From assembly GCA_963707125.1 (NCBI GenBank), contig CAVPOU010000007.1:22333-86332 (forward strand): DNA of 64,000 bases. Reading direction: 5' to 3'. Positions 1 through 64,000 of the stretch are shown here, piece after piece. How positions within the stretch are numbered: position 1 is the first letter of the stretch; every line of letters begins with the position of its first letter. Both the position numbers and the translations under genes were made by a program. Source of the stretch: an uncultured delta proteobacterium. GTDB taxonomy: Bacteria; Desulfobacterota; DSM-4660; Desulfatiglandales; HGW-15. The notes below the pieces were generated by a model, which was not told the DNA's origin, made no database searches, and saw nothing but the letters and a program-made list of their open reading frames with translations.

Positions 1-630
1 ATTTCCTACATTTTGGCGGAGCATGCGCCAGAGAACGTAATGGATCTGCCCCGCCTCAATGTATGATTTCTTGAAGCGACGAATCATGGGCGCCAGGGCT
101 TCGGCGCGCATCTGATCCCGAACCAGGAATCTCCGGCTGTCGACCCGGGCAAAACGTTTGACGCTCTCCAGGGTTTCTTCGAATGAACCGGCGGTCGCGG
201 TTTTGTAAAAATCCAGAAGTGCGGCGGTCGCCTGTTTTTCTGCAAGGTAAACCTCGTACTGGACGTGATGAGGATCAAGCTTTTCCGGGGAGCCGCCTGA
301 AGAGAAGAACTCATGAATGGCTACAAGATGCTCCAGGTAAGGCTCCACCTGGTAAATGGAAATGCCCATAACGCTCAGTTCACGGAGCGCGAGGCACATG
401 GAGTGAATGAAGGCCGGGTATTCGGCGTCCAATGTCAGGACGTATTCCTCAACGGGAAGATCGCCTCTGAGCATTTGCTGAAAAGAGGCGTCGGGAGGCT
501 CTTCCAGGAAAACGGCTTCGTGGTCTCGCATCAAGGCCGCTGCATGGGGAACCGTTTCAGGTCGGTGTTCGGCCAGGACAAGGGTGGCGCGTGCAAGCAT
601 GGTCATAAGGAGAAGATCCTTGACGTTCAT
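1..630 (-). CDS. hypothetical protein; 3' end runs off the left edge of the window
   Basis: My own reverse-strand translation is open from ATG at 630-628 to position 1 (MNVKDLLLMTMLARATLVLAEHRPETVPHAAALMRDHEAVFLEEPPDASF...). It is absent from the ORF track because there is no stop inside the window. Forward ORFs 183-371 and 313-666 look like antisense shadows. Confidence 0.45.
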   Translation of the reverse strand, partial: MNVKDLLLMTMLARATLVLAEHRPETVPHAAALMRDHEAVFLEEPPDASFQQMLRGDLPVEEYVLTLDAEYPAFIHSMCLALRELSVMGISIYQVEPYLEHLVAIHEFFSSGGSPEKLDPHHVQYEVYLAEKQATAALLDFYKTATAGSFEETLESVKRFARVDSRRFLVRDQMRAEALAPMIRRFKKSYIEAGQIHYVLWRMLRQNVGN

Positions 631-832
631 CCATTCATGGCAGTGCCGAATCGTGCGAAGCCATAGAAAAGGCACGGGATGGGCGTAAAACCCGGCACAA
701 AAAGAAGCATTGGGGGTCTCCAGGACTTCAATCTGTGATATGATACAAATTATATTCCGTTTCGCTGGGCAGGGGAAGAAAGGAAGCGCTAGGAAATCAT
801 TTTTTCGGTTGGTTGTTGTAGGAGGGAAGCAC

Positions 833-1672
833 ATGGGAATTATGGATTACTTCAAGCCGGTAGATACCTGGTCCCCGGACAAGGTCCGGCAGTTCTTAAA
901 TGAAGAGAGCCCCCAGGACTACAACCTGGTGGATGTGAGGACCCCGAAAGAATACGAAGAGGGGCACCTGCCCGGGGCACAGCTGATTCCCGTGGGAGAA
1001 CTGGAATCCCGGTTGAAGGAGCTGGACAGGACCAAGCCCACGATCACTTACTGAGCGGCCGGCGTACGCAGCCGGGCCGCTGCCGCAGTCCTTTCGCGGG
1101 AGGGTTTCAAGGAGGCCTACAGCATGGAGGGCGGGATTCGTGCCTGGAACGGTCTTAGAGCGGCCGGTCCTCCGGAGGCCGGGATGGCCTATTTCGATCC
1201 GGCCAAGAAGCCGGAGGAGATGATCGCCCTCGCGTGGATGCTGGAGGAGGGGGCTTGCAGGTTCTACAGGGAAATGGGGAAAAGGCACAAGGGTCCGGAT
1301 GAAGCAGCGCTTTTCCGGGAACTGTCGGATGATGAAGAGAAACACAAATCCTCCCTTTTCAAAATCTACCAGAGACGGACCGGCAAGGATGCGGACCCTG
1401 GATTTCCGCGTTCACTCCTCTCCCTAGAATCAGGGGTCGATTATCTGGAGGGCGGGGTGGTCTTGAACAAGGCCCTGGAGTGGGCTCAGGGTCAAGAGCT
1501 GAAAGACATCCTGGACTTTTCTGTTTCTCTGGAGGTGAACGCCACAGATCTCTACATCAAGATGGAGCGCAAAGTGGAGGGAGAAGACGCGAAAGAGGTT
1601 TTTCAGGCCCTGTCCAATCAGGAGAGAAACCACCTGAAGCGGCTTACCGCCGGTCTTCAAAAAGATTGGTAG
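833..1672 (+). CDS. rhodanese-domain / ferritin-like (two ExxH) fusion protein with in-frame UGA at 1052-1054 (candidate selenocysteine)
   Basis: GGAGGG at 821-826 lies 6 nt before ATG 833. Track ORFs ending at 1054 and starting at 1124 are in the same frame (291 nt apart), with no other stop between them. The context KPTITY-UGA-AAGVRSRAAAAVL...GGIRAWNG matches the rhodanese C-x2-G-x-R-S active-site loop. The C-terminal half has LEEGA / DEEKH / LEVNA / QERNH, a diiron four-helix-bundle pattern. Confidence 0.7.
1055..1080 (+). promoter_or_regulatory. GC-rich hairpin directly 3' of the UGA (candidate bacterial SECIS)
   Basis: GCGGCCGGC (1055-1063), loop GUACGCA, then GCCGGGCCGC (1071-1080): 9 bp with one bulged G. 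An overlapping alternative is GCAGC-CGGGCC-GCUGC. Folded by eye only. Confidence 0.4.
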
Positions 1673-1771
1673 CGTTCAAAAGTGGTTCCATAGGCTTAAA
1701 ACATGATAACAGAAACAACGGGAAACGCTGAATGTCTCGGAACCCGAAATTCATTTGATGGAGGGTGGATC

Positions 1772-2212
1772 ATGGAAATTAAAAAGATACTCTGGGCAAC
1801 AGACCTCTCAGAGAATGCCGGCAAGGCGCTACCTCTGGTTACGTCCCTTTCCGAGAGATACCAGACGGAAGTCCACGTGGTATATGTCTTGGAGGAGTTT
1901 GGGCATTTCGGCGCCTGGTACGGCGAATTCGATCGAACTGAGATCGAAAAGATGCAGGAACTGGAGAGGAAACAGGCCGAGGAGAAGCTAGACGAAATCT
2001 GCATGCTTCATCTGGACCGTTGCCCACTCTACATTCGGCACACGGCTGTGGGGGACCCTGCCAACGAAATCCTTAAGCTCGTTGAGAAGGAAAGAGCGGA
2101 TTTGGTGGTGATTGCCAGCCGCGGCCGGAAGAGCCACTTTGATTTCGGAAGCGTGGCTGAAAAGATCGTAAGGCACTCTCCGGCGCCGGTTCTAGTAATA
2201 CCTGCCAGGTAG
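1772..2212 (+). CDS. universal stress protein (UspA family)
   Basis: MEIKKILWATDLSENAGKALP...DLVVIASRGRKSHFDFGSVAEKIVRHSPAPVLVIP is a typical Usp fold signature. GGAGGG lies upstream of ATG 1772. Confidence 0.8.
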   Translation: MEIKKILWATDLSENAGKALPLVTSLSERYQTEVHVVYVLEEFGHFGAWYGEFDRTEIEKMQELERKQAEEKLDEICMLHLDRCPLYIRHTAVGDPANEILKLVEKERADLVVIASRGRKSHFDFGSVAEKIVRHSPAPVLVIPAR

Positions 2213-2460
2213 AGAACGTATGCTGTGACGAGAGAGTTTCCAGGTACAGTTCGTTTCTTTGGCTCAATGTGCACCGGCGATTATAAAAGAATATAAATCT
2301 GAGAACCGGCCGGACAACCCCATCCTCCTTCTTGCTTTTTTCAGCGGCGAGGTTTATCCCGCCCCACTAAATCCTTGCGGGCTCGTCCCCTGCGGGGCCT
2401 GACTCCCCATCCCAGGGGATTTGTGGTACAAGTAGCTAACCATTGAGGGAGGTGTTTTGT

Positions 2461-3318
2461 ATGGATAAAAGGAGAGGGCTGGCACTGGTTACGGGAGCGA
2501 GCAGCGGTACGGGACGAGAAACCGCGAAGCGACTGGCTGAGAAAGGATTTGACGTGATCGTTGCGGCAAGGCGCAAGGAACGCCTCGAAGAACTTGCCTC
2601 TCAATACAAAAGCATCACCCCCAGAGAGCTGGATCTCTCGAAGCAGGCAAAGGTGAAGACTTTTTGTGAATACCTTTCGACTTTGCCCGGACCTGTATCC
2701 GTCCTGATCAATAATGCAGGGTACAGCATCCGGGGCGCCTTAGAGGATGTGCCGCCGGAGGCAGTCAGACGGGTCTTTCAGGTCAATCTGTTTTCTTTGA
2801 TTCAAATTACCCAGGCGTGCTTGCCTGCGATGCGTAAACAGAGAAAGGGCAGGATCGTGAACGTCAGCTCTATGGCAGGTAAGTTCGTCTTCCCCATGAG
2901 CGGAGTTTATGCGGCAACGAAGCATGCGCTGGAGGCTGTTACGGACGCGCTGCGCCTCGAAGTCGCCCCTTTCGGGATCAAGGTTGTGGCCATTCGCCCA
3001 GGCTTTGTTGCCACGGAGTTCAACGATGCGGCCAATCGTATCACGGGGGACCTCATGGCAAAGACAGACCCTGACTATAAGATTCTTTATCAGACGGCGG
3101 CCACGGGAGTCGGAAAGCTGTTTGTGAATGCGACCGTGCCCGGTCCCGGCTCGATTGCCGATCTCATTCTGGAGGCTGTTCTTTCAGAAAACCCCAGGGT
3201 GGTCTACTCAGGCGGCTTCCTGAGTCAGGAGATTCTGGGCAAGCGCTTTCAGCTGGACGATGAAGGGTTCCACCGGTTCATGGGTGAACTCACAGGGCTG
3301 GGGGTCTTGCGGGTATGA
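2461..3318 (+). CDS. short-chain dehydrogenase/reductase (SDR)
   Basis: LVTGASSGTGRETAKRL (TGxxxGxG), NNAG, and S...YAATKHAL (YxxxK) motifs are present. Confidence 0.85.
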   Translation: MDKRRGLALVTGASSGTGRETAKRLAEKGFDVIVAARRKERLEELASQYKSITPRELDLSKQAKVKTFCEYLSTLPGPVSVLINNAGYSIRGALEDVPPEAVRRVFQVNLFSLIQITQACLPAMRKQRKGRIVNVSSMAGKFVFPMSGVYAATKHALEAVTDALRLEVAPFGIKVVAIRPGFVATEFNDAANRITGDLMAKTDPDYKILYQTAATGVGKLFVNATVPGPGSIADLILEAVLSENPRVVYSGGFLSQEILGKRFQLDDEGFHRFMGELTGLGVLRV

Positions 3319-3463
3319 TGAGCAAACCCTTGGAAAGATCAAGGAAAGGATCAACCGGTTTTACTTTGAGTGAAGTGTGACTTTGCGCTGTTTCGGCCGG
3401 CATCCGGAGCCTGTTTTATTGTCAACTCTTTTGTTCTTGCTTTGTTGTGGAGGAGGCAAAAAA

Positions 3464-3673
3464 TGGGAATTCTGGATTATTTCAAGCCGGTGGATACCTG
3501 GCCCCCGGATGAGGTCCGGCAGTTCTTGAATGATAGGAGCCCTAAGGAATACAAGTGGTTGATGTGAAGAGTTTCAAAGAGTACGAAGAAAAGGAAGAGA
3601 AAGCGAAGAAGATATTTGACTCACCGCAGTACTTCAAAAAAACGGGCCATTCATTGCCCGGTGGGAGAAACTC
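3464..3673 (+). pseudogene. decayed duplicate of the 5' end of the rhodanese gene at 833
   Basis: About 125 nt (with a similar RBS region) are ~80% identical by eye to 833-960 (MGILDYFKPVDTWPPDEVRQFLNDRSPKEY vs MGIMDYFKPVDTWSPDKVRQFLNEESPQDY). A 1-nt gap shifts the frame (..VVDVKSFKEYEE in the next frame) and similarity then ends. No active-site loop is present. Confidence 0.5.
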
Positions 3674-4156
3674 ATGAGCGAGGGCGGACTGAAGCAGGCC
3701 AGGCAATTGACCAGCGAGGGGTTTCATTATGATAACCTCGTCGAAATGGCAAAACACTGCCGTGAGGAGACTGATCCCGAAAGGATTTTGAGCGCCTACA
3801 TCCTGAATCGCGTTTTGTCTGATCTGGCGGCAGAACTTGGGGATGGCATCGTGCTCACCGACGAACTGCGCAAGCTGGAGGCCAAATACCGAACCGCCCT
3901 GAATCTCGCGCTTGAAAGCGCGGAGGCAGGGGCACCCCAGGAAGAGCAGAACAGAAGGCTGAACGGATCTCGTCCAGACTGCTGTGGACTTCTGAAGAGA
4001 CAGCGTAAACCTCTGAGTCAGCGGAGGGAAGATCGATGGATAGCGTGCGTTCACAGCCTGTGCTGGTCACGGGCTCCACAGGGTACGTGGGTGGGAGGCT
4101 GGTACCGCAGCTTTTGTCCTCGGGGCACCGGGTGCGCGTCCTGGGCCGGTCTGTAG
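3674..4156 (+). CDS. hypothetical protein (3' end doubtful)
   Basis: The ORF-track protein MSEGGLKQARQLTSEGFHYDNLVEMAKH... has a helical-looking first ~95 aa. Its last 120 nt overlap the next gene in another frame. A +1 shifted frame would instead stop at TAA ~4007-4009, just before the GGAGGG of the next gene. Confidence 0.3.
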   Translation: MSEGGLKQARQLTSEGFHYDNLVEMAKHCREETDPERILSAYILNRVLSDLAAELGDGIVLTDELRKLEAKYRTALNLALESAEAGAPQEEQNRRLNGSRPDCCGLLKRQRKPLSQRREDRWIACVHSLCWSRAPQGTWVGGWYRSFCPRGTGCASWAGL

Positions 4157-5580
4157 CGAAACTCCAGGCCCGTCCATGGGCAACTCGCCCTCTCCTGGAA
4201 ATGGTTCAGGCCGATGTGATGGATCTGGAATCCCTGAAAAAGGCCTGCCGGGGGTGCTGGGCTGCTTTCTACCTTGTTCACTCCATGAGCGCGCGCCACA
4301 AGGACTTTGCCGCAGCAGACCGCAAAGCCGCAGTCAATATGGCCAAGGCTGCAAGTGAAGAGGGAGTGGAAAGGATCATCTACCTCGGTGGGCTCGGCGA
4401 GGAGTCGGATTCCCTCAGCAAGCACCTCAAGTCCCGCATAGAGGTGGCCAGGATACTGCAGTCCGGGAGGGTTCCCACCACCTTTCTGAGAGCCGCCATG
4501 CTCCTGGGCTCGGGCAGCGCCTCCTTTGAGATCCTTCGCTACCTGGCGGAGCGCCTTCCCGTCATGATCACACCCCGGTGGGTAAAAAATCCTGTGCAGC
4601 CCATCGCCATTCGCAATGTGCTGAACTATCTTCAGGGTTGCCTGGAGAATGCGGAAACCACCGGTGGGACATTCGACATCGGCGGTCCGGACGTCCTGAC
4701 CTACCGGCGCCTCCTGGAGATTTACGCGGAAGAGGCGGGTCTTGCAAAACGCTGGATCATACCGGTCCCGGTGCTCACACCACGACTGAGTTCCTTGTGG
4801 ATCCACCTGATAACACCTGTCCCTTCTTACATTGCCAGGCCTCTGACAGAGGGACTCCAAAATCCTGTTGTCTGCCGGGAGGATCGAATAAGGGCTCTCA
4901 TTCCTCAGGAATTGATGACCTGCCGCGATACCATCCGTCTTGCCCTGGGCCGCATCCGCAACCAGTGCGTGGAAACCTGCTGGACGGACGCAGGACAGCC
5001 CTCCATCCCTGAGTGGATCCACTGCGGGGATGCCTCCTATAGCGGAGGCGACATTCTGGAGTCCGGTTACCGGATCGTTTTGGACGCCACACCCGAGGAT
5101 GTGTGGAAACCGATCGTGAGAATCGGAGGCTAAACAGGCTGGTACTCGGCAAACGCTCTGTGGTTCCTGAGAGGTCTGATCGACCGCCTGGCGGGCGGCA
5201 TCGGCTTGCGCAGGGGTCGCCGGGATCCGGCTCGGCTTTATGCAGGGGACGCTGTGGATTTTTTCCGGGTTCTCGAGGTGGAGGAGCCTTATCACCTCCA
5301 CCTCTTGGCTGAGATGAAATTCCCGGGCGAAGCCTCTCTTGAATTCAGGCTCCACCCCATGAAGGATGGCCGAACTGAGCTCCAGCAGCTGTCTCGATAT
5401 GTCCCAAAGGGGCTCTCAGGACTCCTTTACTGGTACATCCTCTACCCCTTCCACGAGTGGGTCTTCCGGGGGATGCTCAGGGGCATTGCCAAGGCAGTGG
5501 GAAGACCTGTCGTCCAGGGGCCGGACCGTTTCGCACCACGACGCCACCATGTCTGCACCTTTGATCCCAGAGTGTCGTAG
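4036..5580 (+). pseudogene. NAD(P)-binding SDR/NmrA-like + DUF2867 protein interrupted by in-frame TAA (5131-5133)
   Basis: VLVTGSTGYVGGRLV is a Rossmann motif. ORFs 4036-5133 and 5206-5580 are in the same frame (1170 nt apart). Reading through gives RIGG-*-TGWYSANALWFLRGLIDRLAGGIGLRRGRRDP, a continuous DUF2867-type sequence. Confidence 0.7.
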
Positions 5581-5603
5581 GACCGGCCGGAATCAGCCCA
5601 CGG

Positions 5604-6635
5604 CTACACGATGTGAACGACAATGGCGTGCTCTTCCACCCCGTTGTTCCCGTACCCGAGCACATTCCAGGAGGCGCTCATGGGCTGCATCCGACCGTTG
5701 TCGTCGGTTGCCCGCGCCATGATCTTGAAATCCCCTTTGCCTTTTGCCTCCCAGACAAATTGCCACTGCCTCCAAGCGAATTTCTCCTGTGGGCCTATAA
5801 ACGTGGCGGGCTCCCAACTGCTGCCGTTATCGACTGAAACCTCCACCCGCTCAACTTCCCCCTCCCCGGCGTAGGCTGCCCCCAGGATCGTTATAGGTCC
5901 CACGGGCAGGCTTTCGCCCTGAAGGGGTTGAGTGATAATCGAGTTCAGTTTGATGGCTGTCACAACCGATCCGCTCTTGGGGTCCTGGTCCTTTTGAAAC
6001 ACGCGATAGACCTTGTCCATGAAAAAACCTTCGTAAGGCCGGTCCATGAGCGTGATCTTGTGCAGCCATTTGGCGCTGTTCGCGCCGGTCCACCCCAGAG
6101 CCAAAGCCCGCAGAGGATATCCGTGTTTAAGGGGCAGAGGTTCGCCGTTCATCTCGTAGGCCAGGAGGGTGGAGGACATGGCTTTTTCAAGGGGAATGCT
6201 CCGGATAAAAGGGATGCCGGAGCTTCCGAGAGGCTTGTCCATTCCCTGAAAGGCGACGTGCTTTGCGTCCGGCATGGGACGCGCCCTTACGAGGATGTCC
6301 CGAAGCCAAACGCCTCCCCATACGGCATTGCCCGCTCCCCCTATGGTCCAGGGATTGCCGGATGCTTTTTCTGCGAGAAGAGAGCGACCGTTTCCGGAAC
6401 ACTCCAGGGTGTTGGAGACTATGGCCTTTGGCATGCGGGTGATCTGATCATAAGAAAGTCGAATGGGATCTTCCACCAGCCCATCGATGTGGAGTCGCCA
6501 CTCAGCCGTAGAGACGGGTTCCTGAGGGATTTCTCCCTGGTTCCGATCGAAAAAAACGGCATTTGATGTGATCCAGGAGCGAAGATGGGAAATAGGGGTT
6601 TCTGCATTCAAAGGCCTCTCGGTCATGATCCGCAT
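5604..6635 (-). CDS. sulfite-oxidase-family molybdopterin oxidoreductase (no signal peptide seen)
   Basis: TERPLNAETP...HLRSWITSNAVFFDRNQGEIP...TLECSGNGRS (conserved Mo-ligand Cys context), followed by a C-terminal Ig-like dimerisation-type segment. Confidence 0.8.
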   Translation of the reverse strand: MRIMTERPLNAETPISHLRSWITSNAVFFDRNQGEIPQEPVSTAEWRLHIDGLVEDPIRLSYDQITRMPKAIVSNTLECSGNGRSLLAEKASGNPWTIGGAGNAVWGGVWLRDILVRARPMPDAKHVAFQGMDKPLGSSGIPFIRSIPLEKAMSSTLLAYEMNGEPLPLKHGYPLRALALGWTGANSAKWLHKITLMDRPYEGFFMDKVYRVFQKDQDPKSGSVVTAIKLNSIITQPLQGESLPVGPITILGAAYAGEGEVERVEVSVDNGSSWEPATFIGPQEKFAWRQWQFVWEAKGKGDFKIMARATDDNGRMQPMSASWNVLGYGNNGVEEHAIVVHIV

Positions 6636-6718
6636 TTTCTCAGCTCATCGTCGTCTCCTCCATGGAATCAAGCATTCACAAAAGAGCTCTATCCATTAGG
6701 CCTGCTAAGTCTCCCGAC

Positions 6719-7024
6719 TTATCGCTGGCTCGCAGCCGACTTGTACTTGGCGTACACGTCGTGGACTTTTCGCTTGAGGGCTTTGAGCTTTTTCGAATCC
6801 TCTTTAGAAAGCCATGAAGGTTCGCTGATGGAAAAGAGGGAGTTACTGATGTCGTCAAGAGCGCGCTCGCTGGCCTCACACCATTCTAGGGTACAGGCAT
6901 TGACCATCTTTGATGTGAAATCGATTTCTTTTTCGAGTAATCCCAGAGACTGCTCAAGATTCTCTACGAATGATTTCCACCCTTCAAATACTTTTTTCCT
7001 TACGATTTCATCGGGCATTTCCAT
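6719..7024 (-). CDS. hypothetical small helical protein upstream of the Mo-oxidoreductase
   Basis: A 101-aa ORF on the same strand, 84 nt upstream of 6635, with charged helical composition. No family recognised. Confidence 0.4.
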   Translation of the reverse strand: MEMPDEIVRKKVFEGWKSFVENLEQSLGLLEKEIDFTSKMVNACTLEWCEASERALDDISNSLFSISEPSWLSKEDSKKLKALKRKVHDVYAKYKSAASQR

Positions 7025-7179
7025 TGGCTTGTCCTCCTCTTAAGATTTTTGACTAATTTAAAGCCCTTAAACGATAAAGCAAGAGAGATCTATTGAATAC
7101 TTACGCCAATCCTATCGCATGTGAGCCGGTGCATTGATTCACAAAAAGGCACTGGACTTATACTGAATCTCATCTTAAA

Positions 7180-7626
7180 GTGAGTTTAAATGTAATGGAC
7201 GTGGAGGCAGTCATGCAACTAGGATTTGCTCAATTCCTAAAACTTTACGCCATATCCGTGCCTGTTTTTTTCCTGATCGATTTCCTTTGGCTCGGCTTGA
7301 TCGCTAAACCTTTTTATGACAGGCACTTAGGGTACATCCTTCGAAGCCAAGTCCTTTGGACGGCTGCGATTCTGTTCTATCTCTTCTTCCTCCTCGGCCT
7401 GGTTGTGTTTGTCATAGCCCCTGCAGTCGAATCCGGATCTCTTGCAAAGGCGATTTTCTTGGGTCTGTTTTTTGGTTTCATCACTTACCAGACCTATGAG
7501 CTGACGAACTACGCGCTGGTGAAAGACTGGCCTCTCATCGTAGTGATCGTGGACATCGCGTGGGGAATGGTGCTCTCCAGCCTCGTCAGCGCGATCACCT
7601 TTCTACTTGCCACAAAGGTTTTCTAG
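7180..7626 (+). CDS. integral membrane protein, DUF2177-like
   Basis: Four hydrophobic segments (LKLYAISVPVFFLIDFLWLGLIAKPFY...). Family assignment is from memory. The start could be an internal Met. Confidence 0.55.
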   Translation: MSLNVMDVEAVMQLGFAQFLKLYAISVPVFFLIDFLWLGLIAKPFYDRHLGYILRSQVLWTAAILFYLFFLLGLVVFVIAPAVESGSLAKAIFLGLFFGFITYQTYELTNYALVKDWPLIVVIVDIAWGMVLSSLVSAITFLLATKVF

Positions 7627-7781
7627 TATCAAGAGCCTTCCCTTGATGGTAGTGGAGTTTGCCTGGTCTGCCAAGGGACCGGACAATATTTCAAAATTCT
7701 TCTGGGTTACACTTGACATGCACTTCCGGCGCTTATATTATCTTTATCTTATTAACGTAAACTTCAAAAGGAGGGTGTAAG

Positions 7782-7949
7782 ATGGCGAAGAAGGATGTGC
7801 ATAAGCAAAGATTTGTTTGGGTAAAGGACAAGTCCGGAAATGAGTTTGTGTGCCGAATCGACGACCTGAAGGACCCGAAGAAGGTAGACAAGGAGGACCT
7901 CAAGAACTGCGTCGATGATGCTTCGAGAGCGATCAACATAGGCGACTAG
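7782..7949 (+). CDS. small basic protein, 55 aa (below ORF-track cutoff)
   Basis: AAAGGAGGG lies 5-6 nt before ATG 7782. Translation is MAKKDVHKQRFVWVKDKSGNEFVCRIDDLKDPKKVDKEDLKNCVDDASRAINIGD. It is followed by a clean terminator. Confidence 0.45.
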   Translation: MAKKDVHKQRFVWVKDKSGNEFVCRIDDLKDPKKVDKEDLKNCVDDASRAINIGD

Positions 7950-7986
7950 TTAAAGGTCCACCTGGAAGTCGGGTCAAAAACCATGG

Positions 7987-8014
7987 ACAGGGTCTCTAAG
8001 ACCCTGTTTTTTTT
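7987..8014 (+). terminator. rho-independent terminator
   Basis: ACAGGGTCT / AGACCCTGT stem (7987-7995 / 7999-8007) followed by a T8 run. Confidence 0.6.
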
Positions 8015-8065
8015 GATTCCCCAAGTAGATTTAAAGGCAGTGTCTCAATTATGCCTCTGCAAGTG

Positions 8066-8140
8066 TGTCATTTCGAGCGAATGCGAGAAATCTTGGCGTT
8101 CAGCACAGTTAAAAGATCTCTCCCTTCGGTCGAAATGACA
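8066..8140. repeat. imperfect inverted-repeat (REP/hairpin-like) intergenic element
   Basis: TGTCATTTCGAGCGAATGCGAGAAATCTT pairs with AAAAGATCTCTCCCTTCGGTCGAAATGACA; the arms are complementary apart from a few mismatches. Confidence 0.6.
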
Positions 8141-8212
8141 ACTTATCTCCGGAATACAAACTGCGGCTGGAACTTCAGAACCATGAAGCCGGAAAGAAAG
8201 GGAGGTTGCCGG

Positions 8213-8682
8213 ATGATAATGAAGTCCATGTGTTCGATTTGTATTCTCCTTTTCTTTATAGCGGTTTTTCCATGGCGCAAGCAGGTGAAAAGGGTTCTGT
8301 CGCAGATCTTGATCTCGACGCGCTGCGCTGGAAGAACCGTGTTCTTGTTCTTTTTTCTCCTTCGGAATCCGACGTTTCATTTCAATTGCAAAAGCAGGGT
8401 TTGGCTTCGAGCACAGAAGGGGTGCTCGATCGTGAACTCATGGTCCTGGAAATTATAGAACAAGGGCAGAGCAGGGCCGGCAATCAGCTCCTGTCGCAAA
8501 AATCTGTTCAGAATATCCGCAGGAGACTCGGGGTGCAGGCAGGGCCTTTTCAGGTTTTGTTGATCGGAAAAGACGGTGGCGTCAAGCTCCGTTCCTCAGA
8601 ACCGGTTTCGGTGAAGGACATTTTCGGTCTCATTGACAGCATGCCCATGCGCCAGCAGGAAATGGAGAGCAGGAAAAAATAA
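8213..8682 (+). CDS. secreted DUF4174-like protein; apparent 1-nt indel in a T5 run (8265-8269)
   Basis: GGGAGG (8199-8204) precedes ATG 8213, giving a signal peptide MIMKSMCSICILLFFIAVF. The domain (RWKNRVLVLFSPSE...DRELMVLEI) is in the adjacent frame (track ORF 8206-8682, TTG start). One extra T would give ..FIAVFSMAQAGEKGS. Confidence 0.55.
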
Positions 8683-8702
8683 CCCGTTTGAGAGATTCAG
8701 AA

Positions 8703-10304
8703 CTACGTCCTCATCCTGTGCTCGATCCTCAATAGCCTAGGCTGCTGGAACACATTGAGCCGTCCGGCAAGCCAGGTCCAGGCTGAAAAAGGGACGGTTG
8801 CCCATCCGAACAAACGTTCCTTGGCGGAGACAGGGCCGAGCTCCTTTTCAATGTCCTTCAAGAACACTCTGGCCTCTCTCCTCCGGTCCCCATTAGGTCC
8901 AAAGAGGATCGCAGGATAGAGCCCTGGAAGGGCGCTGCGGACATATCCTTTCATCCGCTCTGCACGACCGTGCAGCAGGGGATTAAAAGAATTTTTCAGG
9001 TTGCGGTAGCCTTCGAACCATGTTCGCACCACGCGGATGAGGGAGGGACCCAGGAGTTCAAAGGCCTTCCGGTAGAGCTCACGCTGAAGATTCTCAAGCT
9101 CTGTTGGAGTGAAATGAGGGTGCTTGAAGTGCATGGAGAACCCATCGAAGGTTCGGTAGTCAGGGTGGTCAAGGTATTCTGGAAGATAGCGCCCCTCGGC
9201 AACGACCTGGCGGTGAAGGGGCGTGCCCGGAAAAGCGAAATAGATGAGGATTTGCCATAGAGCCGGACCGAGCTCCGTGAGCTTTCTGAAATCCTCCAAG
9301 ACCCGTGACCGGTCCTGGAAGGGAAACCCGACGATCATGGAGGTGAGGATCGCCACACCGCGCGATTGCAGGCCTTGATAGAGTGCGTCGAGGTCCTCTC
9401 CCTTCAACTTGTCATATCCGGATCCAGACCCCTCGAAGGCAGTCCACAGAATGTCAAATCCCATTTCCGCTATTTCGTCTGCCGTGAACTGGGACAGACC
9501 TCTCACACTCCCAAACCCCATGATTGAAAGGGGCTTGCCGCCTTCCCGCACGCAGGCAAGAAATTCCCTCGCTCTTTTGGCGTGGATGAAGAAGTCTTCG
9601 TCGATGATGATGAAGCCGCTCAATTCATCACCGGCATCCCTTGCCTTTTGTTCCATGAGAAGGATGGTTTCATAGAGCTGCCGGCCGCTTGAAACAAAGG
9701 GAACGTATTTGCGATTGAAAAAGTGGGACGTGCAGCAGAAGTCGCATCCATTGGGGCACCCGAGACCGCCCGTGATATGAGCCACTTTCGTGTTCAGAGG
9801 GTAGGAAAAGACCCGCGGCGATTGGATGGGTGCGTAGGGGTGGCGGATGGGGCGTTCAGGGTTCTCGCCCAGGAGCCTTCGCATAAAGCCGATGCCTTCT
9901 TCCCTGCAGATGAAATTCCCGAAAGGAGCAAGCTCATCATCAGGAAGGACCGTGCCATATCCGCCGAGGACGATCTTCGATCGGGGTGAGTACTTCCGTA
10001 TGAGGTCTGCCATGCGTCGGAGTTTGTGGAAGGTGGCAACGACGAAATTGATGCCAATGTAGTCGTAGTTTCCGGTCTGGACTTCACGGAGGAATTCGTG
10101 CTCCGAGGGATAGTGGAGAACCACAGACGGGGCGTCGATGTTCTCTGCGATATAGTCAAGCCCCCAACAGCGGATCACCTGGCGATAGCTGAAGATGCCC
10201 TGGCTGCGTGTCACCTGAGCGTGAAAGAGTTCAGCGCCCACGGAATCCCCTTCGCCATTTCCCCCAAAGGGACGGCAAACGGTCGTGAGCAGCAAATTCG
10301 GCAC
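8703..10304 (-). CDS. B12-binding-domain radical SAM protein
   Basis: The N-terminal cobalamin-binding-type domain (IVLGGYG) is followed by GGLGCPNGCDFCC (CxxxCxxC). Confidence 0.85.
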   Translation of the reverse strand: MPNLLLTTVCRPFGGNGEGDSVGAELFHAQVTRSQGIFSYRQVIRCWGLDYIAENIDAPSVVLHYPSEHEFLREVQTGNYDYIGINFVVATFHKLRRMADLIRKYSPRSKIVLGGYGTVLPDDELAPFGNFICREEGIGFMRRLLGENPERPIRHPYAPIQSPRVFSYPLNTKVAHITGGLGCPNGCDFCCTSHFFNRKYVPFVSSGRQLYETILLMEQKARDAGDELSGFIIIDEDFFIHAKRAREFLACVREGGKPLSIMGFGSVRGLSQFTADEIAEMGFDILWTAFEGSGSGYDKLKGEDLDALYQGLQSRGVAILTSMIVGFPFQDRSRVLEDFRKLTELGPALWQILIYFAFPGTPLHRQVVAEGRYLPEYLDHPDYRTFDGFSMHFKHPHFTPTELENLQRELYRKAFELLGPSLIRVVRTWFEGYRNLKNSFNPLLHGRAERMKGYVRSALPGLYPAILFGPNGDRRREARVFLKDIEKELGPVSAKERLFGWATVPFSAWTWLAGRLNVFQQPRLLRIEHRMRT

Positions 10305-10374
10305 CTTAAACGACCTCCTCCTAAAAGATTGAATCGCCTTGAAAAAGAATTCTTATAACAAAACAACCGACAGC

Positions 10375-10600
10375 TCAAGAGCGCGCATGCCGAAGGGCAT
10401 CGGCCAGCTTTTGATAGATGACCAGCAGCTCGTCCCCCGGGTTCATCGAGCGGTCGGGGCTCCAGATGGCAGCGATCTCCTTGTCCTCAATTTCCAGGCG
10501 CCGGCAGAGCAGCCGGGCCTGGTGCCAGGTCGGCAACCAGACCAGTTTCTCGCAGATGGCTTCGATGCTGCCGAATATGCTGATGAATCGCGGTAGACTC
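10375..10600 (-). other. coding-looking small reading frame without a canonical start, upstream of the radical SAM gene
   Basis: Reverse frame ..LSLPRFISIFGSIEAICEKLVWLPTWHQARLLCRRLEIEDKEIAAIWSPDRSMNPGDELLVIYQKLADALRHARS*. An ATG (MKLFILS*) sits one frame off, across T-runs. Confidence 0.25.
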
Positions 10601-10699
10601 AGGATAAAATAAAGAGTTTCATGGTTCCGCTAAAACTGATAGCTATCATTTGTGTATTGGTGCGGCAATAGCAAACATGATAATATATCCATTTAGGGC

Positions 10700-12374
10700 G
10701 TGCGCTCTATGAGTTATTTCAGGAAAGAGCTGGCGAGACGGCAGGTGAAGGCAGGCGGCCGGCGCTGGCTTTTTGTCCCCTATGATCAACTGACTGATGA
10801 GATTGGGCCTCTCTCCCGGGAGGACCCAAGGAGCCTAGGCATCGTCCTCGTGGAGAATCCGTGGAAGGCGGCCCGGCGGCCCTATCACAAACAGAAACTC
10901 GCTCTTGTTATTTCCAACCTCCGCCATTTCGCCCTTGAGCAGGCCGATAGGGGCGTGGCCGTCCGGCGCGTGATTGCTGAAGGTCCCTATGCCAAAGCTC
11001 TCGAATCCCTCATTCCCGAGTTGGGCACACTGAGAGTCATGGTGCCTGCAGAAAGGGAACTCAGGTCGGATCTCGCGAGACTCGCGAACCAAGGATCTCT
11101 CCAGTTCCTTCCCCATGAGGGATGGCTTTCAACCTCCGAACAGTTCAGAGAAAGCGATACTAAAGCCCCTCCCTGGAAGATGGACAAGTTTTATCGTTTT
11201 ATACGGCGTGCCACCGGCGTGCTCATGGAGGGTGAGAAACCGGTTGGGGGAAGATACAGTTTTGATGTGGAGAACAGGCTCCCATGGCATGGTAAACCGG
11301 CTTCGCCCGAGCCACCTTCCTTTCCGAGAGATCCCATCAAGGAGGAGGTTGGAGAACTTGTTAGGAAGTTCTTCGCCCGTCATCCAGGCCAACTGGACCT
11401 GGATGCTCTCCCCGCCACCAGAAAGGATGCTGAAAAACTCTGGTCTTGGGCCAAGGCAGAGTGCCTGCCCCTTTTCGGTCCCTACGAAGACGCCATGTCC
11501 CATAGGTCCGGGAGCCTTTTCCACACCCGCATCTCATCCCTTCTGAACATCCACAGGCTGTTGCCATCCCGCGTAATCTCTGATGTGGCGGGCATGAGTT
11601 TGCCACTAGGAAAGCAAGGAGGGTTTCATCCGACAGATCCTGGGGTGGCGGGAGTTTGTCCGCCATGTTCATGAGGCCACCGATGGTTTTCGCAAACTGC
11701 CTGAAGGCAGGACCCCGGTTGAAAAAGCGCCCGGCGATGGGGGCTATCAGAAGTGGGCTGGAGAAATCTGGGGACTTGGGAAAAAGGCCAAGGGACCGGA
11801 TGGGGGCGCAGCCCCATGTGCCCTTAGCTGTGACACTCCGCTGCCTCCTGCGTATTGGGGGGAGCGGTCAGGGCTGGCCTGCCTGGACACCGTGGTTTCG
11901 GATGTTTGGACCGAAGGATACAGCCACCACATCACGCGGCTCATGATCCTTTCCAACCTGGCGACCCTGCTTGACGTGAGCCCAAGGGAACTCACGGACT
12001 GGTTCTGGGTCGCATACACCGATGCCTATGATTGGGTGGTGGAGCCCAATGTCCTTGGCATGGGTACCTATGCCTTGGCCGGTCTCATGACCACGAAACC
12101 CTATGTGTCGGGCGCGGCTTACATCAACAGGATGAGCGATTACTGCGGCCTCTGCGCTTTTGATCCCAAGACCGATTGCCCATTCGCCTCGCTCTACTGG
12201 GCATTTCTGGCAAGACACGAAGCGGCGCTCAAAAACAATCCCCGTCTCACGATGCCCATGGCCTTCCTTCGCAAACGAGGGGCAAGTCGAAAGAAAAAGG
12301 ATCAGGAAGTGTACAGAATAGTCAGGGATATCCTCGTGAAAGGGGAGCGCATCAGTCCAAAAAGCCTTTCATGA
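10700..12374 (+). pseudogene. cryptochrome/photolyase-related protein (COG3046, FeS-BCP / bacterial (6-4) photolyase-like), frameshifted near 11609
   Basis: The N-terminal part WLFVPYDQLTDEIGPLS... ends out of frame at ..MSLPLGKQGGFH. The next frame continues ..SKEGFIRQILGWREFVRHVHE...GYSHHITRLMILSNL...DYCGLCAFDPKTDCPF (CxxC-x7-C) to 12374. Deleting one G at 11609/11610 fuses the two parts. Confidence 0.75.
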
Positions 12375-12449
12375 GGTGGGCCGGAAGATTGGTCATTTAA
12401 CATTGATCAATTAACATTGAACTTTATGTCAAAATCCAGCGCTTCGTCT

Positions 12450-12498
12450 CCAATGATCAATGATCAATGATCAATGTCCAATGCTCAATGTTCAATGA
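12450..12498. repeat. 7-bp tandem repeat (TCAATGN) x7
   Basis: CCAATGA TCAATGA TCAATGA TCAATGT CCAATGC TCAATGT TCAATGA. The last unit contains the stop codon of the minus-strand gene. Inverted CATTGA copies occur at about 12400-12421. Confidence 0.85.
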
Positions 12499-14681
12499 AT
12501 CGTGGCCTCTCCGATGATGACGATCCCCAGATGCCCGTCCACGGTGATGAAGTCCCCTGTCTTTATCTGGTTGACCGCGTCCGGGACTCCTGTCACACAG
12601 GGGATACCGTACTCCCGTGCGATGATGGCCCCATGGATGAGCATGCCCCCCCGCCTCTCAACGATTGCCGCGGCAAGGGGAACCACGAAAGTCATTCCGG
12701 GATCTACTGCATCACACACGAGGATCTCCCCCTTTTGAAAACTAAAAAGGTCTGAGGAGTCGAGCACGACCCTCGCTTTTCCCATAGCCATTCCGGGTCC
12801 GGCAGGCTGACCCAGAATCTGTCTCGACTTGAGCGAGAAAGTTTTCTTTTTAGCGGGTTGCTGCGCGTCTTGATCGCCCTTGTGGGCCGGCGACTCGCTT
12901 TGCACAGCCTTGAACAGGTCGTCGATTTCTACGGCCTTGCTATCACGCATGGACCTTCCCTGGGTGCGCCGGCGGCCTTCCTCCACTGCGGCCAGCACCT
13001 GGCCCTGGATCTTGTCCAGGTAGATGTTGTCATCATCCCTTAGCCGATAGCTGGCCCGGGCCAGATCGAGGAGTTCAAGGGCATAAGACTTCTGCTCTTC
13101 GTCAAAACGAGATAAGAAGTCCTTTTCCAATTCTCCTGGATCTCCGGCTCTTGCGGATGTTCCCCGCTCAGGGCGGGAGGCCATTTGCAGAACCAGTTTC
13201 AGAAGTCTGTCCCTGTCCTCGCCCAATCGACCCTTCTCCCATGCCAGGTCTCCGAATTGATCCAGAACCCGCTTCAGCCCTTTCTTGACCTCCGGTTTGC
13301 AATCATCCCCTTTACCTTCCAGGATGCAGGCCTTGTTGCTCGGGTCTTTTCTGATCAGCTCAGCGAGGTCCACCAGCATTTGATTTCTCCGCACACTGAC
13401 CATGCCGGAGCCTGCTAAGAGCGATACGAACTGAAAGGGATCCTTGGGTTTCATGAGGTCATTGTAGATCTTGCCAAACAGCCTCATGCCGTGGGCAAAG
13501 GGAATACAGTCGCGCCTGTAAGTCTCCAGCCACTCTTTGTGGATACGGCTTCGCTGACCTATCTCCTGTGCGAGGACTGAATCCGAAAGGGCAGGGAGAT
13601 TCACCATGCCCATCTCACGGGCCACCGTTTCCATTCCGGGTATGAGTTCCTTCTCGATTTTTGTCCGAAGACCTCTCAGATTGTCAAAGCTCCTGTGAAG
13701 ACTGAGATACCAGGGGCGCTGGTCCTCTGATGATGGGGCAGGAGTCGTAATGGGTCGAGCCTGAAGCGCATGGAGGATTTCCTTGCAATAGGTCCACTCA
13801 ACGTCCTGAGGGGAGCCGAACAATGCCTCTGCCTTCATGACAAGCCCATAGACCTCTTTGACTTCCCTATCCCTGAGAGGGGCGCGATGACGAAGGGTGC
13901 CCTGGAGATTCTCTAATCGGACACCCTGCGGCCCAGGCACCAGGATCTTTTCTCTGCGGGCAGGATGATGAGACAGGATCTTCCCGCTGTCCCGATTCAA
14001 GATCCATCGGTCCGGTTCCACTGTCCCGTCTACCAGTCCCTGATTGAGCCCGTAGACGGCCTCTACGGCGGATTGCTTCTCATGGATCGGGCTCATGCCG
14101 AAGACGACCCCTGAGCGTTCCCCAAAGACCATCTCCTGGACCACCACCGCCATGGTGCTTTTCTCCACATCAAGGCCCAACTCCTGCCGGTAGAGAAGAG
14201 CCCGATCAGACCACAGGGAAGCCCACACGAGCTTGATGTTCTCCAAAATGGATTCCAGGCCCCGGATATTGACAAAGGATTCATGGAGGCCTGCGAAGGA
14301 TGTCTTGGAAGAGTCCTCGCCGGGAGCCGAGGACCTGACTGAGACTGGCCGCCGGGAAAACCGAGAGGCGAGGAGGGGCCTCAGTTGTTTCCGGAGTTCG
14401 CTCGGTAGAGGTGTCTTGATAAACATGTTTCGGATGCGAAGGGCCGTGTCCCAGATCTCCTCCCATCGCATCTCTTCAAATGGCTTGCGGTAGAGCTCCA
14501 TGTGCATCTGATCCCGCAGGCCCGTTGATGTTACGTACTCGTGATAGGCTTCCGTGCTTATGCAGATTGCCTCAGGAATCTGCATTCCGCTTTTTTGCAT
14601 GGCAGCCAGGGCAAAGCCCTTGCCGCCGACACGCGAGCGGTCGCTTTGGGTGACTTCATGAAGGGGGAGGGCTAGCTTCAT
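12492..14681 (-). CDS. PEP-utilising-enzyme family protein: N-terminal PPDK-type ATP-grasp plus C-terminal swivel phosphohistidine domain, no TIM-barrel domain
   Basis: RVGGKGFALAAMQKSGMQIPEA at the N-terminus; GEILVCDAVDPGMTFVVPLAAAIVERRGGMLIHGAIIAREYGIPCV at the C-terminus. The start is taken at ATG 14681, which overlaps the upstream stop (ATGA). Confidence 0.8.
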   Translation of the reverse strand: MKLALPLHEVTQSDRSRVGGKGFALAAMQKSGMQIPEAICISTEAYHEYVTSTGLRDQMHMELYRKPFEEMRWEEIWDTALRIRNMFIKTPLPSELRKQLRPLLASRFSRRPVSVRSSAPGEDSSKTSFAGLHESFVNIRGLESILENIKLVWASLWSDRALLYRQELGLDVEKSTMAVVVQEMVFGERSGVVFGMSPIHEKQSAVEAVYGLNQGLVDGTVEPDRWILNRDSGKILSHHPARREKILVPGPQGVRLENLQGTLRHRAPLRDREVKEVYGLVMKAEALFGSPQDVEWTYCKEILHALQARPITTPAPSSEDQRPWYLSLHRSFDNLRGLRTKIEKELIPGMETVAREMGMVNLPALSDSVLAQEIGQRSRIHKEWLETYRRDCIPFAHGMRLFGKIYNDLMKPKDPFQFVSLLAGSGMVSVRRNQMLVDLAELIRKDPSNKACILEGKGDDCKPEVKKGLKRVLDQFGDLAWEKGRLGEDRDRLLKLVLQMASRPERGTSARAGDPGELEKDFLSRFDEEQKSYALELLDLARASYRLRDDDNIYLDKIQGQVLAAVEEGRRRTQGRSMRDSKAVEIDDLFKAVQSESPAHKGDQDAQQPAKKKTFSLKSRQILGQPAGPGMAMGKARVVLDSSDLFSFQKGEILVCDAVDPGMTFVVPLAAAIVERRGGMLIHGAIIAREYGIPCVTGVPDAVNQIKTGDFITVDGHLGIVIIGEATIH

Positions 14682-15133
14682 GCTTTGACGTGGACCTCCA
14701 CCACGCTCTGAAACCGAGTGACAACGAAAAAGGTCTGGACCTTGATTTCGCAGAAGGCGCACGTGGGCGAGTGGACGAACTCCCTCAGATGGGGATGTTT
14801 GGCAAGATAAAGCTCCAATGCCTTTTTCCTCTTGCGGGCATTCACCTCTTCGGCTTTGCCCGTTGCCGTTGCGGCCATGGCCCAGCGGAAGTCGGATGCC
14901 TTGTTGGATCGGTTGTCCACGAGCATCGCCACCCTCGAATCACCCGAGAGGTTACCATATTTGCGCGTGGACCGGGTGGTGGCGAAATAAAGACTCTTCA
15001 GGTCATCGCTGGAGGCGAAGGCTACCAGGCTGGCATAAGGCTGCCCCCGGTCCTGGGTGGCCAGCACGGCCAGTGGTTGGGAGTTCAAAAGCTTCCTGAG
15101 GTCTCTCTTGACTCTGTTGAGGTCCTTATCCAT
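14678..15133 (-). CDS. pyridoxamine 5'-phosphate oxidase-like FMN-binding split-barrel protein
   Basis: LAVLATQDRGQPYASLVAFASSDDLKSLYFATTRSTRKYGNLSGDSRVAMLVD is a typical PNPOx-like pattern. Confidence 0.75.
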   Translation of the reverse strand: MDKDLNRVKRDLRKLLNSQPLAVLATQDRGQPYASLVAFASSDDLKSLYFATTRSTRKYGNLSGDSRVAMLVDNRSNKASDFRWAMAATATGKAEEVNARKRKKALELYLAKHPHLREFVHSPTCAFCEIKVQTFFVVTRFQSVVEVHVKA

Positions 15134-15326
15134 GGGATCCCTTCTGTGGTTCGTTTTTTGATTTTAGTTGGTGTGATACAAAGTCCCTTTTCGGAGCCGC
15201 AGTATAGATGATTTTGGAATGGTTGTCATTAGGTACCCAGATTTGTCTACTCCGACACGCCTGATAGAAGATTTGAGTTGCAATCGGGCCTCTGAAGCAC
15301 CACCCGCGCGCTTTCCAATACGACAC

Positions 15327-15617
15327 TCATCGGAAAGAAATGCAGCAGGTCGGAGTTGGAACGGTTCTCGCCACAGCAGAAGAGGCCAGAAAGGTTTCAA
15401 GTTGAAGCTTATCCATGTTACTGGTTCTAAGGATTGCTGGAGCTTCCAGCGAGGTTTTGAATGAGTGGAAGGAGTTGAACATCAGGGGGTGGAAGTTTGG
15501 CGTTGGCGCACCGTTCAGCCACGAACATTGAAGCAGGTGAAGGGTTATGGACTTGGTCTCATAGTCGTGATCGATTTGAAGCAGGTGTTTAACGGCCTTC
15601 ACCTCCATGCCCAGTTC
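15327..15617 (-). pseudogene. partial duplicate of the 3' half of mutT plus its downstream flank
   Basis: Same-orientation copy of 20375-20717. It translates to ..VKAVKHLLQIDHDYETKSITLHLLQCSWLNGAPTP, matching the MutT sequence (one L/F mismatch). It lacks a ~52-bp block and the 5' half of the gene. Confidence 0.8.
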
Positions 15618-15678
15618 GAGGTCTGCCCCCCTACTTGATAGGAACGGTCTTTCCGGGTCAGTGGGAAGGGAACAAAGT

Positions 15679-17070
15679 TCACGAATGGAGTTGGTCCCCG
15701 TGGAGCAGGAGCACATCCTCTTCCTTCCCCAGTTCCAGCATCCCATCGGTAAAACCGCCCTTGCTGAACAGCATGAAACGGCTTGTGCGGTCACCATTAT
15801 GCCAGTCAACCAGATGCGATTTCCTTACGAGCTCTTCATACACATTCACACCAACTCTCTTTTTGCTCCATTTGCACTCTCCGAAGTACACAGTCTTTGT
15901 TTCCTCATCCAACGCCACCAGGTCTACTTCCTCATTTCTTGACCACCACTTGCCTATGACCGTGAACTGCATTTGCCCCTCTTCCATCATGCGGGTGCAT
16001 ATCTCCCTGCAGGCAGCCTCGTAAGCCTGCGATAGGTGCTGTTCCAGAGATCCCCTGATGAGCTTTAGGACATAGTCGACCTTGCCTATTTCAATGCGGC
16101 TTTTGTTGGGGAACACGTACTTGAACCAAAAAGTGAAGAACTTGTCCTGGATACCATAAAGCCCTTGCTTGCTCTTTTCAGGATTTTTTTCAGTTACGGG
16201 TATCTCCTTTTTCACGAAACCGAGGCTTCTGAGAATATCCACATAGCGTGACACGTGGCTCTTCTCAAACCCCGTTTCGTTAATCATCTCCGAGATCTTT
16301 CTTTTTCCCTGGGAGATTGCCTTAAGGAGGGCAAAGTAGTTTCTCGGCTCCCGCAGTTCCTCCATCAGCACATAGTCCACCTCGTTTGAGAAAAAGGTTC
16401 CCTTTTCGAGTACGAGCAAGCGAATGTTTTCCAGGATGTCAAGTTCAGGATTGACCTTCTCCAGGTAAGCTGGAATCATACCAAAGACTGCATAGATCGC
16501 CATCAGCTCATCAAAGGATTTCCTGGGGAAGAACTCGTTGAGGCTGTCAAAGGGCATTTCCCTGACTTCCAGGGAGCCTGTTCTCCTCCCGTAGAGGGGG
16601 GCCTTGTAGAGGAGCACCTCCTTCTCCATCATGCCGATGCTGGAACCCATCAAAATAAGAAAAATGTTGCTGTGCTTCAGTTGTTCGTCGATTCCTTTCT
16701 GGAAGATGGACGACACGGCCCTGTTGGAGTTCACAAGATAGGGGAATTCATCGATAATGACCACCAATCTGCCCCTTTCTTTCTCCTTCATATAACGAAA
16801 AACCTGCTCCCAATCCTTGAATCCGGAATCCATCAGGATGGTGTCACGGAAATGCTCCCCAATGACGCGGCCAAGGCTTTTCAGCTGCTCGGTTTCGGCA
16901 ATGCTGTCGGCCAGGAAGTAAATCGCTTCCTTGCCCTCGATAAATTCTTGAACGAGCCTTGTCTTTCCGACACGCCTCCGCCCATACACAGGGATGAACT
17001 GAAATCCAACACCTTTGAAGGCCCTTTCCATCACGGCAAGTTCACTTTTTCTGTCCACGAATCTCATCAT
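15679..17070 (-). CDS. AAA-type ATPase, archaeal-ATPase (Arch_ATPase) + DUF234 family
   Basis: FVDRKSELAVMERAF...IPVYGRRRVGKTRLV (Walker A), LVVIIDEFPYL (Walker B), a winged-helix-like middle region, and a C-terminal DUF234-like WWSRNEEVDLVALDEE. Confidence 0.85.
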   Translation of the reverse strand: MMRFVDRKSELAVMERAFKGVGFQFIPVYGRRRVGKTRLVQEFIEGKEAIYFLADSIAETEQLKSLGRVIGEHFRDTILMDSGFKDWEQVFRYMKEKERGRLVVIIDEFPYLVNSNRAVSSIFQKGIDEQLKHSNIFLILMGSSIGMMEKEVLLYKAPLYGRRTGSLEVREMPFDSLNEFFPRKSFDELMAIYAVFGMIPAYLEKVNPELDILENIRLLVLEKGTFFSNEVDYVLMEELREPRNYFALLKAISQGKRKISEMINETGFEKSHVSRYVDILRSLGFVKKEIPVTEKNPEKSKQGLYGIQDKFFTFWFKYVFPNKSRIEIGKVDYVLKLIRGSLEQHLSQAYEAACREICTRMMEEGQMQFTVIGKWWSRNEEVDLVALDEETKTVYFGECKWSKKRVGVNVYEELVRKSHLVDWHNGDRTSRFMLFSKGGFTDGMLELGKEEDVLLLHGDQLHS

Positions 17071-17080
17071 CCCACCTTAG

Positions 17081-17115
17081 AGTATAATCGCGATTAGTAT
17101 AATCGTAATTATACT
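17081..17115. promoter_or_regulatory. operator-like repeats upstream of the ATPase gene
   Basis: AGTATAATCG is repeated at 17081 and 17096. AGTATAAT-CGTA-ATTATACT (17096-17115) has 8-nt inverted arms. It lies 11-45 nt upstream of the start at 17070. Confidence 0.3.
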
Positions 17116-17353
17116 TATTGACAAGTTCTTTGAGGAAGCTTCGCAGTGACCGGTAACCGCCCGGTGGAACCTGAAGGAGGTGCTGCCGCCTGCACGTGGA
17201 AAGAAGATGGTCACTGAAGACAACGTGGACGAAGAGAGCAGCGCCGGTCAAATCGATTGGTACTACCGCCAGTCCCGCGCCACCTGATCAAAGGACTTCC
17301 TTAAGAAGAATACACAAAACGAGCGGTCAGAAGGGCAGGTGACTCATCCATCC

Positions 17354-17408
17354 GTGGTGCCCGGACGAAGATACCTGGGTTCCAGTTCAGACTCCACGAT
17401 ATGGTATC
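17354..17408. repeat. 55-bp repeat, copy A (copy B at 17940-17994)
   Basis: GTGGTGCCCGGACGAAGATACCTGGGTTCCAGTTCAGACTCCACGATATGGTATC compared with copy B gives 46/55 identical by my count. Confidence 0.7.
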
Positions 17409-17725
17409 ATCATGACCCGTCAAACCCCGATCCCAAATGGGACGCACCATAGGAAGGAGAAAAAATGGAGCCTGCGCCATGAGAAATCAGGGCAGGAGCG
17501 AGGAGAGTTGTTCGCCGTTTTCGATGGCGTCGAAAGCGACCCCAAGGAAAGGGAGGCAGAACAGCAGATTGCCGACCTCATGACTGTTGAAAGAGGAGAT
17601 GAATCGCATCTCTGAAGAAGTCGGTGATCGGGGTGAAATGTATCTGGTCCTCATCATAGCGATCGGCACCGCCATAGAGCAGAAAGGCTGTGGCCTTTGG
17701 GTAGGATATAATTCTGGCGTACATG

Positions 17726-17752
17726 CCGCCATTTTATATAAAAAAATGGCGG
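17726..17752. other. perfect 10-bp hairpin with AT loop
   Basis: CCGCCATTTT-ATATAAA-AAAATGGCGG. Confidence 0.6.
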
Positions 17753-17939
17753 TATCAATGCCAAAATGTCTTGTGAAAAGGGGAGTTCCGCGCTGTCCCA
17801 CTTCGGCCGAACAGGCTATCCCAGCGCAATGGGTTGAAGCCTTTGGCGAAGGTGATGCTCCTGCGCCCCCGCGCGCTGGGCGTCACGCGAACCGAAAAGA
17901 CCGTCGGAGGCGGGGCATACTGTGCAAAACTCGTCCTCA

Positions 17940-17994
17940 GTGGTGCCCGGATGAAGGGCCCTGGGTTGCAATTGAGACTCCATGACATGGTATC
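17940..17994. repeat. 55-bp repeat, copy B
   Basis: GTGGTGCCCGGATGAAGGGCCCTGGGTTGCAATTGAGACTCCATGACATGGTATC. Confidence 0.7.
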
Positions 17995-18555
17995 CATTCT
18001 AGACTCTTTGTCGTGCCAGGGGCGCTTTCGCATGCCATGGTAAATCGCAATCGACCCTCTACCTGCCCGCTGGACTGACTTCATTTGGTTATCGTCGGTG
18101 GATGATCGCCCCGATCTGCAACGGACTTGGATCAGTAATCGCTCGTTCTTGAGCGACCCCATATACCCATCTGACCTGCTCCCATGAGCCAAGAAATGGA
18201 AATCGAGAGATGCCACCTGGATGGTGACCTCCGCCTTTTTTCGCTCAAAACGCCACCTCTCAACAAATCTCGGGCTTGCTCCTCCTTACGTTCACGGCAC
18301 ACCATACCAGCTCGGACGCCCTCGTCCACCGCAATCCTCCAGTCCTCAACATGCTGTGCCAAGTGTGCGCTTGACACACAACGGCGGATTCCCCTATACT
18401 CCGCCACAACTGAAGCAAGTTCTTATCACCTCACCTCACTGACAGACTGCCCTGGGCTTAAACGCATCGAGGCGAGCGCACCGTCGCCGAAAAGCCTTGC
18501 ATAGAGTCCCGGATTCCCTTAAAGAGAAAGCACATTCTTACAGAGGAGTGCAGAG

Positions 18556-19056
18556 ATGAAAGTACTGGTGGCTTATTATTCGGACAGTGGAAACACAGAG
18601 AAAGTGGCCAAAGCCATTTACGAGGAGCTCAGTTTTGTGGAAAAGAGGCTGACCTCCATCAAGGAGCAAGACCCTGTGAGCGACTGCGATGTCCTATTTC
18701 TGGGTTTTCCGGTTCAGAACCACAGCATTCCGGTGGGGGTTGAAAAGTTCCTGAAAAAAATCCCTGCTGGAAAGAAAATCGCTTTATTCGCTACCCATGG
18801 CTCGTTTCGAGGCGGGGAGTTCGCCATGACGGCCTTCTATTACGCGATGAGCCTCACGGTCAAACAGAAGCTCCTCGGAACCTTTGGATGCCGTGGAGAG
18901 GTGAAACCGCGGGTTCTGGAAAAACTGATGAAACGGCCTCAGGACCGGTATTGGGCCATGGAGGCTCAAAGTGCGGCCGGACACCCGGATGAGGGAGATC
19001 TGGCTGACGCGAGGAAATGGTCCTGGTGGATGCTCATGAAGGCGCAATCCCTCTAG
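18556..19056 (+). CDS. flavodoxin-family protein
   Basis: MKVLVAYYSDSGNTEKVAKAIYEEL is an FMN-binding T/S-x-T-G-x-T-type N-terminus. GAGGAG lies upstream of the ATG. Confidence 0.75.
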   Translation: MKVLVAYYSDSGNTEKVAKAIYEELSFVEKRLTSIKEQDPVSDCDVLFLGFPVQNHSIPVGVEKFLKKIPAGKKIALFATHGSFRGGEFAMTAFYYAMSLTVKQKLLGTFGCRGEVKPRVLEKLMKRPQDRYWAMEAQSAAGHPDEGDLADARKWSWWMLMKAQSL

Positions 19057-19085
19057 CCGGAGAGAACTGTTCCCGTTCCCGCCCC

Positions 19086-19751
19086 TCATCCCGCTGAAAG
19101 TTTCTGGAGCAGGACGCTCGTGGTTCTCTCTGTTCTTTCCTGTTCCAGAATCTTCTGGCCTTCCAGATCCAGCACGTAGAAGACGTCGGCCACCTGGTCG
19201 CCCTTGGTGGCGATCTTGGCGATCCGGATGTCGATGCCGAGGGTGAAGAGGGCGCGGGTGATCCGGTAGAGGAGCCCGATGCGGTCGTCGGCGAACCCCT
19301 CGATGAGAGTGAAGAAGTCGGAGGAGCCGTTGTCTACGAGCACACGAGTGTGACGGGCCGGGGCTTTCCTGCGGAAGAGAAGGGAGGGTTCGGCTTTCTG
19401 CTCCAGACGCTCTGAGAGGGAGAGCGTGGCGTCAAGGGTTGCGGCGAGATCGTCTTTGATCCTTCCCCAGATTTCCTCGGGATGGAGAGGGTCCAGCGGA
19501 GGGGTCACCGTGAAAATGTCCACCGCCGTGCCGTCGCACCAGGTGTAAATGCGGGCGGAGAGGATGTTGATGTTGTTGAGAGCCATGACGCCCGTGACGT
19601 CAAAAAACAGTCCGGCTCTGTCTTGGGCCAGGAAGGTGACGTCATAGGTTCCGCTGGCCGGCGCGGCAGCGGCTTCAAGGCAGAAGGCGTTTTGGATCCC
19701 CTGGGCGGTTGCCTCCCGGAGTCGGCGGTGAAGGGTGATGTGCTGGACCAT
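19086..19751 (-). CDS. stand-alone double-ACT-domain protein resembling the C-terminus of GlnD (PII uridylyltransferase); probable gene fragment
   Basis: VTFLAQDRAGLFFDVTGVMALNNINILSARIYTWCDGTAVDIFTV and FTLIEGFADDRIGLLYRITRALFTLGIDIRIAKIATKGDQVADVFYV are two ACT units. The frame is closed by TAG 13 codons upstream of the Met, so no NT/HD domains are present. Confidence 0.65.
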   Translation of the reverse strand: MVQHITLHRRLREATAQGIQNAFCLEAAAAPASGTYDVTFLAQDRAGLFFDVTGVMALNNINILSARIYTWCDGTAVDIFTVTPPLDPLHPEEIWGRIKDDLAATLDATLSLSERLEQKAEPSLLFRRKAPARHTRVLVDNGSSDFFTLIEGFADDRIGLLYRITRALFTLGIDIRIAKIATKGDQVADVFYVLDLEGQKILEQERTERTTSVLLQKLSAG

Positions 19752-19768
19752 GGCGGCCTGAGGCTCGC

Positions 19769-20259
19769 ATGGGTCGGAGCGCCGGTCACGTTTCTACGGG
19801 AGCCCGGCAAGTGGGTAAAGACAAGAGAGTGGCGCAGCGACTTGATGGAGGCCATGGAGGCATGGACTTGCCCCAGGGACTGCTCCACGGCCAGAAGTAC
19901 AAGAAGTGTGGCCTGCCCCTCCACCAAGAGTCAAGTGCCCAGCAGCAGAGTGCAGGACCTTTCACTTTAGTACCCGGGTTCACTGAGCTTGACCGCTTAT
20001 CCAACAGGGTGGTGGATCTCATCGAAGAGGGGCGCCTGGATGAGGCAGAAGCCGTTTGCCATGAGCTCTTGTCACGCTATCCTGACCAGATCGATGGCAC
20101 GGAAAGGCTGGCGGAAGTCTATGAAGCTCGGGGTGAGAAAAAAAGGCCGCGCAATACTATCGCAAGGCGGCCGAATTTGCACAGACATCTCCCGGGTTTG
20201 ATCAGGAACTCATTGATCGGTACCTCTCGCAGTCAAAGCATTTAGAATCCCAAGAATGA
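19769..20259 (+). pseudogene. degenerate SEC-C-motif / TPR-like small protein, frameshift at A7 run (20138-20144)
   Basis: ..GQKYKKCG.. resembles the SEC-C motif but lacks its cysteines. ..RLDEAEAVCHELLSRYPDQIDGTERLAEVYEARGEKK then continues sensibly only in the next frame (AAQYYRKAAEFAQTSPGFDQELIDRYLSQSKHLESQE*, stop 20257-20259). Confidence 0.4.
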
Positions 20260-20374
20260 ACTGGAATAAGAAGAACTATAAGGAATACCAATCCGCAACA
20301 TAAACAAACTCGCCACATAACGATACGCATACTTCAATACGTGATGCCCTTGGCGGGATTGCAGGATGTCTCCT

Positions 20375-20717
20375 TCATCGGAAAGAAATGCAGCAGGTCG
20401 GAGTTGGAAGGGTTCTTGCCACAGCAGAAGAGGCCAGAAAGGTTTCGAGTTGAAGCTTGTCAATGTTGCGGGTTCTGAGGAGTGCCTGAGGTTCGAGCGA
20501 GGTTTTGAATGAGTGGAAGGAGTTGAACATCAGGGGGTGGAAGTTGATAGTTGGCTAGTTCCCCAGGCTTCACCCATCGGAGTTCATCACAACCAATAGG
20601 CGTTGGCGCACCGTTCAGCCACGAACATTGAAACAGGTGAAGGGTTATGGACTTGGTCTCATAGTCGTGATCGATTTGAAGCAGGTGTTTGACGGCCTTC
20701 ACCTTCATGCCCAGTTC
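20375..20717. repeat. direct repeat, copy 2 (partner 15327-15617)
   Basis: It covers 85 bp downstream of mutT plus its last ~86 codons, aligned by eye to copy 1. Confidence 0.8.
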
Positions 20718-20888
20718 TTCCTGGATCTCTCTTTCAAGACAGGCTTCCAGGCTCTCCCCGGGTTCCTGCTTTCCGCCCGGGAACTCCCAGTACCCGGCAA
20801 GATGGCTTCCTTCAGGCCGTCTCGTGATGAGGAGCTTTCCGTCTTTCCAGACCAGACCTGCGGTCACATGAAAATGGGGCTTGCTCAT
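20460..20888 (-). CDS. mutT: Nudix hydrolase, MutT-like 8-oxo-dGTP diphosphatase
   Basis: GYWEFPGGKQEPGESLEACLEREIQEELG is a Nudix box. Confidence 0.85.
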   Translation of the reverse strand: MSKPHFHVTAGLVWKDGKLLITRRPEGSHLAGYWEFPGGKQEPGESLEACLEREIQEELGMKVKAVKHLLQIDHDYETKSITLHLFQCSWLNGAPTPIGCDELRWVKPGELANYQLPPPDVQLLPLIQNLARTSGTPQNPQH

Positions 20889-20893
20889 GTTTA

Positions 20894-22690
20894 TTATCGG
20901 AGTTCCTTGAGCCGCAGCCTGAGGTAAGCTTCTTCGGCCTCCTGATGGCCGGGCGAAATCTCAACCACCTTCTTATAGGTCTCCATGGCTTCCTTCACGT
21001 TGCCCAGCTTTTCCTGGAGCCGGCCGAGCTGGAGGAGCAGATTCACGTCCTTGGGTTTGAGCTTTGCAATCTGGCCGAGCTGCGCGGCAGCAGCCTCTTC
21101 CTTTTCCAGCTTGAGAAGAGCAAAGACCATGTATTGCCTCAACTCGACATTCTCAGGCCGGGCCTGAATGCCTGTTTCCATGATCTCAGCCATCTGCCTA
21201 AAATCGCTGCGGGCATTGAGGTACTCGAAGACAAAAGGGTAGGGCGCTGGGTCACCGGCATTCAGGGAGAGCAGAGCCCTGGCTGCTGCAAAGGCGGAAT
21301 CTTCTTTTTTCTCCTTCTTATAGAGATCTAACAGGAACCGAAGGGTTTCAACATCCTTTGGATGATTTTTCAGGTATGTTTCAAAATAGGAAAGGCTCTT
21401 TCCCCAGTTCCCTGCCTCATATTCAAGGATGCCGAGATTGTAGAGCACGATTTCGTTATCAGGAGCAAGGGCGTATACCTTTTCATAGAGCTCCTTCAGC
21501 CTCTTCTTGTCCCCTTTCTTGTCCGCGATCTGGGCATGAAGCAACAGGGCTCTGAGGGAGTCGGGCTTTCGCCTGAGCACCTCATCCAGATAGGTTTGTG
21601 CCTCATCCGGGTTGCCTTTATTGAATAAGCTCTCCGCCAGGTTCAGGCGGCTCTCAATGTCCTCGGGTTGAAGCGCCACAGCCTGGGCCAGAAACTGATC
21701 GGCTTTTTCTTTGTCCCCTGTCTTCTCATAGAGAGTGGCCAAGTTGTAGTAGAGGTTCACGTCCTTCTTGTCCAGTTCCGTGGCCTTCAAGTAAGAGGCG
21801 ACGGCCTTGTCCGGATCACCTGTTTCCGTGTAGAGGAACCCGAGAGTCTTATACACAGCCAGCTTCTCTTTCGGATCAAGCCGGCTCATAACAGCCTCGT
21901 ATTCGCGGATTGCGTCCGGGAGCTTTTTCGCTTTTTCAAGAGTTCTTGCAAGCCTCAGCCGGAGTTCCGCGTCATCAGGGGTTTTCTGGAGCAAACGCCT
22001 CAAGACGGACACGGCCCCGTTTGAGTCATTCATGCTCTCGTAGACTTCGAAGAGTTCGAAGAACTTCTGTTCCTCGGGCTTCTCCTTCACCATCTCTTCA
22101 AGCAGTTTCGCGGCCTGAGGCCATCTTTTGAGGGACCGGTACTCCCGGATCAGTCGCTCCCTGATCTTGTTGTCCTGGGGAGCCATGTGCCGCGCTTCTT
22201 CCAGAATGGCGATCCGCCGCTCAGGGTCGATGGTCCTTTCCACTTTATCGAGCCAGTCCTCCACGTACGGTTCAATCACCAGATCCACATAGCCCATGTC
22301 CCGGTTTTTTTCTTTCACAAAGACCCTGATGCTGTGCTGCTGAAACAGGGTTTCCTTTGGGAAGAGGGTTGCCAGTTGGATTTTCTCGTAGGTCAAGGCT
22401 TCGATATCCATGTCGCTCGCGACTAACCTGATCCCGACATTAAAGGTGATGTTGGTGGAGACGGTGAGGATTTTGACGTGATCCTGGGGATGGAGACGAA
22501 GGGTTTCTCCCTTGAGGAGTTTCAGCGGCTGGTCGTTCTTTTCCAGGAGGATGAAGTTGAACTGAGGCGAGACATCGTAAAGGCCCGGCCAGACCCACCA
22601 GATAAAGCAAAAAGCGCCCACCACCAGAAGCAGGGTGACCGCAAAGGCCGTCCTGTTCCTCCGAGGACGCTTGCCTTTTCGCTTCTCCAA
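20894..22690 (-). CDS. membrane-anchored TPR-repeat protein
   Basis: N-terminal basic stretch plus TM segment (AFAVTLLLVVGAFCFIWWVW), then many 34-aa A/Y/L-periodic repeats. Confidence 0.8.
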   Translation of the reverse strand: MEKRKGKRPRRNRTAFAVTLLLVVGAFCFIWWVWPGLYDVSPQFNFILLEKNDQPLKLLKGETLRLHPQDHVKILTVSTNITFNVGIRLVASDMDIEALTYEKIQLATLFPKETLFQQHSIRVFVKEKNRDMGYVDLVIEPYVEDWLDKVERTIDPERRIAILEEARHMAPQDNKIRERLIREYRSLKRWPQAAKLLEEMVKEKPEEQKFFELFEVYESMNDSNGAVSVLRRLLQKTPDDAELRLRLARTLEKAKKLPDAIREYEAVMSRLDPKEKLAVYKTLGFLYTETGDPDKAVASYLKATELDKKDVNLYYNLATLYEKTGDKEKADQFLAQAVALQPEDIESRLNLAESLFNKGNPDEAQTYLDEVLRRKPDSLRALLLHAQIADKKGDKKRLKELYEKVYALAPDNEIVLYNLGILEYEAGNWGKSLSYFETYLKNHPKDVETLRFLLDLYKKEKKEDSAFAAARALLSLNAGDPAPYPFVFEYLNARSDFRQMAEIMETGIQARPENVELRQYMVFALLKLEKEEAAAAQLGQIAKLKPKDVNLLLQLGRLQEKLGNVKEAMETYKKVVEISPGHQEAEEAYLRLRLKELR

Positions 22691-22693
22691 ATC

Positions 22694-23758
22694 CTAACCT
22701 TGGGGCCGGGAATTCTTGCCGGACTGGGTGTTCTTGCCCTCCCAGAGGAGCAAGATGGGGCTCGCCACATAAATGGAAGAATAGGTCCCTGTGACAACCC
22801 CTACGAGTAAGGCGAACGCAAAATCGTGAATAACCGGGCCGCCGAAGATAAGCAGAACGATCAAGACAATCAGGGTCGTCGTGCCTGTTAGAATCGTTCT
22901 GCTCAGGGTCTCATTGATGCTCACATTGATGATCTCCATGAAGGGCTTTTTGCGGAGACGGCCCAGGTTCTCCCTGATCCGGTCAAAGACCACGATGTTA
23001 TCATTCAACGAATAACCGACGACGGTCAGCAGTGCTGCAACCGTCGAAAGGGATACTTCTCGGTCTGTGAGAGCAAAGGCTCCTATGATGACGAAAACAT
23101 CATGCATTAGAGAGACAATCGCTCCCATGGCGTATTTCAATTTCATGAACCAGCACAGGGCAACGCTTAAAGCCAAGGCAATGAAGATGAGCCACGTCAC
23201 GCCGATTCCAAAGAGGGCGGCCAGAGACGTGGCCGCGATGAGAGACCCTGCCATGATGGCACTCATGAGCCACTTCTGCTCGAAGCGGCCAGAGATATAG
23301 ACCGCCATCATCAGCATCGCGTAGAAGATGGCGTAAAGCGCCTTTTTTCTAAGCTCCTCTCCAATCTGAGGCCCCACCATCTCCACCTGGCGGATATCCA
23401 CCTTCTCTCCGAGTTTTGAATTCAGGGCTTTCTGAACGTTGTCCCCGAGGCCTGCAACCCGGACATCAGGGTTTGTAAGTCTGATCAGATATTCAAAGGC
23501 GTTTTTCTCGCCAAACTCCTGAATGATACTGTCCTCGATCTCGGTGGATTTCAGGGCGTCTCTGATTTCTGCAGGGGCATGTTTCTTTTCCAGTTTGACT
23601 TGAATAACAACACCGCCGGCGAAATCAACTCCATAATTTGGCCCACCTCTTATCACCAGAAGCACGACGGTTGCCAGAATGCATATCCCTGAAATGGCAA
23701 AAGCAATGTACCTCTTGCCCACAAAGTCAATGTTGAGTTTACCTTTGAAAATTTCCAT
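22694..23758 (-). CDS. secF: protein translocase subunit SecF
   Basis: NIDFVGKRYIAFAISG...GPNYGVDFAGG and a conserved C-terminal TM bundle. Confidence 0.9.
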   Translation of the reverse strand: MEIFKGKLNIDFVGKRYIAFAISGICILATVVLLVIRGGPNYGVDFAGGVVIQVKLEKKHAPAEIRDALKSTEIEDSIIQEFGEKNAFEYLIRLTNPDVRVAGLGDNVQKALNSKLGEKVDIRQVEMVGPQIGEELRKKALYAIFYAMLMMAVYISGRFEQKWLMSAIMAGSLIAATSLAALFGIGVTWLIFIALALSVALCWFMKLKYAMGAIVSLMHDVFVIIGAFALTDREVSLSTVAALLTVVGYSLNDNIVVFDRIRENLGRLRKKPFMEIINVSINETLSRTILTGTTTLIVLIVLLIFGGPVIHDFAFALLVGVVTGTYSSIYVASPILLLWEGKNTQSGKNSRPQG

Positions 23759-23820
23759 GCGATCACTCCGTATCCGGTCAAACCCCTATGAATGGGCTCA
23801 CAATTATAAGGACGTTCTCC

Positions 23821-23960
23821 CTAAATCCCTCCTGACCTCTCCTTCGACAGGCTCAGGGCAGGCTCTTTAACAAAGGGAGGAATCACCCCTCTTTGGCCGC
23901 TGGCCCATAGGGCTTCTGGCCCGGAGGGAAAAGAGGGGTAAGGGGAGATTTTGCAAACCA
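23821..23960. repeat. intergenic repeat/hairpin element inside the secD-secF spacer
   Basis: ACCCCTCTTT (23885-23894) pairs with AAAGAGGGGT (23930-23939), with flanking AAATCCCTCC / GGGAGGAATC partial arms. The spacer is 268 bp. Confidence 0.55.
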
Positions 23961-24026
23961 TGTCAATTCAAATTCGAGACTGTTCAGAAGAACAAATCTC
24001 GACATTTTCGCGAAAGAATGAAACGA

Positions 24027-25625
24027 TCAGATGCTGATAGTTTTCCACCTCTTGACCACGTACAGGTAATCGAAAGCGATCCGGGACAGATACACGGCAG
24101 TAAGAACATTTGAAACAAGACCGATGAGCAGGGTCACCGCAAACCCTCTCACCGGGCCGGTTCCGAATTGCAGTAACACGAGGGCGGCGATAGCCGTCGT
24201 AAGGTTCGAATCCAGGATGGTCACAAAAGCTCTGGTAAATCCCGCTTCCATGGCTGCCCGGGCTGGTTTCCCCAGCCTTAGCTCCTCTCGGATCCGCTCA
24301 TAGATGAGAACATTGGCATCCACAGACATGGCAATCGAAAGAATGATCCCTGCAATGCCCGGGAGAGTTAATGTGGCGCCGAAAAGGGCCAGACCTCCCA
24401 TGATAAAAGGAATATTCAGCAGCAGGGCGATGTCGGCAATGATCCCGGAAAGACGGTAATAGAAGGCGACCAAGATGAGAATGATACTGAGTCCGATGAC
24501 CATGGATGTGAAGCCCTGATCGATGGAATCCTTTCCGAGGGAAGGACCGACGGTTCTCTCTTCGATGATTTTCACGGGAGCAGGAAGGGCACCGGCCCTT
24601 AACACGATGGCCAGATCCTTGGCGTCATCCATGCTGAACGCACCGGTGATCTGGGCTTTTCCGCCGGAGATCTTGTCCCTGATCACGGGAGCGGAATAGA
24701 TCTTATCATCCAGAACGATCGCCAACCGCTTCCCGACGTTATCTCCGGTGATCCGTTCAAAAACTCTCGCCCCCCTGGAATCAAAGGAAAGGGAGACATA
24801 AGGCTCGCCCATCTGATTGTCGAGCTGGACCCTGGCATCCGTAATGGATTCTCCGGTAAGGGGCGCTCTCTTCTTGAGAAGATAGGGAACATTTGTTTTT
24901 CGGCCCGTCTTCCGATCCACGGCAGCCTCTTGAAGAACCTCGCTTCCCGCAGGCACGTTGCCTTTCAGAGCTTCCTCGATGCTGTTTTCCTCGTCCACCA
25001 GCTTGAATTCCAAACGTGCGGTCTTGCCGATGAGATCGATGGCTCTCTTGGGATCTTTGACGCCAGGCAGCTGGATGAGGATCCTGTAGCCGGCTTGGGG
25101 GCGGATGTCCGGCTCGGAGACACCGAACTGATCGACCCGGTTCCGGATGGTCTCGAGAGCTTGATCCGCCGCCATCTTGAAGATCTGAGTTTTTTCCTGG
25201 TCGATCAGCGAGAGAAAGTAGGTCCGGCCTTTCTCATCTCTCACACCGGGCTCCAGCTTGAAGCTCGGATAGGTTGTTCCCACAAGGGTTTCGAGATCCT
25301 TTGTCTCCTGATCCGGAGCAAGGGTCAGCTCAATTCCCTCGGTCCCTCGCCGTTTCAAATCCAGAACCCTGATCTTGTTTTTCCGAAAATCCGGCTTCAG
25401 ATCCTCGACGACCCTTTCCAGATAGCTTTCTGCAGCCTTCTTCACTTCGACTTCAAGGATCAAGTGCACTCCCCCTTGAAGGTCAAGGCCCAGATGAATC
25501 CTGTCCTTGGGCAGGAGCCCCGACCACCAGGGCGGGAGCTCCTGGCTCAGCGAAGGGACCAGGAATACAAATGCGATTACCAACAATGCTGCGGCTATGC
25601 CCGCGCGCCAGCCAAGTTTTTTCAT
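24027..25625 (-). CDS. secD: protein translocase subunit SecD
   Basis: LGLDLQGGVHLILEV, a periplasmic P1 domain, and a C-terminal TM bundle. Confidence 0.9.
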   Translation of the reverse strand: MKKLGWRAGIAAALLVIAFVFLVPSLSQELPPWWSGLLPKDRIHLGLDLQGGVHLILEVEVKKAAESYLERVVEDLKPDFRKNKIRVLDLKRRGTEGIELTLAPDQETKDLETLVGTTYPSFKLEPGVRDEKGRTYFLSLIDQEKTQIFKMAADQALETIRNRVDQFGVSEPDIRPQAGYRILIQLPGVKDPKRAIDLIGKTARLEFKLVDEENSIEEALKGNVPAGSEVLQEAAVDRKTGRKTNVPYLLKKRAPLTGESITDARVQLDNQMGEPYVSLSFDSRGARVFERITGDNVGKRLAIVLDDKIYSAPVIRDKISGGKAQITGAFSMDDAKDLAIVLRAGALPAPVKIIEERTVGPSLGKDSIDQGFTSMVIGLSIILILVAFYYRLSGIIADIALLLNIPFIMGGLALFGATLTLPGIAGIILSIAMSVDANVLIYERIREELRLGKPARAAMEAGFTRAFVTILDSNLTTAIAALVLLQFGTGPVRGFAVTLLIGLVSNVLTAVYLSRIAFDYLYVVKRWKTISI

Positions 25626-25645
25626 TAAGGTCTACTCCTTCGACG

Positions 25646-25981
25646 TCATTCTTGCGTAGACACGGATTCGTCTCTTCTGAGAATACCCGCCACAGAACCT
25701 CGTGAAACCTTCACTCTGATTTTGGGCGCAATCTCCATGGTCACCACATCCGTGTCGACCCCAGTGATAACTCCATGAAGTCCTCCGGAGGTTACGATTC
25801 TGTCCCCTTTCTTGATGGAGGACAGCAAGGCCTTGTGCTGTTTCGATTTTTTCTGCTGGGGCCTGATGAGCAAAAAGTAGAAGATCGCAAACATCAGGAT
25901 CAGAGGGATGAAGGCACCCATTCCTCCCCCGTCGCCGCCCCCCAAGCCTCCAGTTCCCATGGCGTAAGCTAAAGAATCCAT
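25646..25981 (-). CDS. yajC: preprotein translocase subunit YajC
   Basis: IPLILMFAIFYFLLIRPQQKKSKQHKALLSSIKKGDRIVTSGGLHGVI. GAGGAGG precedes ATG 25981. Confidence 0.85.
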   Translation of the reverse strand: MDSLAYAMGTGGLGGGDGGGMGAFIPLILMFAIFYFLLIRPQQKKSKQHKALLSSIKKGDRIVTSGGLHGVITGVDTDVVTMEIAPKIRVKVSRGSVAGILRRDESVSTQE

Positions 25982-26086
25982 CCTGAAACCTCCTCTTTCA
26001 AATTCAAAGCACTCATTTTTGAACAACCTCTTTTTGTGCTAATCTTGTTCTTATACCATTCCGTCTCAAGCAAAACAACCAAAGAT

Positions 26087-27190
26087 TCAAGCTTCGGAAC
26101 GCTGAAGAAAAGTTCGGCGAAAGTCCGTAAAGCGATCCTCCTGAATAGCTTGCCTGATGTCGGCCATGAAGCCCATGTAATAGTGCAGATTGTGGATCGT
26201 GTTCAACCGGTAAGCCAGGAGTTCCTTGGCCATGAACAGGTGTCTCAAATAAGCCCTCGAAAAATGAGTGCAGGTGTAGCAGGAGCAGTTCTCATCCACC
26301 GGTCGATCGTCATCCGCGTAACAGGCATTCTTAATAGCCAGCGGGCCTTGTTTTGTAAAAAGAGCGCCGTTCCTTGCATTGCGTGTGGGCAGGACACAGT
26401 CGAACATATCGATTCCGGCTATGACACCATCCAGGATATCTTCGGGTTTGCCGACGCCCATGAGATAGCGCGGTCTCTCGGCAGGAAGAAACCGCACGGT
26501 TTCCTGCACGACCTGTTGCCGGGTTGCCCTGTCCTCACCCACAGAGAGGCCCCCCAAAGCATAGCCGTCAAAACCCATAGCCACAAGCTCCCTGGCGCTC
26601 TGCTCTCTCAAGTCTGAGTACATTCCTCCCTGGACAATCCCGAAAAGGGCCTGGGAGTCGTTCTTAATGCATTGCAGACAAATCCCAGCCCACTGACTCG
26701 TCAGCCGGACCGAGTTCCGAACGTAGTCGTAGTCCGCAGGATAAGGCGCACATTCATCAAAGGCCATGATCACGTCCGCGCCCAGAGCTTTCTGGATCTC
26801 CATGGCCTCACGAGGACCGATGAAGTGGGTGGATCCATCGAGATGGGACTGAAAGGTGACCCCTTGCTCGGAGATCTTTCTCAGATTGGAAAGGCTGTAG
26901 ACCTGAAACCCGCCGCTGTCGGTGAGGATGGCTCCTTTCCAGCTCATGAAGCGGTGAAGACCCCCGAATTTCTCAATCAACCCGTGACCGGGGCGCAAAT
27001 AGAGATGATACGTGTTGGCGAGGAGAATGCTTACCCCGGCCTGCTCCAGGTCTTCCGGGGAGAGGGCCTTGACCGACCCCTGGGTGCCGACAGGCATAAA
27101 CACGGGGGTTTCAAAACGGCCATGAGGCGTGGTGACTTCACCTCGTCTCGCTCCACTGGTAGGACATTGATGGGTGACCTTGAACTCCAA
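26087..27190 (-). CDS. tgt: tRNA-guanine transglycosylase (queuine tRNA-ribosyltransferase)
   Basis: GRFETPVFMPVGTQGSVK, TDSGGFQV, and the Zn motif CSCYTC...H. Confidence 0.9.
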   Translation of the reverse strand: MEFKVTHQCPTSGARRGEVTTPHGRFETPVFMPVGTQGSVKALSPEDLEQAGVSILLANTYHLYLRPGHGLIEKFGGLHRFMSWKGAILTDSGGFQVYSLSNLRKISEQGVTFQSHLDGSTHFIGPREAMEIQKALGADVIMAFDECAPYPADYDYVRNSVRLTSQWAGICLQCIKNDSQALFGIVQGGMYSDLREQSARELVAMGFDGYALGGLSVGEDRATRQQVVQETVRFLPAERPRYLMGVGKPEDILDGVIAGIDMFDCVLPTRNARNGALFTKQGPLAIKNACYADDDRPVDENCSCYTCTHFSRAYLRHLFMAKELLAYRLNTIHNLHYYMGFMADIRQAIQEDRFTDFRRTFLQRSEA

Positions 27191-27224
27191 AGCACTTACG
27201 CCCTCGACAAAAGGAACCTCCGTT

Positions 27225-27384
27225 GGTAACTGCTCAGGTGTTTAGGCTGAAGACTGAAGGGCAATAATGATCATCCATGACACACTCACCTGCCAACGTA
27301 TCCAAACGATCTTGGCTTTGTGGGATTGCGCATGTCTTTTCCTTTAGGCTGTCTACCTTCAGTCTATCTACCTGAGTAGTTACC
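27225..27384. mobile_element. MITE-like element, copy 1 (~160 bp, ~15-bp terminal inverted repeats)
   Basis: GGTAACTGCTCAGGT ... ACCTGAGTAGTTACC. The interior is near-identical to 39052-39216. It lies between queA and tgt. Confidence 0.7.
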
Positions 27385-27560
27385 TCCGCTGAGTATTACG
27401 CTGACAAATTGCCAATGGACAGGTCGCTCAAAAACGGCCAGATACAAGGCGCCCAAAACGACAGTGATGAGCCATAAGGACTGAGTAAAAGAAAGGAATG
27501 ATTTCTTCTGAAAATTATACTCATCCCTCATCACTCAAACCTCAGTCCTTTCTTGACCTG

Positions 27561-28616
27561 CTACAGGATCAACATGGCATCCCCATAACTGTAGAAACGA
27601 TATGCCTTCGTGATCGCCGTCTGGTATGCCTTTTTGATCAGGTCCAGCCCGGCAAAGGCGGATACCAGGAAAAGCAGGGAAGAGCGGGGCAGGTGAAAGT
27701 TGGTGATCAGGGCATCCACGACCTTGAAGGGAAACCCCGGCGTAATGAGAAGATCGGTTTTCCCTCTGCCGCTCTTCAGCGCTCCCTTTGACCCGGCCAC
27801 ACTTTCTAGGGTTCTGACAACGGTCGTTCCCACGGCAACCACCCGTCTCCCCTCGCTCTTCGAACGCTCGATCGCCTGCGCGGTTTCCGGATCAAGGTCA
27901 TACTCCTCGTACCCCAGCTGGTGATCCCGTATGTCCCGAGTTCTGACCGGCCGAAAAGTCCCGTGCCCGACGTGAAGGGTGACATAGACGATGGAAATGC
28001 CTGCTTGTTCCAGCCTGGCCAGCAACTCCCTGGTGAAATGAAGACTGGCTGTTGGAGCGGCTACAGCGCCTCTTCTCTCGGCAAACACGGTCTGGTATCG
28101 TTCTCGATCCAGTTCAGAGAGACGGTCCTTCTCCTGTCGTCTGATGTAGGGAGGAAGCGGCATCATCCCCCTTTCTTCCAGAAGCGAATCAATGGACTGA
28201 GGGCCTTCGAAGGTGATCTGAATCAAGCCGTCCTCTCCCAGGTTTTCAACGACACCTGAGAGGTCTTTTTCAAAGAACAGGTGACCTCCCTTCCTGGGCC
28301 GCTTGGAGGACCTGAGGAGGCACCAGCGGGTATCGGGCTTCCTGCTTTCCTCGTTGCGATGCTCCAGGACCAGTATTTCAATGCGGCCGCCGCTTTCTTT
28401 GCGGCCGAAGAGCCTGGCCGGAATCACCCTGGTATTGTTCACCACCAGGAGGTCGCCGGGGGTGAGCAGCTCAGGAAGGTCAAAAAAGTGCCGGTCTTTC
28501 AAAGACCCGGTGGACCGGTCCACAACCAGGAGGCGAGACTTATCCCGGTCCGGAAGAGGGACCTGAGCGATCAGTTCGTCAGGCAGGTTGTAGTCATAGT
28601 CTTCAATGTCGAACAT
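27561..28616 (-). CDS. queA: S-adenosylmethionine:tRNA ribosyltransferase-isomerase
   Basis: YDYNLPDELIAQVPLPDRDKSRLLVV, and the C-terminal RFYSYGDAMLI. Confidence 0.9.
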   Translation of the reverse strand: MFDIEDYDYNLPDELIAQVPLPDRDKSRLLVVDRSTGSLKDRHFFDLPELLTPGDLLVVNNTRVIPARLFGRKESGGRIEILVLEHRNEESRKPDTRWCLLRSSKRPRKGGHLFFEKDLSGVVENLGEDGLIQITFEGPQSIDSLLEERGMMPLPPYIRRQEKDRLSELDRERYQTVFAERRGAVAAPTASLHFTRELLARLEQAGISIVYVTLHVGHGTFRPVRTRDIRDHQLGYEEYDLDPETAQAIERSKSEGRRVVAVGTTVVRTLESVAGSKGALKSGRGKTDLLITPGFPFKVVDALITNFHLPRSSLLFLVSAFAGLDLIKKAYQTAITKAYRFYSYGDAMLIL

Positions 28617-28756
28617 CGATGGAAAATACCAAAGAAGAATGCCTATAGGATATGGGAGATAATGTCAAACGATTTTGTCATCCCGTTTTTGCCTTGATAT
28701 ATGTCTTAATATTGGCTAAGTTTTAATAATTTTTAGATGATAGGAACTCCTAGAGG

Positions 28757-29863
28757 ATGAACCACCTGACGATTGATCTTTCGGCTCTCGCCCATAATCT
28801 CAACCAGGTTAAAGCGATTGTGGGTGAACACACCAGGGTGATGGGAGTGGTCAAGGCCGATGCCTATGGTCACGGTCTGGTGGCTGTGGCCAGGGTCCTT
28901 GAGAAAAACAGAGTCCACTGTCTGGGGGTCGCCCAATTCCACGAAGCCATGGAACTCAGAAACCGCGGGGTTTCTCTTCCCATTGTGATTCTTTGTGGAA
29001 TCCGGACGAGAGAAGAAGCGGAAGCCGCGGTTCACCATGGGCTGAGCCCCATGCTTTTTGACCTTGCAGTCGTTGAAGTGCTCGCAGAGGAATGCGCAAG
29101 GAAGAGCACCCATGCGAGTGCTTACGTCAAGGTGGACACGGGCATGGGCCGTCTGGGACTGCTCTCTTCAGAACTTGTGTCCTTTCTGCAAAGGATGACC
29201 CGGTTCAAAGAAATCCGGATAGAGGGATTGACCTCGCATCTTTCCTCTGCGGATGATTCGGAGCCCGAGTTCACGGAAGCTCAAATCCGCAGCTTCAGGA
29301 AGGCGATTGAAGCGGGGCGCACGATGGGACTTGATCTCCCACTCAATAATCTGGCGAACAGCGCCGGGCTGATGAAGTTCAAGGACGCTCATTTTAACAT
29401 GGTGAGACCGGGCATCATGCTCTACGGCGGCCTTCCGTCGCCTGATTTCAATCCCCCTCTGCCGCTCAAGCCGGTCATGCGGTTCAGTGGAGAGGTCATC
29501 CAGGTCAGGGAGTTTCCGGACCATACTCCGGTGAGCTACAGCCGGACCTACTACACCCGGGGGCCCAGGAGAATCGCTGTTCTTTCCGCGGGCTATGGAG
29601 AGGGACTCCCCAGGAATTTGTCCAATAGGGGAACGGTCTTGGTCCGGGGGAAAAAAGCGCCGATTACCGGAAGGGTGTGCATGGATATGACCATGGTGGA
29701 TGTGACAGGGCTGGGGGATATCCGGGCCGGGGATGAAGCGGTTTTCCTGGGAACTCAGGAAGGGGAGAGGATCAGCGCCGATGATCTGGCTTCCTGGACC
29801 GGAACGATTTCCTATGAGATCCTGTGTTCCGCAGGCCAACGGAATCCGAAGGAATATGTTTGA
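28757..29863 (+). CDS. alr: alanine racemase
   Basis: VMGVVKADAYGHG (PLP lysine motif). Confidence 0.9.
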   Translation: MNHLTIDLSALAHNLNQVKAIVGEHTRVMGVVKADAYGHGLVAVARVLEKNRVHCLGVAQFHEAMELRNRGVSLPIVILCGIRTREEAEAAVHHGLSPMLFDLAVVEVLAEECARKSTHASAYVKVDTGMGRLGLLSSELVSFLQRMTRFKEIRIEGLTSHLSSADDSEPEFTEAQIRSFRKAIEAGRTMGLDLPLNNLANSAGLMKFKDAHFNMVRPGIMLYGGLPSPDFNPPLPLKPVMRFSGEVIQVREFPDHTPVSYSRTYYTRGPRRIAVLSAGYGEGLPRNLSNRGTVLVRGKKAPITGRVCMDMTMVDVTGLGDIRAGDEAVFLGTQEGERISADDLASWTGTISYEILCSAGQRNPKEYV

Positions 29864-31539
29864 TGAAAAAAAAGCTGGATAACCTCCTCAATGAAGCTCT
29901 GGGGAAATGCTTCAAGACCGGAAAGCTCAAAGAGACCTCTTTGCCGGAATACGTCATCGAAGTCCCGAACAACTCGAACCACGGCCATTTCGCCACCAAT
30001 CTCCCCCTTGTGCTGGCCTCCTCCCAGAGAAAGCGACCGAGAGATCTGGCCACCGTGATCGTAGACAACCTGGAGGACAGGGAAAAGCTGATTGAAAAGG
30101 TGGATATTGCAGGACCCGGTTTCATCAACTTCACCATCACGTTGCATCAGTGGCAAAAGCTCCTGGGCGATATCCTGGCTCTGGGGGCCGACTACGGGCG
30201 AAGCGCCATGGGCGCAGGTCAGAAGGTCCTCGTGGAGTTCGTGAGTGCCAATCCCACCGGACCTTTACACCTGGGACACGGCCGCGGAGCAGCCCTGGGC
30301 GACACGCTTTGCAGGATCCTGGACTTCACAGGCCACGAGGTGGCACGCGAGTTCTACATCAATGACGCAGGGCAGCAGGTTCGCCTTCTCGGAGAATCGG
30401 TTTACAGCCGGTGGAAGCAGCGGTCTGATCCCGGATACCCGTTTCCGGAAAACGGTTATCACGCCGAGTACATTGTTGATCTGGCCAAGGAGATCTCCCG
30501 CGAAGTGGATCTTGGAACTCTGAAGCCCGATGAAGCCATGGCCCGCTGCGCTCAATTCGCCAAGGGGAGAATGCTTGAGGAAATCAAAAGAGATCTGGCT
30601 GATTTCCGTGTGGCCTTTGACCTCTGGTCCAATGAAAGCGACCTCTACGCTTCCGGGCTCATCGAAAAGACCTTGGAGTCGTTGAGGGAGAAAGGGGACC
30701 TCTATGAGGAGGAGGGAGCCCTCTGGATCAAGACCTCCTCCTTCGGGGATGACAAGGACCGTGTGATCAGAAAGAGCGACGGCCAGTACACCTACTTTGC
30801 CCCGGATATCGCCTATCACATCGAGAAGTGGAAGAGGGGCTTCACCAAGGCCATCAACATCTGGGGAGCGGACCACCACGGCTACGTTCAGAGAATGAAG
30901 GCGGCTCTGAAGACCAACGGGATCCAAGAAGAGTGGCTCTCCGTCCTCCTCCTCCAGTTAGTGAAACTGTGGAGGGGCGGGGAAGAGGTGAAGATGTCCA
31001 AGCGGGCAGGGCTCTACGTGACCCTAAAAGAGTTGGTCGAGGAGGTCGGCGTGGATTCGGCGAGGTTCGTGTTCCTGACCAAGAATCACGATTCCGCACT
31101 TGATTTTGACATTGACCTGGTGAAAAAACAGGATGCAGACAATCCTGTGTATTACGTCCAGTACGCTCATGCAAGGATCTCCAGTATTTTCAGAAAGGCG
31201 GCATCCGAAGACCTCTCCTTGCCGAGCGCGCCCGATACGGTTCTAGGGCAAATTGTGCTGGATGAGGAGATGGCGCTGATCCGGCTCATGGCCGATTTCC
31301 CCTCTCTCCTGGAAGACATTAGCCGGACCCTGGAGCCGCACCGTCTCACCTATTATCTGGCGGAACTGGCATCGCTCTTTCACAAGTATTTCAATCTGGG
31401 GACCAAGGAGTCGGAAAAGCGGATTGTAGGCCAGGATCAGGCCTTGAGCCAGGCGAGACTGTGTCTGGCGGAAGGGATCCGGATTGTCCTGTTGAACGGA
31501 CTTCGTCTTCTCGGCATTCACGCGCCGGAGCGAATGTGA
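29863..31539 (+). CDS. argS: arginine--tRNA ligase
   Basis: SANPTGPLHLGHGRGAALGD (HIGH) and VKMSKRAG (KMSK). The ATG overlaps the alr stop by 1 nt. Confidence 0.9.
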   Translation: MKKKLDNLLNEALGKCFKTGKLKETSLPEYVIEVPNNSNHGHFATNLPLVLASSQRKRPRDLATVIVDNLEDREKLIEKVDIAGPGFINFTITLHQWQKLLGDILALGADYGRSAMGAGQKVLVEFVSANPTGPLHLGHGRGAALGDTLCRILDFTGHEVAREFYINDAGQQVRLLGESVYSRWKQRSDPGYPFPENGYHAEYIVDLAKEISREVDLGTLKPDEAMARCAQFAKGRMLEEIKRDLADFRVAFDLWSNESDLYASGLIEKTLESLREKGDLYEEEGALWIKTSSFGDDKDRVIRKSDGQYTYFAPDIAYHIEKWKRGFTKAINIWGADHHGYVQRMKAALKTNGIQEEWLSVLLLQLVKLWRGGEEVKMSKRAGLYVTLKELVEEVGVDSARFVFLTKNHDSALDFDIDLVKKQDADNPVYYVQYAHARISSIFRKAASEDLSLPSAPDTVLGQIVLDEEMALIRLMADFPSLLEDISRTLEPHRLTYYLAELASLFHKYFNLGTKESEKRIVGQDQALSQARLCLAEGIRIVLLNGLRLLGIHAPERM

Positions 31540-31547
31540 GTTCGGGT

Positions 31548-32300
31548 ATGACCAAGAAAATTACCCCATCGAAAAAGAAAAAATACCAGCTGGAGCTCTC
31601 CTCCATATCTCTTGTTTTCTGGGTCGTGTGTATTCTTTTTTTCATGGGCTGGATCTTTGTGCTGGGAATTCTGGTAGGACGGGGCTTTCTTCCCGGCGCC
31701 AACACGGCCATCGCTGACCTGAAATCGCAGGTGACCAAGCTGCAGGAGATGGTGTCGCGTAACAAGCGGGTGGATCAGAAGCCTCAGGCAAAAGAGGATA
31801 TCGATTCCAAACTTGGATTTTATGATAAGCTGGAAAGCAAAAAGGAGGATAAGAGAAAGCCGTTTCCGGAATCGCCTCCCGAGCCTCCAAAGAGCGAAAA
31901 AGCGGTCAAACCCCCTGACACGGCTCTGGCCGAGGTGAAGGCGGACATCGCCAAGAAGGAATCCCTGTCCAAGAAACAGAACATCGCCAAGAGCGCAGGG
32001 CCTGAGAAAAAAGTGAAGGAGACGGTCCCGGAGCCCGTCAAAGCGGCGGAAAAAGCCCTGGGCCCCTTTCGATACGTTATCCAGATCGCCGCCCTGGATG
32101 AAAGAGCCAAAGCGGAGGCCATGGTCGGAAAGTTGTCCGAACGCGGTGTGGAAGCCTATCTCCAGGAGATGGTTGTCAAAGGCAAGACTTACCACAGAGT
32201 GAGATGCGGGAAATTTGTGACCAAAGAAGAAGCCAACAACTACGCCTTGAAACTTCCTAAGGAAGCGGGGACGGCCTGGCGGGTCGTCAACATCGAGTAA
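31548..32300 (+). CDS. SPOR-domain membrane protein
   Basis: N-terminal TM segment, a K/E/P-rich linker, and the C-terminal FRYVIQIAALDERAKAEAMVGKLSERGVEAYLQEMVVKGKTYHRVRCGKF. Confidence 0.75.
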   Translation: MTKKITPSKKKKYQLELSSISLVFWVVCILFFMGWIFVLGILVGRGFLPGANTAIADLKSQVTKLQEMVSRNKRVDQKPQAKEDIDSKLGFYDKLESKKEDKRKPFPESPPEPPKSEKAVKPPDTALAEVKADIAKKESLSKKQNIAKSAGPEKKVKETVPEPVKAAEKALGPFRYVIQIAALDERAKAEAMVGKLSERGVEAYLQEMVVKGKTYHRVRCGKFVTKEEANNYALKLPKEAGTAWRVVNIE

Positions 32301-32303
32301 AGC

Positions 32304-32762
32304 ATGATCAGAAAAGCGGTTATAGAGGACATTAAAACGATTCACAAACTGCTCAGCCATTACGGCGATCAGGGTTTGCTGCTGGCAAGACCCCTGAGCG
32401 AGCTGTATGATCACTTGAGGGATTTTTTTGTCCTGGTCACTGAGGACCGGGAGCAGAAGATTATTGGGACCTGTGCCCTGGGCATTTGCTGGGAAGATCT
32501 GGCGGAGATTCGTTCTCTCGCCGTTCTGGAGGACCAGCAGGGGAACAAGCACGCGACCCGGCTTGTCGAAACCTGTCTCCGCGAAGCAAGATCGCTCGGT
32601 ATCAAGCGGGTGTTTGTGCTGACCTACGTGGACAGGTTCTTTGCCAAGATGGGTTTCAAGACGGTGGAGAAATCCCAATTGCCTCACAAAGTGTGGTCCG
32701 ACTGTTTGAAGTGTTCGAAGTTCCCGGAGTGTGATGAAACGGCGATGGTCCTGGACCTGTGA
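32304..32762 (+). CDS. GNAT-family N-acetyltransferase (N-acetylglutamate-synthase-like small form)
   Basis: AEIRSLAVLEDQQGNKHATRLVETCLREARSLGIKRVFVLT is an acetyl-CoA-binding motif A region. Confidence 0.8.
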   Translation: MIRKAVIEDIKTIHKLLSHYGDQGLLLARPLSELYDHLRDFFVLVTEDREQKIIGTCALGICWEDLAEIRSLAVLEDQQGNKHATRLVETCLREARSLGIKRVFVLTYVDRFFAKMGFKTVEKSQLPHKVWSDCLKCSKFPECDETAMVLDL

Positions 32763-32807
32763 GGATTCACCGCAAAGACGCTAAGGGCGCAAAGAAGGGG
32801 GGTATCT

Positions 32808-32841
32808 CTTTCGTTTGCCGGGAGATGACGGCAAACGAAAG
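32808..32841. other. perfect 13-bp hairpin
   Basis: CTTTCGTTTGCCG-GGAGATGA-CGGCAAACGAAAG, with no T-run after it. Confidence 0.6.
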
Positions 32842-32923
32842 GGTTGCCCCGGGAGGTTCCTCAACAAAGCCTTCGATTGGGTTTATGCCATTCTCGCGGA
32901 AGCGGGGATACAGCTTTTTGAAT

Positions 32924-32956
32924 TCTGTCTACTGTCTTCTGTCTACTGTCTTCTGT
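32924..32956. repeat. 14-bp tandem repeat x2.3
   Basis: TCTGTCTACTGTCT TCTGTCTACTGTCT TCTGT. Confidence 0.7.
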
Positions 32957-32983
32957 ATTCTCCATTAATGGGGGGATAGCCTC

Positions 32984-33349
32984 ATGTTCGGAATAGGAAT
33001 GCCGGAGCTGATTGTCATCATGGTGATCGCTCTGATTGTTTTCGGCCCCAAGAAACTGCCGGACCTGGCTAAAAGCCTGGCCAAAGGCATGGCGGAGCTA
33101 AAGAAAGCCACGGAAGACGTCAAAGAGAGCCTGGAGGTGGACGAAACGCTCAAGGAGGCGAAAAAGGACCTGGCCGACTCGATCAGCGGCATTCAAAGGC
33201 AGGTGGAACTGGAAGGATCAGAAGCGCTCAAAGCGGAAGAGAAGACTGGGAGCGAGACGCAGGCAAGCCCCGATCAGCCCCAGATGGAGGGGACGGCTTC
33301 ACCCGGAGAGCCCCCTGCTGGGGAGGCGAAGAAAGATGGAGAGGGATGA
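32984..33349 (+). CDS. twin-arginine translocase TatA/TatB-family subunit (TatB-like length)
   Basis: MFGIGMPELIVIMVIALIVFGPKKLPDLAKSLAKG. Confidence 0.85.
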   Translation: MFGIGMPELIVIMVIALIVFGPKKLPDLAKSLAKGMAELKKATEDVKESLEVDETLKEAKKDLADSISGIQRQVELEGSEALKAEEKTGSETQASPDQPQMEGTASPGEPPAGEAKKDGEG

Positions 33350-34079
33350 AAAGTCGCCTCTCCTGAGTCATCTGGGGGAGATCCGGAAAAGGCTCGCTCG
33401 CTCCGCGATTGCCGTGGGCGTCGGGTTTGCCATCACCTACGCGTTTTCCGAGAAGCTTTTCGGAATCCTCGCCTACCCTCTGAAAGCCAACATGCCTCCC
33501 GGGGACCGGCTGGTCTACACCAGCCTCCCCGAGATGTTCTTCATCTACATCAAGACAGCACTCGTTGCCGGCCTTCTTCTCGCGGCGCCCTATGTCTTCT
33601 ACCAGATTTACCTCCTGGTCGCTCCAGGGCTTTATCAGAAAGAGCAAAGAACCCTCATCCCCTTTGTGCTGTGCTCTACCGTGCTTTTTGTGGGAGGAGC
33701 TCTTTTCGGCTACTTTGTGGTCTTTCCTTCCGGGTTCAAATTCTTTCTGGCCTTCTCCAACGAGTCCATCCGCGCCCTTCCTTCGGTGAGGCAGTATTTC
33801 TCCCTGGCCGTTAAACTGCTCTTTGCTTTCGGTTTTGTCTTTGAGCTTCCCGTGGTCGTTTTCTTTCTCAGCCGAATGGGAGTGGTGACCTCAGATTTCC
33901 TGAAGCAGAAGCGCCGCTATGCCATCCTCCTCATCTTCATTATTGCCGCAGTCCTGACCCCGCCCGACGTGATCACCCAGTTTATGATGGCGGTGCCCCT
34001 CATGGCCCTCTACGAAATCAGCATTCTCATCGCAAAGGTTGCCGGAAAGAAAAAGAAAGAATCAGAAGATAAAACATAA
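33336..34079 (+). CDS. tatC: twin-arginine translocase subunit TatC
   Basis: PLLSHLGEIRKRL..., six TM segments, and TPPDVITQ. Confidence 0.9.
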   Translation: MERDEKSPLLSHLGEIRKRLARSAIAVGVGFAITYAFSEKLFGILAYPLKANMPPGDRLVYTSLPEMFFIYIKTALVAGLLLAAPYVFYQIYLLVAPGLYQKEQRTLIPFVLCSTVLFVGGALFGYFVVFPSGFKFFLAFSNESIRALPSVRQYFSLAVKLLFAFGFVFELPVVVFFLSRMGVVTSDFLKQKRRYAILLIFIIAAVLTPPDVITQFMMAVPLMALYEISILIAKVAGKKKKESEDKT

Positions 34080-34138
34080 AAAGGCTATCCCCACCGCGAG
34101 GATGGGGATAGCCTTTCGGCCTAACTGCAACCCGTTGA

Positions 34139-36049
34139 TCATTTCTTCACTTCTTCGAAATCCGCATCGACCACATCCTCGTCCTTCTTTGAGGCGCCGC
34201 CGCCCTGCGGTTCGCCGCCTCCGGCGCCTGCGTGTGCCTGCTGGGAGGCGCGGGAGTACATCATCTCTGCGAGCTTATGGGAGGTCTGGGTGAGCTCGTC
34301 GGAGAGGCGCTTGATCTCCTCCGTATTATCCCCCTCCATGGCCTTCTTGAGCTTTTCGATGCCCCGGTCCACGTCGCCCTTGGTCGTCGCATCGACCTTG
34401 TCCCCGAGTTCCTTAATGGATTTCTCGGTGGAGTAGATCATGGAATCCGCCATGTTGCGCGCATCCACCAGCTCCCTTTTCTTCTTGTCCTCTTCAGCGT
34501 GAAGCTCCGCGTCCTTCACAAGGTTCTTAATCTCTTCCTCGGAAAGGCCGCTGGATGCCGTGATGCGGATGGACTGTTCTTTGCTGGTTCCCAGATCCTT
34601 GGCCGAGACATTGACGATGCCGTTTGCATCGATGTCAAAGGTCACCTCAATCTGGGGGAGCCCTCTCGGCGCTGCTGGAATTCCGACGAGCTGGAAGCGG
34701 CCGAGCGTCTTGTTGCTTGCCGCCATCTCCCGTTCTCCCTGAAGCACGTGGATTTCCACAGCCGGCTGATTGTCGGCCGCCGTGGAAAAGATCTGGCTTT
34801 TTCTCGTCGGAATGGTGGTGTTCTTGTCGATCAATTTGGTGAAAACGCCGCCGAGAGTCTCAATCCCCAGAGAGAGAGGCGTCACGTCGAGAAGAAGGAC
34901 GTCCTTGACCTCCCCTTTCAAAACACCGGCCTGAATCGCGGCGCCCGCAGCGACGACCTCATCAGGGTTCACGTTCTTGCTGGGCTCTTTGCCGAAGAGC
35001 TCCTTCACTTTCTGCTGAACCTTGGGCATCCGGGTCATGCCTCCGACCAGAATGACTTCATCAAGGTCAGAGAGTTTGAGCCCTGAGTCTTTGATGGCGA
35101 TGTTGCAGGGCCCAACCATTTTTTCAATGAGGTCATCCACCAGGGCTTCCAGCTTGGCCCGGGTGAGCTTTATGTTGAGATGCTTGGGCCCTGTAGCGTC
35201 CGCAGTGATAAAAGGCAGATTGATGTCTGTTTCCTGGGAAGAGGAGAGCTCCATTTTTGCTTTCTCAGCGGCTTCCTTCAGCCGCTGCAAAGCCATTTTG
35301 TCTGTCCTCAGATCAATGCCCTGGTCCTTCTTGAATTCATTGGCCAGATAATCCACCACCCGCAAGTCAAAATCTTCACCTCCCAGGTGGGTGTCCCCGT
35401 TGGTCGACTTGACTTCAAAGACCCCTTCTCCGATCTCCAGGATGGAGATATCAAAGGTCCCGCCGCCCAGATCAAAGACGGCGATCTTCTTGTCACCCTT
35501 CTTGTCCACACCGAAAGCAAGAGAGGCAGCCGTCGGCTCATTGATGATTCTCAACACATTCAGGCCGGCGATCCGGCCCGCATCCTTGGTCGCCTGCCTC
35601 TGGCTGTCATTGAAGTAGGCGGGTACCGTGATGACCGCTTCCGTCACCTTCTCACCGAGATAATCCTCTGCCGTCTGTTTCATCTTGGTGAGGATCATCG
35701 AGGATATCTCCGAAGGGCTGTACGCTTGCCCTCTGGCCGTCACGTGAGCATCGCCGTTCTGCGCCTTCACGATTTTGTAGGGAAGGACTTTGATGTCTTG
35801 CTGAACTTCTCCTGAGTCAAATTTGCGGCCGATCAATCTCTTGACTGCGGAAACCGTGTGGTCAGGATTGGTGATGGCCTGCCTTTTGGCTATCTGCCCG
35901 ACGAGTCTTTCTCCCTTATCGGTGAAGGCGACAATGGAGGGAGTGGTTCGGCTTCCCTCCGCATTGGCGATAACGACCGGGTCCCCACCCTCCATGATGG
36001 CCACGCACGAATTGGTCGTTCCAAGATCAATACCAATAACTTTTCCCAT
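34139..36049 (-). CDS. dnaK: molecular chaperone DnaK
   Basis: [33 protein letters not shown]. Confidence 0.95.
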
Positions 36050-36077
36050 TTTTTCCTCCTAATATGTTCTAACCGAA

Positions 36078-36755
36078 TTAATTTCTATCGCATTCCCTTT
36101 CGGAATTCTTATCCTGGTCAGCCTGTTGGCCCGCCTTTTTCCTGTTCACGACGACCATGGCAGGCCGAATCAAACGACTGTTCAAAACATATCCCTTTTG
36201 CAGTTCCGTGATGACGATCCCCGGTTTTGCTTTTGGATCATCCATCTCGGAAACCGCTTCATGAAAGCAGGGATCAAAGCTCTCACCCAGAGCCTTCACT
36301 TCCTCAAGGCCGGATTTTGACAAGGAGTCCTTCAGCCCCTTGAGAGTCAGATGGATACCTTCCTTCAGCGCATGGACGGTGTTTTCATTGTTGGAATGAG
36401 ATAATGCCTTTTCGAGATTGTCTAATACAGGCAGCATCTCTTTGATCAGAGTTTCGCTGGCGAATTTAAGCCAGTCCTCTTTGTCTTTCCTATTCCTTTT
36501 CTTCATGTTTTCCATCTCTGCCTGCGACCGCAAGTAGAGATCATAATTTCTCTGCGACTCCTTCTGAAGTTCCTGGATTTTTTCCACCAATTCTTCTTTC
36601 GTCATGTTGCCCAGGAACTTGTCCACTGGCTCTGATACAACCTCTCCGTCCCTCTTGTCTTGATGGAGCGATTCCTCTGATTGGCGTTCAAGACTCTGAT
36701 CATTCATGTCTCTAAAATCACGACTCCTTTGCTTTGAATTTGAGCTCGAATCCAA
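36078..36755 (-). CDS. grpE: nucleotide exchange factor GrpE
   Basis: YLRSQAEMENMKKR...LLPVLDNLEKAL...FDPCFHEAV. The start may be Met17 (36707). Confidence 0.85.
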   Translation of the reverse strand: MDSSSNSKQRSRDFRDMNDQSLERQSEESLHQDKRDGEVVSEPVDKFLGNMTKEELVEKIQELQKESQRNYDLYLRSQAEMENMKKRNRKDKEDWLKFASETLIKEMLPVLDNLEKALSHSNNENTVHALKEGIHLTLKGLKDSLSKSGLEEVKALGESFDPCFHEAVSEMDDPKAKPGIVITELQKGYVLNSRLIRPAMVVVNRKKAGQQADQDKNSERECDRN

Positions 36756-36860
36756 GTAATTTCAAAAAGATAGGGAGCAAAAAACAACTTAACAGTAAGC
36801 ATCTGGGTTGGCTTTGTCAAGGCAAGGGAAAGGAGGTTTTGGAAAGCCGGCACAAGGCTC

Positions 36861-36936
36861 AAGGCGCAAGGTGCAAGGCCGAGAAATCCTACGGATATAG
36901 ATTCCCGTGAACCCTGCGCCGTGTGCCTTGCGCCTT
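36861..36936. repeat. intergenic hairpin element (11-bp perfect arms)
   Basis: AAGGCGCAAGG pairs with CCTTGCGCCTT, flanked by reiterated CAAGG motifs. The right arm touches the purC stop. Confidence 0.55.
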
Positions 36937-37832
36937 TACAGGGGCTGTCCTGTCAAGCGTTCAAGGGCCTCGATATACCTCTTTAGGGTCTTGGAAATGA
37001 TTTCTTGGGGAAGCTTAGGTGGGGGCGGTTGCTTTGACCAGCCCAGGCTGTTTAGGTAATCCCTCAGGAACTGCTTGTCAAAACTCTGCTGCGGTCCACC
37101 GGGCTTGTAGGTGTCCATGGGCCAGAATCTTGAGGAGTCCGGCGTAAGGACTTCGTCAATGAGAATAAGGCGCCTGTCTTTAAAGCCGAACTCAAACTTC
37201 GTGTCCGCGATGATAATGCCTTTCTCGGACGCGAATTCGCTCCCTTTCTGATAGATCTTGAGGCTCAGGTCTTTGATCAGCTCGGCTTGTCGCTGCCCCA
37301 GGATTTCAATCACTTTGGCAAAGGAGATGTTCTCATCATGAATGCCTGCTTCCGCTTTGGTGGAAGGCGTGAAGACGGGTTGAGGGAGTTTCTGGGACTC
37401 TTTGAGACCTTTGGGCAGGGAAATTCCGCACACGCTGCCCGTGGACCGGTAATCGCTCCACCCGGAGCCTGAAAGATAGCCCCGAACAATACATTCCACC
37501 GTAAGAGGAATCGCCTTTTTTACCAGCATGCTCCTGCCTCTGAGGACTTCTTGGTACTTGCGGCAGGGTTCAGGGTAATCACGGGGGTCCGCACTGAGAA
37601 GGTGATTTTCAACAAGGCCTTCCAGAAGCTTGAACCAGAAAAGTGAGATGCGGGTCAGGATCTTTCCTTTGTCCGGGATAGGGTCGTCCATAACGACATC
37701 AAAGGCGGACATCCTGTCACTGGCCACGATCAGGAGCTTGTCGTCCACTTCGTAGACATCTCTCACCTTACCCCGTTTGACCAGTTTGAGATCTGGGAAA
37801 TCCGACTTCAGAAGAACCGGCTCAGACATCAC
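36936..37832 (-). CDS. purC: phosphoribosylaminoimidazole-succinocarboxamide synthase
   Basis: [27 protein letters not shown]. Confidence 0.9.
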
Positions 37833-38015
37833 TATCTCCTCCTCGCCAAAGCGCCTATTTGGGAAGCGGTATCATTGACTATCCGAAAGTGAATGTCAAG
37901 ATTCTGTAATTCTTAGGTTGAAAGATCACCCGGGATCGATGTAAAATACAAATTCGTTCCGAAGAGGAAAGCCCTCCTCTGTACACACACAGCCCCGTTG
38001 CGAAGAGGATGAGAC

Positions 38016-38327
38016 ATGCTTATTTCAAAGGAGATTCAGGAGACCAGGAACAAAATACTCGATTTCGAGAAAAGGATCGAGGAGATGCACCTCGAATTTC
38101 AGAAATACTGCCAGGGACTTGATCCGCGAATGCCGGACTACGAGCATCTTGAAAGAGAACTTCTTTTTTTCTCACGGCGGAAAATATTCGACCTGGAGCT
38201 CTCCAAACAGCTTGACAGGGTCCTCTACAAATTTCAGAACCGCAAGAGAATATGGGTCCGGTGGGCGGAGGAGTTTCAACAGGGCGTGCGTGAAAAAGCG
38301 CAGGATACCAAATCTCCACAGGGCTGA
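38016..38327 (+). CDS. hypothetical protein
   Basis: 103-aa ORF with charged, coiled-coil-like composition. The antisense ORF 38020-38331 is compositionally poorer. No family recognised. Confidence 0.4.
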   Translation: MLISKEIQETRNKILDFEKRIEEMHLEFQKYCQGLDPRMPDYEHLERELLFFSRRKIFDLELSKQLDRVLYKFQNRKRIWVRWAEEFQQGVREKAQDTKSPQG

Positions 38328-38330
38328 CCA

Positions 38331-38858
38331 TTACGGCCTCTTCTGGTCTTTCAGCTTCTTGATGTATTCCCGATAGAATTCCAGGGTTCGATTCCTGAAA
38401 CGGACCGTCTCTCCAAAGGGCGGGATGCCCTTGTGCTCTTTGATCCTCTGAGGTCCGGCATTGTAAGCCGCGAGGGCGAGGCTTAAATCCCCCTTGTGGT
38501 CCTTCATCAGGCGCAGAAAATACTTGAGGCCATATTCCATGGCCAGTGAAGCATTGAGGCGATCATCGGTGGAGGACTGGAGCAGCTCTTTCCGGTATTA
38601 ATCTGCAAGCAGTTTATCCATCAAGCGGCTGCAGGCCGCATCGTTCAGCCTTTCATCAACCTCGGGATCGAGCTTTGCCCGGTAGAAGAGGAGCTTCTGT
38701 TTCACCCGGGCAAGAGAATGCCTGTAATCCAGGTACAGGGTCCCAATGTTCTGAACATGTTCCCAACTCTATTCTCCTTACAGGGCATGCTGAGCCACGG
38801 CAGGAGAACACCAGAGGAGGTGAAAGGCCAGCAGAAGGACCGGCACAACAAGGCGCAT
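38331..38858 (-). pseudogene. lytic transglycosylase (SLT-domain) remnant with three in-frame stops
   Basis: AGGAGA precedes ATG 38858, giving a signal peptide MRLVVPVLLLAFHLLWCSPAVAQHAL followed by TAA. The same frame continues with a TAG stop and then another TAA before ..LAMEYGLKYFLRLMKDHKGDLSLALAAYNAGPQRI. No catalytic Glu-Ser segment was found. Confidence 0.6.
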
Positions 38859-39051
38859 GATATTCTCCTGAGGAGGCGAGAAAAAAGAAAGAGAAACGGA
38901 TCCAACCATACCCCAGGACGGAAATGAAATCAATCATCTAAAACCCTGATCAGACCCAGGGGCAAGCAGAGGTAGCCGAAGGGTTGACATGAACCGGAGT
39001 CGGCTTATTTTGAATTTGTGCGATTGAAACCAAGCTGAACGGCTGAAATTT

Positions 39052-39216
39052 GTAACTGCTCAGGCGTTTAGGCTGAAGGCTGAAGAATGAAGGGCAATAA
39101 TGATCATCCATGACACAATCACCTGCCAAGGTATCCAAACGATCTTGGCTTTGTGTGATCGCGCATGTGCTTTCCTTCAGTCTATCTACCTTCAGTCTGT
39201 CTACCTGATTAGTTAC
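39052..39216. mobile_element. MITE-like element, copy 2
   Basis: GTAACTGCTCAGG ... CCTGATTAGTTAC. Same orientation and interior as 27225-27384. It lies 47 nt upstream of clpB. Confidence 0.7.
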
Positions 39217-39262
39217 TGAAATTTAAAATATATCGCAAATTTAGATCGCGGAGGATTTAGAG

Positions 39263-41851
39263 ATGCGTTTTGATAAGTTTACACTCAAATCACAGGAAAT
39301 GATCCAGAATGCCCAGCATCTTGCCGAGCGTTTCGGGCACCAGCAGATCGAGCCCGAGCACCTTGCAAGAGCCCTCCTGGAACAAAAGGAGGGAGTGATC
39401 CCGCCTCTTCTCGGAAAGATCGGGGCCAATCAGAACCAGCTCATCAAGGAACTCGAGTCAAGTCTGGAGCAGATGCCGAGCGTATCCGGCTCGGGGACAG
39501 GACAGGTTTACCTGTCTCCCCGGGCAAAGGCCGTTGTGGACAGAGCCTTCGAGGAAGCGAAGCAGATGAAGGATGAATATGTGAGCCTGGAACACATCCT
39601 TCTTGCAGTGCTCGAAGAAAAAGACGGGAAGGCAACGAGAGTCTTTGCCGCCGCCGGAGTGACAAGGGAGGCTGTCCTGAATGCGCTCGTGGAGATCCGG
39701 GGAGGTCAGAGAATCACGGATCAGAATCCTGAAGACAAATACCAGGCCCTTGAGCGATTCAGCCGGGACCTTACGGCCATTGCCTCTAAGGGGAATCTTG
39801 ATCCGGTCATCGGGCGAGACGACGAGATACGCCGTGTGATTCAGGTCCTTTCCAGGAGGACCAAGAACAACCCCGTGCTGATCGGAGAACCCGGCGTAGG
39901 CAAGACCGCCATTGTGGAGGGGCTGGCCCAAAGAATCATCCAGGGAGACGTGCCTGAGACTCTCAAAGGCAAGCGGGTCGTGGCTCTTGACATGGGAGCC
40001 CTCATTGCCGGAGCCAAGTATCGCGGGGAATTTGAAGACAGGCTGAAAGCCGTCCTCAAGGAAATTACCGATGCTCACGGTGGGATCATCCTTTTCATCG
40101 ACGAAATGCACACCCTGGTGGGTGCCGGAGCAGCGGAAGGAGCGGTGGATGCTTCCAACATGCTTAAGCCGGCTCTTGCCAGGGGCGAGCTCCGGTGTGT
40201 GGGCGCCACCACGATCAAGGAGTACAGAAAGCACATTGAGAAAGACGCGGCTCTGGAAAGGCGTTTCCAGCCCGTCGTGGTGGAGGAACCGAGCGTGGAG
40301 GACACCATTTCCATCCTGCGGGGGCTCAAAGAAAAATATGAAGTGCACCATGGGGTGCGCATCAAGGATTCCGCGCTGGTGGCGGCGGCTACCCTGTCTC
40401 ATCGTTACATCACGGATCGTTTCCTGCCGGACAAGGCGATTGATCTCATCGATGAGGCCACGTCCAGGCTGAGGATAGAAATCGACAGCATGCCTGCGGA
40501 GATCGACGCGATTCAGAGAAAGATCACCCAGCTCGAAATCGAAAGAGAGGCCCTGAAGAAGGAGAAGGACCCTGCTTCCCGTGAAAGGCTCGAAAAACTG
40601 GAAAAGGAACTCACGGACCTGAAGGCTGAAAAGGAAGAAATGGGAGGGCACTGGAAAAAGGAGAAAGAAGCGATCGCTAAGATCAGAGAGATCAAGGAGA
40701 AGCTCGAATCCACGCGGATCGAGGCCCAGCTGGCCGAGCGACAGGGAGATCTCTCAAGGGCTGCGGAACTGAAGTACGGAACACTGATTGCCCTGGAAAA
40801 GAGCCTGGAGCAGGAGAAAAAGAAGCTGGAGCAACTCCAGGTAGACCTGAAAATGCTGAAAGAAGAAGTGGACTCTGAGGACATCGCCGAGGTGGTTGGA
40901 AAATGGACAGGCATCCCTGTGAGCCGGCTGATGGAAGGAGAGAGGGAAAAACTCCTCAACATGGAAGATCGTCTTGAGCGGCGTGTGATCGGTCAGAAGC
41001 AAGGGATCATCGCTGTGGCCAATGCCGTGCGAAGAGCCCGCTCCGGTCTCCAGGATCCCAACCGTCCCATGGGTTCCTTTATCTTCATGGGACCCACGGG
41101 GGTCGGAAAGACGGAACTGGGCAGGGCTCTTGCGGAGTTTCTCTTTGACGACGAGAAGACCATGATCCGCCTGGACATGTCCGAATACATGGAGAAGCAC
41201 TCGGTGGCCAGGTTAATCGGCGCTCCTCCGGGCTACGTGGGGTATGAGGAAGGAGGGCAGCTCACCGAGGCCGTGCGACGGCATCCTTACTCGGTGGTGC
41301 TTTTTGACGAAATCGAGAAGGCGCACCCCGACGTGTTCAATGCGCTCCTCCAGATTCTGGATGATGGGAGAATGACGGACGGGAAAGGCCGCACCGTGGA
41401 TTTCAAGAACACCGTGATCATCATGACTTCCAATGTGGGGAGTCAGTGGATCTATGAGCTGGCCGGAAAAGACAACAAGGAGCTGGAGAGCCGGGTCATG
41501 GACGCCCTGCGAAGCACCTTCAGACCCGAATTTCTAAACCGCATTGACGAGATTGTGATCTTCAATTCGCTCGGAACCGAAGAGATCAAGAAGATCGTTG
41601 ACATTCAGATCGCCTATTTGTCCAAGCGACTGGAGGCTAACAAGATGACCCTTGCCCTGACGGACCGGGCCAGGGAGTTTCTGGCAAAGACGGGCTTTGA
41701 TCCTGTTTACGGCGCAAGACCTCTCAAGAGAACGATCCAGCACATGATCCAGAACCCTCTTGCCGTCAAGGTTCTGAACGGAAGCACTAAAGATGGGGAC
41801 CGGATCACGGTGGATGTGGAAAAAGGAGAAATGGTTTTCAGAACGAAATAG
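39263..41851 (+). CDS. clpB: ATP-dependent chaperone ClpB
   Basis: Two AAA modules ([16 protein letters not shown]) with a long coiled-coil middle domain. Confidence 0.95.
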
Positions 41852-42285
41852 GAAGAAAGGGGCAGGCAAAGGTGCAAAGGCGAGCAGAAAAGCCTCTCAA
41901 ACTTCGGTTTGCCGAAAGCTTCTACCTCTTGTGAAGGCTCAAGCCCTCTCTGCAGTTTGTCTCTCAGCTTCAGAGAACATTGGAAAGTCACGATCCTGCG
42001 TGATTCTAAAACGATTTGTTCTCCTGTCTTGGGGTTTCTTCCTTTCCTCGCCCATTTGAACTTGACTTTGAATTTCCCGAAGCCGGAGACCAGCACCTGG
42101 TCTCCTCTTTCAAGGGCTTTTTTGATGATTTCAACAGTGGCGTCTACAAGTTCTGTAGCCCGCTTCTTGGAGAGTTGCGTGTAACCAAACTCAGGGAAGA
42201 GAAGCTGCTGTTTGTCCTTCCTGGTTTGTTTGAGGCGAACCGTTTCCATCACACTCTTTGAGAGGTCCTCTTTGGTCAGCGCCAT
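41707..42285 (-). CDS. IHF/HU-family DNA-binding protein with an unusual ~85-aa C-terminal run-on
   Basis: [70 protein letters not shown] is the IHF/HU fold. The ORF then continues 145 nt into the convergent clpB 3' end. Confidence 0.65.
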
Positions 42286-42356
42286 CGCAGCCTCGCACTC
42301 GAAAATGTCTTTGATTCTGATTAGTTATTGGAAATAAATGACACATCTGCTAGATT

Positions 42357-43436
42357 TTGTCAATCGACTATTGTGATTTCTTGATGCTATCTAAGAAACA
42401 ACTGAGAGAAATTGATCAGTCTATGGCCAAGCCATCCTTCACTGCACGGCTCGTGAATCCTCCCTTTTACGATCCGGGCCTTTTCATTTCCTTCCTGTTT
42501 CAGCGAAGAGCCATCCTCTTTGATCTCGGAGACCTCCACGCCCTTTCTGCGAAAGAACTCCTCAAGGTCGACCTTGTTTTTGTGACTCACACGCACATGG
42601 ATCATTTCGTGGGGTTCGACACCCTGCTCCGGGTTTCTCTGGGTCGTGAAAAGGAGCTTCATCTTTTCGGGCCTGAGGGTTTTTTTGAACGCGTGGAAGG
42701 AAAGCTCGCGGGCTACACCTGGAACCTGGTAGGCGAATATCCTTATAGCCTCCAACTGAGGGTAACGGAGGTTGACGAGGAACGATGCAGGACAAGAGTT
42801 TACCTGTGTAGAGACCGTTTCCTCCCGGCAGGGAAGGAGGAGGAAGCTCCTTTTACCCGCCTCCTCATAAAAGAACCCGCCTTTCGCATAGAAGCGGCTT
42901 TACTGAATCACCGCATTCCCTGTCTGGGGCTTTCCCTGATCGAGGACTTCTCAGTCAACATCGACAAGGAAGCTCTGAAAACTCTGGATCTTCCTGTCGG
43001 GCCTTGGCTGACTTCATTCAAGAAGGCGGTGCGCGAGAAAAAGGATCCGGGCGAAGCTTTTTCAGTGGTCTGGGAGGAGGAAGGCAAGATCCTAGGAGAA
43101 AAAACATTCCCCTTTGGTGAACTCGCAGGAAAGATCGCCCGAATCTCTCCGGGCCGGAAGGTGACCTACCTCACAGACCTTTTGGGCAGTCCGGAGAACC
43201 TTGAAAAGGCCGTGCAACTCGCCCGCAATGCAGACCACCTTTTTGTGGAAGCCGCGTTTCTGGACCGGGACAGGGAAACCGCAATGACAAAGTGTCACCT
43301 GACGGCTAAAGAGGCGGGGACTGTTGCCAAAAAAGCCGGGGTCAAGCAAATGACCCTTTTCCATTTCTCTCCTCGCTACAGTGATCTGGAAGAAGAGATC
43401 CGGAAGGAGGCCATGGAAGCCTTTTGCAAAAGCTAA
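42357..43436 (+). CDS. metallo-beta-lactamase-fold hydrolase (RNase Z-like)
   Basis: VFVTHTHMDHFVGFDTLL (HxHxDH). The more likely start is Met at 42423 (MAKPSFTARLVNPPF). Confidence 0.8.
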   Translation: MSIDYCDFLMLSKKQLREIDQSMAKPSFTARLVNPPFYDPGLFISFLFQRRAILFDLGDLHALSAKELLKVDLVFVTHTHMDHFVGFDTLLRVSLGREKELHLFGPEGFFERVEGKLAGYTWNLVGEYPYSLQLRVTEVDEERCRTRVYLCRDRFLPAGKEEEAPFTRLLIKEPAFRIEAALLNHRIPCLGLSLIEDFSVNIDKEALKTLDLPVGPWLTSFKKAVREKKDPGEAFSVVWEEEGKILGEKTFPFGELAGKIARISPGRKVTYLTDLLGSPENLEKAVQLARNADHLFVEAAFLDRDRETAMTKCHLTAKEAGTVAKKAGVKQMTLFHFSPRYSDLEEEIRKEAMEAFCKS

Positions 43437-43491
43437 CTTCGGATCCGATAGCTCCGCGTTTTTTCGTTTTGGTTATCACGGCGGAAATCGC

Positions 43492-43520
43492 TTGACAAGG
43501 AAATCCTTTGGGGTTAATAA
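43492..43520 (+). promoter_or_regulatory. sigma70-type promoter for the rpsF operon
   Basis: TTGACA (43492-43497), a 17-nt spacer, then TAATAA (43515-43520). The ~105-nt leader has several short GC stems. Confidence 0.5.
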
Positions 43521-43628
43521 ATAACATTTTAAGACTTTTGTCTCCTTGTTCCGCTCAAGGATTTCTTAGCCCAGGGAGCGGGACCTAACCCCCTGAACGG
43601 GGAAATTGTCCGAAGGGAGAAGGGAAGA

Positions 43629-44060
43629 ATGAGAAATTACGAAACCATTATTATCATCAACCCGACCCTAGGGGAAGAGGACTACAAAGAGGTCCTCAAG
43701 AAGTACAGTACCCTGGTGGAGAGGCAGAAGGGACTCATTGTCAGAATTGAAGAATGGGGGGTCCAGAGGCTCGCCCACGCGGTTAAGAAGTTTGACAAGG
43801 GTGCCTTTGTCCTCATGAATTACTGTGGTCCGTCGAGTGTCACGTCAGAGCTGGAGAGGGATCTCAAACTGGATGACCGGATTTTCAGATTCCAGACGGT
43901 CAAGATTGCCGAGGACGTCGATCCCCAGGAACTGATCCTGAAAGAAAAAGAGAAGAAGAAAGAGCCGGCCGTGAAGCAGGAAGTCCCTGCCCAGAGCGAA
44001 GCTGCGGTTCAGGATCAGGGAACCCAACCCGAGAAAGAGGTGAGCGACCATGATGGATAA
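43629..44060 (+). CDS. rpsF: 30S ribosomal protein S6 (acidic/K-rich C-terminal tail)
   Basis: [26 protein letters not shown]...[11 protein letters not shown]. Confidence 0.9.
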
Positions 44061-44298
44061 AGGTAGACGCAAAATGCCCTATCATAGGCGAAAGGTTTGT
44101 CGCTACTGTGCGGACAGCAGCCTGGCGATTGATTATAAGGACCCGAGGACCCTGAGGTTGTTCACCACGGAGCGCGGCAAGATCATCCCTCGTCGAATTT
44201 CCGGTAACTGTGCCAAGCATCAGCGAAGGATCAGCCTTGCCGTCAAGAGGGCTCGTAACATCGCCCTTCTGCCCTACACGACGGCTACCGTCAAGTGA
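44050..44298 (+). CDS. rpsR: 30S ribosomal protein S18
   Basis: [57 protein letters not shown]. Confidence 0.9.
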
Positions 44299-44372
44299 GA
44301 TAAGGGCAGGAGAAAATCCCTGAACGCAAAGCCTCTCCTCTCGGCTAGAGGGGTCGCCTGTCCGAAGAACCG

Positions 44373-45311
44373 ATGAAAGCGCATCATGTCCTGGGGTGTG
44401 TTGGAACAGCGATGGTGCTGCTCCTTGCCTCAGTCTGGATTCCTATCGCGGGTCCATTCTTCAGCTTGCTCACCCCTCTGCCCTTTCTCTACTATTCAGC
44501 GAAGCTCGGCGTTTCTCAAGCGGTGAAGCTCACCTGTGTCAGCATCCTCGTTACAGGCTTGATCGCGGCGATCACGAGGCAGTCTCAGCTCATTTTCCTG
44601 TGCTTTGAATTCAGCGTGCTCGGTTTGATCCTGTCGGAAATCTTCAGAAGAAAAATGAGCATTGGCACCTCTGTCCTGCTGGGGACCTGCCTTCTGCTCT
44701 TGATGGGCCTCCTCGTGCTTGCCGTAGCGGGCCTGAGGAAGAACTTGGGGCCCCTGGAAATGGTTTATGCCTATTTGCTGGAGAGTCTTGAGGAGACCGC
44801 TCGACTCTACAGCCAGGTGGGCGCGGATCCCGAGAAGGCCGGTGCATTTCAGGAAACCCTCAAAGCCTTGAAGGAAGTGGTTGCCCTGATCTACCCGTCT
44901 CTCATGATTGTGGGGAGCGCTTTTGTGGTCTGGCTGAACGTGATCATGAGCCGGCCCCTGTTTATCAAAAGGAACCTGGAGGTCCCTGATTTCGGGGCGC
45001 TGGATCGGTGGAAGAGCCCAGAACTCATGGTCTGGGGGTTGATCGCTGCGGGTTTTTCTTTATTTTTGTCCTTTTCTCCTTTAAGATTGGTGGCCGTCAA
45101 TGCTCTTGTGATCATGCTGGCCATTTATTTTTTTCACGGCCTCTCTGTTCTCTTGTTCTATTTGAACAAATACCGAGTTCCCCCGTGGATGAGAGTCGGA
45201 GTCTACGCGCTCATCGTGCTTCAGCAGATTCTCGTGGTCGGGGTGACGATGGCCGGTCTGTTTGACCAGTGGATAGACCTCAGGCGAATTCATCAGAAAA
45301 AACCCAGCTAG
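44373..45311 (+). CDS. DUF2232 (YybS-like) polytopic membrane protein
   Basis: Multi-TM protein located between rpsR and rplI, as yybS is in Bacillus. Family assignment is from memory. Confidence 0.65.
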   Translation: MKAHHVLGCVGTAMVLLLASVWIPIAGPFFSLLTPLPFLYYSAKLGVSQAVKLTCVSILVTGLIAAITRQSQLIFLCFEFSVLGLILSEIFRRKMSIGTSVLLGTCLLLLMGLLVLAVAGLRKNLGPLEMVYAYLLESLEETARLYSQVGADPEKAGAFQETLKALKEVVALIYPSLMIVGSAFVVWLNVIMSRPLFIKRNLEVPDFGALDRWKSPELMVWGLIAAGFSLFLSFSPLRLVAVNALVIMLAIYFFHGLSVLLFYLNKYRVPPWMRVGVYALIVLQQILVVGVTMAGLFDQWIDLRRIHQKKPS

Positions 45312-45324
45312 GGAGGAGAAATTC

Positions 45325-45771
45325 ATGAAGGTTGTTCTGACGCAGGATATGGAATCCTTGGGCCTCGGAGGCGAGATCGTCAATGTGGCGAAAGGATATG
45401 CGAGAAACTATCTGATCCCCCGAGGGATGGCCCTTGAGGCCACGGAACAGAACATCAAGCTCACGGAGAGGCAAAGGAAGAACATTGAGATCAAGAGAAT
45501 CAAAGCCAAAGAGGAGGCTTTGAAAGTGAAAGAAAGGCTCTCCGGAATTTCCGTGACCATCGCGCAGAAAGTCGGAGAAGAAGACAAGCTCTACGGGTCG
45601 GTGACGACCATGGATATTGCCGAGCAGCTTGAGAAACAAGGAATCACCGTGGAGCGGAGAAGAATGGTTCTGGACAAACCCATCAAGACCCTAGGGGACT
45701 TTACCGTGACGGTGAAGCTCCATCCGGACGTGAGCGCGTCCATCAAGGTGGTCGTTGTTCCTGAAGCGTAG
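45325..45771 (+). CDS. rplI: 50S ribosomal protein L9
   Basis: MKVVLTQDMESLGLGGEIVNVAKGYARNYLIPRGMA. Confidence 0.9.
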   Translation: MKVVLTQDMESLGLGGEIVNVAKGYARNYLIPRGMALEATEQNIKLTERQRKNIEIKRIKAKEEALKVKERLSGISVTIAQKVGEEDKLYGSVTTMDIAEQLEKQGITVERRRMVLDKPIKTLGDFTVTVKLHPDVSASIKVVVVPEA

Positions 45772-45791
45772 GATCGAGAACAGGTGCAGGA

Positions 45792-47177
45792 GTGAGGTCG
45801 GGCATGGCTCAGCAGGCCAAAGAGAAAGGGGTTCCTTCTCCCCTCAAAGTTCCTCCCCAGAACGTGGAGGCTGAACAGACGATCCTGGCAGGGGTTCTCA
45901 TCAACAACGATGCCCTCAACCAGATCGTCGACGTGCTGTCTCCGGAGGATTTTTACCGAGAGGGACATGCCCACCTTTTCGAAGGGATGATCGAGCTCTA
46001 CAACAAGAACGAGCCCATTGATCTCATCACCCTTCCCCAGTTTCTGAGGGAAAAAGGTCTGCTGGAGAAAGCGGGAGGCATGGACTACCTTGCTTCCCTT
46101 GTCGACGCGGTATCCACTTCTGCCGGGATTCTCTTCCACGCTCAGATCGTTCGGGACCTCTCGGTTCGAAGAAAGCTGATCAGCCAGTGCTCGGTCATCT
46201 CTGAGGCGTGTTTTCAGAACTGGAAGCCCACGGAAGATCTCCTGGAGATGGCGGAGCAGTCGATCTTCGACATTGCCGAAGACAAGATTGGAGAGAGCTT
46301 CTCCACCCTGGAGCAGGTGATCAAGGGGAGTTTCAGGAAGCTCGAGAGCGTGGCGGAACACGAGGGGTTCATTACCGGAGTGCCGACGGGCTTCAAAGAC
46401 TTCGATCGTTACACCGCAGGGCTGCAGCCGTCGGATCTCATCATCCTTGCCGGCAGGCCGAGCACAGGAAAAACGGCTCTGGCTCTCAACATCGGTTACA
46501 ACGCGGCTGTGGAGACCAAAAAGGGGGTAGCGGTCTTTTCCCTGGAAATGGCAAAACTGCAGCTCGGCATGAGACTTCTCGGTTTTCACTCAGGAATCGA
46601 TGCGACCAAGCTGAGGACAGGATTTTTGAGGGACTCGGACTGGCACAAGCTGACCGAATCGGCCAATCAGCTTTCAGAACTCCCCATGTACATTGATGAC
46701 ACTTCCAATTTGACCGTCCTTGAGATGAAGGCCAAGTGCCGAAGGCTCTTGAAGAGGCGTGACCTGGCCCTGGTGATCATTGACTATCTCCAGCTGATGC
46801 AGGGGAGAAGGAACGTGGAATCGCGGCAGATGGAGATATCGGAAATATCGCGTTCCCTGAAAGCCCTTGCCAAGGACTTGAATGTTCCGGTCATGGCTCT
46901 GTCCCAGCTGAACAGGAAAGTGGAGGACCGGCCGAACAAGAGACCCCAGCTGGCTGATCTTCGCGAAAGCGGCGCGATCGAGCAGGATGCCGATGTGATT
47001 GCCTTCATTTACCGTGACGAACTCTATCATCCTGAGTCGGATGAGAACCGGAACATGGCGGAGATCATTATTGCCAAACAGAGAAACGGGCCGACCGGAT
47101 TTTTCAAAATGACCTTCCAAAAGGAATTGACCCGGTTCAGGGACTATGCAGGCGAAGAGGAGTATGGTACCGCTTAG
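45792..47177 (+). CDS. dnaB: replicative DNA helicase DnaB
   Basis: PPQNVEAEQTILAGVL, LAGRPSTGKTALALN (Walker A), VIIDYLQLM. Confidence 0.9.
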   Translation: MRSGMAQQAKEKGVPSPLKVPPQNVEAEQTILAGVLINNDALNQIVDVLSPEDFYREGHAHLFEGMIELYNKNEPIDLITLPQFLREKGLLEKAGGMDYLASLVDAVSTSAGILFHAQIVRDLSVRRKLISQCSVISEACFQNWKPTEDLLEMAEQSIFDIAEDKIGESFSTLEQVIKGSFRKLESVAEHEGFITGVPTGFKDFDRYTAGLQPSDLIILAGRPSTGKTALALNIGYNAAVETKKGVAVFSLEMAKLQLGMRLLGFHSGIDATKLRTGFLRDSDWHKLTESANQLSELPMYIDDTSNLTVLEMKAKCRRLLKRRDLALVIIDYLQLMQGRRNVESRQMEISEISRSLKALAKDLNVPVMALSQLNRKVEDRPNKRPQLADLRESGAIEQDADVIAFIYRDELYHPESDENRNMAEIIIAKQRNGPTGFFKMTFQKELTRFRDYAGEEEYGTA

Positions 47178-47420
47178 AGGAATTGGTGAAAAACGCCCAG
47201 CACCTGCGTTGGCCTCCTTTCCGTAGCGAGCAATTGTAAGAAAGGACTAGGATGACGATGACGGATTCAGTCGGAAGGCATCGAAAACCGTTTTTTGTTT
47301 TGCTCAGTCCTCAGTCCTCATGCCTCGTTACCTTGTTGTGCGCCGTGCACCATTCTTAGTCTTGAGGTTTGACATATCGATCGAGTTTATGGCAAAACAG
47401 GCGGCTTAAAAGCCGGCCAG

Positions 47421-49040
47421 ATGAAGTTTCTCCAGAACCTTTACCGTCGCCGTGTATCCGGCCACGAAATCGTCACCCATGAACTGACCCGCCAGCTTTC
47501 CTCCATTTCTTTCGAGATTCAAAGACAGGTTGCGCTTCTGGTGAGCCGAAAAGGAGAGGTCCTTTCCGTCATCGTCGGGGACGACAAGAATATCGTCATC
47601 CCTGATCTGGGGAGATTCAGGCTCGGCTTGGGCAGGCTTAAGGGCCTGAGGTGCCTTCACACGCACATCCACGGCGAGCCCCTGTCCAGGGAAGATCTCA
47701 CGGATCTCGTTCTCCTGGGTCTTGACCTGATGGTGTGCATTGAGGTGGGAGAGGACGGCTCTCCAGGGCCCATTGCCTATGCCCACATTCTTCCTGAGAA
47801 CAGCCGGGGAGAAAAATGGAGTCTTCAAAGGGTCCCTGATGTGGGCCAGCTCCACACGGATTTTCAGGAACTGATCGAGTCCCTGGAAGATGAACTCAGC
47901 CGGAGCAGGGAAGCGCGGCCTCTGCAGCAAAGGGAAAGGGCTGTCCTCGTGGGAGTGAGTGCAGGCCCTGTGTGGCAGATCAAGGAGTCGCTGGAGGAAC
48001 TTCGCGACCTGGCTCTGTCCAGCGGTGTGGAGGTCGCGGATGCGGTGATGCAGCGCCTCAAGCAGGGGAACACCCGGTTCCTGATTGGAAAGGGCAAACT
48101 GATCGAGCTGGTGCTGAGGTGCCTTCAAACCGGATCGACCCTTCTTGTTTTCGATCACGAACTCACCCCGGCCCAGGTGCGAAGCCTCACGGATGCCACG
48201 GAGCTCAAGATCATTGACCGGAGCCAGCTCATCCTGGATATCTTTGCCCGGAGGGCGGTCACACGGGAGGGGAAGATCCAGGTGGAACTGGCCCAGTTGA
48301 AGTATCTTCTTCCAAGGCTTGCCACAAAGAACACGGCCATGTCCCGGTTGACAGGAGGCATTGGAGGAAGAGGCCCCGGAGAGACAAAGCTGGAGATCAA
48401 CCGCAGGCGAGTCAGAGAGCGGATCACCCGGTTGAACCGGGAGATTGAACAGATCCGGCAGCAGAGGGAGGACCGACGACGGTTGCGCAACGTGAGGGGG
48501 CTGCCGGTGATCTCCATCGTGGGCTATACCAACGCCGGCAAATCCACCTTGCTCAACAGCCTGACCCGGAGCCATGTGGCGGTGGAAGACCGTCTTTTTG
48601 CAACCCTGGATCCGAGCAGCCGGAGGCTCCGGTTCCCCCGGGAAAGAGATGTGATCATCACCGATACGGTAGGGTTCATCCGTGACCTGCCTGAAGACCT
48701 CATGGAAGCCTTTGCAGCCACCCTGGAGGAACTCCACGACGCGGATCTCCTCCTCCACGTGGTGGACGCAAGCAGCCCGCGCATGGAAGACCAGATCAAA
48801 ACCGTGGAAGGGATCCTGAGACAACTCGACCTGGACAGGATTCCCGTGGTCCTGGTTCTAAACAAAATCGACCGTCTGGATCCTGGCCAGACGGCCGATT
48901 TATCGAAAAACTTGAAGGGCATTCCGGTTTCAGCCCTCCATCCCAGGACCTTTTCAGGCCTGCTTCAGGAGATGGAGCGGCTCATATGGCCGCGCTCTTC
49001 CAGCCCTTTGACTTCCACAGAGCCCCATCCTTCCCAATGA
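47421..49040 (+). CDS. hflX: GTPase HflX with extended N-terminal region
   Basis: GPGETKLEINRRR and IVGYTNAGKSTLLNSL (G1). Its 3' end overlaps convergent apbE by 59 nt. Confidence 0.85.
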   Translation: MKFLQNLYRRRVSGHEIVTHELTRQLSSISFEIQRQVALLVSRKGEVLSVIVGDDKNIVIPDLGRFRLGLGRLKGLRCLHTHIHGEPLSREDLTDLVLLGLDLMVCIEVGEDGSPGPIAYAHILPENSRGEKWSLQRVPDVGQLHTDFQELIESLEDELSRSREARPLQQRERAVLVGVSAGPVWQIKESLEELRDLALSSGVEVADAVMQRLKQGNTRFLIGKGKLIELVLRCLQTGSTLLVFDHELTPAQVRSLTDATELKIIDRSQLILDIFARRAVTREGKIQVELAQLKYLLPRLATKNTAMSRLTGGIGGRGPGETKLEINRRRVRERITRLNREIEQIRQQREDRRRLRNVRGLPVISIVGYTNAGKSTLLNSLTRSHVAVEDRLFATLDPSSRRLRFPRERDVIITDTVGFIRDLPEDLMEAFAATLEELHDADLLLHVVDASSPRMEDQIKTVEGILRQLDLDRIPVVLVLNKIDRLDPGQTADLSKNLKGIPVSALHPRTFSGLLQEMERLIWPRSSSPLTSTEPHPSQ

Positions 49041-50049
49041 CCAGGGACTCGCAGGCGGCAAGACCATTCACAAACTCCGTGCCCTGAGAGGGCGTCATGA
49101 CGCACAGGGAGGTCGCAAGCGCGTCCGCTTCCATGGTCGTCTTCGCCATGATCGAAACGCTGGTGGTCAGATCCGGAGAAAACCCTGTTTTCGGATTCAC
49201 GATGTGGTGAAACATTTTCTCCCGGTCATAGAAGATCTCGTAATTCCCGGAGGTCGCGATGGACCCATCGCCGATCTGGATCACATCCGGGTAGGTCTGC
49301 CGCTTCCAAGGATCCTGGATCGCCACGGTCCAGGGTTTTCCGTCTTCCTTGGAGCCTCTGGTCCGAATATCTCCGCCGGCATTGATCAGATGATTCCGGA
49401 TGCCGCAGCTGCTCAGAACCTCGGAGGCGCGGTCCACAATGAAGCCCTTGGCAATCCCGTCCAGGGTGATGCCCATCCCAGGAGTCCTGAAGGACAAGGA
49501 TTTCTCCTTAAGATCGATGTTCCGAGCGTCCACCAGCTTGAGGAGATCTTTGATTTCCGTCTCAGTAGGCCAGACCTTCTTTTCGCCGCCCAGCTTTTGC
49601 TGGAAAAGATCCACCACAGGCTTCACCGTGACGTCAAAACAGCCGCCAGTCAGTTGGTGGTAGTCAAGAGAGCTCGCAACCACTCGGGCCACTTCAGGCG
49701 GAAGGTCCTTGAGGTGTCCCTGGGTGTTGAGATCATGGATCGCGGAGGCGTGATCGTAGCGGCTGAGCAACCCGGACAATCGATCGATTTCGCTGAAGGA
49801 CGCTTCCATTGCCTCTTCGGCCTGGTCTTTTGAGGGATGCATCAGGGTCATGGAAACAAAGGTTCCCATGGCAAGCCGGGTCTTGGACACCTTCATCGTT
49901 TTCTTGTTGAAGGAGACCGCTTCTGCTGCAACAGGAAGGGTGGCTGCCGAGGCAATGCCCAACCCGAGCAAGCCGGATAGTTTCAAGAAAGACCGTCGGT
50001 CCATACCCCTCTCGAGATGATCGGTTCCTTTCATTTCGTGCCTCCACAT
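48982..50049 (-). CDS. apbE: FAD:protein FMN transferase ApbE, Tat-type signal
   Basis: MDRRSFLKLSGLLGLGIASAA (RR motif) and an ApbE core (AMGTFVSMTL, GIAKGF). It is adjacent to rnf, whose G and D subunits are flavinylated by ApbE (established knowledge). Confidence 0.8.
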   Translation of the reverse strand: MWRHEMKGTDHLERGMDRRSFLKLSGLLGLGIASAATLPVAAEAVSFNKKTMKVSKTRLAMGTFVSMTLMHPSKDQAEEAMEASFSEIDRLSGLLSRYDHASAIHDLNTQGHLKDLPPEVARVVASSLDYHQLTGGCFDVTVKPVVDLFQQKLGGEKKVWPTETEIKDLLKLVDARNIDLKEKSLSFRTPGMGITLDGIAKGFIVDRASEVLSSCGIRNHLINAGGDIRTRGSKEDGKPWTVAIQDPWKRQTYPDVIQIGDGSIATSGNYEIFYDREKMFHHIVNPKTGFSPDLTTSVSIMAKTTMEADALATSLCVMTPSQGTEFVNGLAACESLVIGKDGALWKSKGWKSAAI

Positions 50050-50132
50050 GAAAAATCGCCAATGAATCTACCACCCTCACTCAGGCGTGGCAATCAAATA
50101 TTCCAATGCACGCTTCTGGCCGCAACATTACA

Positions 50133-50189
50133 AGTAAGCAGTACGCAGTAAGGAGTATGCAGAAAAAAAACTACTGTCTACTGCTTACT
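50133..50189. repeat. intergenic hairpin element (11-bp perfect arms, A8 in loop)
   Basis: AGTAAGCAGTA pairs with TACTGCTTACT, with reiterated GTAAG/CAGTA motifs around it. Confidence 0.55.
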
Positions 50190-50291
50190 GCCTACTTCCT
50201 ACTAAAACTCGGCGGCTCTAAAGAGACCACACCCCCCGGTCCGGGCTCAAAGACTTCTACGCACCTTGCGAGGAAGTATTTGCCTAAGACT

Positions 50292-51152
50292 CTACGATGC
50301 GGCTGCAGCCTGCTTCTGTTCCGCTGCAGACGGATGAATGCGGAAAATCTTCCTCGGGCACTTCTCGACGCACACTTCCTTGCACTCCGGCCCATAGGCG
50401 ATGCAGGCTTTGTGATCGATGGCCACCACGTTGTCTTCCATGCGTACCGCTTTGGCCGGGCAGACCTTGACGCACATCTTGCAGGAGATACACCCGGCCT
50501 GACAAATTTCCTTGACCCTCTTGCCGGAATCCTTGGTGCTGCAAGGAACCCAGACCCTTGCCCCCCGAGGCAGAAGTTCGATGATCTTCTTCGGGCAGGT
50601 GCGCACGCAGGTCCCGCAGCCCACACAGGCCACCGGGTCAACAACCGGGAACTCACCGACCATCTCGATGGCATCAAAGGGACAGGCGGTTGCGCAGTCT
50701 CCGAAGCCGACACAAGCATACTGGCATTCCTGAGGCCCGCCAAAGGCAAGATTGGCTCCGGTACAGGTCTGGTAACCGATGTAATGGTATTTCTTGGGAA
50801 CCTTTCCCTCCGGCCTGGAGCACCGCACCCCTGCGACCACATCTTCGATGGCGGCCATTTTCTTTCCCGTGATTTCAGCCACCTCCTTGGCCACTTCGGA
50901 CTTGCCCGGGAAACAGAGGCTGGGCTTGACTTCCGGATCATTCACCACCGCTTCGGCGTAGGCTTCGCACCCGGCGTAGCCGCACCCGCCTCACTGGGCG
51001 CCGGCAAGGACTTCCAGGACTTCTTCCACTTTCGGATTGGCTTTGACCGCAAATTTCTGGGCCGCAAGGGCTAATCCAATACCGAAGAGGAGGCCGATGC
51101 ACCCGAGCACGGCAAGAGCAATGAGGGCTGATGTCACCAGAATGGGATCCAT
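50292..51152 (-). CDS. rnfB: Rnf complex subunit B with in-frame UGA (50993-50991) at the first Cys of the N-terminal CxxCxxxxC motif (candidate selenocysteine)
   Basis: ATG 51152 gives MDPILVTSALIALAVLGCIGLLFGIGLALAAQKFAVKANPKVEEVLEVLAGAQ-UGA-GGCGYAGCEAYAEAVVNDPEVKPSLC. The total of 861 nt is 287 codons in one frame. For comparison, E. coli RsxB has [20 protein letters not shown] (recalled). Ferredoxin-type clusters lie downstream. Confidence 0.75.
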
Positions 51153-51167
51153 TGAAAATAACACCTC

Positions 51168-51803
51168 TTAAAAGAGAGACATTCCGGAAAAACCCATGAA
51201 GGCCAGCGCGAAGAGGCCTGCGGTAATAAACGCGATGGGCAGTCCCCGGTAGGTGGGCGGCACATTGGCCACTTCCAGCCTTTCCCGCACGGAAGACATC
51301 AGGAAGAGCGCGATCAGGAACCCTCCTCCTGCACCGACGGCCAGCATCAGGCTTTCCAGGGCATTGTACTCGCTGTTGGCCAGGATCAGGGGCACGGCGA
51401 GAATGATGCAGTTGGCAATCACCAGCACAAGGTACACGCCGAAGGCCTTGAACAGAGCCGGGTTCACCTTTCGAAGGATCGTGTCCACCGCCTGCACGGA
51501 AAGGGAAACCAGACCGATGAACACCACGATCTGCAGGAAGTCCAGCCTGAACGGCTTGAGCACGAACTGGTACATGAACCAGGACATCATGGCGCTCACC
51601 ACCATCACGAGCGTGAACGTCACGCCCATGCCCACGGCCGTGGACTTCTTCTGGGAGGTGCCGAAGAAAACGCACAGGCCGAGGTATTTCGTAAACACAA
51701 AGTTCTTGATGATCATGGCCCCCAGGAGGACCGAAAGAAGGTACCCGAGGTAGGCTTTCTTGACGGTCAGAAGGGCGGTCCCCTGGGACGTTCCTTGGCT
51801 CAT
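51168..51803 (-). CDS. rnfA: Rnf complex subunit A
   Basis: NFVFTKYLGLCVFFG..., six TM segments. ATG 51803 preferred; a GTG at 51824 is possible. Confidence 0.85.
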   Translation of the reverse strand: MSQGTSQGTALLTVKKAYLGYLLSVLLGAMIIKNFVFTKYLGLCVFFGTSQKKSTAVGMGVTFTLVMVVSAMMSWFMYQFVLKPFRLDFLQIVVFIGLVSLSVQAVDTILRKVNPALFKAFGVYLVLVIANCIILAVPLILANSEYNALESLMLAVGAGGGFLIALFLMSSVRERLEVANVPPTYRGLPIAFITAGLFALAFMGFSGMSLF

Positions 51804-51829
51804 GATTTCTTTGACGGCGAGCACATGGG

Positions 51830-52131
51830 GTTGCTCCTGGTTTAGGGTCTCCCTGGAATGTGAGAGTGACCGTGGTCTTGTCCTGGCTCAAGGCCACTCC
51901 CGCAAGGCCCAGGAGGATGTCCGGGTCTGATTTCTCATAAACCGTATAGTGATCCAATTTCTTGGCCCAGGGTTCATCCACAGGTCCGGCAAAGGTGATC
52001 ACGATTTGATTGGTCCCCTTGAAGGCCGTCCGTTTCACAAAACGGTGCTCGGAGTCGCAACCGGTCAAAAGGAAAAGCCCTGCCAGGAGGAAACATGCCA
52101 AGAAGACGCTCTGTCTCTGAACCTTCTTCAT
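51830..52131 (-). CDS. small lipoprotein-like ORF inserted between rnfE and rnfA (3' end undefined)
   Basis: ATG 52131 is 2 nt after the rnfE stop. MKKVQRQSVFLACFLLAGLFLLTGC has a lipobox, followed by a beta-rich ~75 aa. The frame has no stop until 50938 and runs antisense-free through rnfA and rnfB in another frame. Confidence 0.45.
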
Positions 52132-52133
52132 TC

Positions 52134-52757
52134 CTATCCTTTTTTCTCTTTCATTCTCTTGAAGACAAGGTCCATATAATTGAACATGGCCATCATGAAC
52201 CCAACAACGAAGAACCCTGCTGCAGGGAGAATAAAGAAAAGAAGCGGTTTGTCTCCCACCAGGTCAAAGCCCAGAAGAGTCCCTGACCCCAGGACTTCTC
52301 GGATGGCTCCGAGGGTCACCATCCCGAACAGAAATCCGAGGCCCATGCCGATCGCATCCCAGAAAGAAGGGATGATCGGGTTCTTGGCTGCAAACATCTC
52401 CAGCCGCATGGTGATGATCGCGAAGGCGACAATGAGTTTCACGAAAATTCCCATCTCCTTGTAGGCCGCCGGCATATAAGCCGCAAGAACAAGGTCAATC
52501 ACCGTCACCCAGGTGGCAATCGTGAGGGTGTAAGTGGGAATGCGAATGCGAGGGTGAATGTGGTTTTTGATGGCGGAAATGGTGCAGCTCGAGAAGACCT
52601 GGACAAAAAGGACCCCCACGCCCAGAAGAATGCCGTTCATGACACTTGTGCTGATTCCAACGGCCGGGCACATGGACAGGGCCAGCCGGAAAATGGGGTT
52701 TTCCGCCAGGAGGCCGTTGAACACCAACTGGGAATTGCTTTTCTTTGTGTGTGCCAA
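52134..52757 (-). CDS. rnfE: Rnf complex subunit E
   Basis: GLLAENPIFRLALSMCPAVGIST. Confidence 0.9.
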   Translation of the reverse strand: MAHTKKSNSQLVFNGLLAENPIFRLALSMCPAVGISTSVMNGILLGVGVLFVQVFSSCTISAIKNHIHPRIRIPTYTLTIATWVTVIDLVLAAYMPAAYKEMGIFVKLIVAFAIITMRLEMFAAKNPIIPSFWDAIGMGLGFLFGMVTLGAIREVLGSGTLLGFDLVGDKPLLFFILPAAGFFVVGFMMAMFNYMDLVFKRMKEKKG

Positions 52758-52780
52758 GGTCTTTCTCCTCCTGCCTCGCC

Positions 52781-53687
52781 CTAGAAAGCCACCGGAAGCT
52801 TCTGCGAGCTAACCACGCGGTCCAGCACCTCGACCCGGTAAGCGAACCGCTTGACCATGCCTTTGACGCCGTCGGTCACCGCCTTGCTCGAAATAGTCGC
52901 CCCTGTGAGGGCATAAATGTCACTGTCCTGGTACTTGGCCCGAACGCGCTGGAGTTCTTCCTGGGACATGGAGCCTTTCTTGACCTCCAGGACCTTCCGG
53001 TACTCTTCAGGAAGAGGCTGCTTCACCACATCGAGCTCTTTGAGTTTCTGGAAGGGCTTGTTCCTGAACTGGTTCTTGAAAAAATCCTGCACGATGTCCC
53101 CGCCCAGGCCCGGGTCTTCTTCGTGTTCCATGATCTCCAGCCCCAGGATGTTAAAGCCGGGATCCACGGCGAGCATCACTTTGATAAAAGTCTTGTAACC
53201 CTGGAAGTGCCCCGGAAGAAGATAGGCCAAACGTTTTCCATCCATGCGGGCCACGATGGTTTCATCCGCGTAAACAAAACCGGCCGGCCCTTTGAGGACC
53301 GCTGAAAGCGCTTTCCCCCTCTCCGGAGCATCGAGCGCTTGTTCCAGGCTCAGCTTCAGCTCGTAGGAGGCGTGAAATTTCCCGTCCAGGGTGAGCACGA
53401 GAAGGGCATACCCGAGGTCGTTTCCTTTATTGACAGGGAACCATGTAGCCCAGGTACTTTGCGTCTTTTTCATCGATGACATAGCGGTAAATGCTGTAGA
53501 GCTTGAGCGCCGAAGGGGCCGGATTCGCTTTCCCATAGCCCAGAAGCCCGAGCATGGTGTCCTGCTCTTTCTGGTGTTCGTTATGCTTTTTTGCTTTGGC
53601 CGTGAACACATAGGCGCTTCCCATGATGGTGCCGGCAGCCAGACAGGATATGATGAGTCCAATGGTGATTCGCAGAATCTGTTTCAT
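52781..53687 (-). pseudogene. rnfG: Rnf complex subunit G, split by a 1-nt frameshift near 53436-53438
   Basis: MKQILRITIGLIISCLAAGTIMG...YLGYMVPCQ* (ATG 53687 overlaps the rnfD stop as ATGA). The next frame continues ..PVNKGNDLGYALLVLTLDGKF...IYALTGATISSKAV (FMN-attachment motif). Removing one C of CCC restores YMVPVNKG. Confidence 0.75.
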
Positions 53688-54712
53688 TTCACGGCACCTT
53701 TTGCTGGAGCAAAACGCTTGGGCTTGAACCACCCGTCCAGAGCAGGGGTCAGGGAGTTCATGAGGAGGATGGCATAGGCCACGCCCTCAGGATAACCTCC
53801 CTTGAGGCGGATCAGGACCGTGAGGGCTCCGACACCGATTCCAAAAAGGATCTGCCCTGTTTTCTGATTCGGGGACGTCACATAATCTGTGGCCATGTAT
53901 ATGGCGCCGAGCGGTACGCCCCCTGAGAGAATCGCGAGCAGGGGGTTGCCTGTGAAAAATTCCTCTCCGCCGAAAATCCAGGTGAAGAAGGCGACGGAGG
54001 CGAAGACCGAAACAGGAATGTGCCAGGTGATGTAACCCTTGTAGATGAGGTAGAGGCCGCCGAGCATGAGCAGGAGAACAGAGGTTTCACCGATACAGCC
54101 CGGCCTCAACCCGATGAAGAAATTTCCGTACATGGTGGAGAGGGATCCGAATTTTTCGATGAGCGTGTCCAGGCCGTAATGTTTGAGAACATAGAGAGGG
54201 GTCGCCGTGCTCACCGCATCGACCCCGGGCGCCATGTACTTGAAGATCGAAGCGTCCCGAAGGGGAGGAAGCCAGGCGGAGGTCATGGCCACGGGGTAGG
54301 TGGCCACCAGAAAAGCCCGGCCGATGAGAGCAGGATTGAAAATATTGTACCCGATCCCACCCATGAGCTGCTTGGTGACAAAGACGGCGATCACCCCGCC
54401 GAGTACCGGCATCCAGTAAGGAACACCGGGAGGGATCACGTAGGCGAGCAACACGCCTGTGATGACGGCGCTGCCGTCTTTGATCGTCACGGGCCTACGC
54501 AGGCATTTCTGCGAGATGGCTTCCGTGGCCAGGCAGCTGCCCACGCTCACCGCGGTGATGATGAGGGTTTGAAAGCCGAAAACAAAGATGGAGAGGATCA
54601 GAGAGGGCATGAGACAGGCCACCACCGTCCACATGATCTTTTCCACCGACTCGTGGCTCTTGACGTGCGGGGACACGGCGACCGACCAGAGTTCGGCCTC
54701 CTTCACCGTCAT
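53684..54712 (-). CDS. rnfD: Rnf complex subunit D
   Basis: Polytopic protein with GGIGYNIFNPALIGRAFL and DAVSTATPL. Confidence 0.9.
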   Translation of the reverse strand: MTVKEAELWSVAVSPHVKSHESVEKIMWTVVACLMPSLILSIFVFGFQTLIITAVSVGSCLATEAISQKCLRRPVTIKDGSAVITGVLLAYVIPPGVPYWMPVLGGVIAVFVTKQLMGGIGYNIFNPALIGRAFLVATYPVAMTSAWLPPLRDASIFKYMAPGVDAVSTATPLYVLKHYGLDTLIEKFGSLSTMYGNFFIGLRPGCIGETSVLLLMLGGLYLIYKGYITWHIPVSVFASVAFFTWIFGGEEFFTGNPLLAILSGGVPLGAIYMATDYVTSPNQKTGQILFGIGVGALTVLIRLKGGYPEGVAYAILLMNSLTPALDGWFKPKRFAPAKGAVK

Positions 54713-54759
54713 GTCCTGGACCTCTTTGACTTGCTCTTCGATGGCTCCGCTCCTTCCAC

Positions 54760-56082
54760 CTAACGCTTCGCCTTCAACTTAGCAAGACGGATGAACTGCA
54801 CCAGGGGTCTCTTGGCCGGGCAGACAAAGGCGCAGCACCCGCACTCGAAGCATTCGAACAAACCGAATTTCGCCGTGTCCTGAGCCCGGCCTGCCTCCAC
54901 ATAGACGCCGATTTCATTGGGCTGAAGACCCATGGGGCAGGCATCAAGGCACCAGCCGCAGCGAATGCATTGGCTATGCGCCCGGCTGTCGATCTCCTCC
55001 TCGGTGAGGAAGAGCACGCCGGAGGTTGTCTTCGTCACAGGGACGTCCAGTGTGGAGACGGGGAATCCCATCATGGGCCCGCCCATGACGATTCGTGCCA
55101 GGTCCGCCGTTGTCCCTCCGAGATAAGAGACGATGTCACTCAATCTCGTGCCGATTCTCACCTTCAGGTTGGCCGGTCTGGAGATCCCCTTTCCCGTGAG
55201 GGTGATCACCTTTTCGTAGAGAGGCTTGTTCAGGGCTACAGCCTCATAGAGGGCCTTGGTGGTACCGACATTCTGAACGATCACGCCCACGTCAAAGGGG
55301 AGCCCGAACCCCGGCACGCGGCGTTTGGTAATGCTCTCGATGAGCTGTTTCTCCGACCCCTGGGGATACTTGACTTTCAGAGCATCGACAAAGACCTTGA
55401 AGCTGTCGGAGGCTTTGTCCGCAGCCGCCTTCCTCAACGCTTCAACGGCATCCATCTTGTTGGCTTCGATCCCGATGCGGCATTCCTTGATTCCGAGCAT
55501 GGCCAGAATGATTTTTGCCCCTTCGATGATGTCCTCGGGGTGCTCCAGCATGAGACGATGATCGGTGGTCAGATAGGGTTCGCATTCGACCCCATTGATG
55601 ATGAGCACATCGACCTTGGCCTCAGGGGGAGGAGAAAGCTTTACATGGGTCGGAAAGCCGGCTCCTCCAATGCCGACAATGCCCGCCGCCTTGACTTTTT
55701 TCCTCAGTTCTTCAGGGGGCAGGCTTCGCCAATCCTCGATGGTGTAGCTTCTGGGTGGGGCATCCCGATCCGTCTGGATCGTCACGGAGGCGGAGGTGAT
55801 CGAAACGGGATTGGTGGAAGCACCGATGCCTTTGACCGTTCCCGTGACACTCGCATGGATGCTGGCTCCAAGACCGCCGGCCACTTCCCCGATCAGGTCC
55901 CCCTCGCGGACCTTGGCCTTTTTGTCCACGAGAGGCTTGCAGGGAGCCCCAAAATGCTGCTGGAGAAGAATATCCACCTCTTCAGGGATTGGGAGAGTTT
56001 CAATGGCAAGATGCTCGGAGAGGGACTTGGACTCCGAAGGATGAACCCCGCCTTTAGGAAATGTGAGCAACATCTCTTGCAT
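54760..56082 (-). CDS. rnfC: Rnf complex subunit C
   Basis: GIVGIGGAGFPTHVK, and two 4Fe-4S motifs (CIRCGWCLDACP, CFECGCCAFVCP). Confidence 0.9.
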   Translation of the reverse strand: MQEMLLTFPKGGVHPSESKSLSEHLAIETLPIPEEVDILLQQHFGAPCKPLVDKKAKVREGDLIGEVAGGLGASIHASVTGTVKGIGASTNPVSITSASVTIQTDRDAPPRSYTIEDWRSLPPEELRKKVKAAGIVGIGGAGFPTHVKLSPPPEAKVDVLIINGVECEPYLTTDHRLMLEHPEDIIEGAKIILAMLGIKECRIGIEANKMDAVEALRKAAADKASDSFKVFVDALKVKYPQGSEKQLIESITKRRVPGFGLPFDVGVIVQNVGTTKALYEAVALNKPLYEKVITLTGKGISRPANLKVRIGTRLSDIVSYLGGTTADLARIVMGGPMMGFPVSTLDVPVTKTTSGVLFLTEEEIDSRAHSQCIRCGWCLDACPMGLQPNEIGVYVEAGRAQDTAKFGLFECFECGCCAFVCPAKRPLVQFIRLAKLKAKR

Positions 56083-56191
56083 GAGAAAATCTTATCGTGC
56101 TTTCAGAGTTTGAAGCGTTGTCTGCCTCGTGACTGAAAATGCTTATATAAAAAAAGATCTTTCGAATGTCCAACAAAATTTTCGTTTCTTA

Positions 56192-57304
56192 TCATTCCTG
56201 TTTTTTTTCTGGCTGCGAGGCAAGGGCCGCCGGAGAAACGTGCAACAGGAAAAAGGCAAAGAGACCGAGGATCAGGGTAGGGAAAAAGAAGGAGGCATGC
56301 CACAAGATGGCGGCGCTCAAGCCTTCCTCCTTGCCGATCCCGTAAAAGAGATAGGCATATTGAACAGCGAGGTGAAAGGTCCCGATAAAACCTGGAGCAG
56401 AAGGGATCATGACGCCGAAAGAGGCCATGGCCATGACCAGAAAGGGGGCAATCAGAGGCATCTGAAGATGGATGGAAAGCTCGACCAGCTTGATCTGGCA
56501 AAGGGATGCGACCCAGAGCAGGAGGGAATAGAAAATGATCAGGACCCATCGGAAGGGGTTTTTGGTCATGGCAAGACCCAGGCTGAAGTTCCACACGACG
56601 TTGATGATTCTTGAACGAAAGGCCCCGGGGACCAGGAAGAGAAGCCGGTCGAGTAGATTGAGGAAGAGCTTCGCTTTGTACTTGAAACCGACAAGAAAGG
56701 AGATCAGCAACAGGTAGGCGACAAGCAGGAAGACCCCGGTTGCCCGGAGGCTGACGCCTATGGACTGCCACTCACCCGAAAAGCTTGTTCCCATGAGGCC
56801 GATCATCAGGAAGAGGAGCAGCGTAAGCCCATCAAAAATCCTTTCCACCACGATCGTCCCGAAGGTCGAGCTGGCGCTGATGTGCTCTCTCTGTCCCAGA
56901 TAGTTGGCCCTAATGATTTCTCCGAGCCTGGCTGGAAGAATACAGTTGGCGGCAAAACCGATCAGCAGAGCGTAGAGGCGGCTGGAAAATGCCGTCTTCT
57001 TGATCGGCTCGATCAGGATGCTCCAGCGCCACGCTCGGATCACGTACTGGAAGAGGTTGAGCAGGATGACCAGGGCAAACAAAGCAGGATCCGCCGCACG
57101 GATGACAAGCCACATCCTCGCAGGATCCACCTGCCGGAGAGCAAGGTAAACGAAAAGAGCGCTGATCAGGAGTCCGACCCATACTCTCCAGTTGACGGAT
57201 TTGGCTTTACCGCTTCGGGGTTTCACTGAAGACTTCTTTGGCTTGTGTGATGTCGTGGGCGATCTGAGCAGAGAGTTCCTCAAAAGTTTTGAAGGTCTTT
57301 TCAT
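56192..57304 (-). CDS. UPF0104 / lysyl-PG-synthase-TM-like (flippase-like) membrane protein
   Basis: Basic N-terminus followed by ~8 TM segments (AANCILPARLGEIIRANYL). The annotated start overlaps the ribF 3' end by ~98 nt, so the true start may be internal. Confidence 0.7.
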   Translation of the reverse strand: MKRPSKLLRNSLLRSPTTSHKPKKSSVKPRSGKAKSVNWRVWVGLLISALFVYLALRQVDPARMWLVIRAADPALFALVILLNLFQYVIRAWRWSILIEPIKKTAFSSRLYALLIGFAANCILPARLGEIIRANYLGQREHISASSTFGTIVVERIFDGLTLLLFLMIGLMGTSFSGEWQSIGVSLRATGVFLLVAYLLLISFLVGFKYKAKLFLNLLDRLLFLVPGAFRSRIINVVWNFSLGLAMTKNPFRWVLIIFYSLLLWVASLCQIKLVELSIHLQMPLIAPFLVMAMASFGVMIPSAPGFIGTFHLAVQYAYLFYGIGKEEGLSAAILWHASFFFPTLILGLFAFFLLHVSPAALASQPEKKQE

Positions 57305-58145
57305 CTCTCAGGCGCTTGATGAAATGCACTTTGATCGTTTTCCCCAAAAGATCGCCCGAGTAATTCAGGACGTGAGTTTCGACCGTTAGACCGGTGTCCC
57401 CGAAGGTCGGGTTATACCCGACATTGGTCACTCCGTTGTAGAAGGCATCATCGATGACCAACTGGACGGCATAGACCCCCCTTTTGGGAAGCAGTTCCCC
57501 ATGGGGGTTCAAGTTGGCGGTAGGGAAACCCAGCAGGCGACCTCCCCTGTCTTGACCCTTCACAACGATCCCCTGCACCTCGAAATCCCTTCCGAGGAGC
57601 ACCTTGGCTTCCCCAAGTCTGCCTTCCTGAACCAGCCTTCTGATCGATGTGCTGGAAACGAGGGTGTGATCTATCTGAACAGGCCCGACAAGGTGGACGA
57701 TAAAACCGAGTTCGTTTCCCATTTCCGTCAGAAGATTCATATCGCCCTCTCGGTTGTGACCGAAGGTGTAGTCATATCCCACCACAATCTCCTTGATCCC
57801 GATTTTCTGAACCAGGATTTTGTTGACGAAGTCCCGAGCCGAGATCGCGGCGAATTCGCGGTCAAAGGAGACGCAGACGATGATATCGATGCCCGCCTTT
57901 TCAATGAGTTCAAGTTTCTGGCCGGTATGAGTGATCAACTGAAGGCCGTTGGCCGGTCTCATGATTTTCAGGGGGTGGGGTTCAAAGGTTAGGACCACGG
58001 ACTGTCCGCCGATGGCTTTTGCTCTTTCCTTGACCTTGTCAAAAAGAGCAAGGTGTCCTTTGTGGACTCCGTCAAAGTTGCCGATCGTCAGAACAGGATC
58101 GGTGAGCGGTTTTCTGATCTCTTTGAGGTTGAAGATCACACGCAT
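57207..58145 (-). CDS. ribF: bifunctional riboflavin kinase / FMN adenylyltransferase
   Basis: LTIGNFDGVHKGHLAL, GFPTANL, and the C-terminal kinase domain. Start taken at MRVIFNLKEI (ATG 58145). Confidence 0.9.
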   Translation of the reverse strand: MRVIFNLKEIRKPLTDPVLTIGNFDGVHKGHLALFDKVKERAKAIGGQSVVLTFEPHPLKIMRPANGLQLITHTGQKLELIEKAGIDIIVCVSFDREFAAISARDFVNKILVQKIGIKEIVVGYDYTFGHNREGDMNLLTEMGNELGFIVHLVGPVQIDHTLVSSTSIRRLVQEGRLGEAKVLLGRDFEVQGIVVKGQDRGGRLLGFPTANLNPHGELLPKRGVYAVQLVIDDAFYNGVTNVGYNPTFGDTGLTVETHVLNYSGDLLGKTIKVHFIKRLRDEKTFKTFEELSAQIAHDITQAKEVFSETPKR

Positions 58146-58260
58146 GAATCGGAAAGACTCCCTTTCCCCACAGACGGCGCCCTGCCGACAACCTGTCTGG
58201 TAACAATCGTGTTGGGCGCATGGCTCAACAAAAAAACGGCTACAGTTTATTTGCCCTGTC

Positions 58261-58322
58261 ATTCCCGCGGAGGCGGGAATCCAGTGATCTCCGGTTCTTC
58301 TGGACTCCCGCCTGCGCGGGAG
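58261..58322. repeat. twin-hairpin REP-like element
   Basis: ATTCCCGC-GGAG-GCGGGAAT (58261-58280) and CTCCCGC-CTGC-GCGGGAG (58305-58322). Confidence 0.6.
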
Positions 58323-58518
58323 CGACGGTGGTGCATTTCCTTCTCTCACTTTGACAAAGAAGTCAAGTTGTCGGAGAGCCTCTCCAGTCTGATTGGATGA
58401 GTTGGGCAACAAGATCGCCAAAGGTCTCACGTTTAAACCGCAGCAGGATAAAATTAAAGAGTTGACACGTGTTGGTGGCTAATATAGATAATTAGTTTGA
58501 AATATCAATCAATTTTGT

Positions 58519-58605
58519 GCGGAAGTGGCGGAACTGGTAGACGCGCTAGGTTCAGGGTCTAGTGTGAGCAATCACATGGGGGTTCAAGTCCCCCCTTCCG
58601 CACCA
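58519..58605 (+). tRNA. tRNA-Leu (anticodon CAG), encoded CCA
   Basis: Acceptor GCGGAAG/CTTCCGC, anticodon loop TTCAGGG, long variable arm TGTGAGCAATCACATG, T-arm GGGGTTCAAGTCCCC, then A-CCA. Confidence 0.9.
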
Positions 58606-58732
58606 CCGAAAATTCAGGCAGAGATCAAGGCGATTGCGGCTTTTTTTGTCGTGGCGATCGCGGGGCGGACGAGCCCGTCCTACCGGAAAGGCAGAGACTC
58701 TCCGGCGCATTGGGTCTTATGCGACTTTTCTT

Positions 58733-59235
58733 TGACTCGGGAGATCAGGAGGGGTACTTGCCTGCGATGTAATTGCTCAACTGTTTGATGAGCTCTTCCT
58801 GCTCGGAGACAATGGATTTCACCACGTCACCGATCGACACCACGCCGACGAACTGGTTGTTTTCAAACACAGGGAGGTGCCTCACGTGTTTCCCTGTCAT
58901 CAGGATCATGCACTCCTCGACACTGTTATCCGGTTTGACCGCATACATTTCAGATGCCGGGGTCATGATTTCTTCTACCTTGGTCTCTTTGGAAGTCTTT
59001 CCCTTGAGGATCACCTTTCTAGCGTAGTCTCTCTCTGAAATAATCCCGGCCACTTTGCCATGATCGTCGATGACCATGAGCGCACCGATTTGCTTTTCTC
59101 CCATCAATTTCAGCGCGTCATAGACCGCGACATATGGCAAAATCGACCAGATCTCCTTTTTCTTGTCCTTCAAGACCTCTTTCTCGCTTTTCATCATTCA
59201 CCCCCTTTTTGTTTTCATCCATCACCGAAGCCCCA
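58733..59235. repeat. 503-bp direct repeat, copy 1 (partner 61994-62496)
   Basis: Aligned by eye end to end. The offset is exactly 3261 bp. Confidence 0.85.
58745..59197 (-). CDS. CBS-domain-pair protein, copy 1
   Basis: Two CBS motifs (ALMVIDDHGKVAGIISERD; LPVFENNQFVGVVSIGD). Confidence 0.8.
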   Translation of the reverse strand: MMKSEKEVLKDKKKEIWSILPYVAVYDALKLMGEKQIGALMVIDDHGKVAGIISERDYARKVILKGKTSKETKVEEIMTPASEMYAVKPDNSVEECMILMTGKHVRHLPVFENNQFVGVVSIGDVVKSIVSEQEELIKQLSNYIAGKYPS

Positions 59236-59341
59236 CGCCATGTTGCCCTCTTTTTCCCTTTGACACACCACTCCAAAATCCCTACACTCGCCTTCGCCTG
59301 AAGCACCTTCTTATCATCAAATCCTGCCGGGAGAAGACAAC

Positions 59342-61996
59342 ATGATTCCTTTAAGAGATAGGCTTTCGCATCTCACCTACCGCCAAGCCAGTAAGCTCCT
59401 TGGGCCCGAAGGAGAGCAGCTGATCAGGCAGGGCGGAAAATATGACTTCAACATCGAGGAGCAGGTCGCCTGGGGAGAGGATCTCTTGAGGATCAATCTG
59501 GGAGACGCCCTGGTCACCTTCTCCATGACACCGGGAAGACCCAGAACCCTTGATTTCACATGCAGCAAATGCACCAAGGCGTGCGAACATCTTGGGGCCG
59601 CCTTTTCTCTCATTCTTGAGGAAAAACTGGCGCTGGGGCTTTCCGCTCCTCCTCCTGAAAAAGTGCCCGTCGAAAGCCTCAGCGACGAGGAGCTTGTCAG
59701 TCTGGCCATCGAGGACAGGGCTGAGCGGGCGAAGACGGAAAAGATGTCTCTGAGACCCACAGATGGACACGAGCTGTGGGCGGACTATACGGTGACCAAT
59801 CGTTCTTCAGGAAAGACCTATCGCGTCGCTCTGAGAGGATGGGAGAGGGGAGACTCGTACTGTTCGTGTCCGGATTTTCGAAAGAGCACCCTGGGCACCT
59901 GTAAACATATTCTCTATGCTCTCTCAGCGGTGAAGAAAAGGTTCCGGAAATCCGCCCTGGAGAAACCCTATCAGGTCACAGCCCTCGCCGTTCACCTCCG
60001 CTATGGCGAAGAGACGGAGCTCCGCGTCCTCGTCCCGGATGGGCTTGACAGTCAAGTCATGGCCCTTCTCCATCCTTTCATGAATCGTCCGATCAAGAAG
60101 GTGAGAGATCTTGTCGAATGTATCAGGCAAATCGAATTCCTGGAGCACGACGTCACGGTTTATCCGGATGCCGAGGAATACATCCACCGGGCCCTCTACC
60201 GGGATCGGATAGAGAAGAAGGTGGCGGAAATCCGGAGAGATCCTAAAATTCATGATCTGCGAAAGACCCTTCTCAAGGCCGAACTCCTCCCCTACCAGCT
60301 TGATGGTGTCGCTTTTGCGGTTGGCGCCGGAAGGGCGGTGCTTGCCGATGATATGGGCCTCGGCAAGACGATCCAGGGAATCGGGGTCGCCGAGATGCTC
60401 TGCCTGGAGGCGGGAATTTCGAGAGTTCTTGTCATTTGTCCTGCGTCCCTGAAATCTCACTGGCAGCAGGAGATCGAGCGCTTTTCAGGTCGGAGCTGTC
60501 AGCTCGTTCTCGGATCAGCAAAGGAAAGGACCGCTCAATATGGGAACGACTGTTTTTTCACCATCTGTAACTATGAACAGGTCCTCAGGGATCTTCTCGC
60601 CATTGAAAGGACGAAGTGGGATCTCATCATCCTGGATGAGGGACAGAGGATCAAGAACTGGGAGGCCAAGACAAGCCAGGTGATCAAGGCCCTAAAGTCT
60701 CCCTTTGCACTGGTTCTTTCCGGAACCCCCCTTGAAAACCGATTGGATGAACTCTTTTCCGTTGTCGAGTTTATCGATGATCGGCGTCTCGGGCCTGCCT
60801 TCCGCTTCTACAACCGCTACAGGGTCGTGGATGAGAAAGGGAAAGTGCTTGGGTATAAGAATTTGGATGACCTCAGAGAAAGATTGAAGCCTGTGCTTCT
60901 TCGCCGGACACGAAAGACGGTGATGACGGAATTGCCTTCGAGGACAACCGAGGTCAGAAGAATCCCTCCCACAGAGGAGCAACTCGACCTTCATCATGGC
61001 CAGATGAAGATCATCAGCAAGATCATCTCAAAGCGATATATCTCCGAGATGGATCTTCTCCGTCTGCAAAAAGCCCTTTTGCTCTGCCGGATGGCGGCGA
61101 ACAGCACCTTTCTGGTCGATAAGGTTGCGCCCGGATATTCGAGCAAGCTCGTGGAATTTGAGAATCTCATCGACCAGTTGATCGAGGAGGAAGATCGAAA
61201 GATCGTTCTCTTTTCCGAATGGACGACCATGTTGAATCTGATCGAGCCGATCCTTTCAAAACGAAGGCTCAACTTCGTGAGACTCGATGGTTCCGTCCCG
61301 CAGAAGAAAAGACAGGGATTGATTTCCCAGTTTCAGAGAGAACGCAACTGCAAGCTCTTTATCACGACCAATGCCGGTTCAGTGGGGCTCAATCTTCAGG
61401 CTGCAAACACAGTGATCAACGTCGATCTTCCGTGGAATCCCGCCGTTCTGGAGCAGAGGATCTCCCGTGTCCATCGGATGGGTCAGAAGAAACCGGTCCA
61501 GGCTTTTCTCCTGGTGACGGAAGAGACTCTGGAAGAAAAACTCCTGGGGACCCTTTCCGCTAAGCATGCGCTCGCCATGGCCGCTCTTGACCCTGATTCG
61601 AAGGTGAAGGCGGTGGACCTTGCGAGCGGCATGGAGGAATTGAAAAGACGACTGGAAGTTCTTCTGGGGACCAAACCGGATGCAGCTCTCGACGAAAGCA
61701 GGAAAAGGGAAGTGGAAAAGGAGGCCGAAGGACTTGCCCGGAAAGAGAAGGTAGCAGCAGCCGGCGGACAGCTCTTTGGAGCAGCGTTTGCCTTTATCGG
61801 GGAAATATTCTCACAGAAGGAGGAGACTGAAGAGGCCGCTCAGATGGCTGACCTTTTCAGGAAGCGCCTTTCCGAGTGTATGGAAAGAGGCGAGGATGGC
61901 CACCTGAAAATGACCATCACCCTACCGGACGAATCTGTTCTCAACAATATGGCCAAGTCGCTTGCTCAGGTTCTGGGTTCGGCAAAGAACTTGTGA
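59342..61996 (+). CDS. SNF2-family helicase with N-terminal SWIM zinc-finger(s)
   Basis: CSCPDFRKSTLGTCKHI (CxC..CxH), LADDMGLGKT, ILDEGQRIKN, and C-terminal helicase motifs (TNAGSVGLNLQAANTVINVDLPWNPAVLEQRISRVHRMGQ). Confidence 0.85.
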   Translation: MIPLRDRLSHLTYRQASKLLGPEGEQLIRQGGKYDFNIEEQVAWGEDLLRINLGDALVTFSMTPGRPRTLDFTCSKCTKACEHLGAAFSLILEEKLALGLSAPPPEKVPVESLSDEELVSLAIEDRAERAKTEKMSLRPTDGHELWADYTVTNRSSGKTYRVALRGWERGDSYCSCPDFRKSTLGTCKHILYALSAVKKRFRKSALEKPYQVTALAVHLRYGEETELRVLVPDGLDSQVMALLHPFMNRPIKKVRDLVECIRQIEFLEHDVTVYPDAEEYIHRALYRDRIEKKVAEIRRDPKIHDLRKTLLKAELLPYQLDGVAFAVGAGRAVLADDMGLGKTIQGIGVAEMLCLEAGISRVLVICPASLKSHWQQEIERFSGRSCQLVLGSAKERTAQYGNDCFFTICNYEQVLRDLLAIERTKWDLIILDEGQRIKNWEAKTSQVIKALKSPFALVLSGTPLENRLDELFSVVEFIDDRRLGPAFRFYNRYRVVDEKGKVLGYKNLDDLRERLKPVLLRRTRKTVMTELPSRTTEVRRIPPTEEQLDLHHGQMKIISKIISKRYISEMDLLRLQKALLLCRMAANSTFLVDKVAPGYSSKLVEFENLIDQLIEEEDRKIVLFSEWTTMLNLIEPILSKRRLNFVRLDGSVPQKKRQGLISQFQRERNCKLFITTNAGSVGLNLQAANTVINVDLPWNPAVLEQRISRVHRMGQKKPVQAFLLVTEETLEEKLLGTLSAKHALAMAALDPDSKVKAVDLASGMEELKRRLEVLLGTKPDAALDESRKREVEKEAEGLARKEKVAAAGGQLFGAAFAFIGEIFSQKEETEEAAQMADLFRKRLSECMERGEDGHLKMTITLPDESVLNNMAKSLAQVLGSAKNL

Positions 61997-62496
61997 CTCG
62001 GGAGATTAGGAGGGGTACTTGCCTGCGATGTAATTGCTCAACTGTTCGATGAGCGCTTCCTGTTCGGAGACAATGGATTTCACCACGTCACCGATCGACA
62101 CCACGCCGACGAACTGGTTGTTTTCAAACACAGGGAGGTGCCTCACGTGCTTCCCTGTCATCAGGATCATGCACTCCTCGACACTGTTATCCGGTTTGAC
62201 CGCATACCTTTCAGATGCCGGGGTCATGATTTCTTCCACCTTGGTCTCTTTGGAAGTTTTTCCCTTGAGGATCACCTTTCTAGCGTAGTCCCTCTCTGAA
62301 ATAATCCCGGCCACTTTGCCATGATCGTCGATGACCATGAGCGCACCGATTTGCTTTTCTCCCATCAATTTCAGCGCATCATAGACCGCGACATATGGCA
62401 AAATCGACCAGACCTCCTTTTTCTTATCCTTCAAGACTTCTTTCACGCTTTTCATCATTCACCCCCTTTTTGTTTTCATCCATCACCAAAGCCCCA
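61994..62496. repeat. 503-bp direct repeat, copy 2
   Basis: It begins at the TGA stop of the SNF2 gene. Confidence 0.85.
62006..62458 (-). CDS. CBS-domain-pair protein, copy 2
   Basis: Differs from copy 1 at 5 of 150 residues (E5V, I16V, M->R, E->A, K->E). Confidence 0.8.
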   Translation of the reverse strand: MMKSVKEVLKDKKKEVWSILPYVAVYDALKLMGEKQIGALMVIDDHGKVAGIISERDYARKVILKGKTSKETKVEEIMTPASERYAVKPDNSVEECMILMTGKHVRHLPVFENNQFVGVVSIGDVVKSIVSEQEALIEQLSNYIAGKYPS

Positions 62497-62592
62497 GAAA
62501 AGTGCTATACTACAAAGGTAAAGGAAACAGCAGGCAAGAACATTTCTGAGCGGCCTCTTGCCATGAAGATGAAAGTGGCGTAAATATAAGTG

Positions 62593-62719
62593 GCAGGTTG
62601 CTGAAAAACGCCCATCTACCGCGTTGCCCTCATCCTTCGTCATTGCGACGTACTTCCATGTACGTCTCACTCCTCGTGATTTCGGTCGCCTTGTATCTGA
62701 GCGTTTTTGAGCAACCTGC
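62593..62719. repeat. 127-bp element with 19-bp terminal inverted repeats
   Basis: GCAGGTTGCTGAAAAACGC ... GCGTTTTTGAGCAACCTGC (18/19 complementary). Related GAAAAACGCCCA motifs occur near 47190 and 27445. Confidence 0.6.
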
Positions 62720-62863
62720 AACGAGAGTCTTTTGCTGAAACCTGTTACTACACAGGCCTGCAGCACCTCTGCACAATGAGAAGAGTTCGCGGCCGTTCAA
62801 AAGGCTTGAGTTGGTTGAGGCCAAAGGCCTGCATTGGGAAAAAGAGAAAAGAGGCATACGAAC

Positions 62864-63133
62864 ATGAAGGAACCAAGAGATGTCGGGGTAGCCATCCATG
62901 ACCGATTTTTTACGCTCGATGTGGGCATTGATGACGAAGAGCTGGTCATGAGCCTTTTCGCCGGACTGGCTCTGTATGTTCGAAAAGGAAACTCCATCAA
63001 GGTCAGACAGTCCTACGTCACCTTCTCAGGTTCGCAGGAAATCATGACCAAGTTCATTTCCAAGACAGAACAGGTAGGGGAGTGGAGCAAGGAAACAAAG
63101 CAGCTTCTCTCTGCACTGAAAAAGAAAAGGTGA
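62864..63133 (+). CDS. hypothetical protein
   Basis: Track ORF 62834-63133 (TTG start); ATG 62864 gives MKEPRDVGVAIHDRFFTLDV... No family recognised. Confidence 0.3.
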   Translation: MKEPRDVGVAIHDRFFTLDVGIDDEELVMSLFAGLALYVRKGNSIKVRQSYVTFSGSQEIMTKFISKTEQVGEWSKETKQLLSALKKKR

Positions 63134-63174
63134 TCCGGAAATTCAATCGAACCTGCGGTGAGGAGACTTTGATT

Positions 63175-63558
63175 ATGGCTATTCTCGGCGACGATGAGAT
63201 CCTTGCAAGAGTGCACAGGTTCAAACTTTTTCGGAATGAGGGCAATCTTTACATGGATGTCTATGAAGCGGTCCTCGGAAAGCCTCCCCACAAATTCATT
63301 GCCGTCCCGAATCTCCTGCTCAAGGAATCAGAGGAGAAGTTTTTCGGCGTAGGGGACACCAAAAAAGATGCTTTGACAGACTGTCTGAAAAAGATCAGAG
63401 CGATCCCGATTCAAGAGATCGTCCCTACTGATGACTTAGAGGGAACCGAAATAGAAAGAAAGACTACGGAATACCTGGAAAAAACCTCAAGGAAGACGTC
63501 CTCCATCTGGAAGCTTCCGAAATTGTTTGCCAAAGGCCCAAAAGAAAATGACGAATGA
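63175..63558 (+). CDS. hypothetical protein
   Basis: GAGGAG precedes ATG 63175, giving MAILGDDEILARVHRFKLFRNEGNLYMDVYEAVLGKPPHKF... No family recognised. Confidence 0.4.
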   Translation: MAILGDDEILARVHRFKLFRNEGNLYMDVYEAVLGKPPHKFIAVPNLLLKESEEKFFGVGDTKKDALTDCLKKIRAIPIQEIVPTDDLEGTEIERKTTEYLEKTSRKTSSIWKLPKLFAKGPKENDE

Positions 63559-63743
63559 CAGCCGGGCCGGGGATCGGCAGAACCGTGGACCGGCGCAAAC
63601 TTGCCTTTGAAAATGCGGAGGGGAGCTTGAAATGCTTGAAAACAATTACCACTATTGATAAATAATGTGCCGTGCGGCGCTGGTTGCCGCTTCAATGAAG
63701 GGTTGAGCTTATTATGAGCCTTAAAGAAGGGATGGTGTATGAG

Positions 63744-64000
63744 ATGTCGAGAAAGAAAGGAATATTCAGAAAAACAACCTTGATCGGGTGGACCGTGATT
63801 TGCCTGATTGCAGGCTTTGGAATGGCGACGCTTCTGGATCCGATTTCAAATCCAGCGGCACAGACCCCACTATCTCCGTCGGGTGTCCCTTTGTCCTTTG
63901 CGGATCTTGCCAAGAAAGCGAAGAATTCCGTGGTGAACATCAGTACCTTGAAAGTGATCAAGGGAAGGGGGCAAGCGCCGATGCCGTTCGGTCCAAATGA
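63744..64000 (+). CDS. HtrA/DegP-family serine protease, N-terminal part (runs off window)
   Basis: My own translation gives MSRKKGIFRKTTLIGWTVICLIAGFGMATLL (signal/anchor), then ..PLSFADLAKKAKNSVVNISTLKVIKG, typical of the DegP/DegQ N-terminus. Upstream ATGs at 63714 and 63732 are possible starts. Confidence 0.6.
   Translation, partial: MSRKKGIFRKTTLIGWTVICLIAGFGMATLLDPISNPAAQTPLSPSGVPLSFADLAKKAKNSVVNISTLKVIKGRGQAPMPFGPN

Follow-up and report, generated by a model that had tools for sequence, protein, structure and literature searches.

Rhodanese-like selenoproteins were reportedly first described by Zhang and Gladyshev in 2005. A 2026 review catalogues rhodanese selenoproteins with a UxxG active site as forms 2 and 4 of the "rhodanese-related sulfurtransferase" (PMC13188914), and rhodanese-like selenoproteins also trace to the Sargasso Sea selenoproteome (PMC1088965). 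The UxxG forms are abundant in Deltaproteobacteria and are comparative-genomics predictions only (PMC13188914), and a literature search returned no paper joining rhodanese, rubrerythrin and selenocysteine (Sec) in one protein. The locus considered here lies at positions 833–1672 of the window, that is, of the whole 64-kb stretch of DNA that was analysed, and the features mapped below from 820 to 3590 are all on its forward (+) strand. It very probably encodes a single selenoprotein in which a Sec-containing rhodanese domain is joined to a diiron domain, with Sec decoded through a small SECIS hairpin at 1068–1083; a function in redox or sulfur metabolism is conceivable. Sec-rhodaneses are already known, and a rhodanese/diiron Sec fusion would, judging from sequence comparison, be an addition to the rhodanese selenoproteins.

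The gene is complete, consisting of 279 codons and a TAG stop, and a Shine–Dalgarno-like AGGAGG (820–825) can be read from the sequence 7 nt upstream of the ATG at 833. Both the ORF at 710–1054 and that at 1124–1672 are in frame with this ATG, and translation gives a single internal stop within 833–1672, the TGA at 1052–1054 (codon 74 of 279), in the context ...KPTITY(stop)AAGVRSRAAAAVLSREGF...GGIRAWNG. The stretch 1055–1123 is free of stops, and the translation thus agrees with the first-pass annotation, which had described two ORFs of one frame split only by this TGA. Moreover, residues 1–277 are matched across the UGA in 44 loci by tblastn, and the orthologues are about 279 codons long, with a codon for U or C at position 74. 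When Cys is substituted for the stop, Pfam finds Rhodanese (PF00581) and Rubrerythrin (PF02915) in the same protein; since the former covers residues 14–106, across the UGA, neither half is a complete domain alone. The locus is, therefore, a single gene for one two-domain protein of 279 residues in one frame. A scan for promoters and terminators gave nothing exceeding background, and a look-up of the 182-aa ORF of the window gave no existing record.

The rhodanese domain (872–1150; 76.4 bits, cut-off 22.2) contains the loop U74-A-A-G-V-R-S80, which matches C-x-x-G-x-R-(S/T) with U in place of C and in which G77, R79 and S80 are conserved. In the alignment with PDB entry 6mxv, the UGA falls at the catalytic Cys within YCGGGFRS, which, together with the span of PF00581 over codon 74, bears out the earlier proposal that the UGA occupies the catalytic-Cys position of a rhodanese within one fused gene. 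The C-terminal part is a rubrerythrin/erythrin-like four-helix bundle (1217–1651; PF02915, 60.8 bits), in which the motifs LEEGA, DEEKH, LEVNA and QERNH, previously interpreted as a ferritin-like metal site, are indeed present. They supply the six diiron ligands, E138 (1244–1246), E168 (1334–1336) and H171 (1343–1345) in the first half and E234 (1532–1534), E264 (1622–1624) and H267 (1631–1633) in the second, all of them invariant among 49 homologues. AlphaFold2 predicts a Cys homologue (P0046) to be a compact two-domain protein (pLDDT 92, pTM 0.89), with the helices at residues 127–151, 155–183, 223–247 and 251–278. According to Foldseek, the rhodanese domain is nearest to rhodaneses fused to persulfide-handling enzymes (3tp9, 3icr, 5ve3 and 3nta), and the C-terminal domain to 2fzf and 1vjx, which are also its nearest PDB entries in the domain assignment. 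The insert between helices at residues ~184–222 is long and conserved, with invariant P192, E206, G207 and W217, and the only Cys apart from residue 74 is the non-conserved C142. A rubredoxin-like Fe(Cys)4 domain with its two CxxC pairs is absent, the sequence stopping at the fourth helix; thus, the protein is erythrin-like and not a rubrerythrin sensu stricto.

The use of codon 74 among homologues provides evidence for Sec. In a set of 44 orthologues, one per GTDB species, 34–92% identical and drawn from Desulfobacterota, Nitrospirota/Thermodesulfovibrionia, Leptospirales and Acidobacteriota, this codon is TGA in 37 and TGC or TGT in the remaining 7, which make up two clades nested among the Sec forms. 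Such conservation of the TGA is more than chance would give. The best 120 database matches comprise 80 fragments, which start at VRSR, MRSR or MEGG directly after the TGA, and 40 full-length proteins, 38 of which have Cys; similarly, Cys74 is found in 120 of the 122 full-length representatives at 50% identity, with the diiron ligands kept. The question raised in the first-pass annotation, whether homologues have Cys or Sec aligned at this codon, is thereby answered in the affirmative. The fusion itself occurs in no fewer than 122 clusters (50% identity); it is conserved among homologues, and the earlier description of it as an architecture that could not be placed does not hold, the family being common and its Cys forms already named "rhodanese-related sulfurtransferase/rubrerythrin" by JGI. 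In addition, TGA serves as the ordinary stop of other ORFs of the window, for example 34139–36049, and a search of the window for further UGA-interrupted genes found none, 833–1672 being the only place where a UGA joins two real ORFs. Taken together, the comparison strongly supports the reading of UGA 1052–1054 as selenocysteine, the putative active-site residue of the rhodanese domain.

The bacterial SECIS (bSECIS) model has a loop of 3–9 nt, a stem of 4–16 bp, a distance of 16–37 nt from the UGA and an MFE of −7.5 kcal/mol or lower, and also wants a G within the first two loop positions (PMC13188914). The proposed SECIS core at 1068–1083 fits this description, with a 5-bp stem, GCAGC (1068–1072) pairing with GCUGC (1079–1083), and a 6-nt loop, CGGGCC (1073–1078), that has G at position 2 followed by G/U; the hairpin stands 13 nt downstream of the UGA and its loop begins 18 nt 3' of it. 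Its energy in the window alone, −6.7 to −7.8 kcal/mol, is borderline against the energy criterion, indicating marginal stability. This is the only consensus helix that RNAalifold finds across the 37 UGA forms (−7.87 kcal/mol), and all 185 of its 185 stem cells pair, a single C-to-U change keeping a wobble pair; because the pairs are essentially invariant, they show no compensatory covariation. Neither RNAalifold over several spans nor an all-pairs compatibility scan gave a conserved lower stem or covariation near the UGA, and nothing other than the 5-bp helix emerged. The third-codon-position entropy reaches its gene-wide minimum at codons 79–83 (0.58 bits versus a mean of 1.48), and the synonymous-site constraint maps to 1067–1081, overlapping the candidate SECIS. 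This constraint is missing from the Cys forms; thus, position +29 is U (Ala83 = GCU) in 37/37 Sec forms versus 1/7 Cys forms (p = 1e-6). In three orthologues (L021, L037 and L042), the loop is GGUC, which is the loop sequence of the E. coli fdhF SECIS, and the stem that closes it has 7 bp. The MFE fold of the window excludes 1068–1083 in favour of the hairpin described in the next paragraph or of another structure, and blocking the first 12–16 nt, to represent ribosome occupancy, left the small hairpin non-MFE in the window, so that thermodynamics alone does not select it.

A SECIS-like hairpin downstream of the UGA had been announced in the first-pass annotation, and a conserved one is present at 1068–1083, but it is not the hairpin that was pointed to. 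The latter, of 9–10 bp with the loop GUACGCA, occupies 1055–1080 and overlaps the SECIS core; the GC hairpin of 9 bp claimed immediately 3' of the UGA does exist, and it is the MFE structure in the window, but it is not the conserved element. Sec might still be inserted with this hairpin as the functional SECIS, which is the best surviving of the alternatives and nonetheless improbable. In its favour, no other local structure of the window comes near the stability of its paired arms (1055–1063 and 1071–1080; −17.4 kcal/mol when folded alone), it is the MFE fold of the window and of the closest relatives (L002–L004), though of no other orthologue, and its loop opens with GU, as would suit a SECIS; against this, over the 37 orthologues just 75% of its cells pair, shuffled sequences doing equally well. 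The folding of the 71-nt region as a whole is likewise no better than that of shuffles (z = −0.34). The 5' arm (nt +3 to +11) would also sit within a ribosome that has the UGA in its A site. Moreover, the synonymous-site constraint does not lie at 1055–1063, and the loop begins only 9 nt after the UGA, compared with the published 16–37 nt (PMC13188914). The hairpin at 1055–1080 was set aside as a functional SECIS for its lack of conservation and its short spacing; it is probably not the functional element, and appears instead as a lineage-specific alternative fold.

A different possibility, slightly less probable than the preceding one, is that the UGA is read through without Sec, by near-cognate suppression with Trp or Cys or by insertion of Cys through the Sec machinery, the RNA element acting as a read-through stimulator only. 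The shortness of the hairpin and its weak fold would be compatible with such a role, as would the fact that the Sec machinery is not observed in the window: neither the 64 kb of the window nor 48 loci yielded a tRNA-Sec, and selA, selB and selD were not recognised among the ORFs of the window or of the fetched loci, so the Sec-decoding trait of the source genome is deduced indirectly. However, the codon alternates only with Cys, and does so at a catalytic nucleophile, which is the signature of Sec/Cys families, and rhodanese UxxG selenoproteins are already catalogued, while the hairpin geometry and the G-[G/U] loop match the bSECIS consensus (PMC13188914). Furthermore, the contig of a close relative carries a second gene with an in-frame UGA, of the Trx-like UxxC type (FNPG-U-IGC), of which no homologue was found in the window. 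Insertion of Sec at codon 74, guided by the hairpin at 1068–1083, thus remains the preferred reading.

The records of ENA, JGI and NCBI divide the locus into a "rhodanese" of 73 aa and a "ferritin family protein / rubrerythrin" of ~200 aa, as their gene callers split it. If this reflected two genuine genes, a 73-residue rhodanese fragment would be followed by a ferritin-like protein of ~180–200 residues started downstream, at ATG 1124 or, in homologues, at a GTG four codons past the TGA, and a GGAGG at 1110–1114, 9 nt upstream of ATG 1124, could serve the former. This is very unlikely, since the rhodanese domain extends to residue 106 and both split products would have broken domains; the 23 codons from the TGA to ATG 1124 show conservation at the protein level, R79 and S80 among them being invariant; where a GTG start is supposed, the window has GTA, and the third position among orthologues is G in 24, A in 5, C in 4 and T in 4; and the Cys forms are single ORFs of 279 residues. 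Public annotation therefore wrongly splits a widespread family into two genes, and NCBIfam contains no model for the fusion family, all matches lying far under their cut-offs. Finally, it hardly deserves credence that the TGA marks a pseudogene or arose through a nonsense mutation or through a sequencing error (TGC or TGT read as TGA): a related contig (L081) has frameshifts typical of assembly errors and the window holds a decayed second copy, yet 37 independent assemblies, from different species, share a TGA at this codon, and all of them have an intact downstream frame, a conserved protein and the hairpin kept at synonymous sites.

This decayed copy (3464–3590) corresponds to approximately the first 45 codons of the gene and is truncated and frameshifted; it is 83% identical to 780–960, with a 1-nt deletion. 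L081 has a second paralogue that contains a UGA, and the remnant matches the start of this gene at 97% identity. The gene following the fusion (1772–2212; PF00582, 88.6 bits) encodes a universal stress protein (Usp) and is a neighbour only. It adjoins the fusion gene only in L081, a 97.6% identical relative, and is absent from this place in L001 and L002, which are 88–91% identical, and in 40 other loci; the Usp gene is thus lineage-specific and the module of fusion plus Usp suggested at first is not sustained. An all-against-all BLAST of the ORFs from 44 loci gave no shared neighbour gene, and the Pfam contexts differ among four contigs.

If decoding follows the pattern of other bacterial selenoprotein genes, SelB carrying Sec-tRNA(Sec) would be recruited by the small mRNA hairpin once the ribosome arrives at UGA 1052–1054, and Sec would enter as residue 74, the expected catalytic nucleophile of the rhodanese loop U-A-A-G-V-R-S. 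The C-terminal bundle, without a rubredoxin domain, would bind a diiron centre via E138, E168/H171, E234 and E264/H267. The selenol could take up sulfane sulfur or be oxidised, and then trade electrons or sulfur with the diiron site, so that the Sec-rhodanese domain would stand in for the rubredoxin domain of rubrerythrin. The result might be an oxidoreductase of anaerobes, either detoxifying peroxide or oxygen in the manner of rubrerythrin or processing persulfides. A redox enzyme coupling sulfane sulfur or peroxide chemistry is thus the best guess at the function that can be made from the two domains. More speculatively, the family could represent a new enzyme class in which a diiron-carboxylate centre has a selenol or selenopersulfide of the rhodanese loop as its direct partner in redox or sulfur chemistry, the enzyme acting as a peroxide/oxygen reductase driven by sulfide or persulfide, or as an iron-plus-sulfur donor that repairs Fe–S clusters in anaerobes; on this proposal, which is offered tentatively and may well prove wrong, the family would be ancestrally Se-dependent and its Cys forms derived at least twice.

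These observations are relevant to annotation, as a family widespread among anaerobes (Desulfobacterota, Nitrospirota and others) is consistently recorded as two genes with no NCBIfam rescue, and to SECIS biology, where one gene occurring with and without UGA, with a synonymous constraint that switches in step, constitutes an unusually clean natural experiment; the presence or absence of the constraint delimits a minimal element of 16 nt. The pairing of a Sec/Cys sulfane-sulfur carrier with a diiron centre, of which no characterised example was found, suggests a chemistry that links sulfur or selenium to the handling of peroxide, oxygen or iron in anaerobes.

Among known systems close to this protein, the Cys orthologues annotated by JGI (48–56% identity) share the length of ~279 aa, the domain order, the active-site loop and the diiron ligands, and differ in having Cys for Sec and in the loss of the synonymous-site constraint on the hairpin. 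With rhodanese forms 2 and 4, the gene shares Sec in place of the catalytic Cys in the PF00581 loop, U-x-x-G (U-A-A-G here); in a comparison made by their description rather than with the exemplars MBM9537886.1 and MCY3690685.1, these forms are catalogued by PF00581 only, and no rubrerythrin or ferritin-like partner is mentioned. As in the bacterial SECIS consensus and the E. coli fdhF SECIS, the hairpin at 1068–1083 lies within the ORF directly 3' of the UGA, although it is very short and has no conserved lower stem and no evident bulged U. The C-terminal domain shares with rubrerythrin and erythrin (PF02915; TM1526, 1vjx; P. furiosus, 2fzf) the four-helix bundle, the motif E-x30-E-x2-H occurring twice and the six ligands; unlike rubrerythrin, however, the protein lacks the rubredoxin-like FeS4 domain, has an N-terminal rhodanese instead and contains the long insert. 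Lastly, PRF (5ve3), CoADR-RHD (3icr), NADH persulfide reductase (3nta) and a beta-lactamase-fold/rhodanese protein (3tp9), the best structural and sequence matches of the rhodanese domain, also have a sulfane-sulfur carrier domain tethered covalently to a redox domain that works with a metal or a flavin. In the protein of the window, by contrast, the partner is a diiron-carboxylate bundle instead of a flavoprotein or a PDO with mononuclear iron, the rhodanese is N-terminal, and the nucleophile in this lineage would be Sec.

The UGA at 1052-1054 is very probably a selenocysteine (Sec) codon, which would make 833-1672 (+ strand) a selenoprotein gene. The first-pass annotation placed this stop inside one frame shared by two ORFs, and translation confirms it: the ORFs 710-1054 and 1124-1672 belong to a common frame that runs from an ATG at 833, downstream of an AGGAGG at 820-825, to a TAG at 1670-1672, with the TGA as its sole internal stop. 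The surrounding sequence reads KPTITY-UGA-AAGVRSRAAAAVLSREGF...GGIRAWNG and, with Cys put in place of the stop, Pfam matches PF00581 (Rhodanese, 76.4 bits, residues 14-106) and PF02915 (Rubrerythrin, 60.8 bits). Since the rhodanese model crosses codon 74, neither half-ORF yields the whole domain. Moreover, TGA is the normal stop of many other ORFs in the window, such as the DnaK-like ORF at 34139-36049, and therefore is not reassigned in this genome.

The 279-residue sequence matches 676 database proteins. Among the best 120, 80 are fragments of 180-203 residues (73-94% identity to the window) with N-termini, VRSR, MRSR or MEGG, located directly past the UGA position, and the other 40 are full-length (~279 residues, 48-56% identity) and carry an aligned Cys in 38 cases, in agreement with the proposal that the UGA occupies the catalytic Cys position of the rhodanese. 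When the DNA of 80 loci was taken from GTDB contigs, one genome per species, 44 contained the two-domain gene, with codon 74 being TGA in an intact ~279-codon frame in 37 and TGC or TGT in 7. A sequencing error would not produce this pattern of TGA, TGC/TGT and fragments beginning past the UGA, nor would a pseudogene or a pair of independent genes. The TGA forms are 34-92% identical, and their source MAGs carry the labels Desulfobacteraceae, Desulfatiglandales, Syntrophaceae/Syntrophales, Desulfarculaceae, Thermodesulfovibrionia, Nitrospirota, Leptospirales and Acidobacteriota. The Cys forms make up two clades inside the Sec forms in a rough neighbour-joining tree, which suggests that Sec was replaced by Cys at least twice. 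A profile search against 1.84 billion representatives returned 618 proteins with E <= 1e-30; 122 of the best 150 matches are full-length, with Cys74 in 120 of them and each diiron ligand kept in at least 117. Thus, codon 74 aligns with Sec or Cys in the 44 loci and with Cys in 120 of these 122 representatives, the fusion is kept in both sets, and an architecture initially regarded as unplaceable proves to be a large family instead. The profile search also matched four very large proteins (P0123, P0145, P0204 and P0219; 820-3538 aa) with 3-16 rhodanese-like repeats.

Across the 37 TGA forms, third codon positions are fixed in the short stretch CGC AGC CGK GCN GCU GC and free on both sides of it. 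Counting from the UGA, C stands at +17 in 36/37 forms and at +20 in 37/37, and U at +29 in 37/37, and the gene-wide minimum of third-position entropy in 5-codon windows falls at codons 79-83 (0.58 bits versus a mean of 1.48). The Ala83 codon is unconstrained in the Cys forms (GCU in 1/7; Fisher p = 1e-6), and this codon usage indicates that a SECIS-like element is under selection solely where UGA is present. RNAalifold gives one consensus helix for the TGA forms, +16..+20 with +27..+31 (-7.87 kcal/mol), corresponding to GCAGC 1068-1072 and GCUGC 1079-1083 (+ strand) around a CGGGCC loop. All 185 cells pair, with four pairs invariant and one C-to-U change preserving a G-U pair; since the pairs are invariant, the structure is not proven by covariation. 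This candidate SECIS, 18 nt from the UGA, agrees with the bacterial model of a 3-9 nt loop, a 4-16 bp stem, a distance of 16-37 nt and a G as first or second loop nucleotide with G/U after it (PMC13188914). On its own it reaches just -6.7 to -7.8 kcal/mol in the window sequence and is absent from the MFE fold. In three loci (L021:536-583, L037:93-140 and L042:35-82), Ser (UCG) replaces Ala82, so the stem can lengthen to 7 bp and the hairpin tighten around a loop of 4 nt (GGUC).

The GC hairpin noted earlier immediately 3' of the UGA (1055-1063/1071-1080) does exist and is strong (-17.4 kcal/mol), but it is not conserved: it is the MFE structure in the window and its nearest relatives only, and 75% of cells pair across orthologues, a value reached by 210 of 500 column shuffles. 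As its pairing is no better than shuffles and its loop begins 9 nt past the UGA, it is probably not the SECIS. Both hairpins overlap and cannot form together; with the UGA in the A site, the ribosome should bury the 5' arm of the stronger one, and its 3' part would then be available for the small hairpin.

A tRNA-Sec was found neither in the window nor in the fetched loci. Contig L082 (ena:ERZ25039603:contig_24048) carries on its minus strand, at 10372-10944, a thioredoxin-fold gene called as separate ORFs of 33 and 151 aa, whose CxxC position is occupied by an in-frame TGA (FNPG-U-IGC), 2.2 kb from an orthologue 82% identical to the gene under study. UxxC is a classic site, and this candidate second selenoprotein, without a homologue in the window, offers indirect support for Sec machinery in the source genome.

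ORF clustering over the 44 loci revealed no shared neighbour, only the gene itself being common, and four Pfam-annotated contigs show differing contexts. The predicted Usp gene is indeed downstream (1772-2212, PF00582), but L081, a contig sharing 97.6% identity with window 4-3380, is the only locus where Usp and SDR genes also come after it, which speaks against a conserved Usp-containing module. The L081 surroundings (rubrerythrin, hemerythrin plus encapsulin, MsrA, Fur) have an oxidative-stress flavour and, for this lineage only, hint weakly at a stress or redox role. L081 1417-5445, 5' of the gene and corresponding to sequence past the window's left end, contains encapsulin (Linocin_M18) with hemerythrin, a canonical rubrerythrin (RUBY_RBDX) and a gene resembling 2-thiouracil desulfurase; the L082 orthologue, too, has a member of the 2-thiouracil desulfurase family directly upstream.

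In loci L001 and L002, the gene is directly followed by the epimerase gene found at 4036 in the window. Where these two loci have their only, intact copy, beside the epimerase gene, the window holds a stretch (3464-3590, MGILDYFKPVDTWPPDEVRQFLNDRSPKEYK...) 83% identical to the ribosome-binding region and first ~45 codons of the gene, with a 1-nt deletion and then truncated, thus a decayed second copy. L081 retains a nearly full-length one (13275-14112, ena:ERZ25039461:contig_6422) with its own in-frame TGA (TITY-TGA-AAGVRSR), the identical hairpin GCAGCCGGGCCGCUGC and about three frameshifts, one common to the window remnant; a Pyr_redox_2 gene, absent from the window, lies between it and the SDR gene. 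Successive, slightly overlapping ORFs of 324, 96 and 160 aa at window 10700-12374 (+ strand) look like a single frameshift-broken gene and, together with the L081 frameshifts, hint at long-read-type assembly errors or real gene decay.

The homologue alignments establish a single gene whose catalytic nucleophile alternates between Sec and Cys and whose diiron ligands are conserved as a set. The six-residue loop U/C-x-x-G-x-R-S, as in sulfurtransferases, keeps G77, R79 and S80. The twofold E...ExxH reported for the downstream half holds, with all six ligands (E138, E168-x-x-H171, E234, E264-x-x-H267; spacings of 30 residues) invariant in a half predicted to form four long helices. An insert between helices 2 and 3 (1406-1498, residues ~192-222) has invariant P192, E206, G207 and W217, outside the canonical rubrerythrin ligand set and conserved as strongly as the metal ligands (E206 in 117 of the 122 full-length representatives). 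The AF2 model of P0046, a 56% identical Cys homologue (mean pLDDT 92, pTM 0.89), implies that both domains are held in a fixed arrangement. SelB-dependent insertion of Sec at the UGA would provide a selenol that, like the thiol of Cys forms, could take sulfane sulfur or become oxidised, with an exchange of sulfur or electrons between it and the diiron site. Three candidate functions, none rising beyond a tentative possibility, are, in order of preference, a rubrerythrin-type peroxide/oxygen reductase with the Sec-rhodanese domain as redox relay, a persulfide oxidoreductase by analogy with PRF or NPSR, and a protein that supplies both Fe and S for the repair of Fe-S clusters.

Rhodanese selenoproteins are already known, with five catalogued forms, two of them with UxxG, and Deltaproteobacteria are rich in them (PMC13188914). 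The literature search found no publication describing a rubrerythrin-fused version, and NCBIfam has no model for the family. The catalogue entry comprises PF00581 alone (PMC13188914), and the fusion may overlap with the UxxG forms 2/4. Unlike true rubrerythrin, the product lacks a rubredoxin domain and further conserved Cys, so its C-terminal half is erythrin-like. Foldseek found no solved structure containing both domains; the C-terminal domain is nearest to the uncharacterised 2fzf and TM1526 (1vjx), and the rhodanese domain to those of the persulfide-handling fusions 3tp9, CoADR-RHD (3icr), PRF (5ve3) and NPSR (3nta).

Follow-up and report, generated by a model that had tools for sequence, protein, structure and literature searches.

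Islands inserted at the 3' ends of genes or tRNAs (attL/attR) leave an intact target and, displaced from it in the same direction, a partial copy of its 3' end, with accessory, strain-variable and partly decayed cargo between the copies. Campbell-type insertions by homologous recombination, such as suicide-vector integration and natural plasmid co-integrates, likewise duplicate a contiguous piece of the target flush around the insert; they yield one full and one truncated gene, and their repeats stay recombinogenic. A third point of reference is given by defence islands and hotspots carrying PDC-S27 and PDC-S01, which have the status of candidate defence systems and not of validated ones (PMC12988326). 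DUF234 and DUF4143 are PD-(D/E)XK families (PMC3424549). We analysed a stretch of 64,000 nt from an uncultured delta proteobacterium (hereafter the window), in which the region behind mutT compares with all three: it is a hotspot that varies among strains, located where a housekeeping block ends and bracketed by a direct repeat of the 3' part of mutT (Table 1).

Table 1. Features of the region behind mutT (coordinates of the window).
Feature	Position	Strand	Remarks
Distal mutT' pseudo-copy	15327..15617	-	codon 58 to stop plus 85 nt of flank; 52-bp deletion; 'alpha' tail allele
ATPase_2 + wHTH + DUF234 ATPase gene	15679..17070	-	Pfam 7.7e-27 and 7.8e-27
Conserved upstream region of ATPase cassette	17071..17169	-	cassette border at 17161-17169
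Module M2	17170..17900	-	downstream of mutT in L174/L175
In-frame deletion relic of AAA_14/DUF4143 ATPase	17581-17724	-	first 10 and last ~40 codons
Multi-copy non-coding element	18059..18485	+	from read-contig depth
Flavodoxin_3 gene	18556..19056	+	Pfam 2.5e-23
Stand-alone double-ACT gene	19086..19751	-	like the C-terminal end of GlnD
SEC-C/TPR-like gene	19769..20245	+	frameshifted at an A7 run ending at 20137
Proximal repeat copy	20375..20717	-	working 3' part of mutT plus 85 nt of flank; 'beta' tail allele; 142-aa protein
Intact mutT (NUDIX)	20460..20888	-	142 aa; NUDIX_4 2.2e-27 (Pfam)

A repeat search of the window recovered two stretches in direct orientation, 15327-15507 with 20375-20555 (181 nt, 91%) and 15499-15617 with 20599-20717 (119 nt, 97%), and the self-match reached E = 7.6e-98 (blastn self-comparison). 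The two copies share equivalent end bases (15327/20375 and 15617/20717), and their alignment with MAFFT contains one gap of 52 columns, lying in the distal copy opposite ~20546-20597 of the proximal one. This closer comparison, which an earlier note on the same DNA had asked for, confirms that the 3' part of mutT is truly duplicated. That note had described same-orientation copies of the mutT 3' end with 85 bp of flank, one of them lacking a block of ~52 bp, and both points hold; its count of ~86 codons becomes 85 sense codons plus the stop (258 nt), starting at codon 58. The distal copy is devoid of codons 1-57 and, of the Nudix box, retains only the last four residues, ELGM, as read from the mutT translation. 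With nearly the whole box gone, it lacks the catalytic part of the motif, and only the proximal gene is intact, as had been claimed.

The working mutT has a complete Nudix box (GX5EX7REUXEEXGU; residues 39-61, GKQEPGESLEACLEREIQEELGM) and scores 97.8 bits against the TIGR00586 MutT model, 0.1 below the curated cut-off of 97.9. It is the final gene of a core block, argS-alr-queA-tgt-secDF-TPR-mutT, that is collinear with relatives L086, L087 and L174, and only housekeeping genes occupy the 13 kb to the right of the patch. The closest match in a MutT search of the genome contigs has 58% identity (L001). Behind mutT, L001 and L087 carry cupin, TPR and M48 genes followed by nadD-proAB-obg, none of which is in the window.

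On the other side, the PNPOx block is conserved in relatives, each time with another neighbour: a flavoprotein gene in L167-169, other DNA in L170, toxin-antitoxin genes in L163 and SocA/HTH in L164. Homology to L167/L168 ends exactly at 15326. Both flanks had been taken for core chromosome. PNPOx/PEP is no old neighbour of mutT, and the expected direct adjacency of the two was found in no relative recovered. Exact look-ups of the PNPOx product and of the 463-aa ATPase product gave no match. Past the repeat border, the flank of the proximal copy continues for another ~20 nt in the outgroup L174, which makes the proximal context the old one and the distal copy's join to PNPOx the derived one. 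A microhomology at this join (CCGATGA / CTGATGA) is unproven, as the expected product does not exactly match the junction. The relatives found include no mutT site of the same species in the empty, pre-insertion state; a joint 15323->20375 in metagenome X2 was rejected as such a site, since it has only 30 letters in the repeat and these fit both copies.

The gene content between the repeats is as originally listed (ATPase_2 plus DUF234, Flavodoxin_3, double ACT and a frameshifted TPR-like ORF). The DUF234 ATPase matches the PADLOC model PDC-S27, a single-gene candidate, over residues 1-419 (1.7e-42), and a 1340-nt contig of metatranscriptome X13 covers it. Neither Pfam, applied to six frames, nor Rfam gave a match in 17071-18555, in line with the description of 1.45 kb without convincing ORFs. 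The stretch holds the DUF4143 ATPase relic, whose intact counterpart in L174 (positions 5438-6583 there) matches PDC-S01 (8.5e-59). From this comparison, ~1 kb appears to have been deleted within the gene in the window. Both matches thus combine an ATPase with a PD-(D/E)XK family, PDC-S27 in the window and PDC-S01 in L174, and in L176/L177 genes of the two types lie side by side, adjoining an HTH and M78 peptidase pair. Judged by these model matches, the ATPase-nuclease pair is likely the selected cargo, a candidate for phage defence. In an annotation, the right label for the distal mutT' is pseudogene fragment, and for 17581-17724 gene relic.

The module at 17901-20354 contains the multi-copy non-coding element and the flavodoxin, ACT-ACT and frameshifted SEC-C/TPR genes. 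At 90% likeness, the element reaches 6-9 times the depth of single-copy sequence, and at 85% likeness 15-30 times; no fold signal was seen on either strand of 18040-18500 (z = 0.26 and -0.06). A sigma70-like site predicted by promoter scan (TTGACA-18-TATACT, 18371-18400) is directed toward the flavodoxin gene, whose arrangement is identical in L081 and L171. One extra A is present at 18520 in all four metagenomes. The double-ACT product matches only the C-terminal ~210 residues of GlnD models. The frameshift of the SEC-C/TPR-like gene was judged against the A8 allele of L082, which is also found in X1; relative to L081, its product has lost two Cys of the SEC-C-like motif.

No recombinase, integrase, transposase or excisionase was found by Pfam on the ORFs of the patch or in the six frames of 17071-18555, in agreement with the first reading of the sequence; the search for an integrase remnant that it had suggested for the ORF-poor stretch came back empty. 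The gene calls of sister contigs L171, L172 and L174 include no integrase, and phage and plasmid collections gave no match. The only Rfam entry above the gathering threshold in the window is a tRNA that lies elsewhere than in this region, and 15000-21000 gave no match even at E <= 1. The composition, for which a check of GC and tetranucleotides had been proposed, is not foreign: GC of the patch is 0.535 against a background of 0.539, and its tetranucleotide distance is typical, being equalled or exceeded by 69% of background windows. The ATPase module alone is slightly AT-richer (4th percentile). Because no recombinase is encoded, any movement depends on host homologous recombination.

We compared the window with near-identical strains and observed that the patch consists of at least three modules varying separately among strains 92-99% identical. 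Borders of presence and absence lie at 17161-17169, 17900, 20355 and 20445 and not at the repeat ends. For instance, in L172/L173 mutT (window 20888-20445) is followed by 53 nt, by window 17169-15327 and then by another flank, so that 17170-20444 is absent. In L174/L175, mutT and 105 nt of flank are followed by 316 nt, by window 17900-17161 with an intact DUF4143 ATPase, and by a Hint-domain gene; the 316 nt stand in place of 17901-20354. L171 is collinear with window 23876-18006 at 99.0%. Metagenomes and metatranscriptome X13 contain the same forms: the joint 17169->20445 occurs in X1 at a depth of 6.5 (ATPase 10.6, M2 6.07), and a loose end at 17161, matching the L174 type, appears in X1 and X13. 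In X3, the L172-type distal flank occurs together with M1, M2 and the ATPase and there is no 17169->20445 joint, linkage across the repeat resting here, as in all metagenomes, on depth only, since Logan contigs break inside the repeat. A single element bounded by the repeats is not what these variants describe, as their limits are 17169/20445, 17900/20355 and 17161. No circular intermediate is seen in the contigs, which end within the repeat.

The DUF234 ATPase and the distal mutT' copy occur as one unit, which in L172/L173 lies directly behind mutT and is then followed by a different flank. Homology to L172/L173 stops at 17169 and that to L174 at 17161, while L176/L177 match only 17131-15677. 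The window and L172 agree exactly in how the 3' flank of the ATPase gene meets mutT codon 58 and in the 52-bp deletion of mutT', and hence join and deletion each arose once.

The tails of the two copies exchange alleles. The distal copy of the window is identical to the working, proximal tail of L171 at 169/172 positions (98%), compared to 158/172 between the two tails of the window, and the distal tail of L172 is a third type. X2 and X4 show all four junctions of the window, yet their diagnostic segment is of the alpha version alone, and that of X1 and X3 of the beta version alone. Recombination between the mutT tails thus goes on, either as gene conversion or as exchange between strains.

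We find it reasonably probable that the locus derives from an old duplicative insertion of single-crossover type behind mutT, later remodelled by deletion, replacement and gene conversion. We reconstruct the single-crossover origin and the order of events from the observed anatomy, variant arrangements and allele swapping. In an ancestor of these strains, accessory DNA would have entered through a single crossover (Campbell-type) or another kind of duplicative recombination somewhere in the final ~355 bp of the mutT region, with an intact mutT left on the proximal side and a truncated mutT' on the distal one. Modules would later have been lost or replaced (17170-20444 gone in L172/L173, 17901-20354 exchanged for 316 nt in L174), ~1 kb would have disappeared from inside the DUF4143 ATPase gene of the window, and replacement of the distal flank in this genome would have brought mutT' against the PNPOx block. 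The mutT tails keep recombining at present, by either of the two routes. The L172 form could be a deletion product of a window-like form or its precursor; its 53-nt filler has no explanation in this reading. As a separate observation, the different junctions cluster within ~20 nt after the 85-nt flank, which could also fit a specific recombination site. The proposal of the earlier note, a scar of integration or duplication left as a degraded relic, is correct insofar as a true duplication brackets accessory, partly decayed, strain-variable DNA, but the modules vary separately and do not amount to one decayed integrating element.

A segmental tandem duplication, running from inside mutT to behind the DUF234 ATPase, is a rather unlikely alternative. 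Deletions, demonstrably frequent at this locus, would have reduced the second unit to mutT' and 85-97 nt of flank, and the join of the ATPase 3' flank to mutT codon 58, common to the window and L172, does resemble a duplication junction. However, a deletion starting just at the repeat end is needed, the sequences after the proximal and distal copies of L172 diverge from 21 nt past the stop, and no extant form has more than ~355 bp of duplicated sequence.

We regard as unlikely, and slightly more so, that the region is the relic of a site-specific island targeting the 3' end of mutT, with a replacement tail in attP, the repeats as attL/attR and an integrase since deleted. Accessory DNA bracketed by direct repeats of a gene 3' end, cargo of defence-island type (PADLOC) and the joining of at least four different sequences within ~20 nt of one point, 85-105 nt after the mutT stop (window proximal, window distal and L172 distal contexts, and L174), all speak for it. 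Against it stand the missing integrase or remnant, both in the patch and in the gene calls of L171, L172 and L174, a repeat of 343-355 bp, long for an att site, the independent variation of modules at borders other than the repeats, and the native composition. Moreover, the up to 10 kb of flank around mutT at other loci contain no further mutT 3' copy except in L050 and L022, where the finds are different things (a paralogue-like copy and a 101-bp flank repeat, respectively); self-blast of loci >2.5 kb found a further mutT 3' duplication in L172 only.

It is improbable, in our view, that the DUF234 ATPase gene and the mutT' behind it form a minimal recombinase-free mobile cassette, in which mutT' would serve as a portable homology arm for entry behind the mutT of related strains via host recombination, or the PD-(D/E)XK ATPase would promote homing. 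This requires a cassette with an identical internal joint in two contexts, and the window and L172 show such a cassette without proving the reading. If true, the dead mutT' copy would store alternative C-terminal mutT alleles as a by-product of the cassette.

Finally, an assembly artefact, either a mis-join or a mixed-strain consensus of the long-read metagenome assembly behind the repeat or the difference between its copies, is very improbable: the extra A at 18520 and the single version of the tail segment in each of four metagenomes would fit it, and the alpha/beta pair of the window might in theory represent two strains merged into one consensus, but the repeat borders are crossed by short-read contigs of four other runs (X2 and X4 each with all four), both copies, each with its own tail allele, lie on the single short-read contig L172, patch depth in X2 (~122-125) equals that of the flanks (96-146), and the MEGAHIT k141 contigs L081, L082 and L171 pass unbroken through the proximal copy, so that this refutation of the duplication, named at the outset, is for the repeat itself already largely refuted in turn.

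Compared with islands at gene or tRNA 3' ends, the locus shares the intact target, the displaced partial copy and the kind of cargo, and its direct repeats contain the target 3' end. It differs in that no integrase was found in the patch or in sister-contig gene calls, the repeat measures 343-355 bp, presence/absence differences are not repeat-bounded, the composition is native and not alien, and the flank next to the distal copy changes from strain to strain. A textbook 'integration scar' hence need not mark a single element: the repeat stays in place, and both the enclosed and the outlying DNA are swapped modulewise among strains 92-99% identical. The resemblance to Campbell-type insertions lies in the duplicated segment, one uninterrupted stretch of the target whose ends coincide between the copies, in the pair of one intact and one truncated gene, and in repeats still recombinogenic, here as allele exchange between tails; unlike in those cases, the insert has since been remodelled and there is no circular donor with 280-355 bp of mutT to point to. 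As for PDC-S27/PDC-S01 defence islands, the flavodoxin, ACT-ACT and SEC-C/TPR content is not defence-like, but both families of ATPase plus PD-(D/E)XK are present, one intact and one a relic, and toxin-antitoxin genes adjoin the PNPOx side in neighbouring strains. PDC-S27 and PDC-S01 are very common candidates, and the gain, loss and decay of both in one species-level population fit accessory, conditionally useful genes. To a specialist, the locus is an unsurprising, ordinary kind of genome hotspot.

The earlier note had described two same-orientation copies of the 3' part of mutT, and these were borne out. A repeat search of the window aligned 15327-15507 with 20375-20555 (91%) and 15499-15617 with 20599-20717 (97%; self-match E = 7.6e-98), and self-comparison of the 64-kb window yielded no third copy. 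The block of about 52 bp reported missing from the distal copy is a single 52-column gap in the alignment of both copies. The 85 bp of flank also stood, but the coding part, given as about 86 codons, is 85 codons plus the stop, from codon 58 onward. As proposed, only the proximal gene is intact (97.8 bits against a TIGR00586 cut-off of 97.9). The distal copy (mutT') retains just the last four residues of the Nudix box (MutT residues 39-61), and so cannot specify an active enzyme.

Loci from sister strains and relatives carry different arrangements behind mutT. The order in L171 is that of the window over 23876-18006. In L172 and L173, mutT (window 20888-20445) is followed by 53 unmatched nt and then by window 17169-15327, i.e. 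the ATPase gene with its upstream region, followed by mutT', at 97.8% identity; their mutT' bears the identical 52-bp deletion, and the flank after it (TAGGAGCATCAAGGGATCTGATCG...) is unrelated to PNPOx. Metagenome run X1 holds this 17169->20445 joint at depth 6.5, and its depths over the ATPase (10.6) and over 17282-17973 (6.07) are those expected for a mixture of both forms; run X3 holds the L172-type distal flank. In L174 and L175, whose MutT is 89% identical in amino acids to that of the window, mutT and 105 nt of its flank are separated by 316 unmatched nt from window 17900-17683; an intact ATPase gene (AAA_14/DUF4143, 381 aa) comes next, then window 17703-17161 and a Hint-domain gene. 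Homology between their mutT flank and the window extends to 20355, 20 nt past the repeat border, and a matching loose end at 17161 is present in X1 and in metatranscriptome X13. These separate arrangements show that the patch is made of at least three modules, and not of the single degraded element proposed previously. The context of the proximal copy is old, since it is common to the window and the outgroup L174.

Features of the accessory patch and its flanks, with the proposed modules (window coordinates)
Feature	Position	Strand	Description
Left flank			PNPOx, PEP enzyme, DPRP photolyase-like, B12-radical-SAM, DUF4174, DUF2177, epimerase
Module 1	15618-17169 + mutT'		unit with identical internal joint in two contexts
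Module 2	17170-17900		second module
DUF4143 ATPase relic	17581-17724	-	first 10 and last about 40 codons, joined in frame
Module 3	17901-20354		third module
Sigma70-like site	18371-18400	outward	TTGACA-18-TATACT, toward flavodoxin gene
mutT	20460-20888	-	142 aa; NUDIX_4 2.2e-27
Right flank housekeeping block			TPR, secF, secD, tgt, queA, alr, argS, tatC

Both flanks, taken earlier for core chromosome, are conserved blocks, since they are collinear with relatives: the right one with L086, L087 and L174, the left one with L163 and L164 (80-92% nt identity). In none of the relatives examined are the two blocks adjacent, nor does PNPOx/PEP enzyme directly abut mutT, the arrangement for which a check had been proposed. 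Upstream of PNPOx lie DUF433/DUF5615 genes in L163 or an HTH/SocA gene in L164 (with Fer2_4, FAD oxidoreductase and H+-PPase beyond in both), unrelated DNA in L170, and a 439-aa flavoprotein gene in L167, L168 and L169 (three samples; 92-96% nt identity to the window). The match of L167 and L168 with the window breaks off exactly at 15326, the base preceding the distal copy. The mutT'-PNPOx join of the window looks derived. In L163 (6307-9986) the PEP-utilising enzyme gene is called as several pieces with an RVT_1 reverse-transcriptase gene behind, which may reflect a retroelement insertion or poor assembly.

Of the origins suggested previously, integration into the mutT 3' end or duplicative rearrangement, the best supported is an old duplicative insertion of single-crossover type behind mutT, later remodelled. 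Anatomy and variant arrangements are read directly from the contigs; for the order and steps, we infer that accessory DNA would have inserted duplicatively into the terminal 355 bp or so of the mutT region, after which modules would have been lost and replaced, a gene internally deleted and the distal flank replaced in the window's lineage, with gene conversion between the repeats continuing. An island put in by an integrase that has since gone remains as a rival: this site-specific reading stays alive because several different joins cluster within about 20 nt past the 85-nt flank. In agreement with the first reading of the sequence, Pfam models recognised no integrase or transposase in the patch ORFs, the six frames of the ORF-poor stretch or the right flank. 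Phage and plasmid collections showed no similarity to the patch, whose composition, by the GC and tetranucleotide comparison proposed earlier, is native. A tandem segmental duplication trimmed through deletions also remains.

An assembly artefact with doubled coverage, raised earlier as an objection, is largely excluded by border-spanning contigs, equal depth in run X2 (about 122-125 in the patch vs 96-146 in the flank) and a single 2.6-kb contig, L172, that holds both copies. Twenty public metagenome/metatranscriptome runs contain 63-81% of sampled words from the stretch, and Logan contigs from four of them (X1-X4) were compared to the window. They span left flank to distal copy (X4, 14880-15356), distal copy to ATPase (X1, 15593-17144; X4, 15562-15895), patch to proximal copy (X2 and X4, 18410-20404) and proximal copy to the mutT 5' half (X3, 20689-22000). 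Three loci from other samples, L081, L082 and L171, pass uninterrupted through the proximal copy and have 99.0-99.6% identity to the window.

Over the 172 alignment columns that follow the 52-bp block, the two mutT tails of the window agree at 158/172, and its distal tail matches the working tail of L171 at 169/172, L172 at 99/102 and L173 at 98/102. These matching tails represent the alpha allele (137 aa, ancestral TAG stop), and beta (142 aa) is proximal in the window, L081 and L082; the L172 distal copy is a third tail type. X2 and X4 have all four window-type junctions, yet only alpha in the diagnostic segment, and X1 and X3 only beta. Apart from its tail, L171 is 99% identical to the window. 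Gene conversion between copies, or exchange between strains, is the simplest reading.

Pfam and other family models confirmed the genes listed earlier between the repeats. In the TPR-like ORF, the frame is broken at an A7 run (last base 20137) that L081 and L171 share; L082 and X1 have A8 and an open frame. We therefore rejected a consensus error in favour of a real polymorphism. The SEC-C-like motif (19769-19950) shows two Cys->Gly changes with respect to L081 (LDGCHGG...KKCC versus LDGGHGG...KKCG), which, with the frameshift, fits gene decay in the strain. Within the ORF-poor 1.45 kb, the DUF4143 relic is gene debris: the L174 equivalents of both deletion ends carry TACCCAAAGG, and the deletion falls between two TACCCAAAGG words. 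A 58-nt direct repeat (83%; 17351-17408, within the second module, and 17937-17994, just past its border) reads D-T-[IM]-S-W-S-L-N-x-N-P-G-x-F-[VI]-R-A-P on the minus strand in both copies; they may be what is left of the ends of two paralogous genes. An extra A after 18520 in all four metagenomes, and single-base indels at 17311 and 17371 in several, probably reflect consensus errors or indels between strains, in non-coding DNA.

In all four runs, the non-coding segment 18059-18485 reaches 6-9x the single-copy depth at a likeness of 90% and 15-30x at 85%; depth is also high in X13. Self-comparison found no second copy inside the 64-kb window, and the segment matched no Pfam or Rfam family and gave no fold signal. 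Its 3' end contains the region's best promoter-like site, directed toward the flavodoxin gene, and the segment may be a dispersed promoter-bearing repeat. L167 and L168 have a similar promoter core and TCACNTCACCTCACTGA before their unrelated flavoprotein gene. A short element of about 57-70 nt (80-90%), intergenic in relatives (L086 10549-10606 and 2259-2328; L164 13730-13785) and near tRNA-Leu in the window (58256-58327), appears to be a further dispersed small repeat family. In L022 (Omnitrophota), a 101-bp direct repeat (99%; 10449-10549 and 12925-13025) brackets 2.4 kb, beginning about 100 nt beyond the mutT match.

DUF234 and DUF4143 ATPase genes also adjoin in L176 and L177, next to an HTH and M78 peptidase pair; there, mutT' is absent and only 17131-15677 of the window has a DNA-level match. 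Both ATPases match phage-defence candidates of PADLOC, the DUF234 gene of the patch PDC-S27 (1.7e-42) and the DUF4143 gene, intact in L174, PDC-S01 (8.5e-59). These are very common putative defence candidates with mostly unvalidated activity (PMC12988326), and the DUF234 and DUF4143 proteins are ATPases fused to PD-(D/E)XK domains (PMC3424549).

Follow-up and report, generated by a model that had tools for sequence, protein, structure and literature searches.

An rnfB gene interrupted by UGA as a probable member of a catalogued selenoprotein family, with selenocysteine at a predicted ligand position of the FdI cluster

The rnf genes of an uncultured Thermodesulfobacteriota-type anaerobe lie on the minus strand of the 64-kb stretch of DNA analysed here (the window). 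Reading downstream, the operon comprises rnfC (54760-56082), rnfD (53684-54712), rnfG (52781-53662), rnfE (52134-52757), the core of rnfA (51168-51824) and, as the last of the rnf genes, rnfB (50292-51152), followed on the same strand by the flavin transferase gene apbE (48982-50049; PF02424, E = 1.9e-74). A related contig (L001) has an identical rnf gene order, with apbE in the identical position, and the closest named relatives of the window RnfB belong to Syntrophus species. The rnfB frame runs for 287 codons on the reverse strand, from ATG 51152 to TAG 50292-50294, and contains a single internal stop, a TGA at codon 54 (50991-50993), exactly as a first-pass annotation of this DNA had reported for the frame, the codon count, the lone TGA and the translation. 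Direct reading of the sequence reveals a Shine-Dalgarno-like stretch, AAGAGGTG, just 5′ of the ATG (51153-51166, minus strand). With the TGA read as selenocysteine (Sec, U), the product has 286 residues before the stop, and the residues flanking position 54 are ..VLAGAQ-U-GGCGYAGCEAYAEAVVNDPEVKPSLCFPGK. The list of open reading frames (ORFs) for the window instead breaks rnfB into a 57-aa N-terminal ORF and a 218-aa ORF beginning at GTG 50948, the latter being the C-terminal fragment to which the first-pass annotation had drawn attention.

The predicted full-length product carries the features by which RnfB is recognised: a match to a curated model, a membrane anchor together with an FdI motif, a polyferredoxin part, and a place in an rnf operon. 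Its top equivalog match is NF005503 (435.8 bits against a cut-off of 252), an NCBIfam model whose product name is 'RnfABCDGE type electron transport complex subunit B', and it also scores above the cut-off of the rnfB model TIGR01944 (98.8 versus 68.7 bits). Residues 11-270 align with Clostridium tetanomorphum RnfB (7zc6_B) with E = 4.8e-58. From the N-terminus, the domains are a transmembrane helix (hydrophobic segment at residues 4-22), the FdI domain and the polyferredoxin part; Pfam assigns the FeS family PF04060 to residues 49-81, in addition to several Fer4 and 4Fe-4S dicluster families. The polyferredoxin part contains 20 further cysteines with ferredoxin-type spacing, enough for five [4Fe-4S] clusters, and residues 100-270 align with the polyferredoxin part of 7zc6_B, which carries five such clusters.

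In C. tetanomorphum RnfB, a C-x2-C-x4-C-x17-C motif has been assigned to the [4Fe-4S] cluster of FdI (PMC9588780), a small domain joined by flexible tethers to the membrane anchor on one side and to the polyferredoxin domain on the other, the model put forward being that it swings from cluster RnfB-2 to the RnfA/E metal site and back (PMC9588780, PMC12174285), a site now recognised as an intramembrane [2Fe-2S] cluster (PMC12174285). By this motif assignment, the window gene would encode U54-x2-C57-x4-C62-x17-C80: the TGA opens the motif, and the codons of the other three ligands lie at 50982-50984 (C57), 50967-50969 (C62) and 50913-50915 (C80), together spanning 50913-50984 on the minus strand. 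Alignment to three RnfB proteins of solved structure (7zc6_B, 9eri_B and 8ahx_B) places codon 54 at the first Cys of ..CGGCG[FL].GC.. or ..CGQCGFPGC.., the C. tetanomorphum version being ..C-G-G-C-G-F-A-G-C.., bearing out the earlier proposal that the UGA stands opposite a cluster-ligand Cys. The accompanying description of the site as 'ferredoxin-facing' was imprecise: the predicted place of the Sec is the mobile FdI domain, which faces the RnfA/E cluster, whereas ferredoxin is accepted by the C-terminal domain (PMC9588780, PMC12174285). No Rnf structure resolves FdI well, so the case for residue 54 as a ligand is built on its motif, on AlphaFold models and on analogies drawn in those papers.

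The TGA recurs in independent assemblies. The exact 218-aa product is recorded on 17 contigs, and all ten of those examined, derived from at least nine separate runs or assemblies, have the same arrangement: a 53-codon ORF, a stop, which is TGA in each, and the 218-aa ORF 42 nt further on. The window does appear to have one indel relative to near-identical contigs (in the 5′ extension of rnfA), so its assembly is not flawless, and codon 54 might by the same token be a sequencing or assembly error for a true TGC or TGT; with the TGA present in every one of these contigs, as well as in 13 genomes and at least 117 metagenome contigs, that explanation is effectively refuted and retains next to no probability. 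Three less closely related contigs (L001-L003; 88-91% identity) have the same TGA. Among these three and the window, synonymous differences are frequent 5′ of the TGA but all but disappear over the roughly 130 nt 3′ of it.

More distant relatives carry either Sec or Cys codons at this position. Among the best 80 RnfB loci from collections holding one genome per species, codon 54 is TGA in 13 and TGC or TGT in 67, providing the Cys/Sec pairs among orthologues that the first-pass annotation had suggested looking for. Metagenomes were searched with a degenerate DNA pattern (TGA-GG-C-G-[YF]-x-G-C-[DE]), and the resulting counts are lower bounds: 117 of 120 metagenome contigs among the matches listed encode RnfB with the TGA in frame, and in nearly all complete contigs among them the frame stays intact for 230-237 codons past it. 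Pairwise identity among 97 unique full-length Sec forms ranges from 52 to 98%, and full-length RnfB proteins in databases, at up to 76% identity, all have Cys at position 54. In a neighbour-joining tree, Sec and Cys forms interleave (the smallest split holding all Sec forms takes in 30 Cys forms), which suggests that Sec and Cys have been exchanged repeatedly. An in-frame UGA conserved across species opposite the Cys of homologues is the pattern expected of a selenoprotein gene, and its presence here points to rnfB being one.

UGA is also a common stop in the window, and all public gene calls of the clade end rnfB at this codon, giving rise to a 232-member cluster of ∼218-aa 'RnfB' products. 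Taken at face value, these calls describe a split or decaying gene, in which the UGA terminates a 53-residue membrane peptide and a 218-residue soluble polyferredoxin is initiated at GTG 50948. The 14 codons that separate the TGA from the GTG (codons 55-68) argue otherwise. Across 105 unique Sec forms, the third position varies in all 14 of them, yet only three first or second positions vary, each by a conservative swap (Tyr/Phe, Ala/Pro or Ala/Gly); this supports the view that translation runs on past the UGA and that the segment is under purifying selection as coding sequence. Two of the four FdI ligands, C57 and C62, are encoded here too, and since their codons lie upstream of the GTG chosen by gene callers, the 218-aa call loses both. 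A split would delete the only domain that links RnfB to RnfA/E, and would have to be reconciled with retention of the TGA among sequences only 52% identical, with an intact frame downstream of it in nearly all complete contigs. Direct reading finds no Shine-Dalgarno site comparable to AAGAGGTG before GTG 50948, and the constraints on a hairpin 3′ of the UGA (described below) would be left without explanation. We therefore regard a split gene as very improbable. An alternative genetic code, with UGA read as Trp or Gly, was considered separately and rejected, as long ORFs in the window end in TGA more often than in any other stop (22 of 47, rnfD included), indicating that UGA is not reassigned genome-wide.

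Comparison of Sec and Cys codons, combined with folding, identifies a candidate SECIS element on the minus strand at 50962-50980, GCUACGC-CGGGU-GCGAAGC, which occupies nucleotides +14 to +32 counted from the U of the UGA (+1). This 19-nt hairpin consists of a 7-bp stem, with one A·A mismatch in the window copy, and a 5-nt loop at 50969-50973. It is the minimum free energy (MFE) structure of a 27-nt segment (−9.9 kcal/mol, ensemble frequency 0.89; evaluated energy −8.8 kcal/mol). Its stability is nevertheless no better than that of shuffled controls (z between +0.06 and −0.98 across single-sequence folds, 27-nt and 44-nt segments included), and the 77 nt after the UGA adopt a different MFE structure (z = −0.83), so that thermodynamics alone cannot decide on the hairpin. 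The caveat of the first-pass annotation, that no convincing SECIS hairpin could be found by eye, thus holds for the single sequence, where the element is unremarkable, but not for the comparison of Sec and Cys orthologues, in which it is clear.

The consensus of the Sec forms is GCUWCSC-HGGRU-GYGAAGC at +14 to +32, and six or seven of the seven stem pairs are kept in all 105 unique Sec forms; the mean hairpin energy is −8.5 kcal/mol in Sec forms, as against +2.1 kcal/mol in Cys forms. Three stem positions at which the choice of base is synonymous differ sharply between the 105 Sec forms and 66 Cys forms, the latter mostly of another, Desulfobulbia-type clade, with p-values that ignore kinship among the sequences: +15 (a Gly third position, pairing with G31) is C in 104 Sec and 31 Cys forms; +30 (a Glu third position, pairing with U16) is A in 100 and 25, respectively; and +18 (pairing with G28) is C in 90 and 15. 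At the three remaining Gly codons of these Sec sequences the third position varies freely, providing an internal control for +15. The pattern used for metagenome retrieval fixes part of the 5′ arm of the hairpin, but not +15, +19 or +30 to +33.

Three further bases add a stem pair by changing the protein: U at +17 (Phe; 78/105 Sec versus 1/66 Cys forms), G at +19 (Ala; 80/105 versus 11/66) and C at +32 (Ala; 93/105 versus 3/66). The corresponding stem-breaking states (A17, C19 and G32) occur at most one at a time in any Sec form, with none showing two or more where about 11 would be expected under independence, whereas 55 of the 66 Cys forms have all three. Within the loop of the Sec forms, +21 is never G, G23 is invariant (105/105), and +24 is a purine in 96 and U in 8, and almost never C. 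Taken together, these codon-level comparisons indicate a SECIS-type candidate hairpin that is clearly selected only in the UGA forms. Covariation counting found no compensatory double substitutions in the stem, as is to be expected with both arms locked by coding, and neither supports nor contradicts it. RNAalifold proposed a different, weak and GU-rich pairing (−5.2 kcal/mol for 15 Sec forms, −2.2 kcal/mol for all 105), which was rejected because it does not account for the Sec-specific constraints at +30 and +32. An Rfam search of the window at gathering thresholds found only tRNA-Leu.

Bacterial SECIS (bSECIS) elements are described as having a loop of 3-9 nt, a stem of 4-16 bp, a G in the first two loop positions, a distance of 16-37 nt from the UGA and an MFE of −7.5 kcal/mol or lower (PMC13188914). 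The window hairpin, with its 5-nt CGGGU loop (G at the second position, followed by another G), 7-bp stem, spacing of 17 nt and energy of −8.8 to −9.9 kcal/mol, falls within each of these ranges.

A second gene in the window points to a Sec-decoding host. At 833-1672 on the plus strand, a rhodanese-rubrerythrin fusion gene has a TGA at 1052-1054, within the active-site loop (..TITY-U-AAGVRS..). Its best 80 database homologues are shortened calls that start just past the TGA, while 28 full-length homologues at 48-56% identity have Cys at that position, making this candidate, which the first-pass annotation had already counted as another Cys-position UGA, a Sec/Cys pair as well. Rhodanese-like proteins are a listed selenoprotein family (PMC5029168, PMC13188914), and the gene supports Sec decoding by the host. 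The selA, selB, selC and selD genes were not seen in the 64-kb window, and Pfam searches of 29 window ORFs, covering roughly half of those of at least 150 aa, returned no Sec-machinery gene; ARAGORN found no tRNA-Sec in the window, where tRNA-Leu is the only tRNA, or in any of ∼210 loci.

Recoding of the UGA might also yield something other than Sec, or something in addition to it. It could be read by near-cognate Cys or Trp insertion, or it could act mainly as a selenium-dependent translational switch controlling how much full-length RnfB is made, leaving cluster chemistry unchanged. The Cys forms, which are interspersed with the Sec forms in the tree, clearly work, so Sec is not chemically indispensable, which is compatible with either variant; against both stand the match of the hairpin to a SelB-type bSECIS in position, size and G-containing loop, the second gene of selenoprotein type in the same window, and the listing of the family in selenoprotein catalogues (see below). 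Overall, we consider such non-Sec readings improbable, though less so than a split gene. Between the two possibilities named in the first-pass annotation, i.e., a Sec residue or a split or mutated gene, the former is favoured by a Sec/Cys pair extending over well above 100 sequences, purifying selection from TGA to GTG, a hairpin confined to the TGA forms, agreement of independent assemblies, and the second Cys-aligned UGA.

We propose that SelB·Sec-tRNA(Sec) inserts Sec at the UGA of codon 54, with SelB recruited by the short hairpin within the ORF (7-bp stem at +14 to +32, 5-nt HGGRU loop, GG at +22/+23), yielding a full-length RnfB of 286 residues. Sec54 would take the place of the first Cys in the FdI motif, now U-x2-C-x4-C-x17-C, and for this reason most likely provides a selenolate ligand to the FdI [4Fe-4S] cluster, which would carry electrons between the RnfB polyferredoxin part and the RnfA/E [2Fe-2S] cluster inside the membrane. 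Recoding of the UGA is, in our assessment, highly probable, and almost as strong a case can be made for the reading as a whole, namely that rnfB is a selenoprotein gene in which Sec54 is likely a selenolate ligand of the FdI cluster. By analogy with Cys-type RnfB, the FdI cluster of the window protein is most likely a [4Fe-4S] cluster held by three thiolates and one selenolate, direct Fe-Se ligation being somewhat less certain than recoding. The insertion of Sec into RnfB is inferred from sequence, as is any effect that it may have on potential, kinetics or robustness.

A more speculative, two-part proposal addresses why Sec should be used here. First, the selenolate may be an adaptive tuning of the FdI cluster (its midpoint potential, its rate of transfer to the RnfA/E [2Fe-2S] cluster, or its robustness), selected in energy-limited syntrophic or sulfate-reducing Thermodesulfobacteriota and repeatedly gained or lost. 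Second, the need for a SECIS may have reshaped the cluster loop, with the Tyr-to-Phe, Pro-to-Ala and Gly-to-Ala changes each adding a base pair, and a single stem mismatch being the most that is tolerated. Neither idea was found in the searchable literature on Rnf or selenoproteins, and we put them forward only tentatively, rating it rather unlikely that both are correct.

A Sec-containing form of this protein is already on record. The family is listed among prokaryotic selenoproteins with ABC78902.1 as representative (PRK07118/NF005503, UxxC; PMC9312934), and a 2026 review has an entry with the same model and motif, represented by WP_258165141.1 (PMC13188914); both sources credit the entry to Zhang & Gladyshev 2008, although the 2008 GOS paper given as the source does not mention the family in its main text. 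NF005503 is the RnfB equivalog, the window protein matches it, and its U-G-G-C is an instance of UxxC, which means that the family had been catalogued before. Judged by these sequence features, the window gene belongs to a known family, has been mis-annotated and is no discovery, and the novelty implied in the first-pass annotation, which did not count RnfB among the commonly listed selenoprotein families, was not borne out. Searches of the literature for RnfB together with selenocysteine or selenoprotein, and of selenoprotein and related genome papers for 'Rnf', returned no description of a Sec-containing RnfB. The catalogue entry was found solely through the NCBIfam accession in the review tables.

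The catalogue entries consist of a generic name and a motif, and give neither the RnfB label nor the affected cluster nor a SECIS. What the present analysis adds is the identification of the catalogued family as RnfB, with the Sec placed in the mobile FdI shuttle cluster; the layout of a SECIS element and the mark it has left on the protein; and the breadth of the family in sediment-type metagenomes, along with its systematic mis-annotation. The window copy and the rest of its 232-member cluster are annotated as shortened 218-aa proteins, and such calls across the clade remove both the RnfB membrane anchor and the only domain that contacts the membrane core, so that Rnf looks defective in metabolic reconstructions of these sediment and groundwater anaerobes. 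With Sec at the UGA, RnfB becomes a normal six-cluster protein again. If the proposal is correct, these organisms offer a naturally occurring Sec/Cys pair at a ligand of a [4Fe-4S] cluster in a respiratory ion pump, and a natural experiment on how the ligand chalcogen tunes a low-potential cluster; selenium on the FdI cluster would also provide a spectroscopic or anomalous-scattering handle (77Se, Se K-edge) on the least resolved part of Rnf. As a lesson in method, a SECIS that is hidden in a single GC-rich sequence can emerge from a codon-by-codon comparison of Sec and Cys orthologues.

The SECIS of E. coli fdhF has a bulged U17, a loop GG at G22/G23 and a G23-U24 loop dinucleotide. The rnfB hairpin resembles it in lying directly 3′ of the UGA inside the ORF and in carrying a loop GG at the same distance (+22/+23), but its stem lacks a bulged U and begins 10 rather than 11 nt after the UGA, its loop has five nucleotides instead of four, and +24 is a purine in place of U. 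To judge from its sequence and predicted fold, the rnfB element fits the general bSECIS model and is not of the fdhF type.

Within the Rnf complex itself, RnfC was listed as a selenoprotein in 2016 (PMC5029168), providing a precedent for an Rnf subunit with Sec and Cys forms in anaerobes. Subunit and site differ from those described here, and rnfC of the window is a single continuous ORF of 440 aa that contains no in-frame TGA. Outside Rnf, HdrA, FrhD/VhuD/MvhD, the HgcB ferredoxin and (2Fe-2S)-binding CopZ-like proteins (PMC13188914) belong to unrelated folds and complexes, and Sec ligation is mostly inferred from Cys homologues there too; what they have in common with the window RnfB is a Sec at the Cys position of a metal-cluster motif, a role in low-potential electron transfer, and an occurrence in strict anaerobes. 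The closest comparison is with the Cys-type RnfB proteins of solved structure from C. tetanomorphum (7zc6_B), A. woodii (9eri_B) and A. vinelandii (8ahx_B), which share the transmembrane helix, the CxxCx4Cx17C arrangement of FdI, the polyferredoxin part and the operon context with the window protein, and differ from it in the first FdI ligand, which is Cys in these proteins and would be Sec in the window RnfB.

The truncated 218-aa 'RnfB' call (50292-50948, reverse strand), which falls in a 232-member cluster at 90% identity, is labelled by IMG as a complete RnfB, while the 53-codon N-terminal ORFs of rnfB are called as separate genes that have no Pfam match. This pairing of a truncated RnfB with a separate N-terminal ORF is a systematic mis-annotation of the clade in public databases.

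The reading frame is altered upstream of the rnfA core. In both L204, a near-identical contig, and L001, a related contig with a TGA-type rnfB, rnfA is a 320-aa ORF with an N-terminal extension of ∼100 residues that opens with a lipoprotein-type signal (..LLTGC..). Relative to these contigs, the window carries one additional C at ∼51855-51856 (reverse strand; within 51825-52131), reading ACATTCCAGGG vs. ACATT-CAGGG, such that the extension is frameshifted and only the 218-aa RnfA core ORF remains; the extra C could be either a true mutation or an indel introduced during assembly.

At the downstream end of the operon, the 3' end of apbE (48982-50049, reverse strand) shares 59 nt (48982-49040) with that of a convergent gene for an HflX-like GTPase (47421-49040, forward strand), and identical overlap is seen in the L001 calls. 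Elsewhere in the window, a Pfam search (E ≤ 0.001) returned no match for three long ORFs, all on the reverse strand, of 434 aa (4051-5355), 170 aa (3542-4054) and 389 aa (31518-32687).

A rhodanese-rubrerythrin fusion gene (833-1672, forward strand) contains an in-frame TGA (1052-1054) at the position of the rhodanese active-site cysteine (..KPTITY-U-AAGVRS..). Its 80 nearest homologues in the database are truncated gene calls, each beginning immediately 3' of the TGA, whereas the aligned residue is cysteine in 28 full-length homologues. One homologue has tryptophan at this position, probably from a TGA read with a different genetic code. A strong hairpin (-25.8 kcal/mol, 49-nt fold) begins 2 nt 3' of the TGA, but its loop lies just 9 nt from the UGA, below the 16-37 nt spacing that is typical of the general bacterial SECIS model (PMC13188914).

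RnfG (52781-53662, reverse strand) comprises 293 residues in the window and 301 in L001, and the FMN_bind domain of the window protein starts as late as residue 155. In contrast to the Clostridium tetanomorphum RnfG, which is roughly 20 kDa (PMC9588780), the window protein is much longer, with an N-terminal extension.

Follow-up and report, generated by a model that had tools for sequence, protein, structure and literature searches.

Between tRNA-Leu and a CBS-pair gene, an uncultured Thermodesulfobacteriota species has a slot whose content varies among strains. In the 64,000-nucleotide stretch of DNA analysed here (the window), this slot contains two copies of the CBS gene, CBS1 and CBS2, which are diverged alleles of separate strain lineages around a dispensable SWIM-SNF2 gene, brought together either by recombination or by a mixing of strains in the assembly. 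The locus is an ordinary structural polymorphism, neither a mobile element nor a defence system. From the sequences compared, we consider it on balance probable that the mosaic arose by homologous recombination between B-like and E-like chromosomes (layout types are given below), with both CBS alleles kept.

Ungapped comparison at an offset of exactly 3261 bp recovered the direct repeats described in an earlier note on this DNA. The two 503-bp copies (58733–59235 and 61994–62496) are 97.0% identical, similarity ends at both edges, and the mismatches are evenly distributed along the repeat without sign of recent gene conversion. The main features of the locus are:

58519–58605, plus strand: tRNA-Leu(CAG), found by ARAGORN and matched by Rfam tRNA (51 bits); left limit of the diverged tract
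58606–58732: spacer between tRNA and CBS1 (spW), 127 bp; part of the diverged tract
58733–59235: repeat copy 1, 503 bp, 15 mismatches against copy 2
58745–59197, minus strand: CBS1, a 150-aa CBS-pair protein with two Pfam CBS domains; diverged-lineage allele
59342–61996, plus strand: SWIM-SNF2 ATPase, 884 aa, assigned by Pfam; an accessory gene in this locus
61994–62496: repeat copy 2, 100% identical to the A-type contigs L009 and L010
62006–62458, minus strand: CBS2, a 150-aa CBS-pair protein; the species' resident allele, with the same protein on five JGI contigs

The gene content set out in the earlier note also holds. Open reading frames and Pfam agree on a complete minus-strand CBS-pair gene in each copy, with two CBS domains per ORF (E 8e-22 and 2.4e-21). 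Copy 2 begins at the helicase stop codon, nucleotide 61994 being the T of TGA, and 127 nt lie between the end of the tRNA at 58605 and the start of copy 1 at 58733. The two CBS genes differ at 5 residues, by 8 synonymous changes and in their stop codons (TGA/TAA). The resulting dS of 0.09 and dN/dS of 0.16 indicate purifying selection on both copies. With contig L074 as outgroup, 9 derived changes fall on CBS1 and 5 on CBS2.

In public metagenomes, the locus running from RibF and tRNA-Leu to HtrA occurs in at least five layouts. Type A, the commonest, has tRNA-Leu and a single CBS gene without SNF2, and is thus the one-CBS, no-helicase variant that the earlier note had anticipated; type B has CBS followed by SNF2 and no second CBS; in types D and E a variable insert is followed by SNF2 and then CBS. 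Two CBS copies, type C, were found in the window only. The arrangement is recent and strain-specific rather than conserved among relatives. Mixtures of layouts occur within single samples, with A and D together in run X1 and B and D together in runs X25, X29 and X39. The type B junction, at which CBS and its upstream region run directly into SNF2, was read in runs X25, X26, X29 and X39, and the SNF2 end joined to 62468 without a second CBS was read in X26 and X31–X33. No independent contig or read among the metagenome data examined carries CBS1 and CBS2 on one molecule.

The two repeat copies have different nearest relatives. The exact CBS2 protein occurs on five JGI contigs, all of which carry RibF, tRNA-Leu, CBS and the downstream genes and none of which carries SNF2. 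Seven A-type contigs (L007–L011, L092 and L098) are 99.4–100% identical to the window from 61994 rightward, reaching 100% in L009 and L010, and all lack the 3261 bp. From SNF2 through CBS2, the window is 99.5–99.8% identical to E-type contigs. One of these, the 24.7-kb contig L103, contains RnfC, LPG synthase, RibF, tRNA-Leu, 540 bp of other DNA, SNF2, CBS and HtrA, and matches the window from 59239 to 64000 with 99.54% identity; 3 of its 15 diagnostic sites show the base typical of CBS1. Another, L045, spans the SNF2|CBS2 junction with 5 mismatches in 2854 bp. For CBS1, no record of the exact protein was found among the known proteins searched, and the best run contains 0.38 of the copy 1 words. 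A 354-nt contig from metatranscriptome run X33, which represents the type B CBS allele, differs from CBS1 at 3 positions.

The divergence of copy 1 extends beyond the repeat. The diverged tract comprises the spacer, CBS1 and 38 bp upstream of CBS1, shows ~8% divergence at neutral sites, and appears to be of B-like origin, as judged from sequence affinity. The spacer differs from the A-type spacer (L007–L011) at 10 positions, the first of which, 58609, lies directly after the tRNA. Over ~2 kb to the left of the tRNA, contigs L007–L010 differ from the window at 1–5 positions and L011 at 16. The tRNA gene is the likely left homology anchor. No partial copy of its 3′ end was found elsewhere in the window, where its last 24 nt occur once at up to 3 mismatches. 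A tRNA-targeting integrative island was considered and rejected, since there is neither an integrase (the family-matched ORFs in 58606–62496 are the two CBS genes and SNF2) nor a repeated tRNA 3′ end. A further polymorphism lies upstream of the tRNA:

58168–58379: 212-bp repeated element, polymorphic, with word depth above 700–11000 in metagenomes

This element, which causes a false N-terminal extension of the RibF ORF, is replaced by a 31-nt sequence in contig L098 and run X1.

Both ends of the SNF2 segment carry traces of their formation:

59224–59239: junction between the CBS upstream region and SNF2 with 12–13 nt microhomology, where the window reads ACCGAAGCCCCA
61984–61993: ten-base remnant AAAGAACTTG of a longer SNF2–CBS spacer, which recodes the last three codons of SNF2 (AWKQ* to AKNL*)

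The microhomology lies at 59224–59235, and D-type contigs carry ACCGCAGCGCCCA immediately 5′ of the SNF2 segment. In BLAST comparisons, homology to the window starts at 59224 in L072 and L090, at 59233 in L104 and at 59239–59240 in L001, L045, L062 and L103. The microhomology suggests that the CBS|SNF2 joint first arose by illegitimate, homology-facilitated recombination. In all sampled type B junctions, the SNF2 5′ region is ~12% diverged from the window, and none of ~15 runs contained the window's exact combination, the CBS1 upstream region joined to SNF2 with an E-like 5′ region. At the other end, spacers of 368 bp (L074) and ~125 bp (L104), with the ends AACGAACTTG and AACGGACTTG, precede the CBS unit. 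The SNF2|CBS2 junction is explained by simple deletion of the pre-existing 368-bp spacer, a deletion common to the window, L045 and L103.

The single plus-strand SNF2-family ATPase noted earlier between the repeats scores above the Pfam cut-offs for both core domains (SNF2-rel_dom 148.5 bits, cut-off 24.9; Helicase_C 90.3 bits, cut-off 23.5). The SWIM match (PF04434, residues 171–197) falls just below its cut-off (18.6 versus 19.6 bits, E 1.3e-3), and a CxC-x10-CxH motif, YCSCPDFRKSTLGTCKH, is readable in the translation. CSKCTKACEH, the 'finger' further upstream, departs from the canonical pattern. The protein resembles stand-alone bacterial SWIM-SNF2 ATPases in its N-terminal CxC...CxH finger region, its two-lobed core with all motifs and its C-terminal helical tail. 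The closest solved structure, the SNF2/Rad54-like ATPase core of Sulfolobus solfataricus (PDB 1Z63), covers residues 310–773 (E 4e-57); unlike this core, the N-terminal 300 and C-terminal 130 residues are without a solved or curated counterpart. Full-length homologues with 74–97% identity occur in many Thermodesulfobacteriota MAGs, dN/dS is 0.10–0.25, and nucleotide identity reaches 99.8% in L045 and 99.5% in L103. In run X1, word depth is 121–151 for the flanks and 12–28 for SNF2, which shows the gene to be dispensable. A candidate promoter precedes it:

59260–59288, plus strand: promoter-like site for SNF2, TTGACA-17-TACACT, 10/12 in a consensus scan

The site lies inside the segment conserved with L001, L045 and L103.

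A role in defence, already treated as speculation in the earlier note, finds no backing in the family assignments. The ATPase core aligns with DISARM DrmD, Zorya ZorD, Dpd DpdE and BREX BrxH (PADLOC, E down to 3e-73), but the match to these defence helicases is confined to the core, and their obligatory partners are missing here. SNF2 reaches no curated defence-family cut-off in PADLOC or NCBIfam; the NCBIfam panel with DrmD, ZorD, DpdE and RapA gave scores against cut-offs of 171/950, 149/610, 144/1500, 114/500 and 84/576 bits, of which 171/950 belongs to DrmD, 144/1500 to ZorD and 114/500 to DpdE. The neighbours of SNF2 are the CBS genes, the tRNA and two small ORFs without PADLOC match. That no partner genes are visible is correct for the window locus, but does not extend to close relatives, in all of which a helicase-sigma70_r4 gene, lost here, lies directly upstream of SNF2 at a distance of 34–70 bp. 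It is conceivable, though highly improbable, that helicase-sigma70_r4 and SWIM-SNF2 form an undescribed two-gene system that could act in conflict with mobile DNA or on transcription, with the CBS repeats as a switch for reversible loss and regain of the orphaned SNF2. In that case, the variable slot beside tRNA-Leu would be occupied by such a system and the direct CBS repeats would be no accident. Relatives of SNF2 also adjoin type I restriction, Mrr-like and toxin-antitoxin genes.

To the right of copy 2, the following features were found:

62587–62839: 253-bp polymorphic insertion that holds a MITE-like TIR element (core ~62594–62719)
62834–63558, plus strand: two small conserved genes (99 aa and 158 aa) of unknown function in the right flank

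The TIR element that the earlier note placed after copy 2 has inverted arms at 62590–62619 and 62693–62722 (30 nt, 83% complementary) and sits within the 253-bp segment. It ends in inverted repeats, is present in many copies and varies between presence and absence, as is typical of MITEs. Word depth in metagenomes is 400–5700 for its core versus 10–150 for the flanks. The insertion is carried by L007, L008, L098 and L103 and missing in L011, L074 and L104. The joint of 62586 to 62840 (or 62841), with a single G between, was read in runs X1, X4, X26, X34, X39, X32 and X33. The empty site reads ...GTAAATA-G-AAAAAG..., with no clear flanking duplication visible. The 99-aa and 158-aa genes, for which Pfam, NCBIfam and PADLOC gave no matches, are syntenic in A-type contigs, L074, L103 and L104.

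The population contains both parental layouts, and the parts of the mosaic differ in which parent is nearest. The oldest layout that can be reconstructed would be type D, with tRNA-Leu, a variable insert, helicase-sigma4, SWIM-SNF2, a spacer, CBS and the downstream genes. Deletions would have led from D to E, leaving remnants of the partner gene or none and fusing the SNF2 stop to the CBS unit. Other lineages have CBS upstream of SNF2 and lack a further copy (type B), or have CBS but no SNF2 (type A, the most frequent). The type C window consists of three parts: (i) a species-typical left flank, (ii) the ~8%-diverged B-like tract and (iii) an E-type block from 59239 with SNF2, CBS2 and the downstream genes. 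The most economical event would be a homologous exchange of the RecA type in which a B-like chromosome recombined with E-type DNA, with the SNF2 gene (2.7 kb) and the downstream region as homology arms; the E-type CBS2 would enter as a heterologous insert and the resident CBS1 would stay. The repeat, the other layouts, the limits of the tract and the affinities of the alleles are observed, whereas we infer this direction and mechanism and the presence of both copies on one real molecule. The outcome would be two expressed-looking CBS alleles in direct orientation that RecA could recombine, deleting SNF2. The suggestion that the repeats make the helicase excisable stands to this extent, 503 bp at 97% identity being a plausible substrate for RecA-dependent loss.

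Less probable, but a serious competitor, is a strain-chimeric assembly in which a B-like strain (tRNA-Leu, spacer, CBS1, SNF2, downstream genes) and an E-like strain (tRNA-Leu, insert, SNF2, CBS2, downstream genes) were merged. The SNF2 gene common to both would have been collapsed, the contig would follow one strain on its left and the other on its right, and the repeat would exist in silico only. Mixed layouts are the rule within one sample (X1; X25, X29, X39), and both window junctions occur naturally, yet on separate molecules in the data read. The tract switches exactly at the limit of shared sequence (59236–59240), a pattern that a mixed-strain consensus would equally give, and neither the exact junction nor the linkage in cis was recovered independently. 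However, the sequence of SNF2 and of its 5′ region is E-type throughout, with 0 of ~15 B-type variants in 59240–59362 and no indel damage; a mixed consensus therefore needs a dominant E strain, yet the left branch chosen is non-E. Furthermore, 3.3 kb is short for long reads, so that spanning reads should normally settle the path, and real mosaic CBS alleles exist in the population, as the diagnostic sites of L103 show.

An older two-CBS layout, C0 (tRNA-Leu, CBS, SNF2, spacer, CBS), formed once by homology-facilitated illegitimate recombination at the 12–13 nt microhomology, could also account for the window as a survivor, with B arising from it when the second CBS was deleted and A when the repeats recombined with each other; we regard this as unlikely. 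The CBS|SNF2 junction lies at one position although the adjoining SNF2 5′ regions are ~12% apart, which implies that the junction is old. Type B equals C0 minus the spacer and second CBS, and the even spread of the 15 differences, with no trace of recent gene conversion, also counts in its favour. The right side, however, is recent, given the near-identity of SNF2–CBS2 to E-type contigs and of CBS2 onward to L009/L010, while CBS1 is 3% diverged. A-type spacers differ from that of the window, which rules out this C form as the ancestor of the sampled A types, and no second two-CBS contig was found among the contigs examined. The two origins proposed in the earlier note, Campbell integration, in which one crossover in CBS would insert a circular CBS+SNF2 molecule, and tandem duplication of [CBS-SNF2] in place with loss of one helicase, are very improbable. 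The insert does lie between direct repeats, and strains with a single CBS provide an 'empty' form; such layouts recur, as a second accessory patch in the window, without integrase, lies between direct repeats made up of a piece of mutT. Nevertheless, the copies are not sister sequences, CBS2 being A-type (100%) and CBS1 resembling type B. A crossover inside CBS would give reciprocally chimeric copies and leave the tRNA–CBS spacer unaltered. Reciprocal chimerism is lacking, since copy 2 is all A-type and copy 1 all non-A at 15 of 15 sites. Divergence also affects the 127-bp spacer, which lies outside the repeat, and sets in immediately behind the tRNA; deletion of the 368-bp spacer suffices for the SNF2|CBS2 junction, and single-CBS strains already hold SNF2 between tRNA-Leu and CBS. 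On the basis of the allele affinities and the diverged spacer/CBS1 tract, we reject both a recent duplication in place and a Campbell insertion in CBS.

Compared with known systems, the locus shares with tRNA-adjacent genomic islands its place immediately 3′ of a tRNA gene, in a slot whose cargo changes from strain to strain; unlike such islands, it lacks both an integrase and a duplicate of the tRNA 3′ end, and its boundaries are scars of deletion and recombination rather than att sites. False duplications and strain-chimeric contigs are known in assemblies of heterogeneous samples. The window resembles them in having two diverged alleles in the same orientation on one contig, with haplotype-shared sequence between, and differs in that each of its junctions is also found in short reads of independent origin and that the consensus lying between the copies is free of mixed signal.

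The favoured recombination between B-like and E-like chromosomes has its closest parallels in homology-facilitated illegitimate recombination (HFIR), as defined in PMC3240628, and in the stepwise displacement of gene modules with extra copies left behind, as in the Vibrio cholerae T6SS effector-immunity arrays described in PMC5361080. Unlike in the cases described there, the resident and the incoming gene here are alleles of one housekeeping-type CBS gene, and the event is deduced from sequence alone. As in HFIR and array displacement, incoming DNA would be anchored by homology on one or both sides and add a heterologous segment while resident genes are kept, leaving same-orientation duplicates or orphans, and a short microhomology marks the non-homologous joint.

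Gapless alignment of positions 58733-59235 with 61994-62496, at an offset of 3261, exactly reproduces the 503-bp direct repeats of the earlier note, with 15 mismatches over 503 bp and a similarity that stops sharply at both ends. Each copy carries an intact 150-aa minus-strand ORF with two Pfam CBS domains, and the ORF comparison confirmed that both CBS-pair genes are complete and differ at five residues. Between the copies lies a single 884-aa ORF with SNF2-rel_dom and Helicase_C domains, as proposed, and a SWIM finger that is borderline. The tRNA-Leu(CAG) gene, the sole match of the Rfam scan, does adjoin copy 1, with a measured gap of 127 nt in place of the 128 of the earlier note. The features are as follows.

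58733-59235: copy 1 of the repeat, with CBS1 on the minus strand
59342-61996: plus strand, 884-aa SWIM-SNF2 ATPase gene (SNF2)
61994-62496: copy 2 of the repeat, with CBS2 on the minus strand

Synonymous and non-synonymous differences, which the earlier note had proposed to count, amount to 8 and 5, respectively, plus a stop codon difference (dS 0.09, dN/dS 0.16, Nei-Gojobori). These values indicate that both CBS copies evolved as working genes and were separated for more than a few generations.

We compared the tRNA-Leu neighbourhood in related sequences, as had also been proposed, and found several layouts, including one with a single CBS gene and without SNF2.

Layouts of the locus in metagenome contigs (L numbers) and in metagenome or metatranscriptome runs (X numbers). 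t, tRNA-Leu; sp, 127-bp spacer; c, CBS unit (given as CBS, CBS1 or CBS2); S, SNF2 segment 59239-61983; d, downstream genes.
Type A: RibF, t, sp, CBS, d, without SNF2; L007-L011, L092, L098; dominant in run X1
Type B: t, sp, CBS, S, d, without a second CBS; X26, X39, X25, X29 and metatranscriptomes X31-X33
Type C: t, sp, CBS1, S, CBS2, d; window only
Type D: partner-gene remnant, S (ending AWKQ*), spacer, CBS, d; L001, L062, L074, L104
Type E: t, short insert, S, CBS2, d; L103, L045

All type A contigs lack the 3261 bp. From 61994 rightward they are 99.4-100% identical to the window (100% in L009 and L010), and over ~2 kb left of the tRNA L007-L010 differ from it at 1-5 positions and L011 at 16. 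In run X1, the depth of sequence words is 121-151 in the flanks and 12-28 in SNF2; most cells of the species there are without SNF2. The type E contig L103 (24.7 kb) has the order RnfC, LPG synthase, RibF, t, a 540-bp slot filled with other DNA (a small HicB-like ORF plus 41 bp of spacer), S, CBS and HtrA, and is 99.54% identical to window 59239-64000. Within this slot (L103:4751-5290), the HicB-like ORF (100 aa) is followed by the 41-bp piece of tRNA-CBS spacer, which abuts S directly; the arrangement is a further, independent scar of deletion or replacement. The same contig has RibF and the LPG-synthase-like gene annotated as a single 651-aa product (L103:2304-4259), probably through a single-base consensus error of the long-read assembly. 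L045 begins with D-type DNA, including a frameshifted gene (143-1046) for an Mrr-type restriction endonuclease that has a topoisomerase-type C4 zinc finger, continues through S (5 mismatches over 2854 bp) and crosses the stop codon into CBS2, thus independently confirming the SNF2|CBS2 junction.

In type D contigs, S and CBS are separated by a spacer of 368 bp (L074) or about 125 bp (L104) that ends in AACGAACTTG / AACGGACTTG directly before the CBS unit. The ten bases 61984-61993 of the window (AAAGAACTTG) are the leftover of a roughly 358-bp deletion of this spacer, which explains why copy 2 begins at the helicase stop codon, as had been correctly noticed. Type B contigs run from CBS through the 38 bp upstream of it directly into S; in others the end of S (…CTGGAAACAATAATCCGG) is joined to 62468, so type B holds no second CBS. 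Among the metagenome contigs and runs compared, the type C layout occurs nowhere else; in any one metagenome run searched, at most 0.77 of the locus words and at most 0.38 of the copy 1 words are present. In run X3, a loose end that follows the tRNA matches none of the loci compared.

Read from left to right, the window is near-identical to type A through the last tRNA base, then shows 10 differences in the 127-bp spacer and differs at all 15 repeat positions, is E-type from 59239 on, and from 61994 again matches type A. The window is thus a three-part mosaic of species-typical flanks, a 630-bp tract (58606-59235) whose source lineage is diverged by about 8% at neutral sites, and an E-type block. 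A crossover inside SNF2, taking B-like over into E-like sequence, was considered and dropped, the window being E-like throughout from 59240, with the private base 59319 as the sole difference. The CBS1 allele itself is real: a 354-nt contig of a B-type population differs from it at just 3 positions. With L074 as outgroup, 9 derived changes fall on CBS1 and 5 on CBS2; the CBS of L103 carries CBS1-type bases at 3 of 15 diagnostic sites, and the alleles therefore recombine in the population. Exact look-ups returned no database record for the window's SNF2 and CBS1 proteins. The CBS|S junction is older, since its position is unchanged between lineages that differ by about 12% in the S 5' region next to it. 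At the junction there is a microhomology of 12-13 nt between ACCGAAGCCCCA of the window and ACCGCAGCGCCCA, which directly precedes S in D-type contigs; this suggests that the junction was originally a homology-facilitated illegitimate join, a concept defined in PMC3240628, with a comparable outcome described in PMC5361080.

The model that fits best, and that we hold to be somewhat better than an even bet, is a real mosaic in which E-type DNA (S, CBS2, d) recombined homologously with a chromosome of B-like layout (t, sp, CBS1, S, d). The homology arms would have been S and d, with CBS2 entering as a heterologous insert and CBS1 being retained. The model requires a single event between two parents whose types were both observed, and it accounts for the E-type state of S right from its start. 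An assembler rather than a cell may have joined the same two parents; such a strain chimera is the main rival reading, although an unlikely one. Samples usually hold several layouts together, and both CBS copies on one molecule are seen in no independent data. However, B-type variants and indel damage are both absent from S and its 5' region, a poor fit to a mixed consensus with a non-E left branch.

Retention of an older two-copy arrangement is improbable, and the two mechanisms of the earlier note are, even taken jointly, very improbable. Recent in-place duplication predicts sister copies, and CBS1 and CBS2 are not sisters; Campbell insertion with the crossover in CBS should have left reciprocally chimeric copies and the spacer unchanged, and neither was observed. 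An integrative island would bring an integrase and a repeated tRNA 3' end; this reading was rejected, as the family matches in 58606-62496 include no integrase, the tRNA 3' end is not repeated in the window, and no second CBS was found upstream in D/E-type contigs. As a feature of the sequence, the arrangement is real, and a strain-level mosaic at a recombination-prone slot close to the tRNA explains it well; the locus is neither a mobile element nor a recognisable defence system.

Direct repeats of 503 bp at 97% identity are expected to undergo RecA-dependent deletion, so that, if the layout is real, loss of CBS and SNF2 between them should be possible. The earlier proposal that the helicase is excisable is plausible to this extent, but the sampled A types are not its products: their spacer allele differs, and they thus do not derive from the window's particular chromosome. 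The recombinant would be a natural example of how alternative gene orders within a species place two alleles in direct orientation around an accessory gene, which is thereby primed for later loss. A repeat-bracketed gene near a tRNA can mimic a mobile or defence element, yet be neither, and such layouts in long-read metagenome assemblies of mixed strains need single-molecule confirmation.

Other elements of the window vary as well. A 253-bp segment (62587-62839) with a 126-bp TIR element (about 62594-62719), whose core is among the most repeated sequences of the examined sediment metagenomes, is present or absent among otherwise near-identical strains, the empty site being marked by a single G. 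Upstream of tRNA-Leu, a 212-bp repeated element (58168-58379) with palindromes of type CATTCCCGCGGAGGCGGGAATCC gives way to 31 nt in L098 and run X1; because of this element, the RibF ORF has a spurious N-terminal extension of 95 codons, the real protein having 312 aa. A second accessory patch without integrase (15327-20717; ATPase_2/DUF234, flavodoxin, ACT-domain and TPR genes) is flanked by direct repeats of the mutT 3' half. Its depth in runs X1 and X2 equals that of the flanks, yet skipping contigs occur (joints 15323 to 20375 and 15501 to 20602), and it may recombine in the style of the CBS locus.

In B-type populations, contigs of three metatranscriptome runs cover SNF2, and CBS more deeply, with DNA carry-over possible. 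CBS depth is 3-4 times SNF2 depth (window 58597-59182 in X32, 58823-59176 in X33), and one X32 contig extends from CBS across the spacer as far as the tRNA gene end, suggesting read-through or a shared terminator region.

By homology, SNF2 belongs to a widespread stand-alone SWIM-SNF2 family, with full-length homologues at 74-97% identity in many Thermodesulfobacteriota MAGs and at 55-65% in Planctomycetota and Verrucomicrobia; its dN/dS of 0.10-0.25 indicates purifying selection. The window indeed shows no partner gene, as had been stated, but close relatives keep one directly upstream. All relatives at 80-92% protein identity encode, 34-70 bp upstream of SNF2 and on the same strand, a ResIII/DEAD helicase of roughly 700 aa whose C-terminus carries a sigma-70 region 4 domain.

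L100:1452-3560 and L100:3631-6285: partner helicase and SNF2 pair, same strand
L002:5757-7967 and L072:876-3163: partner gene in further relatives, also in L076, L086, L101 and L102

Only the 3' end of the partner gene is left in L001, L045, L062 and L104 (last ~37 codons recognisable in L001 and L045), and nothing in the window, whose SNF2 is the orphaned, dispensable half of a helicase-sigma4/SNF2 pair. Genes for type I restriction, Fic, Mrr-like, DUF4143 ATPase and toxin-antitoxin proteins lie further upstream in the relatives, a variable, defence-island-like neighbourhood that is no evidence of a defence role for SNF2. The speculation about such a role found no support: against PADLOC and NCBIfam, the helicase core alone aligns with defence helicases, and no curated cut-off is reached. 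The partner matches known defence proteins only weakly (MzaA sigma region, PbeA), and the two genes may form an undescribed module. Conserved beside this SNF2 clade, the helicase-sigma4 partner is a testable lead on the poorly understood function of bacterial SWIM-SNF2 proteins; the closest solved structure to SNF2 is the Sulfolobus SNF2/Rad54 core (1Z63).
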